Made by a program: the position numbers and the translations under genes. Source: Cyanophora paradoxa CCMP329 (lineage: Eukaryota; Plantae; Glaucophyta). From it: DNA of 64,000 nucleotides. Numbering within the stretch: position 1 is the stretch's first letter; each line of letters opens with the position of its first letter. Location: the NCBI GenBank assembly GCA_004431415.1, contig QPMI01000436.1, positions 434,001-498,000 of the forward strand, read 5' to 3'. The notes beneath the pieces were generated by a model, which saw only the letters and a list, made by a program, of their open reading frames with translations, did no database searches and was not told where the DNA came from. This document shows positions 1 through 64,000 of this stretch, in pieces.

Positions 1-190
1 CAAATTGCTAAATTGGCTGCCTAACAGACGGAAGAAGAAGAGAACAAAGAGGAGGAGGTGAAGGGCACCCGACATCGCCGGGCGGAAGGAGGAGACAAGC
101 AGAGGGAAAGTTCGCGCGATTTAGGGGATGGTTTCCGCGACAGAATGTTTCTGAGACGGTCCACGTCTCTTGGCGCCAGATCCCGTTCCT

Positions 191-967
<777 letters not shown>

Positions 968-1393
968 CTTGTGATTCCCGTTCGCACCGGCTGAAGCTTC
1001 CCAGCTGACAACGTACTCCAGATTCACGTACCCCCTCCGGCCCATCCCCCCCACGCCCCAACCAGCCCGCCGGCTCCAGCGCAAGCACTTCGCAGTGTGT
1101 TTATTAGACCAGAGGTTGCTGCAGACCTCGGGAACTAGCGCAGCTATCGAGCGGCGGCCTGCGGCGAGTGGCGAGACAGCTGCACGGAGATCCCGAGCGA
1201 AGCGCATACGCGCCGCAAGAGGATTCGCACTGGACGGCGGGCCATGTTCGTCCCGGACGGTCCCGCCTCGCCGCCTGTCGCGCCTTCGGTCACACGCATC
1301 GCTTTTCCACTTCGCAGCTTGGCGTAGTCGCGTAATCGAGCGTCGATCCGGAGCTGCCCATCTTTTGCGCTCCGGAGGGACAACGCCGGCGCG

Positions 1394-4300
1394 ATGGACG
1401 ATCCCTTCGGCCAGAGCGACTCGGTGCGTGCGGAGCGCCGGCGTCCTCCTCGCGTGCCGATCACCCGCGCAGGATCTGCTCTCCGCGGCAAAGCGCTCGC
1501 GCCTCGGCTGGGGTCAGGGGCTGCGGAGGAAGGCGCCAAGCACGAATGAGCTCGGGCCGAGCGACGCGCAGGGGGGCGAGCTAGCGCTCCAGGGGGGCGA
1601 GGCGGCGCCCGCCGAGACCCCGCGCGGCGAAGCGGCCGCGGACGAGCCCGGCGCAAGCCTGTCGGGCGGCGAGGCGGCGGCGGCGGCGCTCAGCGCCCCG
1701 CCTTCCGAGGCGGCCGCGAGCCCGCCTCCGCTCCTGGCAGATGAGGCTGCGCGGCCGGCCGCGAACGATGAGCCGAAGCCACTGGAGGTCAAAGTTGAGC
1801 CGATGGACGAGGCGGGGCAGGGCGATCCGCCGCCGAAGGAGGCAGAGGGCGCGGCGGCGGCGGCGGCGGCGGAGTTCGATCGCATGGAGGTCTCTCCCAG
1901 AGGCGGCGACGGGGCGGACGCGGCGACAGAGCCGGCGTCCGCAGCGGCGGCGGCGGCGGAGGCGGCGGCGGGCGACGGGGAGGCTACCCCAGCGCAGTCT
2001 TCCCCCTCGCCGGCGCCGGCGCCGGCGGAGGAGGATTCCAAGCAGCCGCAGGACCCGATGTACGCCCTGACGGAGCGGTTCCGCCGCGCGGCGGAGACGC
2101 TCCTGTCGGAGAGCGTGCGGCGCTGCCTCTCGCGCGGCGGTGCGCGGCCCCGCCCTCGAGCGACCCGACCCGAGCCATCCGTCTGACCTCTCTGAGCGAT
2201 CTGAGCACTTCGATCCGAGCGCAGTGGCGGAGGCGGGACTGCCGACGAAGGACGAGGTCGTTCAGGCGATCGGTCGCCTCGACGCCGACATCGACCGGAT
2301 CGAGGGGATCGTTCGCCGCATCGAGAGCGCCGACGGGGCGCCCGTTCCCATCGTGCGTCTGCGGCTGTCGCTTCTTCGAGATCGAATCAAATCGGAGCGA
2401 GCCGGGTCCGACTGAGCCGGGCCGGGCCGCCGCCGCGCAGAAGCTGGAAGGGGGAGCCGACGAGCCTGCGGAGGCCGCGGGGCCCGAGCCGGCGGCGCCG
2501 CCCCCGCCGCTCCCGCCCCCGCCGCCGCGGCGGCCGCGGCGGGACCCGCAGGAGATCGCGGCGGAGATCGTGGAGCAGAACCGGTCGCTGGCGGCCGCCG
2601 CGCACGCTTCGCTCTCCGCGCTCCCCGACCCGCGCCTCGCCGACCCGGAGGCGACCGCGGCGCGGATCGCCGCGATCGGGCCCGAGGACCCAGAGCGGAG
2701 GCGCCGCTTTATGGCGGTGCTCTCGGCCCGCGCCGGGGAGGCGTACGACGCGGACCTGCGGCTCCTGAGGAGCTGCGTGAACGCGTACGTGGACTTCGGG
2801 GCGAGGATACGGCGCTACGAGGCGGAGCAGCGAGTGGAGGACAGGAAGAGGAAGGAGTTCGAGCTGCGGAACCTCGAGCGCGAGCAGGTGCGACGCCATC
2901 CCCAGATCAAATCCGATCACTAGCTAGCCGGATCGAATTTGACTTGCGTTCTCACCGCTCTCGCCTCGCCCCGGCCCGCCGGCCCGCCGATCAAATCGGA
3001 TCCGATGGCTAGCCACCCGGATCAAATCAACTCTCCCCGCGGATCGAATTTGGACTTGACTGACCGTCTTCGCCGTCCGCTCCGCCGCGCCCGCAGGAGA
3101 GCAGCGCGGCGGCGTTCAAGAAGCGGGGGCGGGGCAAGGAGGTGGCCCTCGAGGAGCGCCAGCAGCAGCGCGAGCAGGTGCGGCGCGGGCGAAGCTCTTC
3201 GGCTCACTCTTAGCCTCTTTCAAGTCTAAGAAGCCCCATTAGCCTCCTCTTCGATTTGGAGTCTAATAGAAACTTTGCAGCCTAAGCTGTAGAGAACTTC
3301 AGAGCCTCTCAAGAGATCCTAGCGAAGCCTCTGTGAAGAGATGTAGCGACCCGGGGCCCTAATTCTGCTCGCCCCTCGAGTCCTCCCTTCCTTTCCTCGG
3401 CTGATTCTCGGCCGGCGGGGGCGGGGTACAGGCGCAGCTGCTGCGGGAGGAGCTGGCCCTCCTCTGGGGACCCCCCGACGACGACCGGGTCCGCTCAGCC
3501 GCGCTCAGCCCTTTAAAGTCTCACGGCTCTTCTTCTCTCCTTTGCAGGAGCGGTGGGCGCGGAACCTTGCGACGATCCCAAGGATCGAGCGGCCGGGCCC
3601 GAGCGGCGTCCGGGCCCCCTTCTTCGTCCGAGACGACGGCCTCGTGCGCCCGAACCCGGCCCCCGCCCCGGCCCCGCCCGGCCCTAGAGCCCGTATCCCG
3701 ACGTATCCCGCTAGCATTCGCTTAAAGAGCCCTACGCTTAAAGCTAGCATTCGACGTATCCCGCCGCCGCCTGCGCCCCCGCTTCCCCCGGGCCTTCCCC
3801 CCCCCTGCGCCATCCCCGGCCCGCTCCTAGATGTACCCAGCACCTGGACGCACCTGGACCTCTGCTTTGCCATGCCCCTGCCCCTGCCCGGCCCGATCAC
3901 GAGAGCCGGGTCCGGAGCCCGCCAAAGGCCGACTCCGCCCCCCCCCCCCCCCCCCCCCCCCCCCTTTCGTTCGCAGGTGGCGGACCCCGTTGCGGAGGCG
4001 GAGGCCCGCAAGCTCGTCCTCCCCTGGTGCTCTTTCCCCCCCCCCCTTTTTTTCTACCACCGCCCTCTCCCCCCCCCCTCTCCCTTGCCCCTGCCGACCC
4101 CCCGCGCCAGGAGCGCGGAGGAGGAGCAGCTCTTCGTGGAGCACTTCCTCAACTTCCCCAAGGACGTGCGCCCCGCCCCCGCCCCCGCTCCTTCCCATCT
4201 TCCGCGCCCCCGCTAGCTCATCTAGTCCCAATCTAGTGCCCATCAAGTGCTAGCTGCCCCAAGGACGCGTGCGCCGCCCCCAGCCCTGCCATTAGCGCTT

Positions 4301-5277
4301 CGCCCCGCCTCGGCCCGCCCGCCCCACCTTCGCCGTCGCTTCCCACTCCCTTCCCTCCCCCCCGCCCGTCTTCCCAGCCTCAGCGCCCCGTCCTTCCTTC
4401 CCCGCCCCCACCCCCGCCCCGCCCCGCCCCGCCGGCTTCCGCCACCCCGCGCCCCGCGCCCCTTCGCTTTGCGGCTAATACAAGAGTCTCCCCGCCCCGC
4501 GGCGCAGTTTGTGAAGATCTCGAGCCTCCTGCAGGGCTCGGGCCACCCCCGCTCCGTCCAGGTCCGCCCAGAGAGGCTCCAGAGAGAGGACTCGAGAGCG
4601 AGCGAGCTAGAACGTTTTAATGGCTTGCGGTGCTGAGGCTCAGAAGACTCTAGATAGAGCTAGAACGGTCCTAGAACGCGTTGGGCCTGGCTTAGGCTTC
4701 GCCGGCGGCACAGGACTGCGTGCAGTGCTACTACCGGATCAAGATGCGGGAGAAGCTGAAGCAGCGGGTGAAGGCCGCCGAGGCCCGCCGCCAGAAGCCC
4801 AAGGTCCCTCCTACGCTTCTTCTTCTTCTTCTTCCTTCGTTCTCACCTGAGATCAAATCTCAGTTCCGGGGCAACCCGAACCGCGAGCTTCTCTCCCTGG
4901 GCGTCGAGGACGTCAAGCACGTCATCGAGGAGGGCGGCTCCCGCCAGGTGACAGTTCCTCTCTTAAATTCGCCTCGGACGACCGTTCCCCCGAATTCGAT
5001 CTGACTCCGACGGGCCGGGCATGCGCAGGCGCGGCGCGTGGCGGAGGCTGCGAAGCGGCGCGCGGACGCCACCGCCCACTCCTCGGGCGCCTTCCCCTCC
5101 TCCTCTTCCTCGTGGTACCCCACCTCGCCCGCCCCGCCCCTCCCCGCCGCCCCGCCCCTGCCCCCCGCCCCGCCTCTCCCGGCCGCCCTGCCCCTGCCCC
5201 CGGCCCTCGCCCCGGCGGGCTCGGGCTCGGGCGAGGTCCCCCGCAGCAAGATGTCCGTCTCCTCGATGTTAAACTAG
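1394..5277 (+). CDS. SANT-domain nuclear corepressor, POWERDRESS/N-CoR/Snt1-like (multi-exon)
   Basis: N-terminal KRSRLGWGQGL resembles the RLGWG(E/Q)GL motif of plant PWR-type proteins. LPTKDEVVQAIGRLDADIDRIE resembles the N-CoR/PWR coiled segment. SANT domain assembled across exons: W.AEEEQLFVEHFLNFPKD|FVKISSLLQ...RSVQ|DCVQCYYRIK. Ends SKMSVSSMLN* at 5277. Confidence 0.8.
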
Positions 5278-5566
5278 GTTGGTCCCGTAATCTAGTGCTA
5301 GCTAGCTACAATAGTGCGCCTGAAATGAACTGAACGATTTGGATCGCGCTACCTGCCCCACGGCCAGAGCCAGCGCTTGTACCAGGCCCTGGAAGTCTGC
5401 TGCTCGCCCGGGCCCGCCGCGGGCGCCTCAGGCGCCGCCGCCGCCGCAGGCGCCTGCGGTGGAGGGTGCACGTGCGCCCCGTGCACCGCGCCGTGCGCCC
5501 CGAGACTCGTGTCCGGGGGCCTGCGCGGAGCGGCGCGGGGCGGGGTACCGGTCGATATCAGCTACA

Positions 5567-6367
5567 TCAAAAGAGAGCTGAACTTGCGCACCCGTTGGGG
5601 CCCCAGAGTCGCTTCTTCTCCATGCAGAGCTCGCAGTCGCCCTTGCAGTCCTGGTTGAAGACCTCCTTTTTGATCCGCTCCAGCCGCGCGCGCGCCGCCT
5701 CCTCGCGCGCCACCTGCTCCTCCTCCGAGAGCGGCCGCGCGGGGAGGTACTCCCAGATCCAGTGGTCGTGCCCGAAGCGGGGCGGGCGCCCCGGCGCCTC
5801 CGCGTCCTCCGCCGCCCACTCGAACGCCTTCTGCGCCCCGCCCGCCGCCAGCGCGAACGAAGCGGCCATGCTCGGCATCCGCGGGATCCCGCCTGCGCGA
5901 GCGCGGAGTGGATGAGGCCGCGCGCGCGCCCGCGCGCCCCGCGCCCCGAACCGGCAGGCGCACCGAGGAGTCCGCCGAACAAGCCGCCGGCGATCGCCCC
6001 GGAGCCCATCGTCGTCGTGATGTCCCGCCGCCCCGTCGCGAACGCCAGGCCCTCGTAGCACGCTGCGCATGCGGGGCGCGCGAGCGGCGTCGGCGTCGGC
6101 CCGCGAGAGAAGCGCACGGCGCGCCCCGCGCACTGAAGTAGGTCGCAGCTATGATGCCCGTGTTGGCTCCCGTTATCACCGCGTACTGCGGGATGCTCTG
6201 GCCCCGCGCGATAGCCAGCACGACGCCAGCCGCGCTGCCGACCCCCACTGCGCCGCGGTCAGCGAGAGCGCAGCGCGAGGCGGCATGGGAAGCTCACAGC
6301 CGGCAAGCGACCGCGCGCCGATGCGCTCCGCCGGCGTCGCCTGCTCCCGCTCCGCGCCGGCTTCCAT
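5567..6367 (-). CDS. Tim17/Tim22-family-like small membrane protein (multi-exon)
   Basis: Spliced product MEAGAEREQATPAERIGARSLAGLGVGSAAGVVLAIARGQSIPQYAVITGANTGIIAATYFS...YEGLAFATGRRDITTTMGSGAIAGGLFGGLL...; Gly-rich (GxxxG) hydrophobic helices as in Tim17-like proteins. Family assignment is by eye only. Confidence 0.55.
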
Positions 6368-6407
6368 CTTTGCGCAGTATCCCCCCCGGTCGCCTGCAAA
6401 CCTAGCG

Positions 6408-9400
6408 ATGCCGGCCCTCACCGTAGCGGAGATCGTCAAGGTCAGCTTCAAGCGTGCATGCGCATCCGCTACAGCGCTGCGGCTGACAGCTTCCCCGCGC
6501 AGGACGCCCTCGGCAAGAAGGGCGTCGAACTGCTCGACAGCGTCGTGCTCGACTACATCGTTGCGGTGCTCGAAGACCCGGACTCGCACTACGGGTGAGG
6601 CCGCGCTCCGCGGGGCACCCCGCTGATCGCGCCGCCCAAGCTGAGCGCGCCGGCACCGCGCAGGACCGATGGCGGCGACATGTACGATGTTGTGGCTCCA
6701 TTCCTGCTCGACACGGGCGTCACAGCTACGGAGGATGACGCGATGCGGGTCTGTAAGAAGCTGGTCTCTCAGGTTCGCCCTGCCCGGCGGGCGCCCCGCG
6801 CTTCCCGGCGCGTGCGGGGGCTCCATTCTTCGCTGTTAACGAGCCGCGTACGCTCGCGTGCGCCCGCAGCTGACGGAGCACGGGTTCAACAAGGTCCGCT
6901 TGCCCTGGCGGCCTCCATCTCCAGCCGCTCACGCGGGGCCGCTCGATCCGCGCGCGCAGGAACCTGTCGCGGACACCGTGAAGCAGCTCGCGGCTCCAGT
7001 TCGCATTGCGGCGATGGGCGGCGCGAAGGTGCCGCTCGCTCGACAGGACGCGTCGAACCTGGAGCGCTGACGGGAGCGCAGACGACGGGCCTGGAGCTCA
7101 TGCGGCGTGTGGGAGAGGAGGAACTCCGCAGCGACGACGAGGGCGACGGCGGCGATAAGAAGGCGCGCACCCGCCGCCCCGCTCCGCTCCGCGTCGGCAG
7201 GCGCGTCGTTCCTTTCTGAGCGCGGGAGCGCAGGAGGGCAGGGCGCGCACGCGTGAGGAACGACTTGCGAGGAGACAGGCGAATCAGGTGCGGGAAGGAG
7301 GGGAAGGAGCGGCGGGCCCGGCGCGGGCGGGCGGCGCCTGAGCGGCGGGGACGCAGACGGGCGGGGCGGGCACGGTGATCGAGGCGCGTGCGATGAACGT
7401 CGAAGCGCAGCCAGTCAAGGTCCACGCGAAGGGTGCGCTTCGAATTCGATCCGCGCCGCCGGTCGCCGCGGAAGGAAGATTTGATCGCAATTTGATCCGC
7501 CTCCTTCGCTCGCTCGCAGGGAACCAGGCAGCGTCCAAGAACATCCGCATCGACAATTTGACGGTCGCGTTCGGCGGCAACGTCCTCCTGCAGGACTGCT
7601 CCCTGAACATCACGTTCGGCCGCCGGTGCGCCCCGCCCCGCTCCTCCTTCCTTGACCGTTCGCCCTTCCTTAACCGTTCCGACAGGTATGGTATCGTGGG
7701 GCGCAACGGAGTCGGCAAGTCGACTCTCATGCGCGCCGTCGCCAACCGCGAGGCGAGCGCGCCGCACCCCCCTTCCAATCCCCTCCATCTCGGATCTAAC
7801 CACCGCGCCCGCCCTCCCGCCCGCAGGTTGCGGTGCCGAAGCACCTCCAAGTCCTATACATCGAGCAGGAGGTCGCCGGCAACGACATGAGGTGCCTGCG
7901 GCCGCCGGCGCCCCTGGCTGGGATGGATAGATGTCGGAATAAGACGTTGCGCTCCCCCTCTCTCTTTCTCCCTAGTTGACCCCTCCCGCTCCCTCCAGCG
8001 CGTTGGAATGCGTTCTCTCCTGCGACACGGAGCGCGCCGCGCTTCTCGCGGAGGAGAAGAAGCTGCTCGAGCAGGTGAGAAGGAAGGAAGGAAGGAAAAG
8101 AAGAGGAGGGGCTGACTGGCGCGCAGGCGCCCCCGGCGGCGGCGGCGGCGGCGAAGGGCGGGCCGGCGTCGACGGCGGGAGCGAGCGAGTCGAGCGCGGG
8201 GACGGGATCGACAGTCAAGAAGGGGCCCTCTGAGGAAGACAAGGCGAGAGACCCTCCTCCCGATACTCCCCGCGAGCTCAAACAGAACTTAGCTAAATTT
8301 AAAACCTTGGCTCTCCACTCTATTGCTGACCCGCGTCGCCCCGGGGCGCGCGCAGCTCACGGCGCGGCTGCACGAGATCTACGAGCGGCTGCAGGAGATC
8401 TCCGCCGACACCGCCGAGTCCCGGGTCCGCCCAGGCTCTCCCGCCCCCACCCGAGCTCAAGCTAGAGGGGACGAGGCACCGCCCGCCCGCCCCTGCGCGG
8501 CGACCCCTCGCCCTCGGGCTGGGGGGGACAGGCCCCCATGCTAGCTAGCTAGGGGGGGGCCACCGCCCCAGCAGCGCCGCGCCGCCCTCCGCCGCGGACC
8601 GCCCCCCGGCCCGCGCGCCCCCGCCCAGGCTGTCTGTCCCAAATCTAGACACGCCCGCCCGTCCCCGCGGACACGCCTAGCTAGCTAGCTCTGCGCCCCG
8701 CCCTAGCCGGGAGGGGACAGGCCCCCATGCTTTCTAGCTAGGGGGCCACCGCCCAGCAGCCCTCGCCATGCCCGCCTCGCCTGACCTTCCCCTTTCCCCG
8801 GCAGGCGTCGTCGATCCTGGCGGGCCTGCAGTTCACGGCGGAGATGCAGGCCAAGAAGTCGAAGGACTTCTCCGGAGGCTGGCGCATGCGGTGCGCTGGC
8901 TGGCTAGGCTGGGCAGAGGGGCGGCCAGGCCGGAAGGGCGGCTAGGCAGGGCTAGACTCTCCCCCCGGAGGCTGTCCCGCCCTGTCAGCCCTTTCTCCCG
9001 TCGCCCCACCTTTCGCCACGCGAACCCGCCTCGATTCCGATCTGATCTGATTCGATCCGACCCGATCCGATCCTATCTGATCTGGCCCCGGTGCAGCATC
9101 GCGCTGGCGCGGGCGCTCTTCTGCGAGCCCGACGTCCTCCTCCTCGACGAGCCGGTACCCCCCCTCCTCCTCCTTCCCCCCTCCCCCTCCTCTCTGACCC
9201 TCCTCCCCTCTCCCCGCAGACGAACCACCTGGACCTGCACGCGGTGCTGTGGCTGGAGAACTACCTCTCCCGCTGGAAGAACACCCTCATCGTCGTCTCC
9301 CACGGTGCCCCGCCCCGCCCCTCCCTCCCCGCCCTCCTTGTACCCCTAGAGATAGCATAGAGATCCCATACATAGATCGTCGGGGCGATAGATCTCATAT

Positions 9401-12400
9401 CGTAGATCTCTTAGTAACCTCATCGTCGTCTAAGAGAGATAGATAGATCATAGAGCGCTTAGGGGAATAAAGGGCTCCCCCGTCTCCTCGCCCTTTGGCT
9501 TGGCTTTCTTTACTTATATAATTAGCGTGGCTCCCACGGTGCCCCGCCCCGCCCCTCCCGGCCCCTCCCCCATAAAGCGGTAGAAAGCGATAGATCATAG
9601 AGCGGTGCCCCCGCCCCGCACAGCCTGGCTTGCTTTACTTAGCGTGGCTCCCACGGTGCCCCGTGCAGCTCCTCCCATCCGCCCCCTCCCCCGGCCCCCT
9701 AGCGCGCCCCTCCACCCCCTCCGCCCGCCCGCTCATAGAGGCTCGCCCCCCCCTCTTCTCGCCCGCCACTGACTGACTTCCGCCTCCCCCTCTTCCTCCT
9801 CCAGCGCGCGACTTCCTCAACGCGATTACGACGGACATCGTGCACGTCTTCGACAAGAAGCTCACCTCGTACAACGGCAACTACGACCAGTTCGAGAAGA
9901 CACGCTCCGAGCGACTCCTGTGCGTAAAGCGACCATGGCGCCCCAGAAACTAGATATAGGAAGGGCAGTAGGAACACAAGACCTAGAAGCTAGCGTACCA
10001 GGAGGGAACACAAGACCTAGAAAACAACTAGGGATTTCATGCTTTACGCACGTTCCTCACCTTCCTCCCTGCAGGATGCTTCAGCGGCAGGCGGACGCGC
10101 AGGACATGCGCCGCAAGCACATCCAGAAGTTCATCGACAGGTCCGCCGCTTCCTCATCCCTTTGCTTTCGCCCCTCACCCGCCCCCGCCCCTGCCGAGAC
10201 TCGCCGCGCCCCCGCCTCCCCCGCTTAGACCTAGGCCTAGACCTACCCCGCCTCCCCTGCCCTCGCACTCTTTCTCCGATGGCGCTAGATTCCGCGGCAA
10301 AGGCCGGCCCCCTCTGCCCCTGATTCTGACCCCCCCCCCCCCCCCCCCTTCAGGTTCCGGTACAACGCGAAGCGGGCGTCGATGGCCCAATCGCGTATCA
10401 AGCTCCTCCAGAAGATGCAGGACATCTCCGTACCCGAGGACGAGGCGTACGCCCGCTCGCGTACCCCCCCTACCCCTGTACCCCCCGAGCCGAGGCCTGT
10501 ACCCCCCGCAGGGAGTTCCGCTTCGGGTTCCCGCAGCCGGAGCAGCTCCCCTCCTCGCACTCCTCCGTCCAGGTACCCCCCCTTCCTTCTTCCCCCCCCC
10601 CCCCTTCTTGACCCTTGGCGGTGTGCAGGTCATCGACATGTCCTTCGGGTACTCCCCCGACAAGGTCTTTCCGGCCCTTCCCCCACCCTTCACCCCTGTA
10701 CCCCCCTTACCCTCCTTTCGCAGCTGCTGTTCAAGGGCCTCAACTTCAACGTGTCGATGGACTCGCGCATCGCCCTCGTCGGGCCCAACGGCGCCGGCAA
10801 GGTTCGACCCCCGCGCCGCCTGAAGCCAAAGATAGAAGAAAAGAGATGAAGAGAGATTTCGCCCCAAGTCTTATCGCCTCGCGCTCCGCCTGATCCATCT
10901 CATCGCCCCTCATCTCGTCTCTGATGTCCACCGCAGAGTACGCTGCTGAACATCATCGCGGGGAAGCTGAAGCCGCTGGAGGGGCGCGTCGAGATCTCCG
11001 GCAAGCTCCGCTTCGCCCACTTCACCCAGGTGCCCCCGTACCCCCCGCCCCGCCCTAACGCTTAGAGACGCCTCCCCCCCTCCTCCCTCTCCCCCTCTGA
11101 CCCGCCCGCTCCGCTCGCAGCACTCGACGGACAGCCTGGACGTGAAGCTGACGCCGCTGGAGCAGCTCATGGCCCTCTTCCCCGGCGCCAGCCCCCAGGT
11201 GAGAGGGAGGGGGGGGGGAGTAGGAGGGGGGTACAGGATAGGATAGGAATGGGATCGAGGCGAGCCTCTCCTCTCTCTCTTCTCGAGGCCTGCCTAGGCT
11301 CTTGTGGGGGCCCTTCGGGGGAGGAGGCGGGCGGTCGCTCCGCCCGCCCACGAGCCTAGCTCTCACCGTCGCCCGCTCACCGGCCCGTCTCCCGCGCAGC
11401 TGCTGCGGAACCACCTGGGCTCGATGGGCATGTCCGGCGAGCTCGCCATGCGCCCCATGTCTACCCTCTCGGGGGGGCAGGTCCGTCCCTCCGCCCGCCC
11501 GCGCGCTCTAGAATCTAGAATTCTGGCGGAGGTTCAGAACGCGGGACTTCTGTCCTGGCGCTATAAATCTGTCCTGCTCTCGGGCGGGATTAGAAGGTCC
11601 TGGGCGGAGGGCCAGGGCGCTGCAGCGTTGCCCTTGCGCGGGCCTTGCCTAGAATCTAGGTCCTAGAATCTAGAGCGCGCTCTAGAATCAGAAGGCCCTG
11701 GCGGAGGTTCAGAGCGCAGGATTAGGGGCGCTCCAGAGTCGCTCTCGCGCGGGCCTCGCCTCACGGCGCGCCCGCAAGGGCGCAGTAATTTCTGTCCTGG
11801 CGCTATAAATCGCTTCTGTCCTGATGGACGCTCTATATAGAGCTGCTCTCGCGCGGGCCTCGCCTCACGGCGCGCCCTCAGAAATCGCGGGTGGCCTTCG
11901 CGGTGCTCACGTGGACCAAGCCCCACATCCTCCTCCTCGACGAGGTCCGCTGGGGGCGGGGCGGGCGGGGGGCGGAGGCGTAGCGGGGCGGATGCGGAGG
12001 CGTAGCGGGGGCGAAGGCGAAGGGATGCCTACGGGGCCTAGGAGGCCTAGGAGGCCCGGGCCTAGAGGGGATGCCGCGCCCGCCAGAGGCTCCGGGCGTA
12101 GCGGCGTAGAGGCGTAGCGGGCTCCGGGCCGGGGGCTCCACGCCCTCCGTCCCCACACGGACGCCGAGCGCCTGACGCCCCCTCCCCCCCCCCCCCCCAC
12201 CCGCAGCCGACGAACCACCTGGACATCGACACGATCGACGCGCTGATCGAGGCCCTCAACGACTTCGAGGGCGGCGTCCTCCTCGTCTCCCACGACCAGG
12301 TCCACTGATTGATCATATAAGGGCCGAGGAGCTTGAGAGCATGGCAAGCATGATAGTAATAATTATAATAGAAAGAAGCTCTTCCTAGGTTCGGCCTTAC

Positions 12401-12550
12401 CTAATCTAACCCCGACCTGCCCGGCAGCGCCTCATCATGGCGCTGTGCGACGAGATGTGGGCGTGCGAGCACAACCGGTGCAAGCCCTTCCCCGGCGACT
12501 TCGAGCAGTACAAGGCCCGCGTCATGGCCAAGCTCCTCGGCAAGAAGTAG
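6408..12550 (+). CDS. ABCF3: ABC-F family translation ATPase (ABCF3/GCN20-like), many introns
   Basis: Two nucleotide-binding domains and no TM domain: [89 protein letters not shown]...[28 protein letters not shown]20-like N-terminal extension. TAG at 12548-12550. Confidence 0.92.
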
Positions 12551-13160
12551 CTATAGGGGCCTAGCTCTCGGCAGCTCTCGGCAGCTAGCCGTATTATTTC
12601 AGCCAACTTCTGCATCCCATCTCGGGACTGTCCAGCGGCTGTCTTGGTAGCCGCGGCCGGATTTGGCCGCAGCTAGCCGCGGCCGCAGCCAGCGCTAGCT
12701 ACGCGTACGTACAGCGCTCCCCTTAAGCTTCAAGGCTTTCCTTCTTCAGCTGAAAGTCAGTTGGGGTCACGCCTAGCTATAGCTAGCTATAAATCCGATA
12801 TCGATGCATGCATATATATGCACGTATGTAGTCAGCCGGCGCCTGCATGCATGCGCAGTACGTACGTACGTCAGCGTACACTTGCAGCTTGGGTACGCGA
12901 TATGTTGGGAAAACTCGTGTGTACCCCGCACACAATCCAACCCAGCGCCAATTGCAACAAGGCTTCGTCGGGCCTGGCTTTCCAGCCGCAGCCTTCGTCT
13001 GGCCTGGCTTGAGAAACGACTTGCGCATGCTATTGCAGCCTTCGCCCGCCCTGGGGAACGACTCGGCCGGCACGCGAAACGACCGCGCAGCTTGCAGCAA
13101 GGTGTGCTGTCAAGGTGCTCGCTGGCTGCAGTTGTAGCGCGCAGGGTCGCCAGCAGGGCG

Positions 13161-16100
13161 ATGGCTCGCCTTCTTCACGCGTACGGCCTAGGCCTCGCTC
13201 TGGTCTCAGGCTTCCTCGGCATGCTGGCCCTCGCGGCGGCCGAGGTCCCGTGCAGCGAGATCGCGCCTGCAGACGGACAGTCGTCAGTTCCCGTGCGTTC
13301 ATTTGCAAGCTTCCCGTTTCGTCTCTGCCGTTCGTTCGGATCGAACACCTCGTAGGTGGAGTTTATGCTCGTAACCGATAAAAACTTTACGAGCTCGTTC
13401 TTCTTGACCTCGAGCAAGAACATGACTGTGGAGCTCTGGGCAAAGTTGGAGAACCTTCAGCTTGTTGAGCCGTCAATGCCCTATGCTCCCGCACTTGCAG
13501 AGCTCTTCTACGCAAACTACGTTCCCTCCTCCTCGTCTCCCAGGCACATCGACGTCGCCGGTAAGCCGCTGGCCCGCTTTAATTTTGATTGCATCCCCTC
13601 ATCTCATAGCAAACAGTGTTCGCCCCGTCGGAAACTATCGCCGGCGAGCTGGAATTGGGGCTCACTTTCTACGGGGAGAGCATGAGACTGCCGCTCGCGG
13701 GCCCCCCCAGGTCGTTCGGCTTCTGGACGCACTACGCGTTCGTCTTCGACGTCGACCCCGCGAACACCACTACGACGCGTGTCTCCTTCTTCGTGAACGG
13801 CACGCTCGCCGCGCAGCGCTGGACTCTCAACGCGCCGCCGAGCGTCTGGTTCGCCCCTCCCATCGCTATTCCGGATCGAAACCTGTATTGGGGTTTCAAA
13901 ACTCTACTGGGTCGGCCCTGGAGCTCCACTGTTAATTACGCCAGTGTCATTCTCAACAACGTAAGCCCTCTACCTCTCGGCACACCAAGACCTGAACTCG
14001 CTCTCTGACCTCTCTTTTATTTAGTTCCGTGTCTGGGGCCGGGCGCTGGACCAGGGCGAGATCGCCTCCCTCCGCTACCGCCGCATACGCGCCGCCGCGG
14101 ACGACTACGCCAGAGACTTTCCCGAACTGAAGATCAACCGTGCGCCGGTCTATCTTGCAAGTTCTCGCGAGCTCGAGGGACTGACGCGCGCCGCGCCCGC
14201 GCTCAATCGCAGTCCCTCTTGATTTCGGATCCCCGGGGACACTTCTCACGCCGTCGACGTCCGTCGTCAACGACGCCGACTGCACGCCCGTGTCCGTTCA
14301 AATCGGGACTGGCAGTCACACGACCGATCCAGCCACCGGCGAAGTTGTATATACGCCCGCACCCGTCTACTGGGTCCAGTCGGACCACGCCTTCTGCAGC
14401 GCCTTCCATGGCGGCGTTCCCGCTGCGGGCGCGGCCGGCTGCCAGTGCGGCCAGTGCTTCGCCGCCGCTCCCGGCGGCAGTGCCGGCACCGGCGGCCCGA
14501 GCGACTCCGAGCCGAAGTGCTACCCGGCCCCCAAGGACGCCGCCCTCACCACGAAGTACCGGGTGAGCAACATCAGACATTCCCGCCCCGCGCCGGCCCG
14601 GCCCGCCCCGGCCCCGTCTCCGGCGCCCGCCGCTAACTCCTTGAAAACAGATCACGTGCCCCCCGAACATCACGATCTCGCGGGTCGGGCCCGTCGACGT
14701 GAACGTCAGCGGCGTTGTGAAGCGCCTCTGCGGCGCTCAGATGCCCGACCTGCGCTTCCTCATCGCCGGTCCGTCCGAATCGCTAATGTTTCATCAATGA
14801 CAGAGACATCGACGTCGACGTCGACGTTGACCGCAGGGAACTGGTCGGACGCGCGGGTGAACATCACGCAGCACCCGAAGGAGGGCAGCTTCCTGCCCAT
14901 GCACACCAACACGGCCCCGACGAGCCCCGAGTGGCTCGCCGCAGGCTTCGACGCTCCGACCCCCGCCGACGGAATTCCCGTCAGCATCAGCATCGACAAC
15001 CCCACCGAAGCGGTGAGATTCCGATCCCTGTGCGCTCCGATGCCGCGCCTCCCCTCTGACCGCCTTGCCGACAGGGCCCCGAGGGCAGCTGCTCGTTCGC
15101 TCTTTCCGTGCGGGAGGCGGCCCCGCCGCTCTGCCCGGGGGCCTGCCCACCGCCTGTGCTGGTTTTGCCTGTCGACCCGGAGACCTGCTGGAACCAGAAC
15201 CCGATTTCCTTTCCAGACCTGAGGCGGAACCTGACGCTGGGACGTCCCGATCCGGAGTGCATCCCGCCGGTCCCCGTCTCTTTCAGCGACTACGTGCAGG
15301 AGAGTGCGGATGGCTCGGACGACGCGTTTTTGCAGCCGGGCGCGCCGGCGCAGCCGTGGACCATCCCCGTCAGAGACGTCCGGATCCGCCACAGGGACTT
15401 CCTGCAGGGCCCAGCGTGCCGTGTCCGTGTCGTGGTGCGGTCGGCGTCGCTTCAGGTTTTTATTTGGTCCGCGCACTCACTTCAGATCGCAGTCTCACTA
15501 CCTGCAGCCGAATATATCGTGGCACCCGACGTTCACGCGCTCTTCGTCGGTCCCATTCGAGAGTACGCCGATGGGCATTGCCGAGGCCGTCAACTCGTCG
15601 GTCGTTGCTGCAATGCAGCTGGGCGACTCCGCTTCCTCTTGCCTCTTCCATGGCATGTGCGCACATTTTCTGGGTGGTCTGCTGCCCCTAGTTTGCGCAC
15701 ACGTTGATGCCCGCCACAGAGTCCAGAGGACTGAGCTCGCCAGCTGCAGCTACATCCTGATGTCTCAGTGTCAGATGCGCGTTCGTGTGGAGATGAACGC
15801 GAAGCTGGGCCTTGCGGCCCCCGACGTGGACGCCGCTGGAAACTTCACCTTTGCGCCAGGAAAGCCGGCCTGGTCCCTCCGGTATGGGATGGCTACGCCT
15901 GGCTTTGTGGGAACCTTCAGCAGAGAGGTTCCCGACCACTATGTCGCCAACCCGAAGTGTGTCCTCACCCGCACCTGGCCCGCCACCTCACACGCGCCAC
16001 CTCACACGCGCACGCAGCATCGCACCTGGCGAGACACTCCGGACCTACTTCGTCCACATCACATGTGCCTTAAAGCTTTCGCCCTCCGAACCGAAATCCT

Positions 16101-16231
16101 AGCCTGCAATTGCAATTGCCGCGCCAACTTACACGTGCCCCGCAGGCGCCTTCAACAAAGAAGTACCGGCACCAGCCAAGCCCACCCAAGTCTCGTTCTC
16201 CCCCTACCCCATCGAAATTCGCAAGCCATAG
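13161..16231 (+). CDS. Secreted protein with LamG/concanavalin A-like domain and Cys-rich segment (multi-exon; 3' end approximate)
   Basis: Signal peptide MARLLHAYGLGLALVSGFLGMLALAAA. LamG-like motifs MTVELWAK, WTHYAFVFD, VSFFVNG and FRVWGRAL..EI. Cys cluster FCSAFHGG...GCQCGQCF. Confidence 0.6.
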
Positions 16232-17022
16232 CAGCCCCATATATAGGAAGCTTTCAATTATTCCGATTGCGAGATTTCTCTTCATTTTAATTTACATTTG
16301 TTCGTTGTTAGTTAGTTACGTTACCTGCAGCTGTGCATGCAGGGTTCGGTCCCGAGATTATCTATCGAAATCCGATTATCGATATTTATCTATTATCGAT
16401 ACCAATCGATTCGCAGTCGGTTTTGTTCAACGGCTTCTTCATCTTGAAGTATTCGTATTGATCATGAAGTAGCTTATGTAGCTTCAAGCTTGCAATTGGC
16501 TTTGCATTTGTTTGGAGAGGGAGGGCTCAGCGGCTACGTATACGTATACGTATACCGGCTGGGGGGAGAAAGGGGACGGAGACGGCAAGCACTGCGGCAC
16601 AATTCAAACTTCGTGTGGGGATTCGAAGCTTAATATTAATTATAAGGGGCCGGGGCTGGCCATGGATCGGAGGTCACGCGTACGGTGGTTGCAATTGAGA
16701 ATTCGACGTCGACTCGGCGAAATAATTATATATATAAATAACGGCTCGATCTGGGTGCCGTCGGGCGGCGGCTCGATCGAGGACCTCGAGGGCCCAGGCC
16801 CGGCGGCCCCCTTCAATTGCAAGCAGGAGGCTTAAGCTTGGGCCCGGGGCTTGCAGAAGTCGATTGCGAGGCGGGAGAAATAACACTCAACAGGAACTAC
16901 AAGAACAGTCTTCAAATACTAGATCTAGCCTATATATATAGCTAGTAGAGAAGGAGTACTGTAGCTAGCCGCAGCCCCCGGCCGGAGGCAGCTACAGCTG
17001 TGCATGGCCATGGGCTTCGAAT

Positions 17023-18154
17023 TTAGGACTTGGCCCCGCCGAAGTCGAGGCGGGTCTGGAGGCGGAGGAGCTCGACGGGGAGGCCGTCGGGGTCCGCCAC
17101 GAAGCACGTCTCGTACACCGACGCGTTGATCTGAGGTGGGGGGGGGGGGGGGGAATGAAGGAGGCTCAGATCAGATCGGATCAAATCAGATCCGATCGGA
17201 TCAGATCAAATCAAATCAGTACCATCTGCTGCCCGGGGGGCACGATGACGCGGACGGCGATGGGCTCCGCCCAGAGCGCGTTGGGCGCCGCGGCGGCCTC
17301 CGCGAGGCGCGCCTCGAGGCCCTCGATGAACGCCGGCAGCGAGGGCGCGCACTCCGTCACGCTGCGGCGCGCGACGGCCGCGTCAGCGGCTCGCCTAATC
17401 AGGGTTTCAAACGGGGCGCGCTCGAGGGCCATGTGGTAGTAGGAGGGAAAGCGGAAGTCTCCGCACGCGTCGCCGGACGCCTGCCGCGGCTCTGCGCGGG
17501 GTTCAGGCGCAGCCTGCGGGATAGGGGCGCTGGGCGGCGCACGGAGGATCTGTATGAGCTCGATGCGACCTCCCGCGGGGCTCTGCAAGTACGGGCGCGC
17601 GGCGCCGCGCGGTACCGGTCAGAAGCAAGTTAGCTGTAGGGCGGGTCGGGCGGGCGGCCGGCGGGGCGGACCGTCATCCAGCAGGCGCGCGCGGTGTCGA
17701 CGCGGAAGCGCTCCTCGAACTCGAAGCCCAGGGCGCGGTAGAAGAGCGCCGAGCGGAGCACGTTCGCCGTCGTGATGCTGCGGGCGGTGGGCGCGTGCGT
17801 TGAGCAGAAGCCGAGCGATCGCTGAAGGGGCAGCGCGAACCTCATGTGGTGGAAGGCCGCGGGGGCGGGCGCCGGCGCGGGCGTCCCGGCTGAAGTCGAA
17901 GTCGATGGGGCGGGCGCCGGTGCCGGCACGCTCGCATCGGGTATCGGCGTCGACGGCTGAACCTGCTCGCATCGCGGCGCCGCGTACCACTCCAGTCGCC
18001 GCGACGGCCGCGGCCGCTGCGACGCCGGGGCGGACCCCGCAGTGAAACGACGGCCAGGGCTCGGTGGCAGCTGCGTGCTGCATGCTGTCGAGCTGTGCGT
18101 CTGCGGTCTCCTGCTGGCCGCTGCGAGCGGGCCCGCGGTGAGCACGAAAGCCAT
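17023..18154 (-). CDS. Plastid-targeted VOC/glyoxalase-family protein, cyanobacterial type
   Basis: FHHMSITTANVLRSALFYRALGFEFEERFRVDTARACWMT...GGRIELIQI...YYHMALDVT...QQM|INASVYETCFVADPDGLPVELLR gives the VOC metal-binding H/E/H/E pattern. The N-terminus MAFVLTAGPLAAASRR is transit-peptide-like. TAA at 17023-17025. Confidence 0.85.
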
Positions 18155-18338
18155 CCGCTCCTGAATCGCCTGTACCCAGACAAGCGGCCCAACTTCCCCG
18201 CCCAAGCCGCCCAACTTCAAAGCTTTTGCAGCCCCCGCAGCCCTCAAAACGAAGATCAAGCCGAGTATTCGTGCACTTCAGCGCTTGCATACCAACCGTG
18301 GCCGCGGAACGAAGGGCACAGGCCGCGCTCGCGGCCCG

Positions 18339-20958
18339 ATGCTGTCGTTCGTCGCAAGCGCGGCCCAAGTACCGTGCCTAAGGCATAGACTCGAATACGA
18401 CCGGCTACACGACTCCCAGAGCCCCGCGCGAGCGGCGATCTGGAGCGCGGCGGCTCTTTCGCCTCGGTCGCCGTGCTCGCTGTCGCAGGGGCGCCTGCAG
18501 GCTTCATGGCACGGGAAACCCTTAGCGACGACCTTCGAGGCAGGCGTTCGCGCCTGGAGGCGGAGGAGAGCGCGGCTGGGCGAGCGCTGCTGCACCGTCG
18601 CTGAGGCCCCGAAGCCCCGCTTGAGGTGAGCGAGCAGCGCGTGTTTGCGTGAGACGAGCTTTAGCTCCGTTGAGACGGTGCGGGGCGCAGCGTGCTGCCC
18701 TCCAGCCCGCTGCCGGCGCCGCGCGTCTTCACGGAGGAGTCCTTCGGCGCCCACGAGTTCGGGTACGACTCGCTTGACTTTCTCCGCGCCAAGGTTCGAA
18801 TTCGAGTTCAAATTCTCCCGAGTCCGAGCGAGCGAGCGAGCGCGTGCAGGTCGGCCTGACGTCGCACGAGCTGTACGCGATCGTGCGGCGCGTGCCGGCC
18901 GTCCTGAGCCTCAACGCCTCCGCCTGCATCGAGCCGCTCATCGTCCTCCTGCTCGCCAACGACGTACCCCTTGCCTCCATCCGCTCCGGCTTCCGGCGGT
19001 GCGCTGGTCCCCGTTCCGCCCCTTCCCCCTTCCTTCCCCCGCGCCGCGCCGCCTCACGGCACGCGCCCCGCAGCTTCCCGCGTGTCCTGTTCTGCGATGC
19101 CGCTACGATCGCCTCGCGCATTGCGTGGCTCCGCTCCCGCGGCGTCGACCTGCCCAAGGCTCGCCGGCCCGCCCCGCCCGCCCCCCCCGGAGGCCCAGCT
19201 AAGCCGAACGGGCGCGCAGCTGTGGCGGCAGTGCCCGCAGACGCTGACGCTGAGCGAGGAGAACCTCGAGCGCAAGTGGGCGGCCCTCTCCCGTGAGATC
19301 GGCGCAGACGGCGCCAGGCGCGGGCCCGCGGCCCTCCCACGCCTCCCCCGTCCCTCTTAAGCCTAAGCGGGGGGCGCGCAGGCGCGTCTTTGAGGAGACG
19401 ATTGCGCCGACCCTCTCCGTCGAGAACCTCCTCGGCAAGCTCGACGAGGTGCGCTCAGATCAGATCGCTCAGATCGCTCAGATCAGATCTGATCTGACCT
19501 CTCTTGGGGACAGGTGCAAGGGGCGCTGGGGGTACCGCGCCGGGAGCTGGCGGCGCTGGCGGCGCGCATGCCGGGCCTCCTCGAGGTGTGCGCCGCTCAG
19601 ATCAGATCTGATTTGATCCGATCGAATCTGATCCGGTCCGACTCCTTCCCCCCCGCAGGCGGACGTGCCAGCCCGCGCCGGGGCCTCGTTCGAGTACCTG
19701 GGGAGCCTCGGCCTCTCCCGCGCCGAGGTGAGCGCCCCGCGAACCTAGCCGCCACGCCCAGCAAACTAGCGACCGGCCCCGCCTACCCCGCGCACGCCCC
19801 CGGGACCACCCTTCCCCCTACCCTCCCGCCCCTCTCACCGTCGGACCAGGCGCCCCTCTAGACGCCTGACGCGCGCCGCGCCGTCCCTCCCGCAGGCGGC
19901 CGCCGTGCTCCGGGCCGTGCCGCGCCTCCTCGTCTCCGACATCGACGCCTGCTACAGCCCCGCCGTGCGCCCTCGCGCCCTGCGCTGCCACCCCCCCTCT
20001 AAAAGCGGTACCCCAGGTCTCTTTCCTGCTCTCGACGGGCTTCTCGCCATCTGACGTGGCGCTGCTGATCCGCCGGCGGCCCACGCTCCACCGCTTCTCC
20101 GTCACCAAGTACTACTCCCCCCTGGTCCGCCCCGCCCCCGCCCCCGCCCGCCGCCTGAAGGAGGGGGCAAGACTGGACACCGCCGCGCTCTCCCCCCGCT
20201 GACCCCCTCGCTTCTGACCCGTACCCCCCCGGGGCCGGCTCAGGTGATGTTCCTGTCGCGGCAGGGGATCCACGGCCCCGCCCTCGTCCGCGTCCTCCGC
20301 CTCGCCCCCGAGCTCCTCGGTCCGCCCAGCGCGCCCCCGACCCGATCGCAAAACACGCCCTCGAGCTCCAGCTATAAATAGCTACCTGAACGCCCACCCC
20401 GGGCCACGAGCCATTGCTCCCTCTGCTGCTCTCGCTCCGACTCTGCCGACGCTGACGCGCCGCCCGCGTGCAGGCCACTCCATCGAGAGCCTCAGGCGTG
20501 TACCCCCGCGCCCTCCCGACCCCCCTTTGCCCCGAACCCGTACCTCCCGCAGGCCCAAGTTCGAGTTTCTGTACGCCCAGCACTACTCCGCCCGCGACAT
20601 CATCTCGTACCCCACCGCCCTCAAGTGCTCCCTCGGTGCGCCGTACCCCACCCGCCGCCCCCCCCCCCCCCCCCCCCCCCCCCCCGCCCTGCGTTGACAG
20701 AGCGGCGCATCCGCCCGCGGCTGCTGTTCCTCGCGGGGCGCGGCCTGCGCGCGCCCCTCTGCCGCGCCCTCACCCTCCGGTGCGCCGTACCCCTTCCTCT
20801 TCCTCCCCCTCGTTTCCTCACGTGTACCCCCGGGCCCGGGGGGGTACAGGGACGAGCGGTTCGCGGCGGAGGTGGCGCGGTGCCGGCCCGAGGAGTGGGC
20901 AGCCTTCCTCGGGCGGCACGCGGGCGGGCCGGCCGGGACCCGCGGCCAGGACGGCTGA
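18339..20958 (+). CDS. mTERF-family organellar nucleic-acid-binding protein, copy 1 (apparently intact)
   Basis: Transit-peptide-like start MLSFVASAAQ. mTERF repeats (RRVPAVLSL, RFPRVLFCD, QCPQTLTLS, RAVPRLLVSD, LAPELLGHSIESLRPKFEFL) and the C-terminal signature YPTALKCSLERRIRPR. No lesion found by eye. TGA at 20956-20958. Confidence 0.85.
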
Positions 20959-21699
20959 GCGAGCGTACCCCGGGCGCCCTGGGTACAGCGAGGCCGTGAC
21001 CACGTGCGGCCCGCGCCGCGCTTATAATTACTGGCGGGGCCCGATGCTGGGCTAGCGCTAGCGCTTTCCCATGCCTACGTAATTTGCCAGTTGCAATGAG
21101 TACAATTGCAAAGCGCTGCAGCTGGCACCGGCCACTGCGCCGGCAGTGGCCGATAAGTAAGTGGGTTAGGGATCGCGAGTGGGACTCCGGTCGGGGCCGG
21201 GATGGCAATTGCAAATGTTTTTTGTGAATGTGAAGTTTTGCCTCGAGCTCCGGAGCTCGAGTTTTCTTGGACTCTCGGGCCGGGCCGCTGGCCCCGGCTC
21301 CAACGAGCCTCGCGATCGAAGGTTATTATAATCTTTGGAGCCCGCACTGGCGGCACGACGCACGTGCATGCCGCAGCTGCGGTGCGAAATCGCATTCATA
21401 TCTTGGGCGTGTACATAAGTGCAGCTGCAGTGTATTTCGTGGTATAGCCTACATTTAGCTAGCAGCCTCGAGCTCGCAACCGACAATCGATAGAAAGTGT
21501 AAAGCTCGATGCCGAAACGTTGCGACATAAGTGTGAAGCTCGATGCCAATTGCAATAAGGGAAAATTAAACGAGGACACTGTGACATCGATAAACGATCG
21601 CGAGCTCGAGGCAAGAATTCCGAATCATCGGAATCCCGATTTCAAGACGTCAACTGTAGTACGGAGGAGGAATCGTCACACTTGAAAACGCTAAGATCG

Positions 21700-22471
21700 C
21701 TAACGGTGCCTGTGCACGGTGCCTAAGAAGCATGAAAGGGCAGCAAAGGCCAACAGTACGGCAGGCCCTGAGGTAGATGGCAGCAGAGGCCGATAGTACG
21801 GCAGGTAGATGGCAGCGAGCAGCGCACGCCCGCCAGCCCGGGGCCCGGAAGTCGGACACCGAAGCATGAAAGGGCAGCAAAAGCCAACCGTACGGCAAGG
21901 CCCTAGAGATCGCCCCTCGCCTCGGCCGCCGTGCCGGGGGGCCGAGCCGCGCCCGCCCGCCCGCCCGCCCCGCTCCGCTCGAGCGGAGCCCGCGGCCGCT
22001 GGTGCCCTCACGCGGAGCGGCCGAAGAGGCCGAAGAGGCCCACGGCGCCGGCCCCGGCCCCGCCTGCCCCCGCGGCCCCCGAGTGAGTGAGGGGCGCCCG
22101 GCCCCGCGCCGGCGGGGGCGGCTCGAGCTCGGGGCGGGGCCGCACCGGCGTCGGGCTTGACGGCAGCGAGGATGGCATCCAGCTGCCCCTCCATCTTGGT
22201 AAGCTGTGCCTTCATTTCAGTCTGCTGTCCCTCCAGCTTGGCCTGCTGCGCCTTGTTTTCGGCATCCAGCTCCTTGAGCTTTGATGTGAGCTGCGGCGGC
22301 GTCAGAGCAGAGCGGAGCCAGCGAAAAGGGCCCCGCAAAGAAGTGCCAGACCACTTCCTTCAGTTTCTCCTCGAGGCGCTCGATGTGGGCGCGGGGCGGC
22401 GAGTCGTCGCGGAGCTCGAGGGGCCCCGTGTAGATCGGGTCCGGCGCCTCCCGCTCCTCGTCGTACCGCAG
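21700..22471 (-). pseudogene. Truncated duplicate of the 3' end (coiled-coil tail) of the ankyrin-TRP channel gene
   Basis: [31 protein letters not shown] and the following coiled coil match 27200-27820. Similarity stops abruptly at about 22471. Confidence 0.75.
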
Positions 22472-23499
22472 TGAGTCTAACTGCTCGTAACTGCCGCAAC
22501 TGCCGCAACTGCCGCCGTGATCCAATGTAGCGGGCGGCTCACATCGACCGCCAGCCGCCACCAGAGCGCGCTTCCCGGTTCCGGCGCTCCGCTCGCACGG
22601 TTCGATCGCCTCCGCTTGCACAGCCGCTGCGCTTTCGTGTGAGCTGCGGAGGAGCGACTGCCGCGCCCGGCCCGGGGTCAGGCCGGGGCCGCGGGGGCGC
22701 ACGGGAGCACGGGAGCCGGGATGCGGTCGGCGAGCCGAGGCAGCGGACGGAAGGCGCAGCGGCGCACGCGTCGGAGACTCGATCCGCCGCGGCCCTCTCG
22801 CGACATCTCACGCAATGAGAGGCTGGGGCAGGGCACGGGGTCAGGGAGCCGCCTCGACCGCAGCGAGGCGCTGGCATGCTCTGGAGCAGGAACGCGCACC
22901 TGCATGTGATCCTGCCGATCCTGGCGCCAGGGACCCGGGAGCGGTACCTTCAATCGGCCCCGAAGACTCCGCTCGCGCCGCCAGCTTCGCTCCGTCGGGC
23001 ACTCTCCGCGCCTTGCCCGGCGAGCCGTCGAGCCCTTCAAGCTGCGGCAGGCGTCCCCCGCTTTCGAAGCTCCCGCGTCAACGTCGCCCATGGCCTCCAG
23101 CAGTCCATTCAAGACTCCGAGAAGCCGCGCGGGCATCCCAGAGTCAGGACCAATCTGCGGGGCTTCAGCATGATAGAGAGCGAATCCAAGGCCGTTCGCA
23201 CCCGCTGGGCGACTGAGCCAGCCGTCGGACTTCGACCCCTCAACCGCCGCTCCCAGCCATTGCCGCTGCGCTGCGGCGCTGGTGCCCCGCGGCTGGCGAC
23301 CTATCTCCGATGAGGCTTGGGGCCAGGGCATGTTGCGTTGCCGCTGAACTCGCCGAGGCGGGGAGTGACCGTACCCGTCTAGATCTCCCGGCATCGAGTC
23401 CATCGACCCATCGAATCGCGGCCATCGACCGCCGCGACTTTAGCTTTGCGCCGCGGCCTGCGCCGTGCGCGAGCGCCGCGGCGCGCGGGCGCGCGTACG

Positions 23500-26431
23500 C
23501 GTTCCGAGCGCGTTCCGTGACCAAGGAGCCGCTTAGGAGCGGCTTTGGGAGCCGCTTGGGAGGTCCCAAGAGCAGCTCATTGCGAGCCGGCAACGTTCAC
23601 CGAACTTGTCGCCAAAGCTGAACTCTGGTGAGCCCTAGCTCCAGGACCGTGCGTGTCGGAGACCCAACTGACTGCCATTCACTACCGCAGCCCTCTGTGC
23701 GCCGTCCTCTGTACTCTCTGTTCGAGCTCCCGCGCACGCGGCCAACGCCGCGCGCTCGCCGTGCCGCGCTCATGGTCCTCGAGCCGCGCCCCAACGCCGC
23801 GTCGCGGCGGGCGCCACGCCGCGCTGCCTCGACGCCGTCCACGATCGGAACCTCGCCGCGCCCTCGCGGGCTCCTCGCGCGCCCGGCCGTGGTCTCGTAA
23901 GTCGCCGCCCGCGTCCTTCAGCTTCGGAGGGCTTTGGATGCGGCCGCGCCGCCCTGCACGCGCACGAGGGGCCCGCGGGCGCGCGTCGGTGCGCCGGGCG
24001 CCCGCCGCGCCGCGCCCGCGCCGCGTGGCGCCGCCGCCTGACGCCCGGCCGCCAGATTCGATCCCCGCCCCGTCGCCCGTACACTGCGGCGCCGCCCTCC
24101 GAACCTCCGCACCGGCCGGCGGTGCGTCTGCAGTCCGCCCCGCCCGCCCCCCGACCGCCCTCGCCGCCACTAACGTCCTGCCCGACCAGTTTCCAAGTGA
24201 TCGGCTGCCGCGGGGGCCCGCCGCCCGCGCATTCGGGCTCTCCGCGCCATCCCCTTTCCAACGGTGTCCGGCACGCCGCGGGGCGCGCCGCCCTCCGGCC
24301 CGCCGCCGGCGCCGCCGGTCTTAGCGGAGGAGTCCTTCGGCGCCCGCGGGTCCGGGTACGACTCGCTCGACTTTCTCCGCGCCAAAGGTTCGAATTCGAT
24401 CCGCGCCCCGGCCTCCCCCTGGAGCTCCCTCTCCCGAGCGAGCGAGCAAGCGCGCGCGCAGGTCGGCCTGACGTCGCGCGAGCTGTGCGCGATCGTGCGG
24501 CGCGTGCGGCCGTCCTGAGCCTCGACGCCTCCGCCCGCATCGAGCCGCTCATCGTCCTCCTGCTCGCCAACGACGTACCCCTCGCCTCCATCCGCTCCGG
24601 CTTCCGGTGGTGCGCGTTCCCTCCCCCTTCCCCTTTCCTCCCCCGCGCCGCGCCGCCTCACGGCCCGCGCCCCGCAGCTTCCCGCGTGTCCTGTTCTGCG
24701 ACGCCGCTACGATCGCCTCGCGCATCGCGTGGCTCCGGTCCCGCGGCGTCGACCTGCCCAAGGCTCGCCCGGCCCAGCCCGCCCGCCCCGCCCCGCCCTG
24801 CGGCCCAGCTGAGCCGAACGGGCGCAGCTGTGGCGGCAGTGCACGCAGACGCTGACGCTGAGCGAGGAGAACCTCGAGCGCAAGTGGGCGGCCCTCTCCC
24901 GCGAGATCGGCGCGGACGGCGCCAGGCGCGGCCCCGCGGCTCTCCCCCGCTTCCCCCCCTGCCCCTCTCAATCTAAGCGGCGGGCGTGCAGGCGCGTCTT
25001 CGAGGAGACGATTGCGCCGACCCTCTCCGTCGAGAACCTCCTCGGCAAGCTCGACGAGGTGCGCTCAGATCAGGTCGCTCAGATCGCTCAGATCGCTCAG
25101 ATCAGATCTGATCTGACCTTACTCGGGGGCAGGTGCAGGGGGCACTGGGGGTACCGCGGCGGGAGCTGGCGGCGCTGGCGGCGCGCATGCCGGGCCTCCT
25201 CGAGGTGCGCACCGCTCAGATGAGATCCGATCTGATCCGATCCGATCTGATCTGATCTGACTCCTTCCTCCCCCACAGGCGGACGTGCCGGCGCGCGCTG
25301 GGGCCTCGTTTGAGTACCGGGGGAGCCTTGGCCTCTCCCGCGCCGAGGTACCCGAGATCTAGACACCCCGCCCTCCGCCGCCCTATCGACTCCCTGCCCT
25401 GACGCGCGCCGCGCCGTCCTCCCCGCAGGCGGCCGCCGTGCTCCGGGCCGTGCCCCGCTTCCTCGTCTCCGACATCGACGCCTGTTACAGCCCCGCCGTG
25501 CGGCTCCGCCCCCCCGCGCTGCGCCTCCTCGTAAAGCGGTACCCCCAGGTCTCGTTTCTGCTCTCGACGGGCTTCTCGCCTTAGGACGTGGCACTGCTGA
25601 TCCGCCGACGGCCTACGCTCCACCGCTTCTCCGTCACCAAGTACTACTCCCCCCTGGTCCGCCCGGCGGCCCCCCGCGCTCTCCCCCCGCCCCTCCCCCT
25701 CGCCTCTGACCTGTACCCCCCCGCCCCGGCTTAGGCGATGTTCCTGTCGCAGCAGGGGATCCACGGCCCGGCCCTCGTCCGCGTCCTCCGCCTCGCCCCC
25801 GAGCTCCTCGGTCCGTCTGGCTATCTCTATCTAGATCTTACGAGCCACGAGCCATCACTCCCTCTGCTGTTCTCGCTCCCGCTCGGCCGACGTTGACGCG
25901 CCGCCCGCGCGCAGGCCACTCCATCGAGAGCCTCAGGCGCGAACGCAGCCTGCCCCTCCCCCTCCCCCCCCCGCCCCCCCCCCCCCTGCCCACCCCCTCC
26001 GCCCCCCGTCCTGAACCCGTACCCCCCGCAGGCCCAAGTTCGAGTTCCTGTACGCCCAGCACTACTCCGCCCGCGTCGTCATCTCGTACCCCACCGCCCT
26101 CAAGTGCTCCCTCGGTGCCCTGTACCCCGCCCGCCGCCCCGGCTCCCCCCCACCCCCCCGTCCTTCGTTTGCAGAGCGGCGCATCCGCCCGCGGCTGCTG
26201 TTCCTCGCGGGGCGCGGCCTGCGGGCGCCCCTCTGCCGCGCCCTCACCCTCCGGTGCCCCAACCCCTTCCTCTTCCTCCCCCTCGTTTCCTCACGTGTAC
26301 CCCCGGGCCCGGGGGGGTACAGCGACGAGCGGTTCGCGGGGGAGGTGGCGCGGTGCCGGCCCAAGGAGTGGGCCGCCTTCCTCGGGCGCCATGCGGGCGG
26401 GCCGGACGGGACCCGCGGCCAGGACGGCTGA
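23500..26431 (+). pseudogene. mTERF copy 2 with upstream flank (pseudogene)
   Basis: Same exon/intron structure as copy 1, with a 1-nt deletion at about 24505 (cgtgcggcc vs cgtgccggcc) and an in-frame TAG at 25582-25584. Confidence 0.8.
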
Positions 26432-27158
26432 GCGAGCGTACCCCGGGCGCCCTGGGTACAGCGAGGCCGTGACCACGTGCGGCCCGCGCCGCGCTTATAA
26501 TTACCGGCGGGGCCCGATGCTGGGCTATAGCTAGCGCCATCGCTTTCCCATGCATGCCTACGTAATTTGCCAGTTGCCCCAAGTACAATTGCAAAGCGCC
26601 GGCGCCGGCCACTGCGCCGGCAGCGGCCGCAGGGAGCAACATGAATTCTTCATGCAAATCGATAAGGAAGTGGGTTAATTTCGGGCCGGGATCCGAGTTT
26701 TCTTGGAGTCTCAGGCCGGGCCGCTGGCCCTGGCGAGCCTCGCGATCGAGTACTGGCGACGACGCACGTGCATGCGCATGCCGCAGCTGCAGTGCGCAAT
26801 CGCATTCATGATCTTGGGCGTGCCACAGTGTACATAATTATAAGTGCGGCTGCAGTGTATGTCGTAGTATAGCCTACATTTAGCTAGCAGTCTCGAGCTC
26901 GCAATCGATAAAAGATAAGAATTCGAAATGTAAAGCTCGATGCCAAAACGTAAACGTTGTGATATAAATGTAAAGCTCGGTGCCAATTGCAATATTAATA
27001 AGGAAAAGTAAAACGAGGACACTGCACGTGACATCGATAATCAAGGCAAGACTTCCGAATCCTAAATCCAAGACTGAAGGACGGAGGAGTAATCGCCACA
27101 TGTTAAACCGCTAACGTTAACGGAGCCCGTAGGAGTGCCCGCACCAGGCCCGTGCCTC

Positions 27159-30100
27159 TCACGATGGACACTCAAGCATGAAAGGGCAGCAAAAGCCAAC
27201 AGTACGGCGGGTAGATGCCAGCGCCCGTGCCGGCGCCTCGCCCTCGAGAACGCCCCTCTCTGCGGACGCCGTGCTGCCCCGAGCCGCGCCCGCCCGCCCG
27301 CCCACCCCGCTCAAGCGGAGCACGCAGCCGCCGGTGCCCCGAAGAGGAGCGGCCGAAGCGGCCGCCCCGGTGCCCTCACGCGGAGCGGCCGAAGAGGCCG
27401 AAGAGTCCTCCGGCCCCGGCGCCGCCCCCAGCTGCGCCCGCCGCCCGTGAGTGAAGGGCGCCCGGCCCGGCGGGGGCGACTCGAGCTCGGGGCGGGGCGG
27501 GGCCGAACCGGCGTCGGGCCTGACGGCCGTGAGGATGGCTTCCAGCTGCGCCTCCAGCTTGGCATGCTGCGCCTTCATTTCGGCATGCTGCCCCTTCATC
27601 TCGGCCTGCAGTGCCTCTAGCTTGGCCTGCTGCTCCTTATGCTTCAATGTGAGCTGCGGCGGCGGCGTCAGAGCAGAGCCGGCGCCCAGGCCCCGCAGAG
27701 AGGCGGCGGACCTCCTTCTTCAGTTGCTCGATGTGGGCGCGGGGCGGCGAGTCATCGCGGAGCTCGAGGGGCCCCGTGTAGATCGGGTCCGGCGCCTCCC
27801 GCTCCTCGTCGTACCGCAGGGCGCTGAGCTTGGGCTTCCCGCTCGCCTCGGTCCCTTCCGACTCCGGATCCTCCTCGGTCGCCTCACTCCGAGGGCGAGC
27901 CGCTTCTTGGTTCGCCCTCGCCCCTGCAGCTGCTGCCTCCTCGCCGCTGGGCTGTTTGCCATCGGTTCCCTTGCCTCCCGCCTCGCAATTGGCGGCGGCA
28001 TCCCCGCCCTTGGGCTGGAGGCGGTGCTCCTCGATGGCGTCCCCCCAGGCCTTGCGGATGCCGTGCTCGAAGCGATACGAGTTGTGCTTGGCCCTCAACT
28101 CGTCCGCACTCAGCTCTGCCTCCGGGACGGATCCTCCAATCGCCCCAGCCGCCGGGCGGGACCCAATGCGCGCAACGAGCCGCCCCAGGTCCGCGGCCGT
28201 AGCAAGGAGCAGCAGTAGGGGCAGGAACAGGACGCCCGACGCGAGGTTGACTGCAGCCGTCGCGAGGCGCGGGGAGAAAGAGAGAAGAAACCATAGGATG
28301 TTGAAGGGCGCCACCACCTGCTGCTCTCGGCGGTGGTACCGCAGAACCATCTGAGCGTCCGATGAGTCCTATGCAAATGAACTCGTGATCGGGTGGACAC
28401 GGAAGCAGGCAGCACCTTCGTGCGGCCATACGCGTACACAACTTGTGCTTTGTCGAAAGTCGCAGTGATGGTAGAGCTGCAAAAGAGGAATGCATGAGAT
28501 TACCAGACGTAGACCGAGAAGTCTAGGCCGGCGCCTGGCCAGGCGTGCCTGAAAAGACCGGTGAGGACGTTGAGCAGGAGGACAACAGTCAGGATCTGGT
28601 AAATGGAGAGGAGCGCGGCGCCTGGCGAGAATGAAAATGAGCCACTACGAAGATCGACGGAATTAACGACCTCAACGCGAACCGATGAAGGGGACGCGGG
28701 TGCTGAACTCATTCGAGTCGCTCTCGCCCAGCACAGCAAAATACAGAATGCCACTGCAAAGCCCGAGTTGAAGGGGCACCAATAAATTCATCAGAGGGTC
28801 GAGACTCACGCCATCTCATGAAGGCTCAAAGGATTCTCAGCGCCGTCCGCACTTGAAGCCGCACGGATGTTAAGCGACCAGGCCCAGAGGCCCACGCAGA
28901 AGCTGCCAAAGATGACTGCAAGAACGAGCAGCACCGTGAAGACGTCCTTTGCCATCTGCGACGTAAACAAATTGAGACGCGTTTGGGGCACGGATATCGA
29001 TCCAGGACGGCAGTCGCCTATCACCTGCCCGAGCACAGTGAGCATTGGACCAAAGATCTCGCTAATGTAGCCGAATTCGAGGATGCGAAGCCCAGCCAAA
29101 ATGAACACTGCAAGATGAGGGTGAACAAAATTCGATAGCGACAGGTTTCAGCTCACAGCAACAAACCGACTGCAAGGACCGGGATGGGAAGAGACCAGAA
29201 GATGCCCTGGAGATGAAACGTTTCGGCACATATCGCACACGCCGAGGCCGCGAGCGTTCCGTGCAGGCAACCAGGTCAGGTGTAAGTGCGAAAATGGTGT
29301 AGCTCACAGCCAAAGTGCTGGAAAGCGGGCAGAAGGATATGGCCAGGATGAACCAGTCGATCCAATTGAAGACATCGGAAAAGTACGAAGAGGTGCCCCC
29401 GGATCGACGCTCGTCCAAGAACTGTAGGCGCTCTAAATTAAATTTCATTCAAAGCAGCCTCAGAGTGCAGGAGAGCACCTGTGAGAACTCGTGGATCAGG
29501 AGGCCGAGGGCCTGCAGCGCAAGGGGCACCAAGAGCCACCCACCGCCTCGGCAAACCGCTGCTCGGAAAAACCGAGGTCGCTTTCGCAGCAAGCAAATGA
29601 CCACTTTCAACCACTCACCGGTCCCAAGCAGGATGAGAAACAACACGTAGGCGCCGAGGTCTATCGCAAATCGTCCCCGCCACCCCCCGAGCACGCTTGC
29701 AGGTGAATCGAACCACAGCTGCTCAGTCAACGCTGCAGGCTTTGGCTCCTGTTCGGGCCTCTCCATCCTCGTCATTTGGTGATCCTTGCACGCATTCCAG
29801 GCAGGCAAGCCATCCTTCACACACGCCGAGCAATAGTTGGAGCAATAGTTGCGATCCTCGCATTGCTTGCACTTGAACCGTGGGCCGACGATCGGCTCCT
29901 GCGGGGGTCGATCAGCATCGGAGGCTGGGGATTGACAGGAGTCTGCGGACCGCTCTACATCCGTAGCATTCCACTCCCGTCCAGACCGCAGGCTCGCGAT
30001 CGGCATCGAGTGACAAGAGGGCAGAAGCCATCGACGCCGGAGCGACCGACGACAGCGAGAGCGCTGCCCCGCTTTCCCATATGCGGTTCACGTAGCGCTG

Positions 30101-33100
30101 CACAAAGTGGTGTGCCTGTGGAGGTGTGAGCACAGGCAGAAGCTGCCACCAGAAGCGACGCAAAGCAAAGCAATGCGCACCACGACGTCGTGAAAGCCGA
30201 GGTCGAGGGCCATGTCGACGGCGGACGGCACAATGCCCGCGCGGCCCTCGAGAGCCTGGTGACGAAACTTTCAGCAAATGCAGCACATGGATAAGCGAGC
30301 ACTAAGCAATCGTACATGTACATCGATACATGGATACACGAGAAAGCTCACATTCACTGCAGCGATGACTGGTTCTCCCGAGTTAGTTACTGCAACGATC
30401 ATGCTATTTGACCGCTTGCGTGCCCAAGCTCTGATCTGCTTGCATGTCCAAAAAATTCTATCGAGCGACCCAAAAGGTAATAAACTCATTAGACATTCCG
30501 CACCAGTTCATGTACAAGCCACGAGTCCAGCGCATCAAACGGCGTTCGTCCCAGAAATGCCTTCAACTGATCATCGTTCTTGCCTCCATCACGTACGCTT
30601 CTAGCCCACGGCAAACTTTTCACTGCTGCAATCCATGATGCTGAGAACGGGAGATAGCGTGAGCATCATTGTGAAACTCCTCAGGATAGTTACCGCCAAT
30701 AAAAGTCGCTACCCTCGTAGTGCCCTTCAGGGCGCCTGCGCTGGATGCGGTCGCCCAACGCCATCTCCATCCTGTCGAGGAGCTCGACAGCGATGCCCCG
30801 TAAGTCCTTCATGCGGTCGGCAAGGAGCGCCTGCTGGTCCGCGCTTGCGCTTGCCTGCATGCGACGTCATCCTCCAGCAGAAGGAACTTGGATGATGGTA
30901 TGCACCTGGAAAAGCTGTGCTATGCGGAGGACAACGTTGAGCTTTCCAGCAGGGAAGCGGTTCACCAAGGTTCTAACGTCGAGCTCGAGGCCCATTGCAG
31001 CAACGAATTCCGTGCAAACCCGCGACATGCTGTCTTTCGAGAACTTGACGGCCTCACAGTCCATGAATAGCTTCAGGAGTGGTTTGCTCTTCGATCTCAA
31101 TGCTTGGTCGAGAGGCGAGAGGCCATCCTTGTCGCAAACTGCCCACAAACTGGCGCCAGCTGACTTGCAGTTGAGAAGGATTCTGCAAGAAGTTGAGAAA
31201 GGCTCCCGAGGCTGCGGATTTCAGAACCCCAAAGAGTCTCCTCGCACCGGGCAAACGACTCCTCCCCCATTTCAATAACAATATGCAACGCAGTGCGCCC
31301 TGTCGTGTCTTGGACGTTGACGTCGGCTCCATGTTCCAGCAGCAATCTGCTCATGCGTGGTCACTTTTGAATACGTCCAAAACAGTCCTCGCCATCGCCT
31401 AGGGCCTCGCTTCTAAATATCTCCTCTCGTCTCTTATAAGCACCTCAAAGCATAAAATATCAAACATAAGCAGACGTCTCTTTTAAAGCGGACTCTCACT
31501 CATTAAAGCGCCCCCAGCGGCTCGGCCCCGCACCGGGCGACCCCCTCATGCCCCAAATCGACCACGCAGTGCAGCACGGTCCCAGCCACACGCACCGGGC
31601 GGTCCCCTCGTGCCCTTCATTGGCTGCACGATGCAGCGCAGTCCGCCCGTCCTTGTCCCGAGCGTTGACGTCGGCGCCGCGCTCGAGCAGCAGCCTGCGG
31701 GCGCGCGGTCGCTCTCTGTCGGAGGGGCAGCGCCAGCGCGCGCTCGGGCCCGTTCACGGCAGCGGGGAGGGGGGGAGGAGATGGCTTTAGCTTAGCTCGA
31801 AAGAGGGAGGGGGAGCGAGGGGCGGGCGCGGGGGAGGGGAGGCGACTGGAGCTGAAGGTCCGGGGCTTTTGGGGGGCGCAGGGGTGGGGTCGAGGGGGGT
31901 GGGGGGGGAGAGGGGGGGAGAAGGGGGGAGGGGAGGACGGCGCGGGAGGCGGAGCCTCTCGTCTTGAGCGTCAGAGCGCCCGCATTGTGGCCCTCTGCTC
32001 CGGGCAGCGTTTCGTCTATACAGGCGCTCCCCTCTTGAAGCCGTCGCAGCTCGCTTTTGCGACTCTAGGTGCCCCAAGCGGCCCCGCCCCACGCACCGGG
32101 CGGTCCCCTCTTGTCCTTCATCCGCAGCGCGATGCAGCGGGGTCGATCCACCATTGTCTTGGGCCTTGACGTCGGCGCCGCGCTCCAGCAGCAGCCTGCG
32201 GGCAGGCGGTCACTCCCTATCGGAGGGACAGCGCCATCCCGCGCTCGGATTCGTTTACAGCGGCTTCAGGATGGGAGAGGGGGGAGAACGGGAGGAGGAC
32301 GGGGGACAGGGGACGGGGGGGTACGGGTTGAGGTGGGAGGTGGGGGGGGGGGAGAGGCGGGTGCAAGGATCGGAAGGGGAGGGGACAGGAGAGGGGCGAA
32401 GGGGAGCATAAGGTCCGGAGCTTTCAAGTTTGGGAGGGAGGGGGGGGGGGGGGGGGGCAGGGGCGGGTTGAAGGGATTGAAGGTGGGAGGAGTAGAGGGA
32501 GATGGACCCTCTCTTGGGACTCAGAGCGCTCTCCATCGTGGCCCTCTGCCAGGCTGCTCCGGGCAGCGTTTCGTCTATAGTGGCGCTCCCCTCTTGAAGC
32601 CGTGCAGCTGGCTACTGGGACGCTCCTTGTCCCAAGCAGCCCGGCCCCGCGCACCGGGCGGTCCCCTCGTGCCCCCATTCGGCCGCGTATTGCAGCGCAG
32701 TCCATCCTTTCTCGTCCCGAGCGTTGACGTCGGCGCCGCGCTCGAGCAGCAGCCTGCGGGCGCGCGGTCGCTCTCTGTCGGAGGGGCAGCGCCAGCGCGC
32801 GCTCGGGCCCGTTCACGGCAGCGGGGAGGGGGGGAGGAGATGGCTTTAGCTTAGCTCGAAAGAGGGAGGGGGAGCGAGGGACGGGCGCGGGGGAGGGGAG
32901 GCGACTGGAGCTGAAGGTCCGGGGCTTTTGGGGGGTGCAGGGGTGGGGTCGAGGGGGGTGCAGGGGGGGAGGGGGGGGGAGAAGGGGGGAGGGGAGGACG
33001 GCGCGGGAGGAGGAGCCTCTCGTCTTGAGCCTCAGATCGCCCGCATTGTGGCCCTCTGCTCCGGGCAGCGTTTCGTCTATACAGGCGCTCCCCTCTTGAA

Positions 33101-36100
33101 GCCGTCGCAGCTCGCTTTTACGACTCTAGGCGCCTCAAGCGGCCCGGCCCCGCGCACCGGGCGGTCCCCTCGTGCCCTTCAAAGGCTGCGCGATGCAGCG
33201 GGGTCCATCCCTCCTCGTCCCGAGCGTTGACGTCGGCGCCGCGCTCCAGCAGCAGCCTGCGGGCGCGCGGTCGCTCTCTGTCGGAGGGGCAGCGCCAGCG
33301 CGCGCTCGGGCCCGTTCACGGCAGCGGGGAGGGGGGGAGGAGATGGCTTTAGCTTAGCTCGAAAGAGGGAGGGGGAGCGAGGGGCGGGCGCGGGGGAGGG
33401 GAGGCGACTGGAGCTGAAGGTCCGGGGCTTTTGGGGGGCGCAGGGGTGGGGTCGAGGGGGGTGGGGGGGGAGAGGGGGGGAGAAGGGGGGAGGGGAGGAC
33501 GGCGCGGGAGGCGGGGCCTCTCGTCTTGAGCGTCAGAGCGCCCGCATTGTGGCCCTCTGCTCCGGGCAGCGTTTCGTCTATACAGGCGCTCCCCTCTTGA
33601 AGCCGTCGCAGCTCGCTTTGAGGACTCTAGACGCCCCAAGCGGCCCGGCCCCGCGCACCGAGCGGTCCCCTCCTGCCCTAATGTGGCAGCGTAGTGCAGC
33701 GCGGTCCATCCCTCCTTGTTCCGAGCGTTGATCATGACGTCGGCGCCGCGCTCGAGCAGCAGCCTGCGGGCGCGCGGTCGCTCTCTGTCGGAGGGGCAGC
33801 GCCAGCGCGCGCTCGGGCCCGTTCACGGCAGCGGGGAGGGGGGGAGGAGATGGCTTTAGCTTAGCTCGAAAGAGGGAGGGGGAGCGAGGGGCGGGCGCGG
33901 GGGAGGGGAGGCGACTGGAGCTGAAGGTCCGGGGCTTTTGGGGGGCGCAGGGGTGGGGTCGAGGGTGGTGCAGGGGGGGAGGGGGGGGGAGAAGGGGGGA
34001 GGGGAGGACGGCGCGGGAGGCGGGGCCTCTCGTCTTGAGCGTCAGAGCGCCCGCATTGTGGCCCTCTGCTCCGGGCAGCGTTTCGTCTATACAGGCGCTC
34101 CCCTCTTGAAGCCGTCGCAGCTCGCTTTTACGACTCTAGGCGCCTCAAGCGGCCCGGCCCCGCGCACCGGGCGGTCCCCTGGTGCCCTCCACTGGCGGCG
34201 GAGAGCAGCGCAGTCCATCCTTTCTCGTCCCGAGCGTTGACGTCGGCGCCGCGCTCGAGCAGCAGCCTGCGGGCGCACGGTCGATCTCTGTCGGAGGGGC
34301 AGGGCCATCACGCGCTCGGGCCCGTTCACGGCAGCGGGGAGGGGGAGATGGGGAGATGGGCTTTAGAAAGAAAGAAACGATGGCTTTAGCTTAGCTCGAA
34401 AGAGGGAGGGGGAGCGAGGGACGGGCGCGGGGAAGGGGAGGCGACTGGAGCTGAAGGTCCGGGGCTTTTGGGGGGTGCAGGGGTGGGCTGGACGGGGGTG
34501 CAGGGGGGGAGGGGGGGGGAGAAGGGGGGAGGGGAGGACGGATCGGGAGGCGGGGCCTCTCGTCTTGAGCGTCAGAGCGCCCGCATTGTGGCCCTCTGCT
34601 CCGGGCAGCGTTTCGTCTATACAGGCGCTCCCCTCTTGAAGCCGTCGCAGCTCGCTTTTACGACTGTAGGTGCCCCAAGCGGCCCCGCCCCACGCACCGG
34701 GCGGTCCCCTCGTGTCCGCCATAGGCGGCCCAATGCAGCGCGGTCCATCCTTTCTCGTCCCGAGCGTTGACGTCGGCGCCGCGCTCCAGCAGCAGCCTGC
34801 GGGCAAGCGGTCAATCTCCATCGGAGGGGCAGGGCCATCACGCGCTCGGATTCGTTTACAACGGCTTCAGGATGGGAGAGGGGGGAGAAGAGGAGGAGGA
34901 CGGGGGACAGGTACGGGTTGAGGTGGGAGGTGGGGGGGGGGGGGGGAGAGAGAGGCGGGTGCAAGGATCGGAAGGGGAGGGGACAGGAGAGGGGCGAAGG
35001 GGAGCATAAGGTCCGGAGCTTTGGGGGGGGGGGGGAGGGGGGGGGGGGGGGGGCGGGGCAGGGGCGGGTTGAAGGGGATTGAAGGTGGGATGAGTAGAGG
35101 GAGGTGGACCCTCTCTTGGGACTCAGAGCGCTCTCCATCGTGGCCCTCTGCCAGGCTGCTCCGGGCAGCGTTTCGTCTATAGTGGCGCTCCCCTCTTGAA
35201 GCCGTTGCAGCTGGCTACTGGGACGCTCCTTGTCCCAAGCAGCCCGGCCCCGCGCACCGGGCGGTCCCCTCGTGCCCCCATTCGGCCGCGTATTGCAGCG
35301 CAGTCCGCCCGTCCTTGTCCCGAGCGTTGACGTCGGCGCCGCGCTCCAGCAGCAGCCTGCGGGCGCACGGTCGATCTCTGTCGGAGGGGCAGCGCCAGCG
35401 CGCGCTCGGGCCCGTTCACGGCAGCGGGGAGGGGGAGATGGGGAGATGGGCTTTAGAAAGAAAGAAACGATGGCTTTAGCTTAGCTCGAAAGAGGGAGGG
35501 GGAGCGAGGGACGGGCGCGGGGAAGGGGAGGCGACTGGAGCTGAAGGTCCGGGGCTTTTGGGGGGTGCAGGGGTGGGGTCGAGGGTGGTGGGGGGGGAGA
35601 GGGGGGGAGAAGGGGGGAGGGGAGGACGGCGGGGGAGGAGGAGCCTCTTTTCTTGAGCACTCAGAGCGCCTCGATCATGACCCTCTGCGCCCGACAGCGT
35701 TTCGTCTAAAGAGCCACTCCCCTCTCGAAGCTGTCGCAGCTCGCTCTTAGGACTCTAGGCGCCCCAAGCGGCCCGGCCCCGCGCACCGGGCGGTCCCCTC
35801 GTGCCCTCTCCAAGCGGCATGGTGCAGCGCGGTAGATCCGTCCTTGTTTCGAGCGCTGACGTCGGCGCCGCGCTCCAGCAGCAGCCTGCGGGCGCGCGGT
35901 CACTCTCTATCGGAGGGGCAGCGCCATCATGCGCTCGGGCCCGTTTACGACAGCGGGGAGGGGAGTGGGGGGGAGGGGAGGTGAGCTTTAACAAGAAGAA
36001 AACTATGGCTTTAGCTTTAACGATGGCTTTGAGAAACGCGGGAGGGAGGGGATGGGAGGGATGGGCGTGGGGCGCGGGGAAGGGGGGAGAGAGGAGAGGG

Positions 36101-38650
36101 GCCAAGGGGAGCAGAAGGTCCAGGGCTTTTGGAGGGTGCTAGGCTGGGCTGGAGGGGGGTGGGGGGGACAGGAAGGACGGCGTGGGACGCGGAGCCTTTT
36201 CTCTGGAGCCTCAGAGCGCCCCCATTGTGGCTCTGTCAGATTCTGTTTCGTACAGCGTTTCTTATATATAAAGGAGCCCCCCTCTTGCAGCCGTTGCAGC
36301 TCGCTTTCAAGGCACCCCGGGGGGAGGACGGGGGAGGACGGGGACAGGGACGGGGGGGTACGGGTTGAGGTGGAGGTGGGGGGGGGGGAGAGGCGGGTGC
36401 AAGGATCGGAAGGGGAGGGACAGGAGAGGGGCGAAGGGGAGCATAAGGTCCGGAGCTTTGGGGGGGGGGGGGGGGGGGGGGCGGGGCAGGGGCGGGTTGA
36501 AGGGGATTGAAGGTGGGAGGAGTAGAGGGAGGTGGACCCTCTCTTGGGACTCAGAGCGCTCTCCATCGTGGCCCTCTGCCAGGCTGCTCCGGGCAGCGTT
36601 TCGTCTACAGTGGCGCTCCCCTCTTGAAGCCGTTGCAGCTCGCTTGTAGGACTCGAGGCGCCTCAAGCGGCCCGGCCCCACGCACCGGGCGGTACCCTCG
36701 TGCCCCCATTCGGCCGCGTAACGCAGCGCAGTCCGCCCGTCCTCGTCCCGAGCGTTGACGTCGGCGCCGCGCTCCAGCAGCAGCCTGCGGGCGCGCGGTC
36801 GCTCTCTGTCGGAGGGGCAGCGCCAGCGCGCGCTCGGGCCCGTTCACGGCAGCGGGGAGGGGGGGAGGAGATGGCTTTAGCTTAGCTCGAAAGAGGGAGG
36901 GGGAGCGAGGGGCGGGCGCGGGGAAGGGGAGGCGAGAGGGGGGGAAGGGGAAGGATGGCGCGGAAGGCGAAGCCTCATTTCGTGAGTCTCAGAGCGCCCC
37001 CATCGTGGCCATCTGTATCAGACAGCACTTCGTCTATAGAGGCGCTCCCCTCGTTAAGCCGTTGCAGCTCGCTTTCAGGACTCTAGGCGCCCCAAGCGGC
37101 CCGGCCCCGCGCACCGGGCGATCCCCTCGCGCCCGTTATTGGCGGCGAGGTGCAGCGCGGTCCATCCCTCCTTGTTTTGGGCGTTGACGTCGGCGCCGCG
37201 CTCCAGCAGCAGCCTGCGGTCGCAAGATCGATCTCCATCGGAGGGGCAGCGCCATCACGCGCTCGGGCTCGGTTACGACAGTGGGGAAGAGAGGAAGGAG
37301 GGGCGATGAGCTTCTATTCAGGAAACAAGAAAGCGATGGCTTTAGCTTGGCTCGAAAGAGGGAGGGGAAGGGAGGGACGGGCGCGGGGGAGGGGAGACGA
37401 GAGGGGCCAAGGGGAGCATACGGTGCGGGGCTTTTGGAGGTGCAGGGGTGGGGTCGAGGGGCCGGGGGTGTGGGGGAGGGGAAGGACGGCGCGGGAGGCG
37501 GAGCCTCTTCTCCTGAGCCTCAGAGCGCCCCAATCGTGGCCCTCTCAGAGTCTGTTCCGGACAGAATTTCGGCTATAGAAAATTTTTAAACGCTCAGCGG
37601 CTCCCCTCTCGAAGCCGTTGCAGCTTTTAGGACTCTAGGCGCCCCAAGCGGCCCATCCCCGCGCACTGGGTGGTCCCCTCGTGTCCACGATAGGCGGCCC
37701 ATTGCAGCGCGGTCCATCCCCTGTCGTCCCGAGCGTTGACGTCGGCGCCGCGCTCCAGCAGCAGCCTGCGGGCGCACGGTCAATCTCCATCGGAGGGGCA
37801 GCGCCAGCGCGCGCTCGGGCGACAGTGCGGAGGGAAGGAGTGGGGGAGGGGGAGGCGCGGGGGGGGGGGGGGGGCAAATGACGCGTGCGGGGAAGGGGGG
37901 GGGTAAAGGGAGAGGTGACAAGGGAGCAGAAGGTCCGGGGCTTTTGGGGGGTGAAGGGGTGGGCTGGAGGGGATTGGGGGGGAGGGGAAGGACAGCGCGG
38001 GAAGCGGAGCCTCTTTTCGTGAGCCTCAGAGCGCCCCCATCGTGCCCCTCTGTTCCGGGCAGCGTTTCTTTATAGAGACGCTCCCCTCTTAAAGCCGTCG
38101 CAGCTTGCTTTGAGGATTCTAGGCGCCCCCAGCGACCCAGCCCCGCGCACCGGGTGGTCCCCTCGCGCCCTCCAAAGGCGGCCTGGAGCAGCGCGGTAAA
38201 TCCCCTCTCGTCCCGAGCGTTGACGTAGGCGCCGCGCTCCAGCAGCAGCCTGCGGGCGCGAGGTCAGTTTCTATCTGAGGAGCAGCATCGCTTCTCGATC
38301 AAATAACTTCTTGGGGGGGGGGGGGGGGGGGGTCCGGGGGGCGACGGAAGGGGGGGGGGAGGGGGGGGGAGGAAGGAGGGCCGGCGGGGACGGGGGGCGC
38401 ATAGCAATGCCTCCCGCACGATCCTTCGCCCCGTGCTCACCTGGCGATGTCCTCGTGCCCCCTCTGACAGGCGAGCATAAGGGCGGTGAGCTCTCTCCCA
38501 GAATCACTGTCGTGGTCCACGGCATCGACGGGGGCACCGGCGTCCAGCTCCCTCCTGCGGGCGCCCTCGAGCGCGTCTGGACGTAGCGGGACAGCGGCCG
38601 CACCGGACCGCAGCCAGGTTGCCCGCGTAGACCGCCCAGAAGAGCTCCAT
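27159..38650 (-). CDS. TRP-type cation channel with N-terminal ankyrin-repeat array and ZZ-type zinc finger (start may lie further upstream)
   Basis: Domain order: ankyrin array; helical linker ([12 protein letters not shown]); ZZ finger ([32 protein letters not shown]); TM segments ([16 protein letters not shown]; [14 protein letters not shown]; [28 protein letters not shown]); pore helix [12 protein letters not shown]; S6 [17 protein letters not shown]; TRP-box-like YAYGRTKMVLRYH...VAPFNIL; C-terminal coiled coil. Confidence 0.85.
31596..38249 (-). repeat. Tandem array of 13 exon+intron units (~500-560 bp), each exon one ankyrin repeat
   Basis: Exons at 38151-38249, 37667-37765, 37115-37213, 36686-36784, 35787-35885, 35258-35356, 34698-34796, 34168-34266, 33659-33763 (105 nt), 33158-33256, 32655-32753, 32097-32195 and 31596-31694. 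All are bounded CGCAG|G ... CG(or CA)|GTGCG. N-cap exon 38441-38554, C-cap exon 31248-31346. Confidence 0.95.
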
Positions 38651-39399
38651 GCCGGGCTCGGGCTCGGGCCCGAGGCCGGACGCGGGGCCCGCGGCGCCCG
38701 CGCCCGACTCGGCTGCCGCCCCGCGGGGCGACCGCCGCCCCCGAGGCCGGAGCCGCGGCGGCTGCGGCCGCCGGCGCGGCGCTGGCCGCGGGCGAGGCGG
38801 CGCCCGCGCCGGCCGCGGCTGCAGCGGCGGAGCTGTCGCGGTCGGGGCCGCCGCGCGGCAGAAGCGGCGCGCGGAGGCCGGAGTTGACAGAGGCGTCGGG
38901 CTCGAGGCCGGCCGCGTCCTCGAGGTCCACTGGGCCCGCACCGGCGCCTGGGGGCGCGCGCGACGATTTGAATGCGACTGGTCATCCGACGCTCGCGGGA
39001 CGGCCGCGCGCGGCGGATCGGCTCACCGTCGACAGCGGAGAGCGGCACGAAGGTCACGGCGCCCCTGAGGGACCTCCGAGCTGCGCGCCGGGCATGTGTT
39101 CGTCGACCGCGAACTTGACCGCAGGCCGCGGGCGGGCCGCTACAAGCGGAGAGCGCACCGCTCTCGTCAGTGGTCGGGTGCCAGCGATCAGAGACGGAAT
39201 CGGCGACCGAAGGCGGGCCGCCGGGGCCCGGCCGCCGCGCCAGGCCGCGCATGTCAGTTTAAATCTGCCAGGCAGCGGTTACTGGAACGATCGGCAGCGA
39301 TCGATCGAAGCGATCTCAGAGGCGCGGGGGCGCACGCTAGAGACAGGAACGGGGGCGGGCTCGGGGAGCTGAGCTGGACCCCAGCGTGCGGTACCCCCA

Positions 39400-42300
39400 T
39401 ATACGTACCCCCGGCCCGTGACCAATGAGCCACTTGGGAGCCACTTAGGAGGTCCCAAGAGCAGCTCATTGCAAGCTGGCAACGTTCACCGAACTAGTCG
39501 TCAAAGCTGAACTCTGGTGAGCCCTTGCTCCAGGACCGTCCGTGTCGGAGCCCCCGCTTACTGCCATTCACTACCGCAGCCCTCTTTCCGCCGTCCTCTG
39601 TACTCTCTGTACGAGCTCCCGCGCCCGTGGCCAGCGCCGCGCGCTCGCCGTGCCGCGCATCATGATCATCGAGCCGTTCCTCGAGCCGCGCCCCAGCGCC
39701 GCGCCGTCCTCGAGCCGCGCCCCAGCGCCGCGCCGCTGCGGGCGCCACGCCGCGCTGCCTCGGCGCTGCCTCGACGCCGTCCATGATCAGAACCTCGCCG
39801 CGCCCTCGCAGGGTCTTTGCGCGCCCGGCCGTGGTCTCGTGGGTCGCCGCCCGCGTCCTCCAGCTTCGGAGGGCTTTGGATGCGGTCGCGCCGCCCCCGC
39901 GCGCGCAGGAAGGGCCCGCGGGCGCGCATCGGTGCGCCGGGCGCCCGCCGCGCCGCCCCCGCGCCGCCCGCCGCCGCCTGACGCCCGGCCGCCAGATTCG
40001 ATCCCCGCACCGTCGCCCGTACACTGCGGCGCCGCCCTCTGAGCCTCCGCACCGGCCGCCGGTGCGTTTGCAGTCCGCCCCGCCCGCCCCCGACCGCCCC
40101 CGCCGGGCCGCAGCCACTTACGTCCTGCCCGACCAGTTTCCAAGTAATCGGCTGTACCCTTCCGCCGCGGGGACCCGCCACCCGCGCATCCGGCCTCTCC
40201 GTTCCGTCCCCTTTCCAACGGTGTGCTGCACGCCGCGGGGTGCGCCCAGGCGTCCTGAACCCCCCCCCTTCTCCCCCCCCCCCCCCCCTCCCCCCCGACA
40301 CGGGAAGCCCTCAGCGGCGGCCCTCGAGGCGGGCGCCGGCGCCTGGAGGCAAAGGAGGGCGGCGCGGCCGGGCGAGCGCCGCGGCGCCCCCGCCGAGGCC
40401 CCGGAGCCCCGCGCGAGGCGAGCCGGCGGCCCGCGAGCGCGTGCGGCGCGCTTCGGCTCCTTTGAGGCGGTGCGGGGCGCAGCGCGCCGCCCTCCGGCCC
40501 GCCGCCGGCGCCGCGCGTCTTCGCGGAGGAGCCCTCCGGCGCCCGCGAGTCCGGGTACGACTCGCTCGACTTCCCCGCGCCAAGGTTCGAATTCGATCCG
40601 CGCCCCGGCCTCCCCTGGAGCTCCCTCTCCCGAGCCCGAGCGAGCTAGCGAGCGCGTGCAGGTCGGCCTGACGTCGCACGAGCTGTACGCGATCGTGCGG
40701 CGCGTGCGGCCGTCCTGAGCCTCAACGCATCCGCCCGCATCGAGCCGCTCATCGTCCTCCTGCTCGCAACGACGTACCCCTTGCCTCCATCCGCTCCGGC
40801 TTCCGGCGGTGCGAGCTCCCTCCCCCCTCGACCCCCCTCCCCCGCGCCGCGCCGCCTCACGGCCCGCGCCCCGCAGCTTCCCGCGTGTCCTCTTCTGCGA
40901 CGCCGCTACGATCGCCTCGCGCATCGCGTGGCTCCGCTCCCGCGGCGTCGACCCGCCCAAGGCTCGCCGGGCCGGCCCGGCCCTCCCGCCCCGCGGCCCA
41001 GCTCAGCCGAACGGGCGCGCAGCTGTGGCGGCAGTGCCCGCAGACGCTGACGCTGAGCGAGGAGAACCTCGAGCGCAAGTGGGCGGCCCTCTCCCGCGAG
41101 ATCGGCGTGGATGGCGCCAGGCGCAGCCCTCCCGCCCTAACCCCTCTTCCCGGCCCCTCTCAATCTAAGCGGCGGGCGCGCAGGCGCGTCTTCGAGGAGA
41201 CGATCGCGCCGACCCTCTCCGTCGAGAACCTCCTCGGCAAGCTCGACGAGGTGCGCTCAGATCCGATCGGACGGCGCAGATCTGATCTGACCTCTCTCGG
41301 GGGCAGGTGCAGGGGGCGCTGGGGGTACCGCGGCGGGAGCTGGCGGCGCTGGCGGCGCGCATGCCGGGCCTCCTCGAGGTGCGCGCTGCTCAGATCAGAT
41401 CCAACCCGATCTTATCTGACCTGATCCGATCTAACAACTTCCACCCCGCAGGCAGACGTGCCGGCGCGCGCCGGGGCCTCGTTCGAGTACCTGGGGAGCC
41501 TCGGCCTCTCCCGCGCCGAGGTGAGCATGCGACCTAGCAAACTAGCGACCTAGCGATCGCCCGGCCCCGCCTACCCGGCCCTACCAGAGCCCCCGCCTAC
41601 CGCGCACGCCCCCCGGGCCACCCTTCCCCCTCCCCCCCCCCGCCCCTCTTACCGTCGGACCAGGCGCCCCTCTAGACGCCTGACGCGCGCCCCGCCGTCC
41701 CTCCCGCAGGCGGCCGCCGTGCTCCGGGCCGTGCCCCGCCTCCTCGTCTCCGACACCGACGCCTGCTACAGCCCCGCCGTGCGCCCCGGCGCCCCCGCGC
41801 CCCTGCACTCGCCGTGCGCTACGTTGTAATGTATAAGAGTTCCGCCTCTCCCCTCTCCCCGCCTCTCCCCTCTCCCCCCCAACCCCCTAAAAGCGGTACC
41901 CCCCGGGTCTCGTTCCTGCTCTCGACGGGCTTCTCGCCGTCGGACGTGGCGCTGCTAATCCGCCGACGGCCCACGCTCCACCGCTTCTCCGTCACCAAGA
42001 ACTACTCCCCCCTGGTCCGCCCCGCCCCCGCCCCCGCCCGCCGCCTGAAGGAGGGGGCAAGACCGGACACCGCCGCGCTCTCCCCCCGCTGACCCCCTTG
42101 CTTCTACCCTTCCCCCCCTCCCCCCCCGCCCCGGCTCAGGTGATGTTCCTGTGGCGGCAGGGGATCCACGGCCCCGCCCTCGTCCGCGTCCTCGCCTCGC
42201 CCCCGAGCTCCCGAGGTCCGCCCAGCGCGCCCCCGACCCGATCGAAAAAACCGCCCTCGAGCTCCGGCTATAAATAGGCCTATAAAAACCGCCCTCGTAC

Positions 42301-42822
42301 GGCTACGCTATGAAGGCCCGGACGGATCCCATCCAGATTCAAGCGGATTTGGCCAATCTATCTTACGACACCGCGCCCATCTCAAGCCCCATCTATAAAT
42401 AGCTATCTAAACGCCCGCCCCTAGCCAAGAGCCGTCGCTCTCTCTCTCTCTCTCTCTCTGCTGCCCTCGCTCTCGCTCGGCCGACGCTGACGCTTCGCCT
42501 GCGCGCAGGCCACTCCATCGAAAGCGCAAACGCTGCCCCCCCCCCCCTCCTCCCCCCCCCCCCCCCCCGCCCGCCCCCCCCCCCCCCCCCGCCCTGAACC
42601 CTTACCCGCGCAGGCCCAAGTTTGAGTTCCTGTACGCCCAGCACTACTCCGCCCGCGACGTCATCTCGTACCCCACCGCCCTCAAGTGCTCCCTCGGTGC
42701 CCTGTACCCCGCCTGCCGCCCCCCGCCCCCGCCCGCCCACCCGCCCTCGCTTTGTTCGCAGAGCGGCGCATCCGCCCGCGGCTGCTGTTCCTCGCGGGGC
42801 GTGGCCTGCGCGCGCCCCTCTG
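39400..42822 (+). pseudogene. mTERF copy 3 with upstream flank (frameshifted, 3' end replaced)
   Basis: Shares the 1-nt deletion of copy 2 (about 40705) and has a further deletion at about 40766. Homology ends at ...gcccctctg|tcggttgaatg (about 42822). Confidence 0.8.
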
Positions 42823-43533
42823 TCGGTTGAATGTGGCCGAGAAAAGCGACAACAGAGCAGAGGGGATCTGGCAAGCTGTATTGAGGAAGCTATTGAAAGT
42901 CATAGTACGTATACTAGTAAGTCTATAGAAAGTCAAATATATTGAAAGTCTGTGTTGTTAGCTTGGCTCAAGTTTTTTATGTGAAAAAAGTACACAGAGC
43001 GCGAAGCTCTGAAGAGTAAAGCATCCGAGTAAATTTAAAACGGCGCAGACTGAAGCAGAGAAACGAGGTGAACGAAAAAGCACGATGCTGGAGGCCGTCC
43101 ATCACTGCTGACACTGGACCACAAGCTGCAGCTGAGCTGCAGCTACAGGGGCGGCTTCCGTTGCCAGAAGCGCTAGCCAACTGCGCATTGTCGCCTTCAG
43201 CTGCGGGAGCGGCTCCCGTTGTCGGAGGCCGACCGCGCGTTGTCGGAGGCCGACCACGCATTGTCGCCGGCGGCGGGGGGCGGATTGTCGGCGGCCGATG
43301 TCGGGGGGGCGTCGGCGGAGGGCGCGGGGGCAGCGGCAGAGGGCGGGGGGGCAGCGGCCGAGGGCGCGGGGGTGGCGCCGAGGTTCGAAGGGCCGGCGGC
43401 GGAGGGCGCCGGGGCGCCGGCATTGAGGCTCAGTGTGGGCGGGAACATGATGACCGTATCTGCTGAAGTACCGGTGCGCGCCCCCCGTGGCGTGGTGACG
43501 TTGCTCGAAGTTCCGCCACTCGCTTCGGAATTG

Positions 43534-44442
43534 CTAGCAGTCTGGGCTGAAAATGGTTTTCGCGGTATAACGGCCAACCGAAACGCAAAGCGCACCGAGC
43601 CGGACTTCACTCCGGACGGTCCTGCGACGGCTTGATCTGGTACCGGTAAGAAACAAGTACGCGGTTATATGAAGGAATTCGATGGCACCCGCAAGATACC
43701 GCGAGAGATGCAATGTCCGGTCTACCTGCTGCTCCGCCTTGACCGCGCGTTCCTTCATGTTCGCCTTCTCCTTCAGGGCGTGATCCGCCCGCTGCTCTGC
43801 GAGAGCCGCCTGCTGCTCCGCCTTCACCGCACGCTCCTTCATCTCCTCCTTTTCCTTCTGGGCGTGATCCGCCTGCTGCTCCGCCTTCACCGCGCGCTCC
43901 TTCATCTCCTCCTTTTCCTTCTGGGAGTGATCCGCCTGCTGCTCTGCCTTCACCGCGCGCTGCTTCATCTCCTCCTTCTCCTTCTGCGCGTGATCCGCGT
44001 GCTGCTTCGCTAGAGCCGCCTGCTGCTCTGCGAGAGCCGCCCGCTGCTCCGCGAGAGCCGCCCGCTGGAGGATGTAGTGGACGAATACAGCGGCCAGAAC
44101 CCCGAAGGCCGCCATTAGGCTTGCAGGGTCAGCCTGCGCGGCGTCTGAGAGGGAAAACCGCTGCAACTGGATATCTGAAATGCAGTGCACCGTGTTAGCG
44201 AACGGCGCGGCGACAAGATTCTCTCGCTGGGCGAGTCCGATCAGCGCCACCGCGACCGCCACGGCAACCATCACTGCCAGCAGTAGATTCATGATTACCT
44301 GCACGGATAATCGAATGGCATTTCGGAAAACTCGCGTTTGCGAAAGACACGCACCGAGTGAAGGGCCATATTCCGGAGGACATGTACAGGGGACTGAGCT
44401 TTGGGCAACGAACAAAGGGGCTGAGCTTTGGGCGACGGACAA
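43534..44442 (-). CDS. Hypothetical membrane-anchored coiled-coil repeat protein, copy A (boundaries approximate)
   Basis: Hydrophobic N-terminus (MNLLLAVMVAVAVAVALIGLA; LMAAFGVLAAVFVHYIL) followed by heptad-multiple repeats AEQQADHAQKEKEEMKQRAVK (4 units). Confidence 0.55.
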   Translation of the reverse strand: MSVAQSSAPLFVAQSSVPCTCPPEYGPSLGACLSQTRVFRNAIRLSVQVIMNLLLAVMVAVAVAVALIGLAQRENLVAAPFANTVHCISDIQLQRFSLSDAAQADPASLMAAFGVLAAVFVHYILQRAALAEQRAALAEQQAALAKQHADHAQKEKEEMKQRAVKAEQQADHSQKEKEEMKERAVKAEQQADHAQKEKEEMKERAVKAEQQAALAEQRADHALKEKANMKERAVKAEQQVDRTLHLSRYLAGAIEFLHITAYLFLTGTRSSRRRTVRSEVRLGALCVSVGRYTAKTIFSPDC

Positions 44443-46020
44443 AGAGGATGGTCATGAGCTGGGGTTGCGGCTAGCGCTCTGCACCAGGGGGTAGGCAGTT
44501 CCCAGGAACGAGGAAGCGTACCCGTCGAAAGTCCTGCATGTGCATGCGTACCCTTTTGCCGTACATCTGCGCATGCCGGCGCCGCGCCTGCCGCGCCTCA
44601 TACGTATACACACCATAGCCTCCGAGAGCTCCAGGCAGCCCGCAGCGGCCCCGCCGCACTGTTTGGCAGCGCCTCCGTATACGTATACGTATACGACTCG
44701 CAACTGCCCCCTCCCCCTCCGGACTCCCCGCCGCCCCCGCCCCCAGCGGACCCTCCGCCACCCCGGCCCCCTCCCCTCGCCCGCCCGACCGGCCCTCCCC
44801 CGTCCCCCGGCCCCGTCTCCCCCCCCCTTCCCCCCCAGCCCCCTCCCCCCCACACCCCCCAGCCTCCTCCCCCTCCCCGCAGCCCAGCCCCGCTACCCCG
44901 CCGCCTCACGCGCCGCGAGCGTGAGCTGGCCGCCCTCCGTGACTCGGCCGGCTTCACCTCCGCCCGCAACAATCTTCTTGCACGTGGAGACCGCGGAGCC
45001 CGACGTGCAGGTCCGGCTGTCCCAGCCCCTGATCCACAGGACCGCCCCCCCCCGGACCCCCCGCCTCGGTGAACCTCTCTGACCCCCCCACACCGCCGTC
45101 ACCCGTCGAACCGCAAGACCGGCCCCCGCCCCGCCAGCCCGCGCCCCCGCCGCCGGGCCCCCCACCACCGCCGGCACCGCCCTCGGTCCCCGCACCACCG
45201 CCCCCATTCGAGTTTTCCGCCCGCGCGCGCCAGCTCCACCCCGAGGCACTCCCGCCCCCAGACCGATGTCCCCTCTGCCTACACCCCTGGGCCGTCACCG
45301 CCGCCTCCACCGAGCCCCGTACCCCCTTCTCTGCCCCCAAGGTACCACCCCCTGCTCCACCGCGGCGACCTCATCCAGTCCCTCCTCATCTTCGGCCTCT
45401 CCCCGCTGGGCTACAGACCCTGAGCCCAAAGTGTGCACTCCCTGCCCGCGCGCGCCGGGCTGACGCCACGCTCGCGCTTGAGAGGCCCACTCCTGGAGGA
45501 GAGCAGGCCCCTCGGGCGTGGCCTGCCTGCCCGCGCCAGGTCCGGTCCCGCCCGCGCAGGTGCAGGCTGCCACGCCGCTGGCAGCCTGCAGGGCGGGACC
45601 CGCCGCCGGATGGGGGCCCCAACCCCTCCCCGGGGGCCCGCGCCCGGCGGCGCTCGCACCGCAGAGGCGGTGCGCAATAAATCCTCCGGGGCCCTGCCCA
45701 ATAAACTCTCCGGCCCCAGCTCCCCACCCCCAACCCCACCCCCCCAATGGCCGCGCTCGCGCGGCCGCTGGGGGAGGCCCCACCGAGGGCCGCAAGAGTG
45801 GCCTTAGGGGGTAGGGCTCGCAGTAGGGAGATTCCCTCGGGGTTAGTCTAGCTGGAGACCCAATAGGGGGGAGGTAAGCTAGACTTGTCGTGTGTTTGTA
45901 GGCCTAGGCCTAGGGTAGGCAGATAGCATTAGCTGTTTGTCAACTTGGGGCACCAGTCCCCTAATACACTAGGGATTACTGAAAAAAAAAAAACCTATAT
46001 AGCTAGCGCTAGCCACGTGC

Positions 46021-46338
46021 CACGGTGCACGCTGAACGGCTCGTCCTGGGTGAACGCCGACGTCATCAACTACTACCTTGCCCGACTAAACCTTCTTGCG
46101 AACGGAGAAATTAACCCCCGCCGCCGCGCCTTATAATTACTTTTCCCGGCCCGCTGCAGCTGTGCATACTTTCTATATATGACGTTATTCCGAAGTTCCC
46201 CAGACAATAACGCCGGCGAGTAGCGCCCGCCTGCGCCGTCGCACCGCTGGGCGCGGAATTAACGTCTTTGACTATGACCTATTACTCTTCCCTATCCACA
46301 CCCCGGGCCACTGGATCCTCGCTGCCCTCCACTGGTGA
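46021..46338 (+). pseudogene. Ulp1/SENP (peptidase C48)-like relic
   Basis: TLNGSSWVNADVINYYL and NVFDYDLLLFPIHTPGHWILAAL (catalytic His-Trp motif), interrupted by stops. Confidence 0.7.
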
Positions 46339-46574
46339 CGATTTGCATTAGCACACAACAACAACTACTAGGAGTTTCACATCGCCCAATTTATCTCTCC
46401 GACTAGATAACACTGAGGACCGTCGAGTGCTGTGCTCTGTCTAAATGGTAGGTTTGGTGATGGACTATCTGTATATCTAGCTACACTGGAGGTCTGAAAT
46501 AGGTTTGTAGCTAGCTTTAGCTATATATATAGGTAGCTATTTATCTGTCGCTAGCGCTAAGTCTGATCTGCAGC

Positions 46575-49500
46575 TATTTTGATTTGTATACTAGGGTCCC
46601 TGAAAGTGAAAAGGAAAGGAAAGTAGCTAGGGATCCCGGCTCCCGTCTGCTGGTGTATCCACCCCGATCGATTTTCGCTGCTCCTCGCCAGCCCCAGCCG
46701 GGTGGGCTACTGGCTCGCCTCCGCCTCCGCTGTCTTGGTGTTGCCTCCCCCGTGCCCCTTTTGAGACCCCCCCCCCCAGATAGCGCCCATTTTAGCCCTT
46801 CAGCGCGGCCTAGTCCGCGCCGTGCCCACGCCCCAATCATACCTGTTGGTGTGGTCGTACAGCTGCATCGCTTCAGCAGCCGCTGCCCAGCCGTAGTCCT
46901 CCGGGGGACAGTTCAGCGATGCGTACTCCAGGTTTTCCCCACCGCCGCGGTGCCTGGACATTAGCGCGTGGCACGCGGCGCACCGTTCTGTGCACCGCTC
47001 CTTGGTCGGCTGGCCTCGGCGCTGCCGGGATGGCCCTGCCGCGGATTGATCAGACTCGCCTGCCGCCTCGCGGACGCGCGCCTCGGTGCGTCTTCGCTTC
47101 GCGCGGCGCTCTTTCATCGCCTTCGTGATCCCGCACTCTTTCTCCCACTCAGCGTAGGCCTTGCAGCGGGCGGCCCACGTCTTGTGGGCCTGCTCGCCTA
47201 TCGCCGTCGTCAGCTTCCACGTGACCTTGGCCGCCAGCTTCTCGTCCGGGATCGTCTCCCGGACCATGTCGGTGAGGCCCGCAGGCGGCAATCCACGGAG
47301 CACACAGATCTGTGTTCGTCGTTCTAGCGGCGTGAGCGTCGGCTCGTTCACGCGCGTCACCTTGAGCGAGTTGCAGAGCGCTTGCGGGAGCGACCGCTGG
47401 AGCGGCTTCGCGAGCGCACCGCTTACAACAGCTGATATGCTTGCTTCTGCCGCAGCGCGCGCTTCCACCGCTACCGCGCTGAGGCACGTGAGCATGTGCT
47501 CGAGCGTCTCCTCCGTACCAGCGACTAGCCTGGGGCGGCCGGCAATGTCTTGCTGCCGTGTGCCGCAGAGCACGCACAGCCCGTTTGGGTTCACCTCGCT
47601 GTACAGCTCTGGCGCGTCCCGCTTGCGGACCAGGGCCGTCGCCACGGTACCCAGCACCAGTTTCACATGCGTACCCCGGTAGCAGTTGCTTTCCCGGCTC
47701 ACCCCGACGCGGCGGGGTCCCATCGCCATCTGATCGTACACAGCGCCGTGATCGACCGGCTCCCGCAGCCACTGGCCTGCCTGCGCCTGATTCGACCAGG
47801 CGAAGTGCGTATGATGCGCATGCAGCACTGCGGCGTGCCTCCGGGGATCGCCTTCGACCCGTCTCGCGGTTCCGTCCGACCCCTCGATCGTCAGGACCGC
47901 CGGCATGCTGAACTCCGGCGGCAGGAAGATGCCCTCATCGATCTCCGGCTGGTCGAGCTCCCTGGCGAGCTTCGCGGCGGCGTCGGCACGGTTGTTCATC
48001 TCATCAGTGCCGTGCGCTTTGACCTTGACTAGCTCGATTTCCCGGCTGTGCTCACGCTTCGCCAGGATGGCCCGGAATCTGGACCAAGCGTAGAGCTCGG
48101 CGCTGCACGGGTGGCGGACGTAGTCGCGCGCGTGCTTGTGGTGCGCATTCTGAACGAACTGTTTGTACCACGTGCAGACGTTCTGACTGTCCGTGTGCAG
48201 CCGCAGACCTGTAGGCGCGAGCACGTCGGCGACGATCGCCGCCTGGAGCTCTGCCTTGTTGATCTCCTGGAGGCCGCGGAGCCGGCCGTACAGCGTGGAC
48301 TCCTCTCCTTCCGGATTGAGGGGCGCAACATCCGGTGCGCGGGCCGGAATCACTATTCCAAACCCCGCTCGGGCATCCGCTGTCTGACCGGCCCCCAGGC
48401 TCCCGTCCATCCAGATGTTCAGCTTTCCTTCCGTCTCGGCGTACCGAGCGAGTTGTTCCGTCTCTGCCTTGGGCCACACTTCCAGCAGGTGCTGCCAGTA
48501 AAAGTTTTCGGTCCCGCCGTGCTGCAGATCGCGTGTCCATGTCTTGGGCCCCCCGCCCGTGTAGTAAAGGTCGCGCCGTTCCGCAGATTTCGACACGGGG
48601 CGGGCCTCGTCCCTCGGCTCCGTGCTCGGCGGCGCCGCCGCCGCCGCGTCCAAGGCTACGCGCAGGTCCTCCTCGGCCTCGGGGCTCAGCTCCTCGCGGA
48701 GGAAACGTGGGTCCTCGTCCTGGACCGCCTTCACGCGGGCCTGGCGGAGGAGCTGCTGGCGTCTCTCGTCTTCATTCAGTCCGGGATCGTAGTACTCGAG
48801 CGTCATCCGCCCAGCGGCCCCCTTGCGCCCTCGTCGCGACTTCGTCTCCCGGCTCTCTCCGGCGACTAGATGCGTCTCGGGTTCGCCGCCCAAGCTCAGG
48901 AGGGTGTCCTCTTCCTCCCACCAACCCTCACCGTTTGTCCAAGGGCCATCGCACTGACTCATTTCCGGGCAGCGCGCCGGGATCGGGTGCTTACACCGCT
49001 CGTCGTGGTGCCAGTACATCTTTCCGGAGCCGGGGACTGCCGTGTACGTTTCCGGGCGCCCCTTCACCTTCTCGTGTCTGCAGTGACCGTCGCACCGGCA
49101 GTAGAGTCCGGGCTCGCTCCCGTCGGCTTCGGGGTCCGCGCCGCTCGGTATCGGCACCCAGTGCTCAAGCAGGTATTCGAACGCAACGATGCTGCCCTCC
49201 GGCGCCCTCCCTCTGACTACCCGGCCCACGTAGGGCAATGCAGCTTCATCGTGGAGCGCCTCCGCCTCGAAGACGGCTACGAAAGTCCCCGGCGTCCACT
49301 TGACCTTGCGGGCCCCGCCGGGGAGCGAGGCCATGGCCGACGCGCGCGTGCCCGCCCTTCGCATCGGGTGCCGCAGCTTCTTTCCGTCTACCGTGAGCGC
49401 GCCCACCAACTCTCGCCACCACGCAGGCTCGCTCTGCTGCAGCGTATCCTTCGGGGCCTGCGTCTGCAAGTCTCGCCAGGTGCGCACGGTCTCGCCGTCC

Positions 49501-51960
49501 GCAGCGGTCACCGCATCCATCGTCACTGCGCCCGCCTTGTACAGCGCGGGGGCCGCTACTCCAAAGATCGAGCTAGGTATGTGCGTCGCGACGACGTAAC
49601 GTCGGTCGGGCCGCTCCGGATCAGGCCAAGGCGTCGTCCCGGGCATGGTGCGGAACGCCGCGTAGCGCGCGTGGTTCGACACCAGCCTGTACTTACGCCG
49701 CTGCATCTGCGGCATGATCGCAGCCAGGGAGTTCCCGCGGGCCAGTCCGCTGGAGACGGGCGCATTCAGGAACTCGGTCGGGAGCAGCGGCACGCCGAGG
49801 TCCTCCTGCAGCGCGCGCACTCGGTGCCGGACCGCCTGGGCGAGCAGCGAGCCCTCGGGTGCGCAGAGGCGGATCTGTGCCTCCGCGATCTGAGCCTCGG
49901 CCTGCAGGTGCTCGGTCCTTTTGAGGCTGTACCCCCCGTGGCTCCAGATCACGTAATTCGTCGTCGAGGCGGCGAGGTTCGCGTGGTGCTTGACCACCCT
50001 GAGCCAGATGCGATCTAGCTCCTGGCACTGACTCTCGCTCAGGGTCATGAGCTTCAAGCCGTACGCGATTCGGGCCTGGACTACAGCCTCGACAAGGTAG
50101 CAGGCCTCGTTCGCGGTGAGCTTTTTACGCTCTATCAGCGCCACGGCTCCTCGCGCCTGATCGCAGATGTACTGCCACTGACGATCCCAGTTCAGGTTCG
50201 CGCTCATGTGCACCCCGAGGAGCTTGAAGTGCTCGTGGGGCTGGCGGACGAGCCCGACGGGGGTACCGTTAATCTTCGGCGGGGAGGGCCGCTTCTCCTT
50301 CTTCTTCGCGGCAGGGTGGGTCCCCGGTTTGCTCTCAGTCTCGCGGCGTGCGTTGTTCCACGTGAAGATCGTCTTCTTCGCGTTGACCTCGATATCGTGC
50401 AGGCGGAAGAACTCGCCGGCTTCGTCGGCCTGGGCCTGCAGCCCCCGCAGGCTGCCGCTCATCCACTTCGTGTCGTCGGCGTACGCCACGCCGCTGACAC
50501 GGGCCCGGGCCGCGCGTTCCGCGGCGTCTGTCTCTCTCGGGTTCCCCATTACGTACGCTGTACCCGGCTCCTCCGCCGTCTCAGGGTGAGCATATTGCTC
50601 TATCGTTTTCGCCACCTTCTTGCCGCACTCTCGCTCGTGCTGATCCATCCGCACTTGCGCGCAGAGGAGCGCATCGTAGAAGATCAGCCAGTGCAGCGGC
50701 GACTCGACGCCGCCCTGCGGCAACCCGCACTCGAGCTCGAATTCGTCCGAGAGGCCGTGCCCCGAGATCGCCCTGGCCCGACGGCGTCGGAATATGTTCC
50801 TGTGGAGCTCGATGTAACCCTCCGGTACGAGCAGCCTCCGCATCGAGAGCTCCATGCTCTCCCACGAGACGGAATCATACGCGCGCCTGATATCCTGCAG
50901 CAGGACGTAGACGGGCTTCTTGTACTGCTTCGCGTCCTCGAGGACTGCATTAAAGACGTGGAGGGCGTCATCCGTCGAGCAACCAGGTCTGAAGCCGTAG
51001 TTGGCGCCCCTCAGGAACCCGTTCTCATGTATGGTCCGGGACAGGCGCGCGTTCAGGAGGCCCGTGGTGAGCTTCAGGGCGACCTCCTGGAGGGTAATCG
51101 GCCGCAGGTTGTTATCGATGTCTCCGTCCCATTCCCCTTGCTTCGTGATGCCAAGGATGTTGCCCTGACACATGGCGTCCGGCAGGTCCCGCAGGCGGAT
51201 CGCCTCCGCCACCAGCGAGAGCAGCAGCTTCCGGCCCCAGTGGACCGGCTCGCCCTCGGCAGCCTCGTCGGGGTCCCCATCCTCCTGTTCGGGGCGGGCG
51301 GGGGCCGCGCCCCCTGCCCCTTTGCCCTCGCCTTCCTCCTTTTTCTTGGGCACTTCCGCCCACAGGAACTTCACCATAGCGTACGAGAAGTTAGACGGCC
51401 CTGCCGCCGTGTTCCCCAGCGTCTTAATGTACTCTCCAAGCTCCTGTTCGCTCGGCTCGGCCATGTCCCTCTCGTATTTGGCGGGGTCAACGTAGTCTTT
51501 CGGCTCGTATTCGAGCCTCCAGAAATCGAGCAGCACCCTCCCCGCGCTGTCCTTCAGCACGCTTTGAGGCAGTGTTTCCACCGTGCCCCCCACTCTGGGT
51601 TGCCGGCGCTTGCACCAGGATCGCCAGTGCTCTTTCAGCAGCCGCTTCACTTCGGCAGGCTCGTTGTAGATCTCGTACGTTTTTCCGTCTCCTGAAACCC
51701 GAGTGATATGCATGATCGGTCGGTTTCTGGGCTTCTCTAGGACCGAGGCGATATAGGAGCCTAGTCGGCGCCCATCCATGAAGTTGTCTAGCCTGTTTTT
51801 GAGGGCCTTCTCTATTTCGCCTGCCTGCAACGCCCGGCGGATCCTCTGCAGATCGTGCCGCGTTCGGTTCTGCCATGTCTTGAGCTCTCTAAAGAAGGAC
51901 GCCCAGTCTTCTTTCAGCTGCCGCCGGCGCGCAGCGGCCCAGTCATTGTCAACTTCAACG
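46575..51960 (-). mobile_element. 5'-truncated non-LTR retrotransposon (RT + RNase H + C-terminal zinc finger), intronless open ORF
   Basis: RT motifs RPITL, ANYGFRPG, QDIRRAYDSV, GLPQGGVESP, YADD, FKLLG. RNase H: WMDGS...NKAELQA...HTDSQ...VKAH...NRAD. Zinc finger CVLCG...ETLEHMLTC. Stop at 46800, then a short 3' UTR. No AP-endonuclease domain is visible. The ORF portion upstream of about 51960 is host low-complexity sequence. Boundaries approximate. Confidence 0.9.
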
Positions 51961-52154
51961 TCCGAATTCGAAGTTGAATTCGAAGTCGAATTCGCGATCG
52001 GCGACGATGGCCATGGGGGGGAGGACTGGGACGGGGGGGACGAAGCTGGGGTACCGCCTGCAGCTGGCGGAGATCGAGATCCGCTCGAGCTTTGGGAGGG
52101 CCGCGCCGAGGGCGCCCTCCGCGCCGGGGGGCCGGGCGGGGGCGGGGGCGGGGG

Positions 52155-52201
<47 letters not shown>

Positions 52202-53900
52202 CGGGGGCGGGGCGCGCGGGGCCTCCTGGATGAAGCCCTTGGACGTCCGCCCCGCCGCGCGGCTGCAGGGACAGCGGGGGGCCGGGGCGGGGAGGAGGGC
52301 GCGGGGGGCGGGGGAGGCGCTGCCGTGGGGCGCCCCCGGGAAGCAGAGGGCACCGCCGCCGAGCCCGAGCCGCGCCGGAAGAGGCCGGGCGGGCGGGGGC
52401 GCTTCCGCCGGGCGGGAGGGGCTCCAGGCCGCGGCCGAGGGCGCCCTGCGCGCCGGGAACTCGGCGGGGGCGCGCGGGAGGGCGGGGGCGGGCGGGGCGG
52501 ACCTGGGCCCGCAGGACCTCCTGGATGCAGCGCGCGTCCACCTCGCCGCCGCTGGGGGGGGCTGCAGCCGAGCACGGGTGTCTGCGGCGTGCAGGGGCCC
52601 GTGGGGGTCGTCGAGGAAGGCCTCCTGCAGGGCGCGCAGCGCCCACTCGGCGACGGGGCGCGGCTCGAGCCTCCGGCCCGACCGCAGCTGCAGCTTGGAG
52701 CCGTAGAGCTCGGCCTGGCCGGGGGTACGATCCCGCGAGGCAGCCGCGGTGGGGGAGGGCGTCCCCCGCGCGGATCGTCTTGCCGTCCCAGCGCTGGGCC
52801 CCGAAGCCTTGAAGGACGGGTACCCGCAGGTGTGCCGCGCCAGGAGCCGCTGAGCGTGGCCTTGACGAACGGATCTGCGGCAGGGCGTCGGGAGGACGGC
52901 GGCGCTGCGGCGGCGCTGCGCGCGCGGGGCGGGGAGGGGCGAGCGGACTCTTTGTGCGGAGGGGGCATGCCGGGCCCGGGAGCGCGCTGGACGCGCGCCT
53001 CTGCCCGCCGACCGCCAGCCCCGCCGCGCGTCTCCCCTAGCGCTCCCTCTCGGCCTCGGCGCGCCGCGCCGCCGCCGCCGGGCTGGCCGCGAGCGCCTCT
53101 GCGGCGGCGGCGCACAGGGCCGCGTCGCCCGCGCCGTCTGCCGACGCGGCGGCGGGGCCCCGGCCGGCCCCCGCGTCTCCCCCCGCCGTCTGCCGCATAT
53201 AGCCTAGGCCTCCTCCGCTTCCGCTCGGCCCGGCCGACCGCCGGGGCCGGGGCCTGCGCAGGCGCCGGCCGGCTCCGGTTCCCGGCCAGGGCTCCCGGGG
53301 CGCAGACTATTATCATTTAACTCGTATTGAAGTCCTTGATAAGCCTCCGTGGTCAGCCGAAAATCGGGTCTCCCCCCCCCCCCCCCCCAAGGACCCCTCG
53401 AACCTGGGCGAGCTCGGCGAGGGCGCCTCCCAGGGGGGGAGGAGCGGCGGAGGACCCGCTCCCGCGCGGCCGTTTCGCGAGCATCTGAGACGAGGATCAC
53501 GGCTGTGCGCAGCGATTGGGGCGGGGACGCACGGGTGCGGCCGCGCGACCATCAAACTGCGGCGGGGGTCGGCACTCGGGCGCAGCGCGGCCACGGGGGC
53601 GGCTCGCCTACAACAAGATCGAACGGAGAGATGTTGCGGAGCGTTGCGCGCTCGCGGTGCGACGTGCGCTTTCGACGGTGCAAGCAATCCGCACGACGCC
53701 AGCAGGCCTGCACGGAATCGCGTCGGGTCGGGCTGAAAGCATGCAAGTGGATTCTTACATCGACGCAAGATCTAGACCTCTGTGATGTAGAGCGGGGAGC
53801 TGCGCCGCCCGAGGTCGGCGCAGCTGGAGAGCGGCAACGGAAGCTCGCGGGGACCGATCCAGCGGACCAAGCATCCCGCGCAGCTCTCAGTATGCTGCTA
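51955..53900 (-). other. Probable spliced host gene of unknown function abutting the retroelement 5' end
   Basis: Coding-like blocks between C-rich introns (ELYGSKLQLRSGRRLEPRPVAEWALRALQEAFLDDPHG; EVDARCIQEVLRAQ; LPKLERISISAS...FEFGR*). No family recognised. Confidence 0.35.
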
Positions 53901-54229
53901 AGCGCAAGTGGCCTGCTGCGATGCCGCACTCATCTGGCTCATCTGCGGCGACTCTGGCGGCGCTCTCCGCTCTTCATAGCTAATGTCCCTAGTTCATAGC
54001 TGCGCTCGCCGCTTGTCTTGCATACATCTAGCTAAAAGCGAGGTCGGAGGTCTTCCCGCTGGGGTACGAGTTTTGGCTGGGGTAGCCCACGCAGCCCGCC
54101 TCTGCCTTGTGGCGCCCGCGGGCGAGCGGAGCGTGCAGCAGCGATCTCTCTAGTGCTTTGTGCATCTCGTACGCGCGCAGATCGGCACCGAGAGTCGGCC
54201 GTGAGCTCGCACCGATCGGCACCGATCGG

Positions 54230-56940
54230 CGTCGAGCTCGTCGTGCCACGCTCATGATCATCGAACCGCGTCCCAACGACGAGTCGCGGCGGGCTCTGCG
54301 CCGCGATGCCTCGACGCCGTTCACGATCAGAACCTCGCCGCGCCCTCGCAGGATCCTCGCGCGCCCGGCCGTGGTCTCGTGGGTCGCCGTACGTGTCCTT
54401 CAGCTTCGGAGGGCTTTGGGTGCGGCCGCGCCGCCCCCGCGCGCGCACGAGGGGCCCGCGGGCGCGCATCGGAGCGCCGGGCGCCCCGCGCCGTCCTGAG
54501 CCTCAACGCCTCCGCCCGCATCGAGCCGCCCATCGTCCTCCTGCTTGCCAACGACTTAACCCTCCCCTCCATCCGCTCCGGCTTCCGGCAGTGCGCGTTT
54601 CCTCCCCCTCGACCCCCCTCGCCCCCACGCGCCGCGCCGCCTCACGGCCCGCGCCCCGCAGCTTCCCGCGTGTCCTCTTCTGCGACGCTGCTACGATCGC
54701 CTCGCGCATCGCGTGGCTCCGGTCCCGCGGCGTCGACCTGCCCAAGGCCCGCCCGCCGCCCCGCCCGCCCCGCCCCGCCCCGCCCCATGGCCCAGCTGAG
54801 CCGAGCGGGCGCGCAGCTGTGGCGGCAGTGCCCGCAGACGCTGACGCTGAGCGAGGAGAGGCTCGAGCGCAAGTGGGCGGCCCTCTCCCGCGAGATCGGC
54901 GCGGACGGCGCCAGGCGCGGCCCCCCCCCCCCCCCCCCCCCCCCCGCCCCCCCCCCCTCTCTTCCCGGCCCCGCTCACTCTAAGCGGCGGGCGCGCAGGC
55001 GCGTCTTCGAGGAGACGATCGCGCCGACCCTCTCCGTCGAGAACCTGCTCGCCAAGCTCGACGAGGTGCGCTCAGATCAGATCGCTCAGATCGCTCAGAT
55101 ATGATCTGATCTGATCTGACCGCTCTCGGGGGCAGGTGCAGGGGGCGCTGGGGGTACCGCGGCGGGAGCTGGCGGCGCTGGCGGCGCGCATGCCGGGCCT
55201 CCTCGAGGTGAGCGCCGCTCAGATCGGATCTAATCTGATCCGATCCGATCCGACCCGATCCGACCCGACTCCGTCCCCCCCGCAGGCGAACGTGCCGGCG
55301 CGCGCCGGGGCCTCGTTCGAGTACCCGCGCCGAGGTGAGCCCCCGGCGAACTTAGCCGCCACGCCTGGTCCTAGCCTAGCCTAGATCCTAGCCTTACCTG
55401 GAGCCTGGGCTAGACCCCCCGCCCTTAGGTCGCGAGCGGGCTAGAGGGGCTAGAGGGGCTAGAGGAGCGGGCTAAGTGCCTCTATTACGCCTGGATCCCA
55501 TCCAATTACCTCCCCCGGGGCCTCACCCGTAGATCCCTAGAGCCTGGGCCTCACCCGCGCCGAAGTCAGCGCCTCTGCGCCTCTGCGAGGGGCGTCGATC
55601 TAAATCGCCCCCCCCTCTTATAGCGTCGATCTTAATCGCCCCCGCCCCCACGCCTGGTCCTAGCCTAGCGCCTCACACGGCCCGAGGTGTGCGCCACGCA
55701 AACTTAGAACGGACCTAGATGGGCCTTAGGGAGGACTTGCCCCCCGAATATGCCCCCCTCGGTCTCCCCGGAGCCCCCCCCGCCCCCCTCCCCCCCCCAC
55801 CCCCCTCTTCCCCGTAGCGCGTGGCTTCGCCCCGGTTCCGCCCCTCGTGTGGGCTAGCGGCCGACCGGTCGCCCCACCCCCTACCTCTCTCTACACCTCC
55901 CCTCCCCCCTCCCCTCCCCCCTCTCCCCCTGCCTCGGTGCTCTAGAGCTCTGAGATCTAGACCTCCTGCCGAGGCCCGACGCCGTGACGTGCGGCCCTGA
56001 CGCGCGCCGTGCCGTCCTCCCCGCAGGCGGCCGCCGTGCTGCGGGCCGTGCCGCGGCTCCTCGTCTCCGACATCGATGCTTGCTACAGCCCCGCCGTGCG
56101 CCCCCGCGCCCCTCTGTCCCCCGCGCTGCGCCTCCTTGTAAAGCGGTACCCCGGGTCTCGTCTCTGCTCTCGAAGGGCTTCTCGTCGTCGGACGCGGCGC
56201 TGCTGATCCGCCGGCGGCCCACGCTCCACCGCTTCTCCGTCGCAAAGTACTACTCCCCCCTGGTCCGCCCCGCCCCCGCCCCGCCCCCGCTCTTTACCCC
56301 CCACCGCCCCCCTCGCCTCAGAGCCGTACCCCCCTCCATCTGACCCGTACCCCCCCCGCCCCGGCTCAGGTGATGTTCCTGTCGCGGCAGGGGATCCACG
56401 GCCCCGCCCTCGTCCGCGTCCTCCGCCTCGCCCCCGAGCTCCTCGGTCCGCGCTGTGCCTTCCGAACCGAAAGTCATTATTAAGTCTAACCGAGCGGCCC
56501 TCTCGATCTAGAATTTCTCTTACGATCTCTATCTCTATAGATCTCACAAACCACGAGCCATCGCTCCCTCTGCTGCTCTCGCTCCCGCTCTGCCGATGCT
56601 GACGCGCCGCCCGCGCGCAGGCCACTCCATCGAGAGCCTCAGGCGCATACCCCGCGTCCTCCCGCCCGCCCCCGCTTCTCCCCCTCTCCGCCCCGAACCC
56701 GTACCCCACGCAGGCCCAAGTTCGAGTTCCTGTACGCCCAGCACTAGTCCGCCCGCGACGTTATCTCGTACCCCTCCGGCCTCAAGTGATCCCTTGGCCA
56801 TGGTGCCCTGTACCCCGCTCGCCGCCCCCGCCCCCGCCCCCGCCCCCGCCCGCCCACCCGCCCTCCCTTTGTTCGCAGAGCGGCGCATCCGCCCGCGGCT
56901 GCTGTTCCTCGCGGGGCGCGGCCTGCGCACGCCCTTCTGT
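54230..56940 (+). pseudogene. mTERF copy 4 (deleted 5' exons, internal deletion, 3' end replaced)
   Basis: Flank joins directly to ccgtcctgagcctcaac at about 54492. Deletion at about 55325. Same 3' breakpoint as copy 3 (ctg|tcggttgaatg, about 56940). Confidence 0.8.
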
Positions 56941-57065
56941 CGGTTGAATGTGGCCGAGAAAAGTGACAACAGAGCAGAGGGGATCTGGCAAGCTGTATTG
57001 AGGAAGCTATTGAAAGTCATAGTAAGTCTATAGAAAGTCAAATGCGCTATTGAAAGTCTGTGTTG

Positions 57066-58514
57066 TTAGCTTGGCTCAAGTGTTTTAGTACACAGAGCGC
57101 GAAGCTCTGAAGAGTAAAGCATCCAAGTAAAACGGCGCAGACTGAAGCAGAGAAACGAGGTGAACGAAAAAGAACGATGCTGGAGGCCGTCCATCACCGC
57201 TGACACTGGACCACAAGCTGCAGCTGAGCTGCAGCTACAGGGGCGGCTTCCGTTGCCAGAAGCCGACCGCGCATTGTCGCCTTCAGCTGCGGGAGCGGCT
57301 CCCGTTGTCGGAGGCCGACCGCGCGTTGTCGGAGGCCGACCGCGCATTGTCGCCGGCGGCGGGGGGCGGATTGTCGGCGGCCGATGTCGGGGGGGCGGCG
57401 GCGGAGGGCGGGGGGGTAGCGGCGGAGGGCGGGGGGGCGGCGGCGGAGGGCGGGGGGTGGCGCCGAGGTTCGAAGGGCCGGCGGCGGAGGGCGCCGGGGC
57501 GCCGGCATTGAGGCTCAGTGTGGGAGGGAACATCATGACCGTATCTGCTGAAGTACCGGTGCGCGCCCCCCGTGGCGAGGTGACGTTGCTCGGAGTTCCG
57601 CCACTCGCTTCGGAATTGCTAGCAGTTTGGGCTGAAAATGGTTTTAATTTCGCGGTAAAACGGCCAACCGAAACGCAAAGCGCACCGAGCCGGACTTCAC
57701 TCCGGACGGTCCTGCGACGGCTTGATCTGGTACCGGTAAGAAACAGGTACGCGGTTATATGAATTCGAAGGAATTCGATGGCACCCGCAAGATACCGCGA
57801 GAGATGCAATGTCCGGTCTACCTGCTGCTCCGCCTTCACCGCGCGCTGCTTCATCTCCTCCTTTTCCTTCTGGGCGTGATCCGCCCGCTGCTCCGCGAGA
57901 GCCGCCTGCTGCTCCGCCCTCACCGCGCGCTGCTTCATCTCCTCCTTTTCCTTCTGGGCGTGATCCGCCCGCTGCTCCGCGAGAGCCGCCTGCTGCTCCG
58001 CCCTCACCGCGCGCTGCTTCATCTCCTCCTTTTCCTTCCGGGCGTGATCCGCCTGCTGCTTCGCTAGAGCCGCCTGCTGCTCCGCCCTCACCGCGCGCTG
58101 CTTCATCTCCTCCTTCTCCTTCTGGGCGTGATCCGCCTGCTGCTCTGCCTTCACCGCGCGCTGCTTCATCTCCTCCTTTTCCTTCTGCGCGTGATCCGCC
58201 TGCTGCTTCGCTAGAGCCGCCTGCTGCTCTGCGAGAGCCGCCCGCTGCTCCGCGAGAGCCGCCCGCTGGAGGATGTAGTGGACGAATACAGCGGCCAGAA
58301 CCCCGAAGGCCGCCATTAGGCTTGCAGGGTCAGCCTGCACGGCGTCTGAGTGGGAGAACCGCTGCAACTGGATATCCGAAATGCAGTGCACCGCGTTAGC
58401 GAACGGCGCGGCGACAAGATTCTCTCGCTGGGCGACCGCCGCGGCAGCCATCACTGCCAGCAGTAGATTCATGATTACCTGCACGGAAAACTCGCGTTTG
58501 CGAAAGACACGCAC
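57066..58514 (-). CDS. Hypothetical membrane-anchored coiled-coil repeat protein, copy B (boundaries approximate)
   Basis: Paralog of 43000-44440 with 5 KEKEEMK repeat units. A 5-nt insertion at about 57645 relative to copy A extends the ORF. Confidence 0.55.
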   Translation of the reverse strand: MRVFRKREFSVQVIMNLLLAVMAAAAVAQRENLVAAPFANAVHCISDIQLQRFSHSDAVQADPASLMAAFGVLAAVFVHYILQRAALAEQRAALAEQQAALAKQQADHAQKEKEEMKQRAVKAEQQADHAQKEKEEMKQRAVRAEQQAALAKQQADHARKEKEEMKQRAVRAEQQAALAEQRADHAQKEKEEMKQRAVRAEQQAALAEQRADHAQKEKEEMKQRAVKAEQQVDRTLHLSRYLAGAIEFLRIHITAYLFLTGTRSSRRRTVRSEVRLGALCVSVGRFTAKLKPFSAQTASNSEASGGTPSNVTSPRGARTGTSADTVMMFPPTLSLNAGAPAPSAAGPSNLGATPRPPPPPPRPPPLPPRPPPPPPRHRPPTIRPPPPATMRGRPPTTRGRPPTTGAAPAAEGDNARSASGNGSRPCSCSSAAACGPVSAVMDGLQHRSFSFTSFLCFSLRRFTWMLYSSELRALCTKTLEPS

Positions 58515-58799
58515 CGAGTCAAGGGCTATATTCCGGAGGACAGGGGGCGCCCGGCTGAGCTTTGGGCGACGGACAAAGGGGCTGAGCTGGGGTTGCGGCT
58601 AGCGCTCAGACCCGCTCAGGCTGGCAGGGTACACGTAAGTTTGAACCGCAACCTCCTTCCTTTTGCCATCTGCCTCGATCTGCCTTCGCGATCCGATTGA
58701 GATCTGCATCTTACTCTTCGTCTCGGTCGTTTGCGAGGGCCGCGGCTCAAGCTCCTGTGCCTCGGTCACGCGTCCCGCCATCGCAGGGGCGCATGCAGA

Positions 58800-61758
58800 C
58801 TTCATGGCACGGGAAACCCTTAGCTACGACCTACGAGGCAGGCGCTCGCGCCTGGAGGCGGAGGAGAGCGCGGCTGAGCGAGCGCTGCGGCACCGTCGCT
58901 GAGGCTCCGAAGCCCCGCGTGAGGTGAGCCAGCGGGTCGTGCGCGCGTGCGAAGCGCTTCGGCTCCGGTGAAGCGGTGCGGGGCGCAGCGTGCTGCCCTC
59001 CAGCCCGCTGCCGGCGCCGCGCGTCTTCACGGAGGAGTCCTTCGGCGCCCACGAGTTCGGGTACGACTCTCTCGACTTTTCTCCGCGCCAAGGTTCGAGT
59101 TCGATCCGCGCCCGCCCCGTTCCGCCCCGCCCTGCGGCCCAGCTGAGCCGAGCGGGGGCGCAGCTGTGGCGGCAGTGCCCGCAGACGCTGACGCTGAGCG
59201 AGGAGAACCTCGAGCGCAAGTGGGCGGCCCTCTCCCGCGAGATCGGCGCGGACGGCGCCAGGCGCGGCCCCGCGGCTCTCCCCCGCTTCCCCCCCTGCCC
59301 CTCTCAATCTAAGCGGCGGGTGTGCAGTCGCGTCTTCGAGGAGACGATTGCGCCGACACTCTCCGTCGAGAACCTCCTCGGCAAGCTCGACGAGGTGCGC
59401 TCAGATCGGATCGGACCGCTCAGATCAGATCAGATCTGATCTGACATCTCTCGGGGGCAGGTGCAGGGGGCGCTGGGGGCGCCGCGGCGGGAGCTGCCGG
59501 CGCTGGCGGCGCGCATGCCGGGCCTCCTCGAGGTGCGCGCCGCTCAGATCCGATCCGATCTGATCTGATCTAATCTGATCCGATCCGACTCCTTCCCCCC
59601 CGCAGGCGGACGTGCCGGCGCGCGCCGGGGTCTCGTTCGAGTACCTGGGGAGCCTCGGCCTCTCCCGCGCCGAGATGAGCGCCGGCGAACTCAGCCGCCA
59701 CGCCTGTTCGTAGTCCCGCCTAGAGCTAGAGCCTGGGCTAGACCCCCGCCCGCCGCGGCCCAACGAACGGCCCTGACGCGCCCCTGTGGGCTTTCATGCT
59801 GCCGACGCCTACCCTTGTGGGCTAGCAGCCGATCCCCTTCCTTCCCCTCTCCCCCCCCCCTTCCATCCCCCCTTCCACCCCTCCTTCCCCGCCCCCTTCC
59901 CCCGCCTTTCTCACCTTCGGATCAGGCCGCCGCCGCGCTCTAGACTCTGAGACGCCGCCGTCGCAATACGCGTTCTTCAGCCGCGCCGCCCCCGCGCCGC
60001 CCGCCGCCGCCTGACGCCGCCCGTACCGGCCCCCCGCCTCCGGATCCGCGGGGGCCCGCCTGGAGGCGGAGGAGGGCGCGGACGGGCGAGCGCTGCGGCG
60101 CCATCCGCTCGGACGGCGCGGACGGCGCCAGGCGCGGCCCCCCCCCCCTCCCCCGGCCCATCTTCCCGGCCCCTCTCAATCTAAGCGGCGGGCGCGCAGG
60201 CGCGTCTTCGAGGAGACGATCGCGCCGACCCTCTCCGTCGAGAACCTCCTCGGCAAGCTCGACGAGGTGCGCTCAGATCAGATCGCTCAGGTCGCTCAGA
60301 TCAGATCTGATCTGACCTTACTCGGGGGCAGGTGCAGGGGGCGCTGGGGGCGCCGCGGCGGGAGCTGCCGGCGCTGGCGGCGCGCATGCCGGGCCTCCTC
60401 GAGGTGCGCGCCGCTCAGATCCGATCCGATCTGATCTGATCTAATCTGATCCGATCCGACTCCTTCCCCCCCGCAGGCGGACGTGCCGGCGCGCGCCGGG
60501 GTCTCGTTCGAGTACCTGGGGAGCCTCGGCCTCTCCCGCGCCGAGATGAGCGCCGGCGAACTCAGCCGCCACGCCTGGTCTTAGCCTAGCCTAGATCCTA
60601 GTCCCACCTAGAGCCTGGGCTAGACCCCCCGCCCTCCTGCCAAGGCCCGACGCGCGGCCCTGACGCGCGCCGCGCTGTACCATCCGCAGGCGGCCGCCGT
60701 GCTACGGGCCGTGCCGCGCCTCCTCGTCTCCGACATCGACGCCTGCTACAGCCCCGCCGTGCGCCCCCGCGCCCTGCGCTGCCACCCCCCCTCTAAAAGC
60801 GGTACCCCAGGTCTCTTTCCTGCTCTCGACGGGCTTCTCGCCGTCGGACGCGGCGCTGCTGATCCGCCGGCGGCCCACGCTCCACCGCTTCTCCGTCACC
60901 AAGTACTACTCCCCCCTGGTCCACCTCCCGCGCCCTCTGTCCGCCGCCCCTCCCCCTCGTCTCTGACCCGTACCCCCCGCCCCGGCTCAGGTGATGTTCC
61001 TGTCGCGGCAGGGGATCCACGGCCCCGCCCTCGTCCGCCTCCTCCGCCTCGCCCCCGAGCTCCTCGGTCCGCCGGGCTATCAAATCCGAAGTAACCGTTG
61101 AACAGGTCTAGCCGGGCGGGCTCACTACTTCTCTTATGATCTAGAGCTAGATCTCTTACGATCTCTATCTCTCTAGATCTTATAAGCCATGAGCCATCGC
61201 TCCCTCTGCTGCCCTCGCTCCGATTCGGCCGACGCTGACGGGCCGCCCGCGCGCAGGCCACTTCATCGAGAGCCTCAGGCGCGTACCCCCACGCCCGCCC
61301 TCCCCCCTCCGCCCCGAACCCGAACCCCCCGCAGGCCCAAGTTCGAATTCATGTACGCCCAGCACTACTCCGCCCGCGACGTCATCTCGTACCCCACGGC
61401 CCTCAAGTGCTCCTTCGGTGCCCCGTACCCCGCCCGCCGCCACCGCTCCCGCCCGCCCACCCGCCCTCCCTTCTTTCGCAGAGAGACGCATCCGCCCGCG
61501 GCTGCTGTTCCTCGCGGGGCGCGGCCTGCGGGCGCCCCTATGGCAGGCCGCGCCCCTTTGCCGCGCCCTCACCCTCCGGTGCGCCGTACCCCTTCCCCTT
61601 TCCCCCCCATCGTTTTCTCACGTGTACCCCCGGACCCGGGGGGGTACAGGGACGGGCGGTTCGCGGGGGAGGAGGCGCGGCGCCGGCCTGAGGAGTGGGC
61701 AGCCTTCCTCGGGCGCCACGCGGGCGGGCCGGCCGGGACACGCGGCCAAAACGGCTGA
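58800..61758 (+). pseudogene. mTERF copy 5 (internal deletion plus internal tandem duplication)
   Basis: Begins at cttcatggcacgggaaacc (matches 18502). Lacks the exons between about 59100 and 59130. 60110-60580 repeats 59245-59705. Retains the terminal exon. Confidence 0.75.
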
Positions 61759-63001
61759 GCGAGCGTACCCCGTGCGCCCTGGGTACAGCGAGGAGCGTTG
61801 CGTCCAAACTTGAAAGCACCAGTGCCGGGCCACTGCCGCAGTGCCGGCGGCGACTGCGGGGGCGCGGCGGCGGGCCGGCGCCGCCGGCCGGCGCCGCCCC
61901 CGGGCCCGGCGCCGGCGCCGCGCGCGCGGCGCGGGCGCCGCGGCGCGGCCCGCAGCAGCCGGGCGCCCGCGGGCCGCGGCCTGCCACCGGCTGCCAGCAG
62001 CCGCCCGCTCAGGCGGAATCCGGATCCGCCGGCGCCGCGCCGCCGGCCCGCGGCCCCGCGGGCTGCGGCTGAAGTTCCGCCGCCCAGGAGCTCTCGATGT
62101 AGCTACTACTACGGTAGTACTAGCCTACTAGCCGCTGAGCTATATATTAATATATGTCCAACGTGATACCGAGTATGCGTCGGATTGTCCCCGGTACGTG
62201 GGTTAGGGACAACTTCGGGCTCGAAATAGCCGCCTCGAATTCAAGATCTTGCAATTGGGAATGTGACCGTCGGACATGAACAGGATTTGCACGTCACAGC
62301 TGAATCTGAGCTCGAGCTAGCGCTGATCCGGCCGATTACATAAATCAAACAAGTTAGCTATAGTTTACACGGTTTACACGAATTAACCCTTCGATTCAAT
62401 TCGACGGGGGGTTCGCCGGGAACTTCCGGGATCCGCCCCACCGTAGTCTCTCAAAAAAAACATTCGAAATTGATTCGAATTAAAATTCGCGCGCGCGAGC
62501 AATTGCAATTGACTTCAAAAAGGTAAAGAGGATCTCGAAATGACTGTACCCGGGCAAGCCGCCGGCCGCCTCATATCGATAATCGATACAGTACCAGTAT
62601 CCGATCCGGCGACGCCGTCCTGCAGCTGAGCTGCAGTTACAATTGCAACTTGCAAGCAGCAGCAGCAGCAGCAGAAGAAGCAGCTGCAGCCGGGGACGCT
62701 GAGCAGAAGCAGGCCTAGAGACGCTGATCATGAGCGCTGCTAACGCTAGTTAGTTCGAACCCCGGCCCAGGAAGTGAAGCTCTAGCTATAGCAGCTGCCA
62801 CCCCCGCCCGCTGCCAGGCCCTGAGGCTGACGAGCCTTAGGTGACTGAGAAGCGCTTTGTGCGACGCGTACGCGTGTACGTGCTGTTTCCGAACTTCCGA
62901 AGTCGTCGGACTCCCACGTTCACCAGCGCCCCGCGCGCGGCCGGGAGCTTCGTCGATCCGATATCGATCGGTCCAGCTGCGGCCGGACTGGACCTCGCGG
63001 A

Positions 63002-64000
63002 ATGTCTGTGGACGTCGCCTCTCCCAGCTGCAGCTCTCCCGGGCTGAAGTTCCTTGAGCTCGAGCTCCAGCCCGGATCGGGGCGCAGCATGTGCACGTCG
63101 GTCTCGCTTGCCCTTCCGGCGCACGTCCCGGCGGCGCGCGTGCAGTACGCTTCGAATTCAGCAGCGGGGCCTGTGAAGCCTCTCCCGATTAACTATATTC
63201 CTACAGCGAAGAGCTGTCAAACGCCGCCCGCGGCCTCCGCGGGCGGCGCCCGCAGCGACGTTCTGGAGCTCGCGTCGCTTTCCCACTCGGCGCTCGGCGA
63301 TATGCACGCGGAGATCGATATGGATGCCCTGGAGCACGAGCTGAGGACCGTCCGGACGTCCCGGCGCTGCGCGGGCGAATTTGACCCCTCCGGTGCGCCA
63401 GGCGGCCCTTCATTCTCGCGCTACAACCGAGCGCGCATGCACTTGCTCGCGCGGTTCTAATCCCGCGCGCCTTTCGCTCCACCGCGCAGACTCCGGCGAA
63501 GAGATCGGGCCCGGGGCGCTGATGTGTCTGAGCCCCCTGTCGCCGGAGACCGACGACCAGGCGCCCCCTCCTTCCTCCCTCTCGACCGCCCTCTTTAGCG
63601 GACTCCGGGCCCTCAACGTCACTCTTTCGCGTGCGTGAGCCCCCTGAAAACAAATTTGAATATGAGGTCTAGACCTAGATCCCGACGCCCTTCCGTGATT
63701 TGATCTGATTTGATCTGATCCCGACCGGCAGCCTTGAACGCGCGGAGCCTCTCGCCGTCGCTGTCGCCCCGACCGCGGGCCGCGCTCACGTCCGAGGAGG
63801 TCCTCTGCGGGTCGGTCTCGCGGAACCGGTCCCTTCGCCGCTGCCAGACGATGTCGGGGACCTCTTCGGAGGCTCTCGGGCCCGGGCCCGGGCCCGGGCC
63901 CGCCGCCCCGAGCTCCGGATCTGGATATGGCGAAGGGGATTCGGGTTCGAATCCGGCCGCGGCGGGGCAGCAGCAGCAGCGGGCGCAGTGCCCCTCGCTC
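63002..64000 (+). CDS. Hypothetical Ser/Pro-rich protein, 5' part (runs off window)
   Basis: Coding-like ORF 63002-63390 followed by short introns (to cgcag at about 63489 and ggcag at about 63731). No domain recognised. Confidence 0.35.

Follow-up and report, generated by a model that had tools for sequence, protein, structure and literature searches.

A hypervariable, recombining ankyrin cassette array on an expressed TRP-like channel of Cyanophora paradoxa

Enemy recognition in unicellular algae of the basal plant lineages is a subject on which, to my knowledge, almost nothing is known, and a locus of the glaucophyte Cyanophora paradoxa raises the question of whether an ion channel could take this role. 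In the window discussed here (the whole 64-kb stretch of contig QPMI01000436.1 that was analysed), 13 ankyrin exons, 12 of 99 nt and one of 105 nt, are encoded on the minus strand ahead of the exons of a TRP-like channel. Taken as a whole, the evidence is best explained if this expressed gene encodes a TRPC-like cation channel and its cytosolic ankyrin domain evolves in the manner of a variable receptor, an explanation that I consider probable, if by no means secure.

The gene and its ankyrin exons

All 13 cassettes are bounded by AG and GT and lie in phase 2-2; their order and variable cores are those that an earlier note on this DNA had given, and since they are all symmetric and their splice sites nearly identical, the skipping of any of them would stay in frame. 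The same note had placed them between distinct N-cap and C-cap exons; the N-cap exon is present, but the "C-cap" is a 14th ankyrin repeat of lower GC, both are themselves in phase 2-2, and the exon directly after the latter holds a degenerate ankyrin repeat. Mean repeat identity is 75% in this array versus 22-45% in the paralogs. A fuzzy search of both strands of the window found no further full cassette and no inverted one, and a single half-cassette on the same strand. Upstream, the first-exon region matches the N-terminus of paralog P0004 (E 3.6e-4 in a seven-protein set, splice sites inferred), and exon 2 has a 1-nt frame discontinuity near 38735, upstream of the cassette array. The array region is rich in poly-G, and the public annotation splits this gene. 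The 5' part of the gene reads as follows, with the basis of each feature in brackets:

39027..39252, minus: probable first coding exon, ATG at 39252, family motif VTFVP (alignment to the P0004 N-terminus)
38604..38977, minus: exon 2, Ala/Gly-rich linker and first helix pair of the N-cap (3' part matches P0004 116-148)
38441..38554, minus: N-cap ankyrin exon, 114 nt, phase 2-2 (frame and domain check)
38151..38249, minus: cassette e1, 99 nt (exon ends, phase)
37667..37765, minus: cassette e2 (exon ends, phase)
37115..37213, minus: cassette e3 (exon ends, phase)
36686..36784, minus: cassette e4 (sequence and DNA contig)
35886..36685, minus: intron 4, 800 nt, two fused intron units (blastn; DNA contig of run X1 across it)
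35787..35885, minus: cassette e5 (sequence and RNA contig in run X19)
35258..35356, minus: cassette e6 (sequence)
34698..34796, minus: cassette e7 (sequence and DNA contig)
34168..34266, minus: cassette e8 (sequence and RNA contig in X19)
33659..33763, minus: cassette e9, 105 nt, in-frame 6-nt insertion (sequence and DNA contig)
33158..33256, minus: cassette e10 (sequence and DNA contig)
32655..32753, minus: cassette e11, e8/e6 chimera (comparison and RNA contigs in runs X17 and X18)
32097..32195, minus: cassette e12 (sequence and RNA contig in X19)
31596..31694, minus: cassette e13, 5' half e6-like and 3' half e10-like (comparison and RNA in three runs)
31534..31583, minus: half-cassette remnant in an intron, donor intact, skipped in RNA (sequence; joint 31346-31596)
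31248..31346, minus: 14th ankyrin exon ("C-cap"), lower GC, 99 nt, phase 2-2 (Pfam Ank)

Recombination and selection among the cassettes

Each cassette is one exon in a unit of exon plus intron of about 500 bp, and the diversity of the array evidently arises by unequal crossover or conversion between such units at the DNA level, including within exons. Cassette e11 is an exact chimera, its 5' half identical to that of e8 and its 3' half to that of e6 (0 differences in each), and it also carries an e6-type downstream intron; a blastn comparison places in intron 4, near 36310, the scar left by a cassette deletion. The likeness to exon shuffling in the brown alga Ectocarpus that the earlier note had drawn holds, but whole-exon shuffling is insufficient as an explanation, because crossovers fall inside exons. 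Introns 7-10 and 12 differ from one another by only 1-5% and the exons beside them by 10-19%; where the flanks of two units are most alike (3-5%), their exons still differ by 14-19 nucleotides and 7-10 residues. A diversity-generating retroelement was also considered and rejected, as the changes are not A-specific (substitution counts being G>A 11, G>T 8, A>G 8, G>C 7 and C>T 7) and the window holds no template copy.

Amino-acid variation falls almost wholly on seven cassette columns (14, 15, 17, 21, 22, 25 and 26, here the x positions), the concave-face codons kept diverse being ankyrin positions 2, 3, 5, 9, 10, 13 and 14, five of the seven randomised in DARPins; variation concentrates in the columns chosen a priori from DARPins (permutation p 7.6e-4), and the proposal that hypervariability is limited to a DARPin-type binding face is borne out. 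The cassette register aligns with DARPins, and variable positions shared with the engineered libraries are 2, 3, 5, 10 and 13 (ANK-N5C) and 14 (DARPins) (PMC4308713). Unlike those libraries, the cassettes are natural, position 9 (the His of TPLH) varies too and position 33 is nearly fixed as R or Q. Residues at x are enriched in W, Y, R, E and H and include no Cys, and the 43 distinct x codons include no stop.

The comparison of codon site models M7 and M8 (2dL 38.8) places omega at about 5 at exactly the seven variable sites, as the earlier note had predicted in kind, but this naive value is rejected as inflated, since the synonymous rate varies along the exon and is 4-5 times higher in the core than outside it (LRT p<0.001), where GC3 is 0.92 versus 0.59-0.71 in the core. 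When a core-specific synonymous rate is modelled the estimate falls to about half (omega at x 2.4-2.7, p ~1e-3), and separate trees for each cassette half give 2.2 (p 0.01), or 2.7-2.8 for the a-priori DARPin set (p 0.002); an omega above 1 hinges on model correction, given few synonymous sites, recombination and multi-nucleotide changes. The repeats combine high internal conservation with omega of 2.2-5 at concave-face sites, as in NLRs with highly conserved repeats.

The most serious competitor, although a fairly unlikely one, is neutral concerted evolution with relaxed constraint, in which conversion anchored in introns and exon ends homogenises the units, the middle of the exon escapes conversion or mutates faster, and the surface simply drifts. 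The raised synonymous rate and lowered GC3 of the core are what this account expects, the same positions are variable in all ankyrin families, and the Nei-Gojobori pN/pS at x is 0.98, a measure that is saturated and path-averaged and was set aside in favour of codon models; the raw diversity of the first and second x-codon positions (0.49 and 0.44) is only slightly above that at fourfold third positions of the core (0.39). Against drift, omega at x is still 2.2-2.8 when set against the core's own synonymous rate, the Ala, Gly and Thr codons amid the variable codons change silently only, and the x residues are biased toward W, Y, R, E and H.

The channel part and its relatives

Downstream of the array, every exon maps to channel paralogs, and the following exons complete the gene:

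29951..31182, minus: five exons, degenerate ankyrin repeat, helical linker, pre-S1 region and first Cys pair of a ZZ-like finger (RNA and match to paralog P0001, tig00020629_g12426.t1)
29619..29898, minus: ZZ-like zinc finger and S1 (matches P0004, E 7e-14)
28416..29558, minus: eight exons, S2-S6, pore helix and TRP-box equivalent (paralogs, P0007 among them, matched exon by exon)
27711..28368, minus: C-terminal exon, post-TRP-box PFNIL motif (paralog match)
near 27652-27159, minus: final predicted coiled-coil exon (prediction)

The fusion of the array to an expressed TRP-like channel, as originally claimed, is backed by RNA contigs as well as by this collinearity, the array being spliced to the intact channel in contigs of three RNA-like runs, and the predicted length agrees with a 2598-nt RNA contig within about 10 nt. 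The six transmembrane segments and the S5-S6 pore loop lie in exons collinear with paralogs that score above the Pfam Ion_trans cut-off; single short transmembrane exons have no Pfam match, the S2-S6 exons have no stops (a GC-AG intron is inferred after 28549), and the finger of P0004 is above the Pfam ZZ cut-off, the exon 29619..29898 by itself having no Pfam match. A profile of the paralog family matches TRPC4/5 from S1 to beyond S6 (E 8e-24) and Chlamydomonas crTRP1 (E 5e-12), with S1-S6, pore helix and TRP-box equivalent in alignment (PDB 7b05, 6pw4). From S6 through the TRP box the family aligns to TRPC4 without gaps, and exon 28476-28416 matches the TRP-box stretch, which diverges from the EWKFAR consensus. 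TRPC comes first by best hits rather than by a tree; an AlphaFold model of a paralog channel is poor (pLDDT 54.7, transmembrane part below 50), and its Foldseek matches to TRPC are weak (TM-scores ~0.16).

By architecture the long N-terminal ankyrin domain resembles TRPA1 and NompC (TRPA, TRPN), with about 15 repeats versus 4 in TRPC. Unlike TRPC4/5 and crTRP1, the Cyanophora channel has recently homogenised, hypervariable repeats and a ZZ-like finger before S1, and its family was found only in Cyanophora: about eight paralogous channels, all from C. paradoxa, with ankyrin repeat numbers of about 1-11 by a rough motif count, and no homologue elsewhere in word-based, length-limited searches whose reach stops short of distant, longer or shorter kin. 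The cassette pattern was not found in metagenome contigs.

The claim that nothing equivalent has been described survives as far as TRP channels are concerned, since a literature search that took in few subscription journals found no publication on this channel family or on such an array on a TRP channel, but the natural DARPin-like repeat pattern was already described in fungal ANK NLRs, where in Podospora positive selection falls on the same ankyrin sites (PMC4986451). The fungal repeats are likewise near-identical, change in number, evolve in concert and are under positive selection where beta-hairpin and inner helix form the concave face; in contrast, the Cyanophora gene has one repeat per exon, its array is N-terminal to a six-TM TRP channel, and NACHT and NB-ARC are absent, also from the Pfam scans of its paralogs. 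The Ectocarpus ROCO-LRR and NB-ARC-TPR receptors share one repeat per symmetric exon in a recombination hot spot, diversifying selection and, to judge by the one half-cassette here, perhaps an inactivated intronic repeat (PMC3341825, PMC11378527). They differ in using LRR or TPR rather than ankyrin and a GTPase or NB-ARC rather than a channel, in a host that is not a glaucophyte, and in their inverted intronic cassettes and alternative splicing, seen respectively neither in the window nor in the contigs. In plants, the immune proteins Lr14a and ACD6 combine about 12 ankyrin repeats with a Ca2+-permeable defence channel (PMC7878491; 10.1101/2024.12.10.627212; 10.1101/2021.01.25.428077); the available portions of these reports mention no homogenised cassette array, and the Cyanophora membrane domain differs in being TRPC-like, with S1-S6 and a TRP box.

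A candidate sensor and its transcripts

The locus is best read as a cation channel wired to repeats that diversify in the way of NLR-type sensors of fungi and brown algae. Cassettes are added, deleted and fused by unequal crossover or gene conversion, crossovers in the conserved T-A-L middle joining the beta-turn half of one to the helix half of another. Introns and framework are homogenised, while concave-face codons remain highly diverse with omega above 1; selection presumably preserves differing binding surfaces against this homogenisation. As the cassettes are probably spliced mostly in order, each subunit should present a binding face of about 15 repeats. TRP channels are tetramers, and a tetramer here would carry about 60 repeats. 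The concave face may bind variable foreign cytosolic proteins of a virus, bacterium or parasite, and binding would open the pore for a Ca2+ or cation signal leading to defence or cell death, thus placing sensor and executor in one chain as in a fungal ANK NLR, the channel replacing the nucleotide switch. The boldest form is that Cyanophora has ligand-gated immune TRP channels, in which a recombining ankyrin cassette library, one of a genome-wide set of exon-per-repeat sensors, recognises foreign cytosolic proteins, gates Ca2+ entry directly with no NLR switch and changes so quickly that isolates or cell lines come to differ in it; this is possible, and on balance I doubt it. The closest solved relatives (TRPC) are not immune receptors, which counts against an immune reading.

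A diversifying binding or gating module unconnected with immunity is less probable than drift; its input might be a host partner, a selfish element or, as for TRPA1, a chemical cue, or the array might be a length-tuned mechanical spring as in NompC. Animal TRP ankyrin domains do serve as springs or chemosensors, and repeat number varies among the paralogs; yet a spring requires length rather than a hypervariable concave face, the x residues lack Cys, and a single host partner usually leads to purifying selection. The candidate sensor-executor favoured here, a TRP channel with the ankyrin diversification signature of fungal and brown-algal candidate receptors, is concrete and testable, since its output (current, Ca2+) is easily measured and ordinary assays allow one cassette to be exchanged for another. 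With it, repeat-shuffling receptors would include TRP channels besides NLR and ROCO switches, and its likeness to Lr14a and ACD6, the ankyrin Ca2+ channels of plants, would suggest convergence; the array already offers a natural sample of ankyrin positions varied by selection, including position 9, which engineers hold fixed.

Combinatorial splicing, with cassettes skipped in differing sets, is very unlikely to be the source of variety, even though symmetric phases and near-identical splice sites would keep such forms in frame and rare variants are lost from contigs: the RNA contigs, which drop rare forms, list no skipping joint and only joins compatible with the genomic order. Cassette e13 continues unbroken into the next exon in 3/3 runs, the CTG-type start downstream of e11 fits e12 and not e13, and a shared junction node, at about twice the depth of the channel, fits the in-order joins e5-e6 and e6-e7. 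To take the array for an assembly artefact, or its gene for a dead one, is hardly tenable: the poly-G-rich repeats, an order lacking spanning contigs, the frame break near 38735 and the split annotation stand against cassette-specific DNA contigs, spliced RNA and the absence of stops from all exons and x codons. The cassette units are real, since DNA contigs of run X1 (2012) match pieces of cassettes 4, 7, 9, 10 and 13 with flanking intron at 0-2 differences; these are shorter than the array, whose cassette order and number are those of the assembly, and one (35872-36342) crosses the intron-4 scar with 0 differences. All 16 DNA runs, which probably represent one strain, contain every sampled word of the channel part, and loose RNA ends point to another locus with short framework words in common.

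An ankyrin array on a TRP-type channel gene

The array-channel gene of Cyanophora paradoxa is a spliced TRP gene whose ankyrin array is hypervariable on its concave face and has been remixed at the DNA level. Six-frame scanning and splice-site mapping place exactly 13 cassettes, each a one-repeat exon, on the minus strand at 31,596-38,249, recovering the count, cores and order given in the earlier note together with the lengths (99 nt in twelve, 105 nt in one) and phase (2-2 throughout, all with AG/GT ends); a search of the 64-kb window found no additional full cassette on either strand. Array introns are 330-461 nt, with intron 4 the sole exception at 800 nt. The distinct cap exons that had been proposed are both present, but the 'C-cap' is itself a repeat and both are also phase 2-2:

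38554-38441, minus strand, N-cap exon, phase 2-2
31346-31248, minus strand, 'C-cap' exon, phase 2-2, the 14th ankyrin repeat, with GC lower than the cassettes

The exon that follows the array has 100% identity to a separate 154-aa EukProt fragment, tig00020629_g12426.t1, and the public annotation therefore splits the gene. All 16 exons 3' of the array are without stops and collinear, exon by exon, with Cyanophora paralogs, the closest being P0004 (ankyrin and ZZ finger, truncated model), while P0007 is a complete ankyrin-Ion_trans paralog; homolog searches returned about eight proteins of this ankyrin-channel type, every one from Cyanophora. The profile of the paralog membrane part matches TRPC4/5 (E 8e-24) and also TRP-gamma, Chlamydomonas TRP1, TRPM and yeast Yvc1; in the TRP match no gap falls in S6 or the TRP box, and an Atlas feature search is consistent with this. 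Given the collinearity and the TRPC4/5 match, the protein is a TRPC-like channel that carries about 15 ankyrin repeats and, ahead of S1, a ZZ-like finger. Database searches used the exons singly; the joined protein served for a check of the frame and for comparison with the window.

The start codon is probably at 39,252. At about 38,735 the frame is discontinuous by 1 nt, in a G/C run of exon 2 that lies 5' of the array and separates two coding-like segments. An assembly error, a tiny intron or a genuine lesion may explain this; 3' of it, at 38,650, there is a Met in frame. Between S6 and the TRP helix, a putative GC-AG intron (28549-28476) would bring the spacing into exact agreement with TRPC and with the paralogs. 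GC is about 58% in the channel-coding part (27700-31400), markedly below the 66-75% of the array and of most other parts of the window. Paralogs P0004, P0007, P0040, P0042 and P0043 have an N-terminal D-R-x-P/T-L-L motif that looks like a vacuole/lysosome targeting signal of the acidic dileucine type, and the array-channel gene has L-R-A-P-L-L at this site (about 38880-38850), the acidic residue being absent, a difference from which subcellular location may vary among paralogs.

Repeats are 75% identical within this array versus 22-45% in the paralogs, which makes homogenisation of the array peculiar to this gene copy. The P0004 model reads through what seems to be an intron, located at the identical Ala-Arg boundary, which suggests that the two genes share an exon layout. 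In P0040 and P0041 the repeats alternate between two types (ADP- and APV-type, one pair 88% identical), which are independent recent duplications within the family.

Cassette remixing and probable selection at the variable positions

Cassette 11 is an exact chimera, with nt 1-55 identical to cassette 8 and nt 62-99 plus the next 120 intron bases identical to cassette 6, placing a crossover in the conserved exon middle, and cassette 13 is a comparable mosaic of cassettes 6 and 10. Intron 4 is two intron units joined with the exon between them missing, and a half-cassette with a donor follows cassette 13. Divergence is 1-5% among introns 7-10 and 12 and 4% between introns 6 and 11. Through unequal crossover or conversion, then, cassettes are gained, lost and fused, and both the introns and the framework become homogenised. 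The four-gamete test is failed by 56 of 136 informative site pairs, with fewer failures among near sites (p 0.049). Old divergent cores persist despite this homogenisation, and units with flanks 3-5% different have exons differing at 14-19 bases and 7-10 residues. The best account of this persistence is selection against homogenisation; its main rival is a conversion shadow or a local hot spot of mutation.

Variation falls in columns 14, 15, 17, 21, 22, 25 and 26 (4-8 residues each, against 1-2 in most remaining columns), and E, W, R, K and H are the most frequent of the 91 variable residues. Alignment with DARPins fixes the register, making these ankyrin positions 2, 3, 5, 9, 10, 13 and 14. 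Classical DARPins are randomised at positions 2, 3, 5, 13, 14 and 33, and these positions, chosen a priori, carry more variation among cassettes than expected (permutation p 7.6e-4), bearing out the match to the DARPin-randomised surface given in the earlier note. Similarly, the ANK-N5C library was randomised at positions 2, 3, 5, 10, 13 and 33, and these residues together make a single surface across the beta-turn and helix 1 (PMC4308713).

Our codon models of the 13 cassettes (M7 vs M8) gave 2dL 38.8 and omega ~5 at exactly the seven variable columns, a value that overstates selection because the exon core itself has a synonymous rate 4-5 times that of the exon ends (p<0.001); fourfold sites in the core also exceed introns in divergence (pi 0.39 vs 0.17-0.19). 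Relative to the core's own synonymous rate, omega at the variable positions is 2.4-2.7 (p ~0.001), and one tree per exon half gives 2.2 (p 0.01), or 2.7-2.8 (p 0.002) for the a priori DARPin set. The earlier expectation of omega above 1 confined to these positions thus holds as to place and direction, at a lower value than the first model fit gave; since simple counting gives pN/pS of 0.98, positive selection is moderately supported in this dataset of 13 short recombining sequences. Neutral homogenisation, which would fit the raised core synonymous rate and the counting result, is a possible but not a probable account of the pattern, as omega stays at 2.2-2.8 against that same rate.

On balance we lean towards a diversifying sensor, in which the ankyrin array would be a putative binder of a shifting range of proteins (foreign ones, most plausibly), with binding coupled to the cation pore; that the array serves a non-immune input is unlikely. 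Fungal NLRs with conserved ANK repeats have five positively selected sites, mostly on the same face (PMC4986451), and the Cyanophora repeats behave as theirs do. The Cyanophora gene, lacking a nucleotide-binding domain, is not an NLR, and a diversity-generating retroelement was also rejected. Wheat Lr14a has the logic of ankyrin plus Ca2+ channel in common with it (PMC7878491; 10.1101/2024.12.10.627212). A literature search found no published description of this family or of a TRP channel bearing such an array; the individual elements are all known and their combination appears new.

Transcript and assembly support

Sixteen DNA runs contain every sampled word of the channel part, and 46% of these words are present in four RNA-like runs, as expected of spliced RNA. 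A 2,598-nt contig in three RNA-like runs splices cassette 13 to 31346-31248, 31182-30906 and 30854 onward, and the length of its remainder is within about 10 nt of that predicted by the exon model up to the C-terminus. RNA contigs are also present for cassettes 5, 8, 11 and 12; cassette 11 runs into a cassette 12-type start. A junction node common to several contigs, with a depth roughly double that of the channel, is compatible with two in-order joins (5-6 and 6-7). No cassette-skipping joint is listed among the RNA contigs, which lose rare variants and collapse bubbles, so that some skipping may go unseen and absence of a cassette from them is uninformative. With no such joint and cassette 13 continuous with the following exon in all three runs, splice combinatorics is very improbable as the main source of diversity.

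An artefactual array is hardly credible, as contigs of run X1, taken as DNA, match several cassettes and flanking intron at 0-2 differences; they cover pieces of the array, whose order and copy number rest on the assembly. Cassette-specific X1 contigs (33148-36769) have depth 10-18 versus 41 for a single-copy channel contig, likely through GC or poly-G dropout, and haplotype or cell-to-cell array variation may also account for it. The start of the cassette has 20-nt words (31677-31696, 32178-32197, 34248-34268) in common with RNA contigs and DNA contigs of a different locus, by which at least one further ankyrin gene carries this framework sequence.

Neighbouring sequence

Downstream, 21854-22471 and 19865-21765 form a 75%-identical second copy of 27166-27819 and 25398-27211 (the gene's 3' end and downstream DNA), and this copy, with upstream channel exons absent, reads as a truncated duplicate. 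A stop-free frame of 2,078 codons occupies 46803-53036 on the minus strand. Dispersed repeats of 0.5-2 kb and 75-92% identity, probably transposon remnants, flank the gene at 18450-26500, 39400-44500 and 54200-61800.
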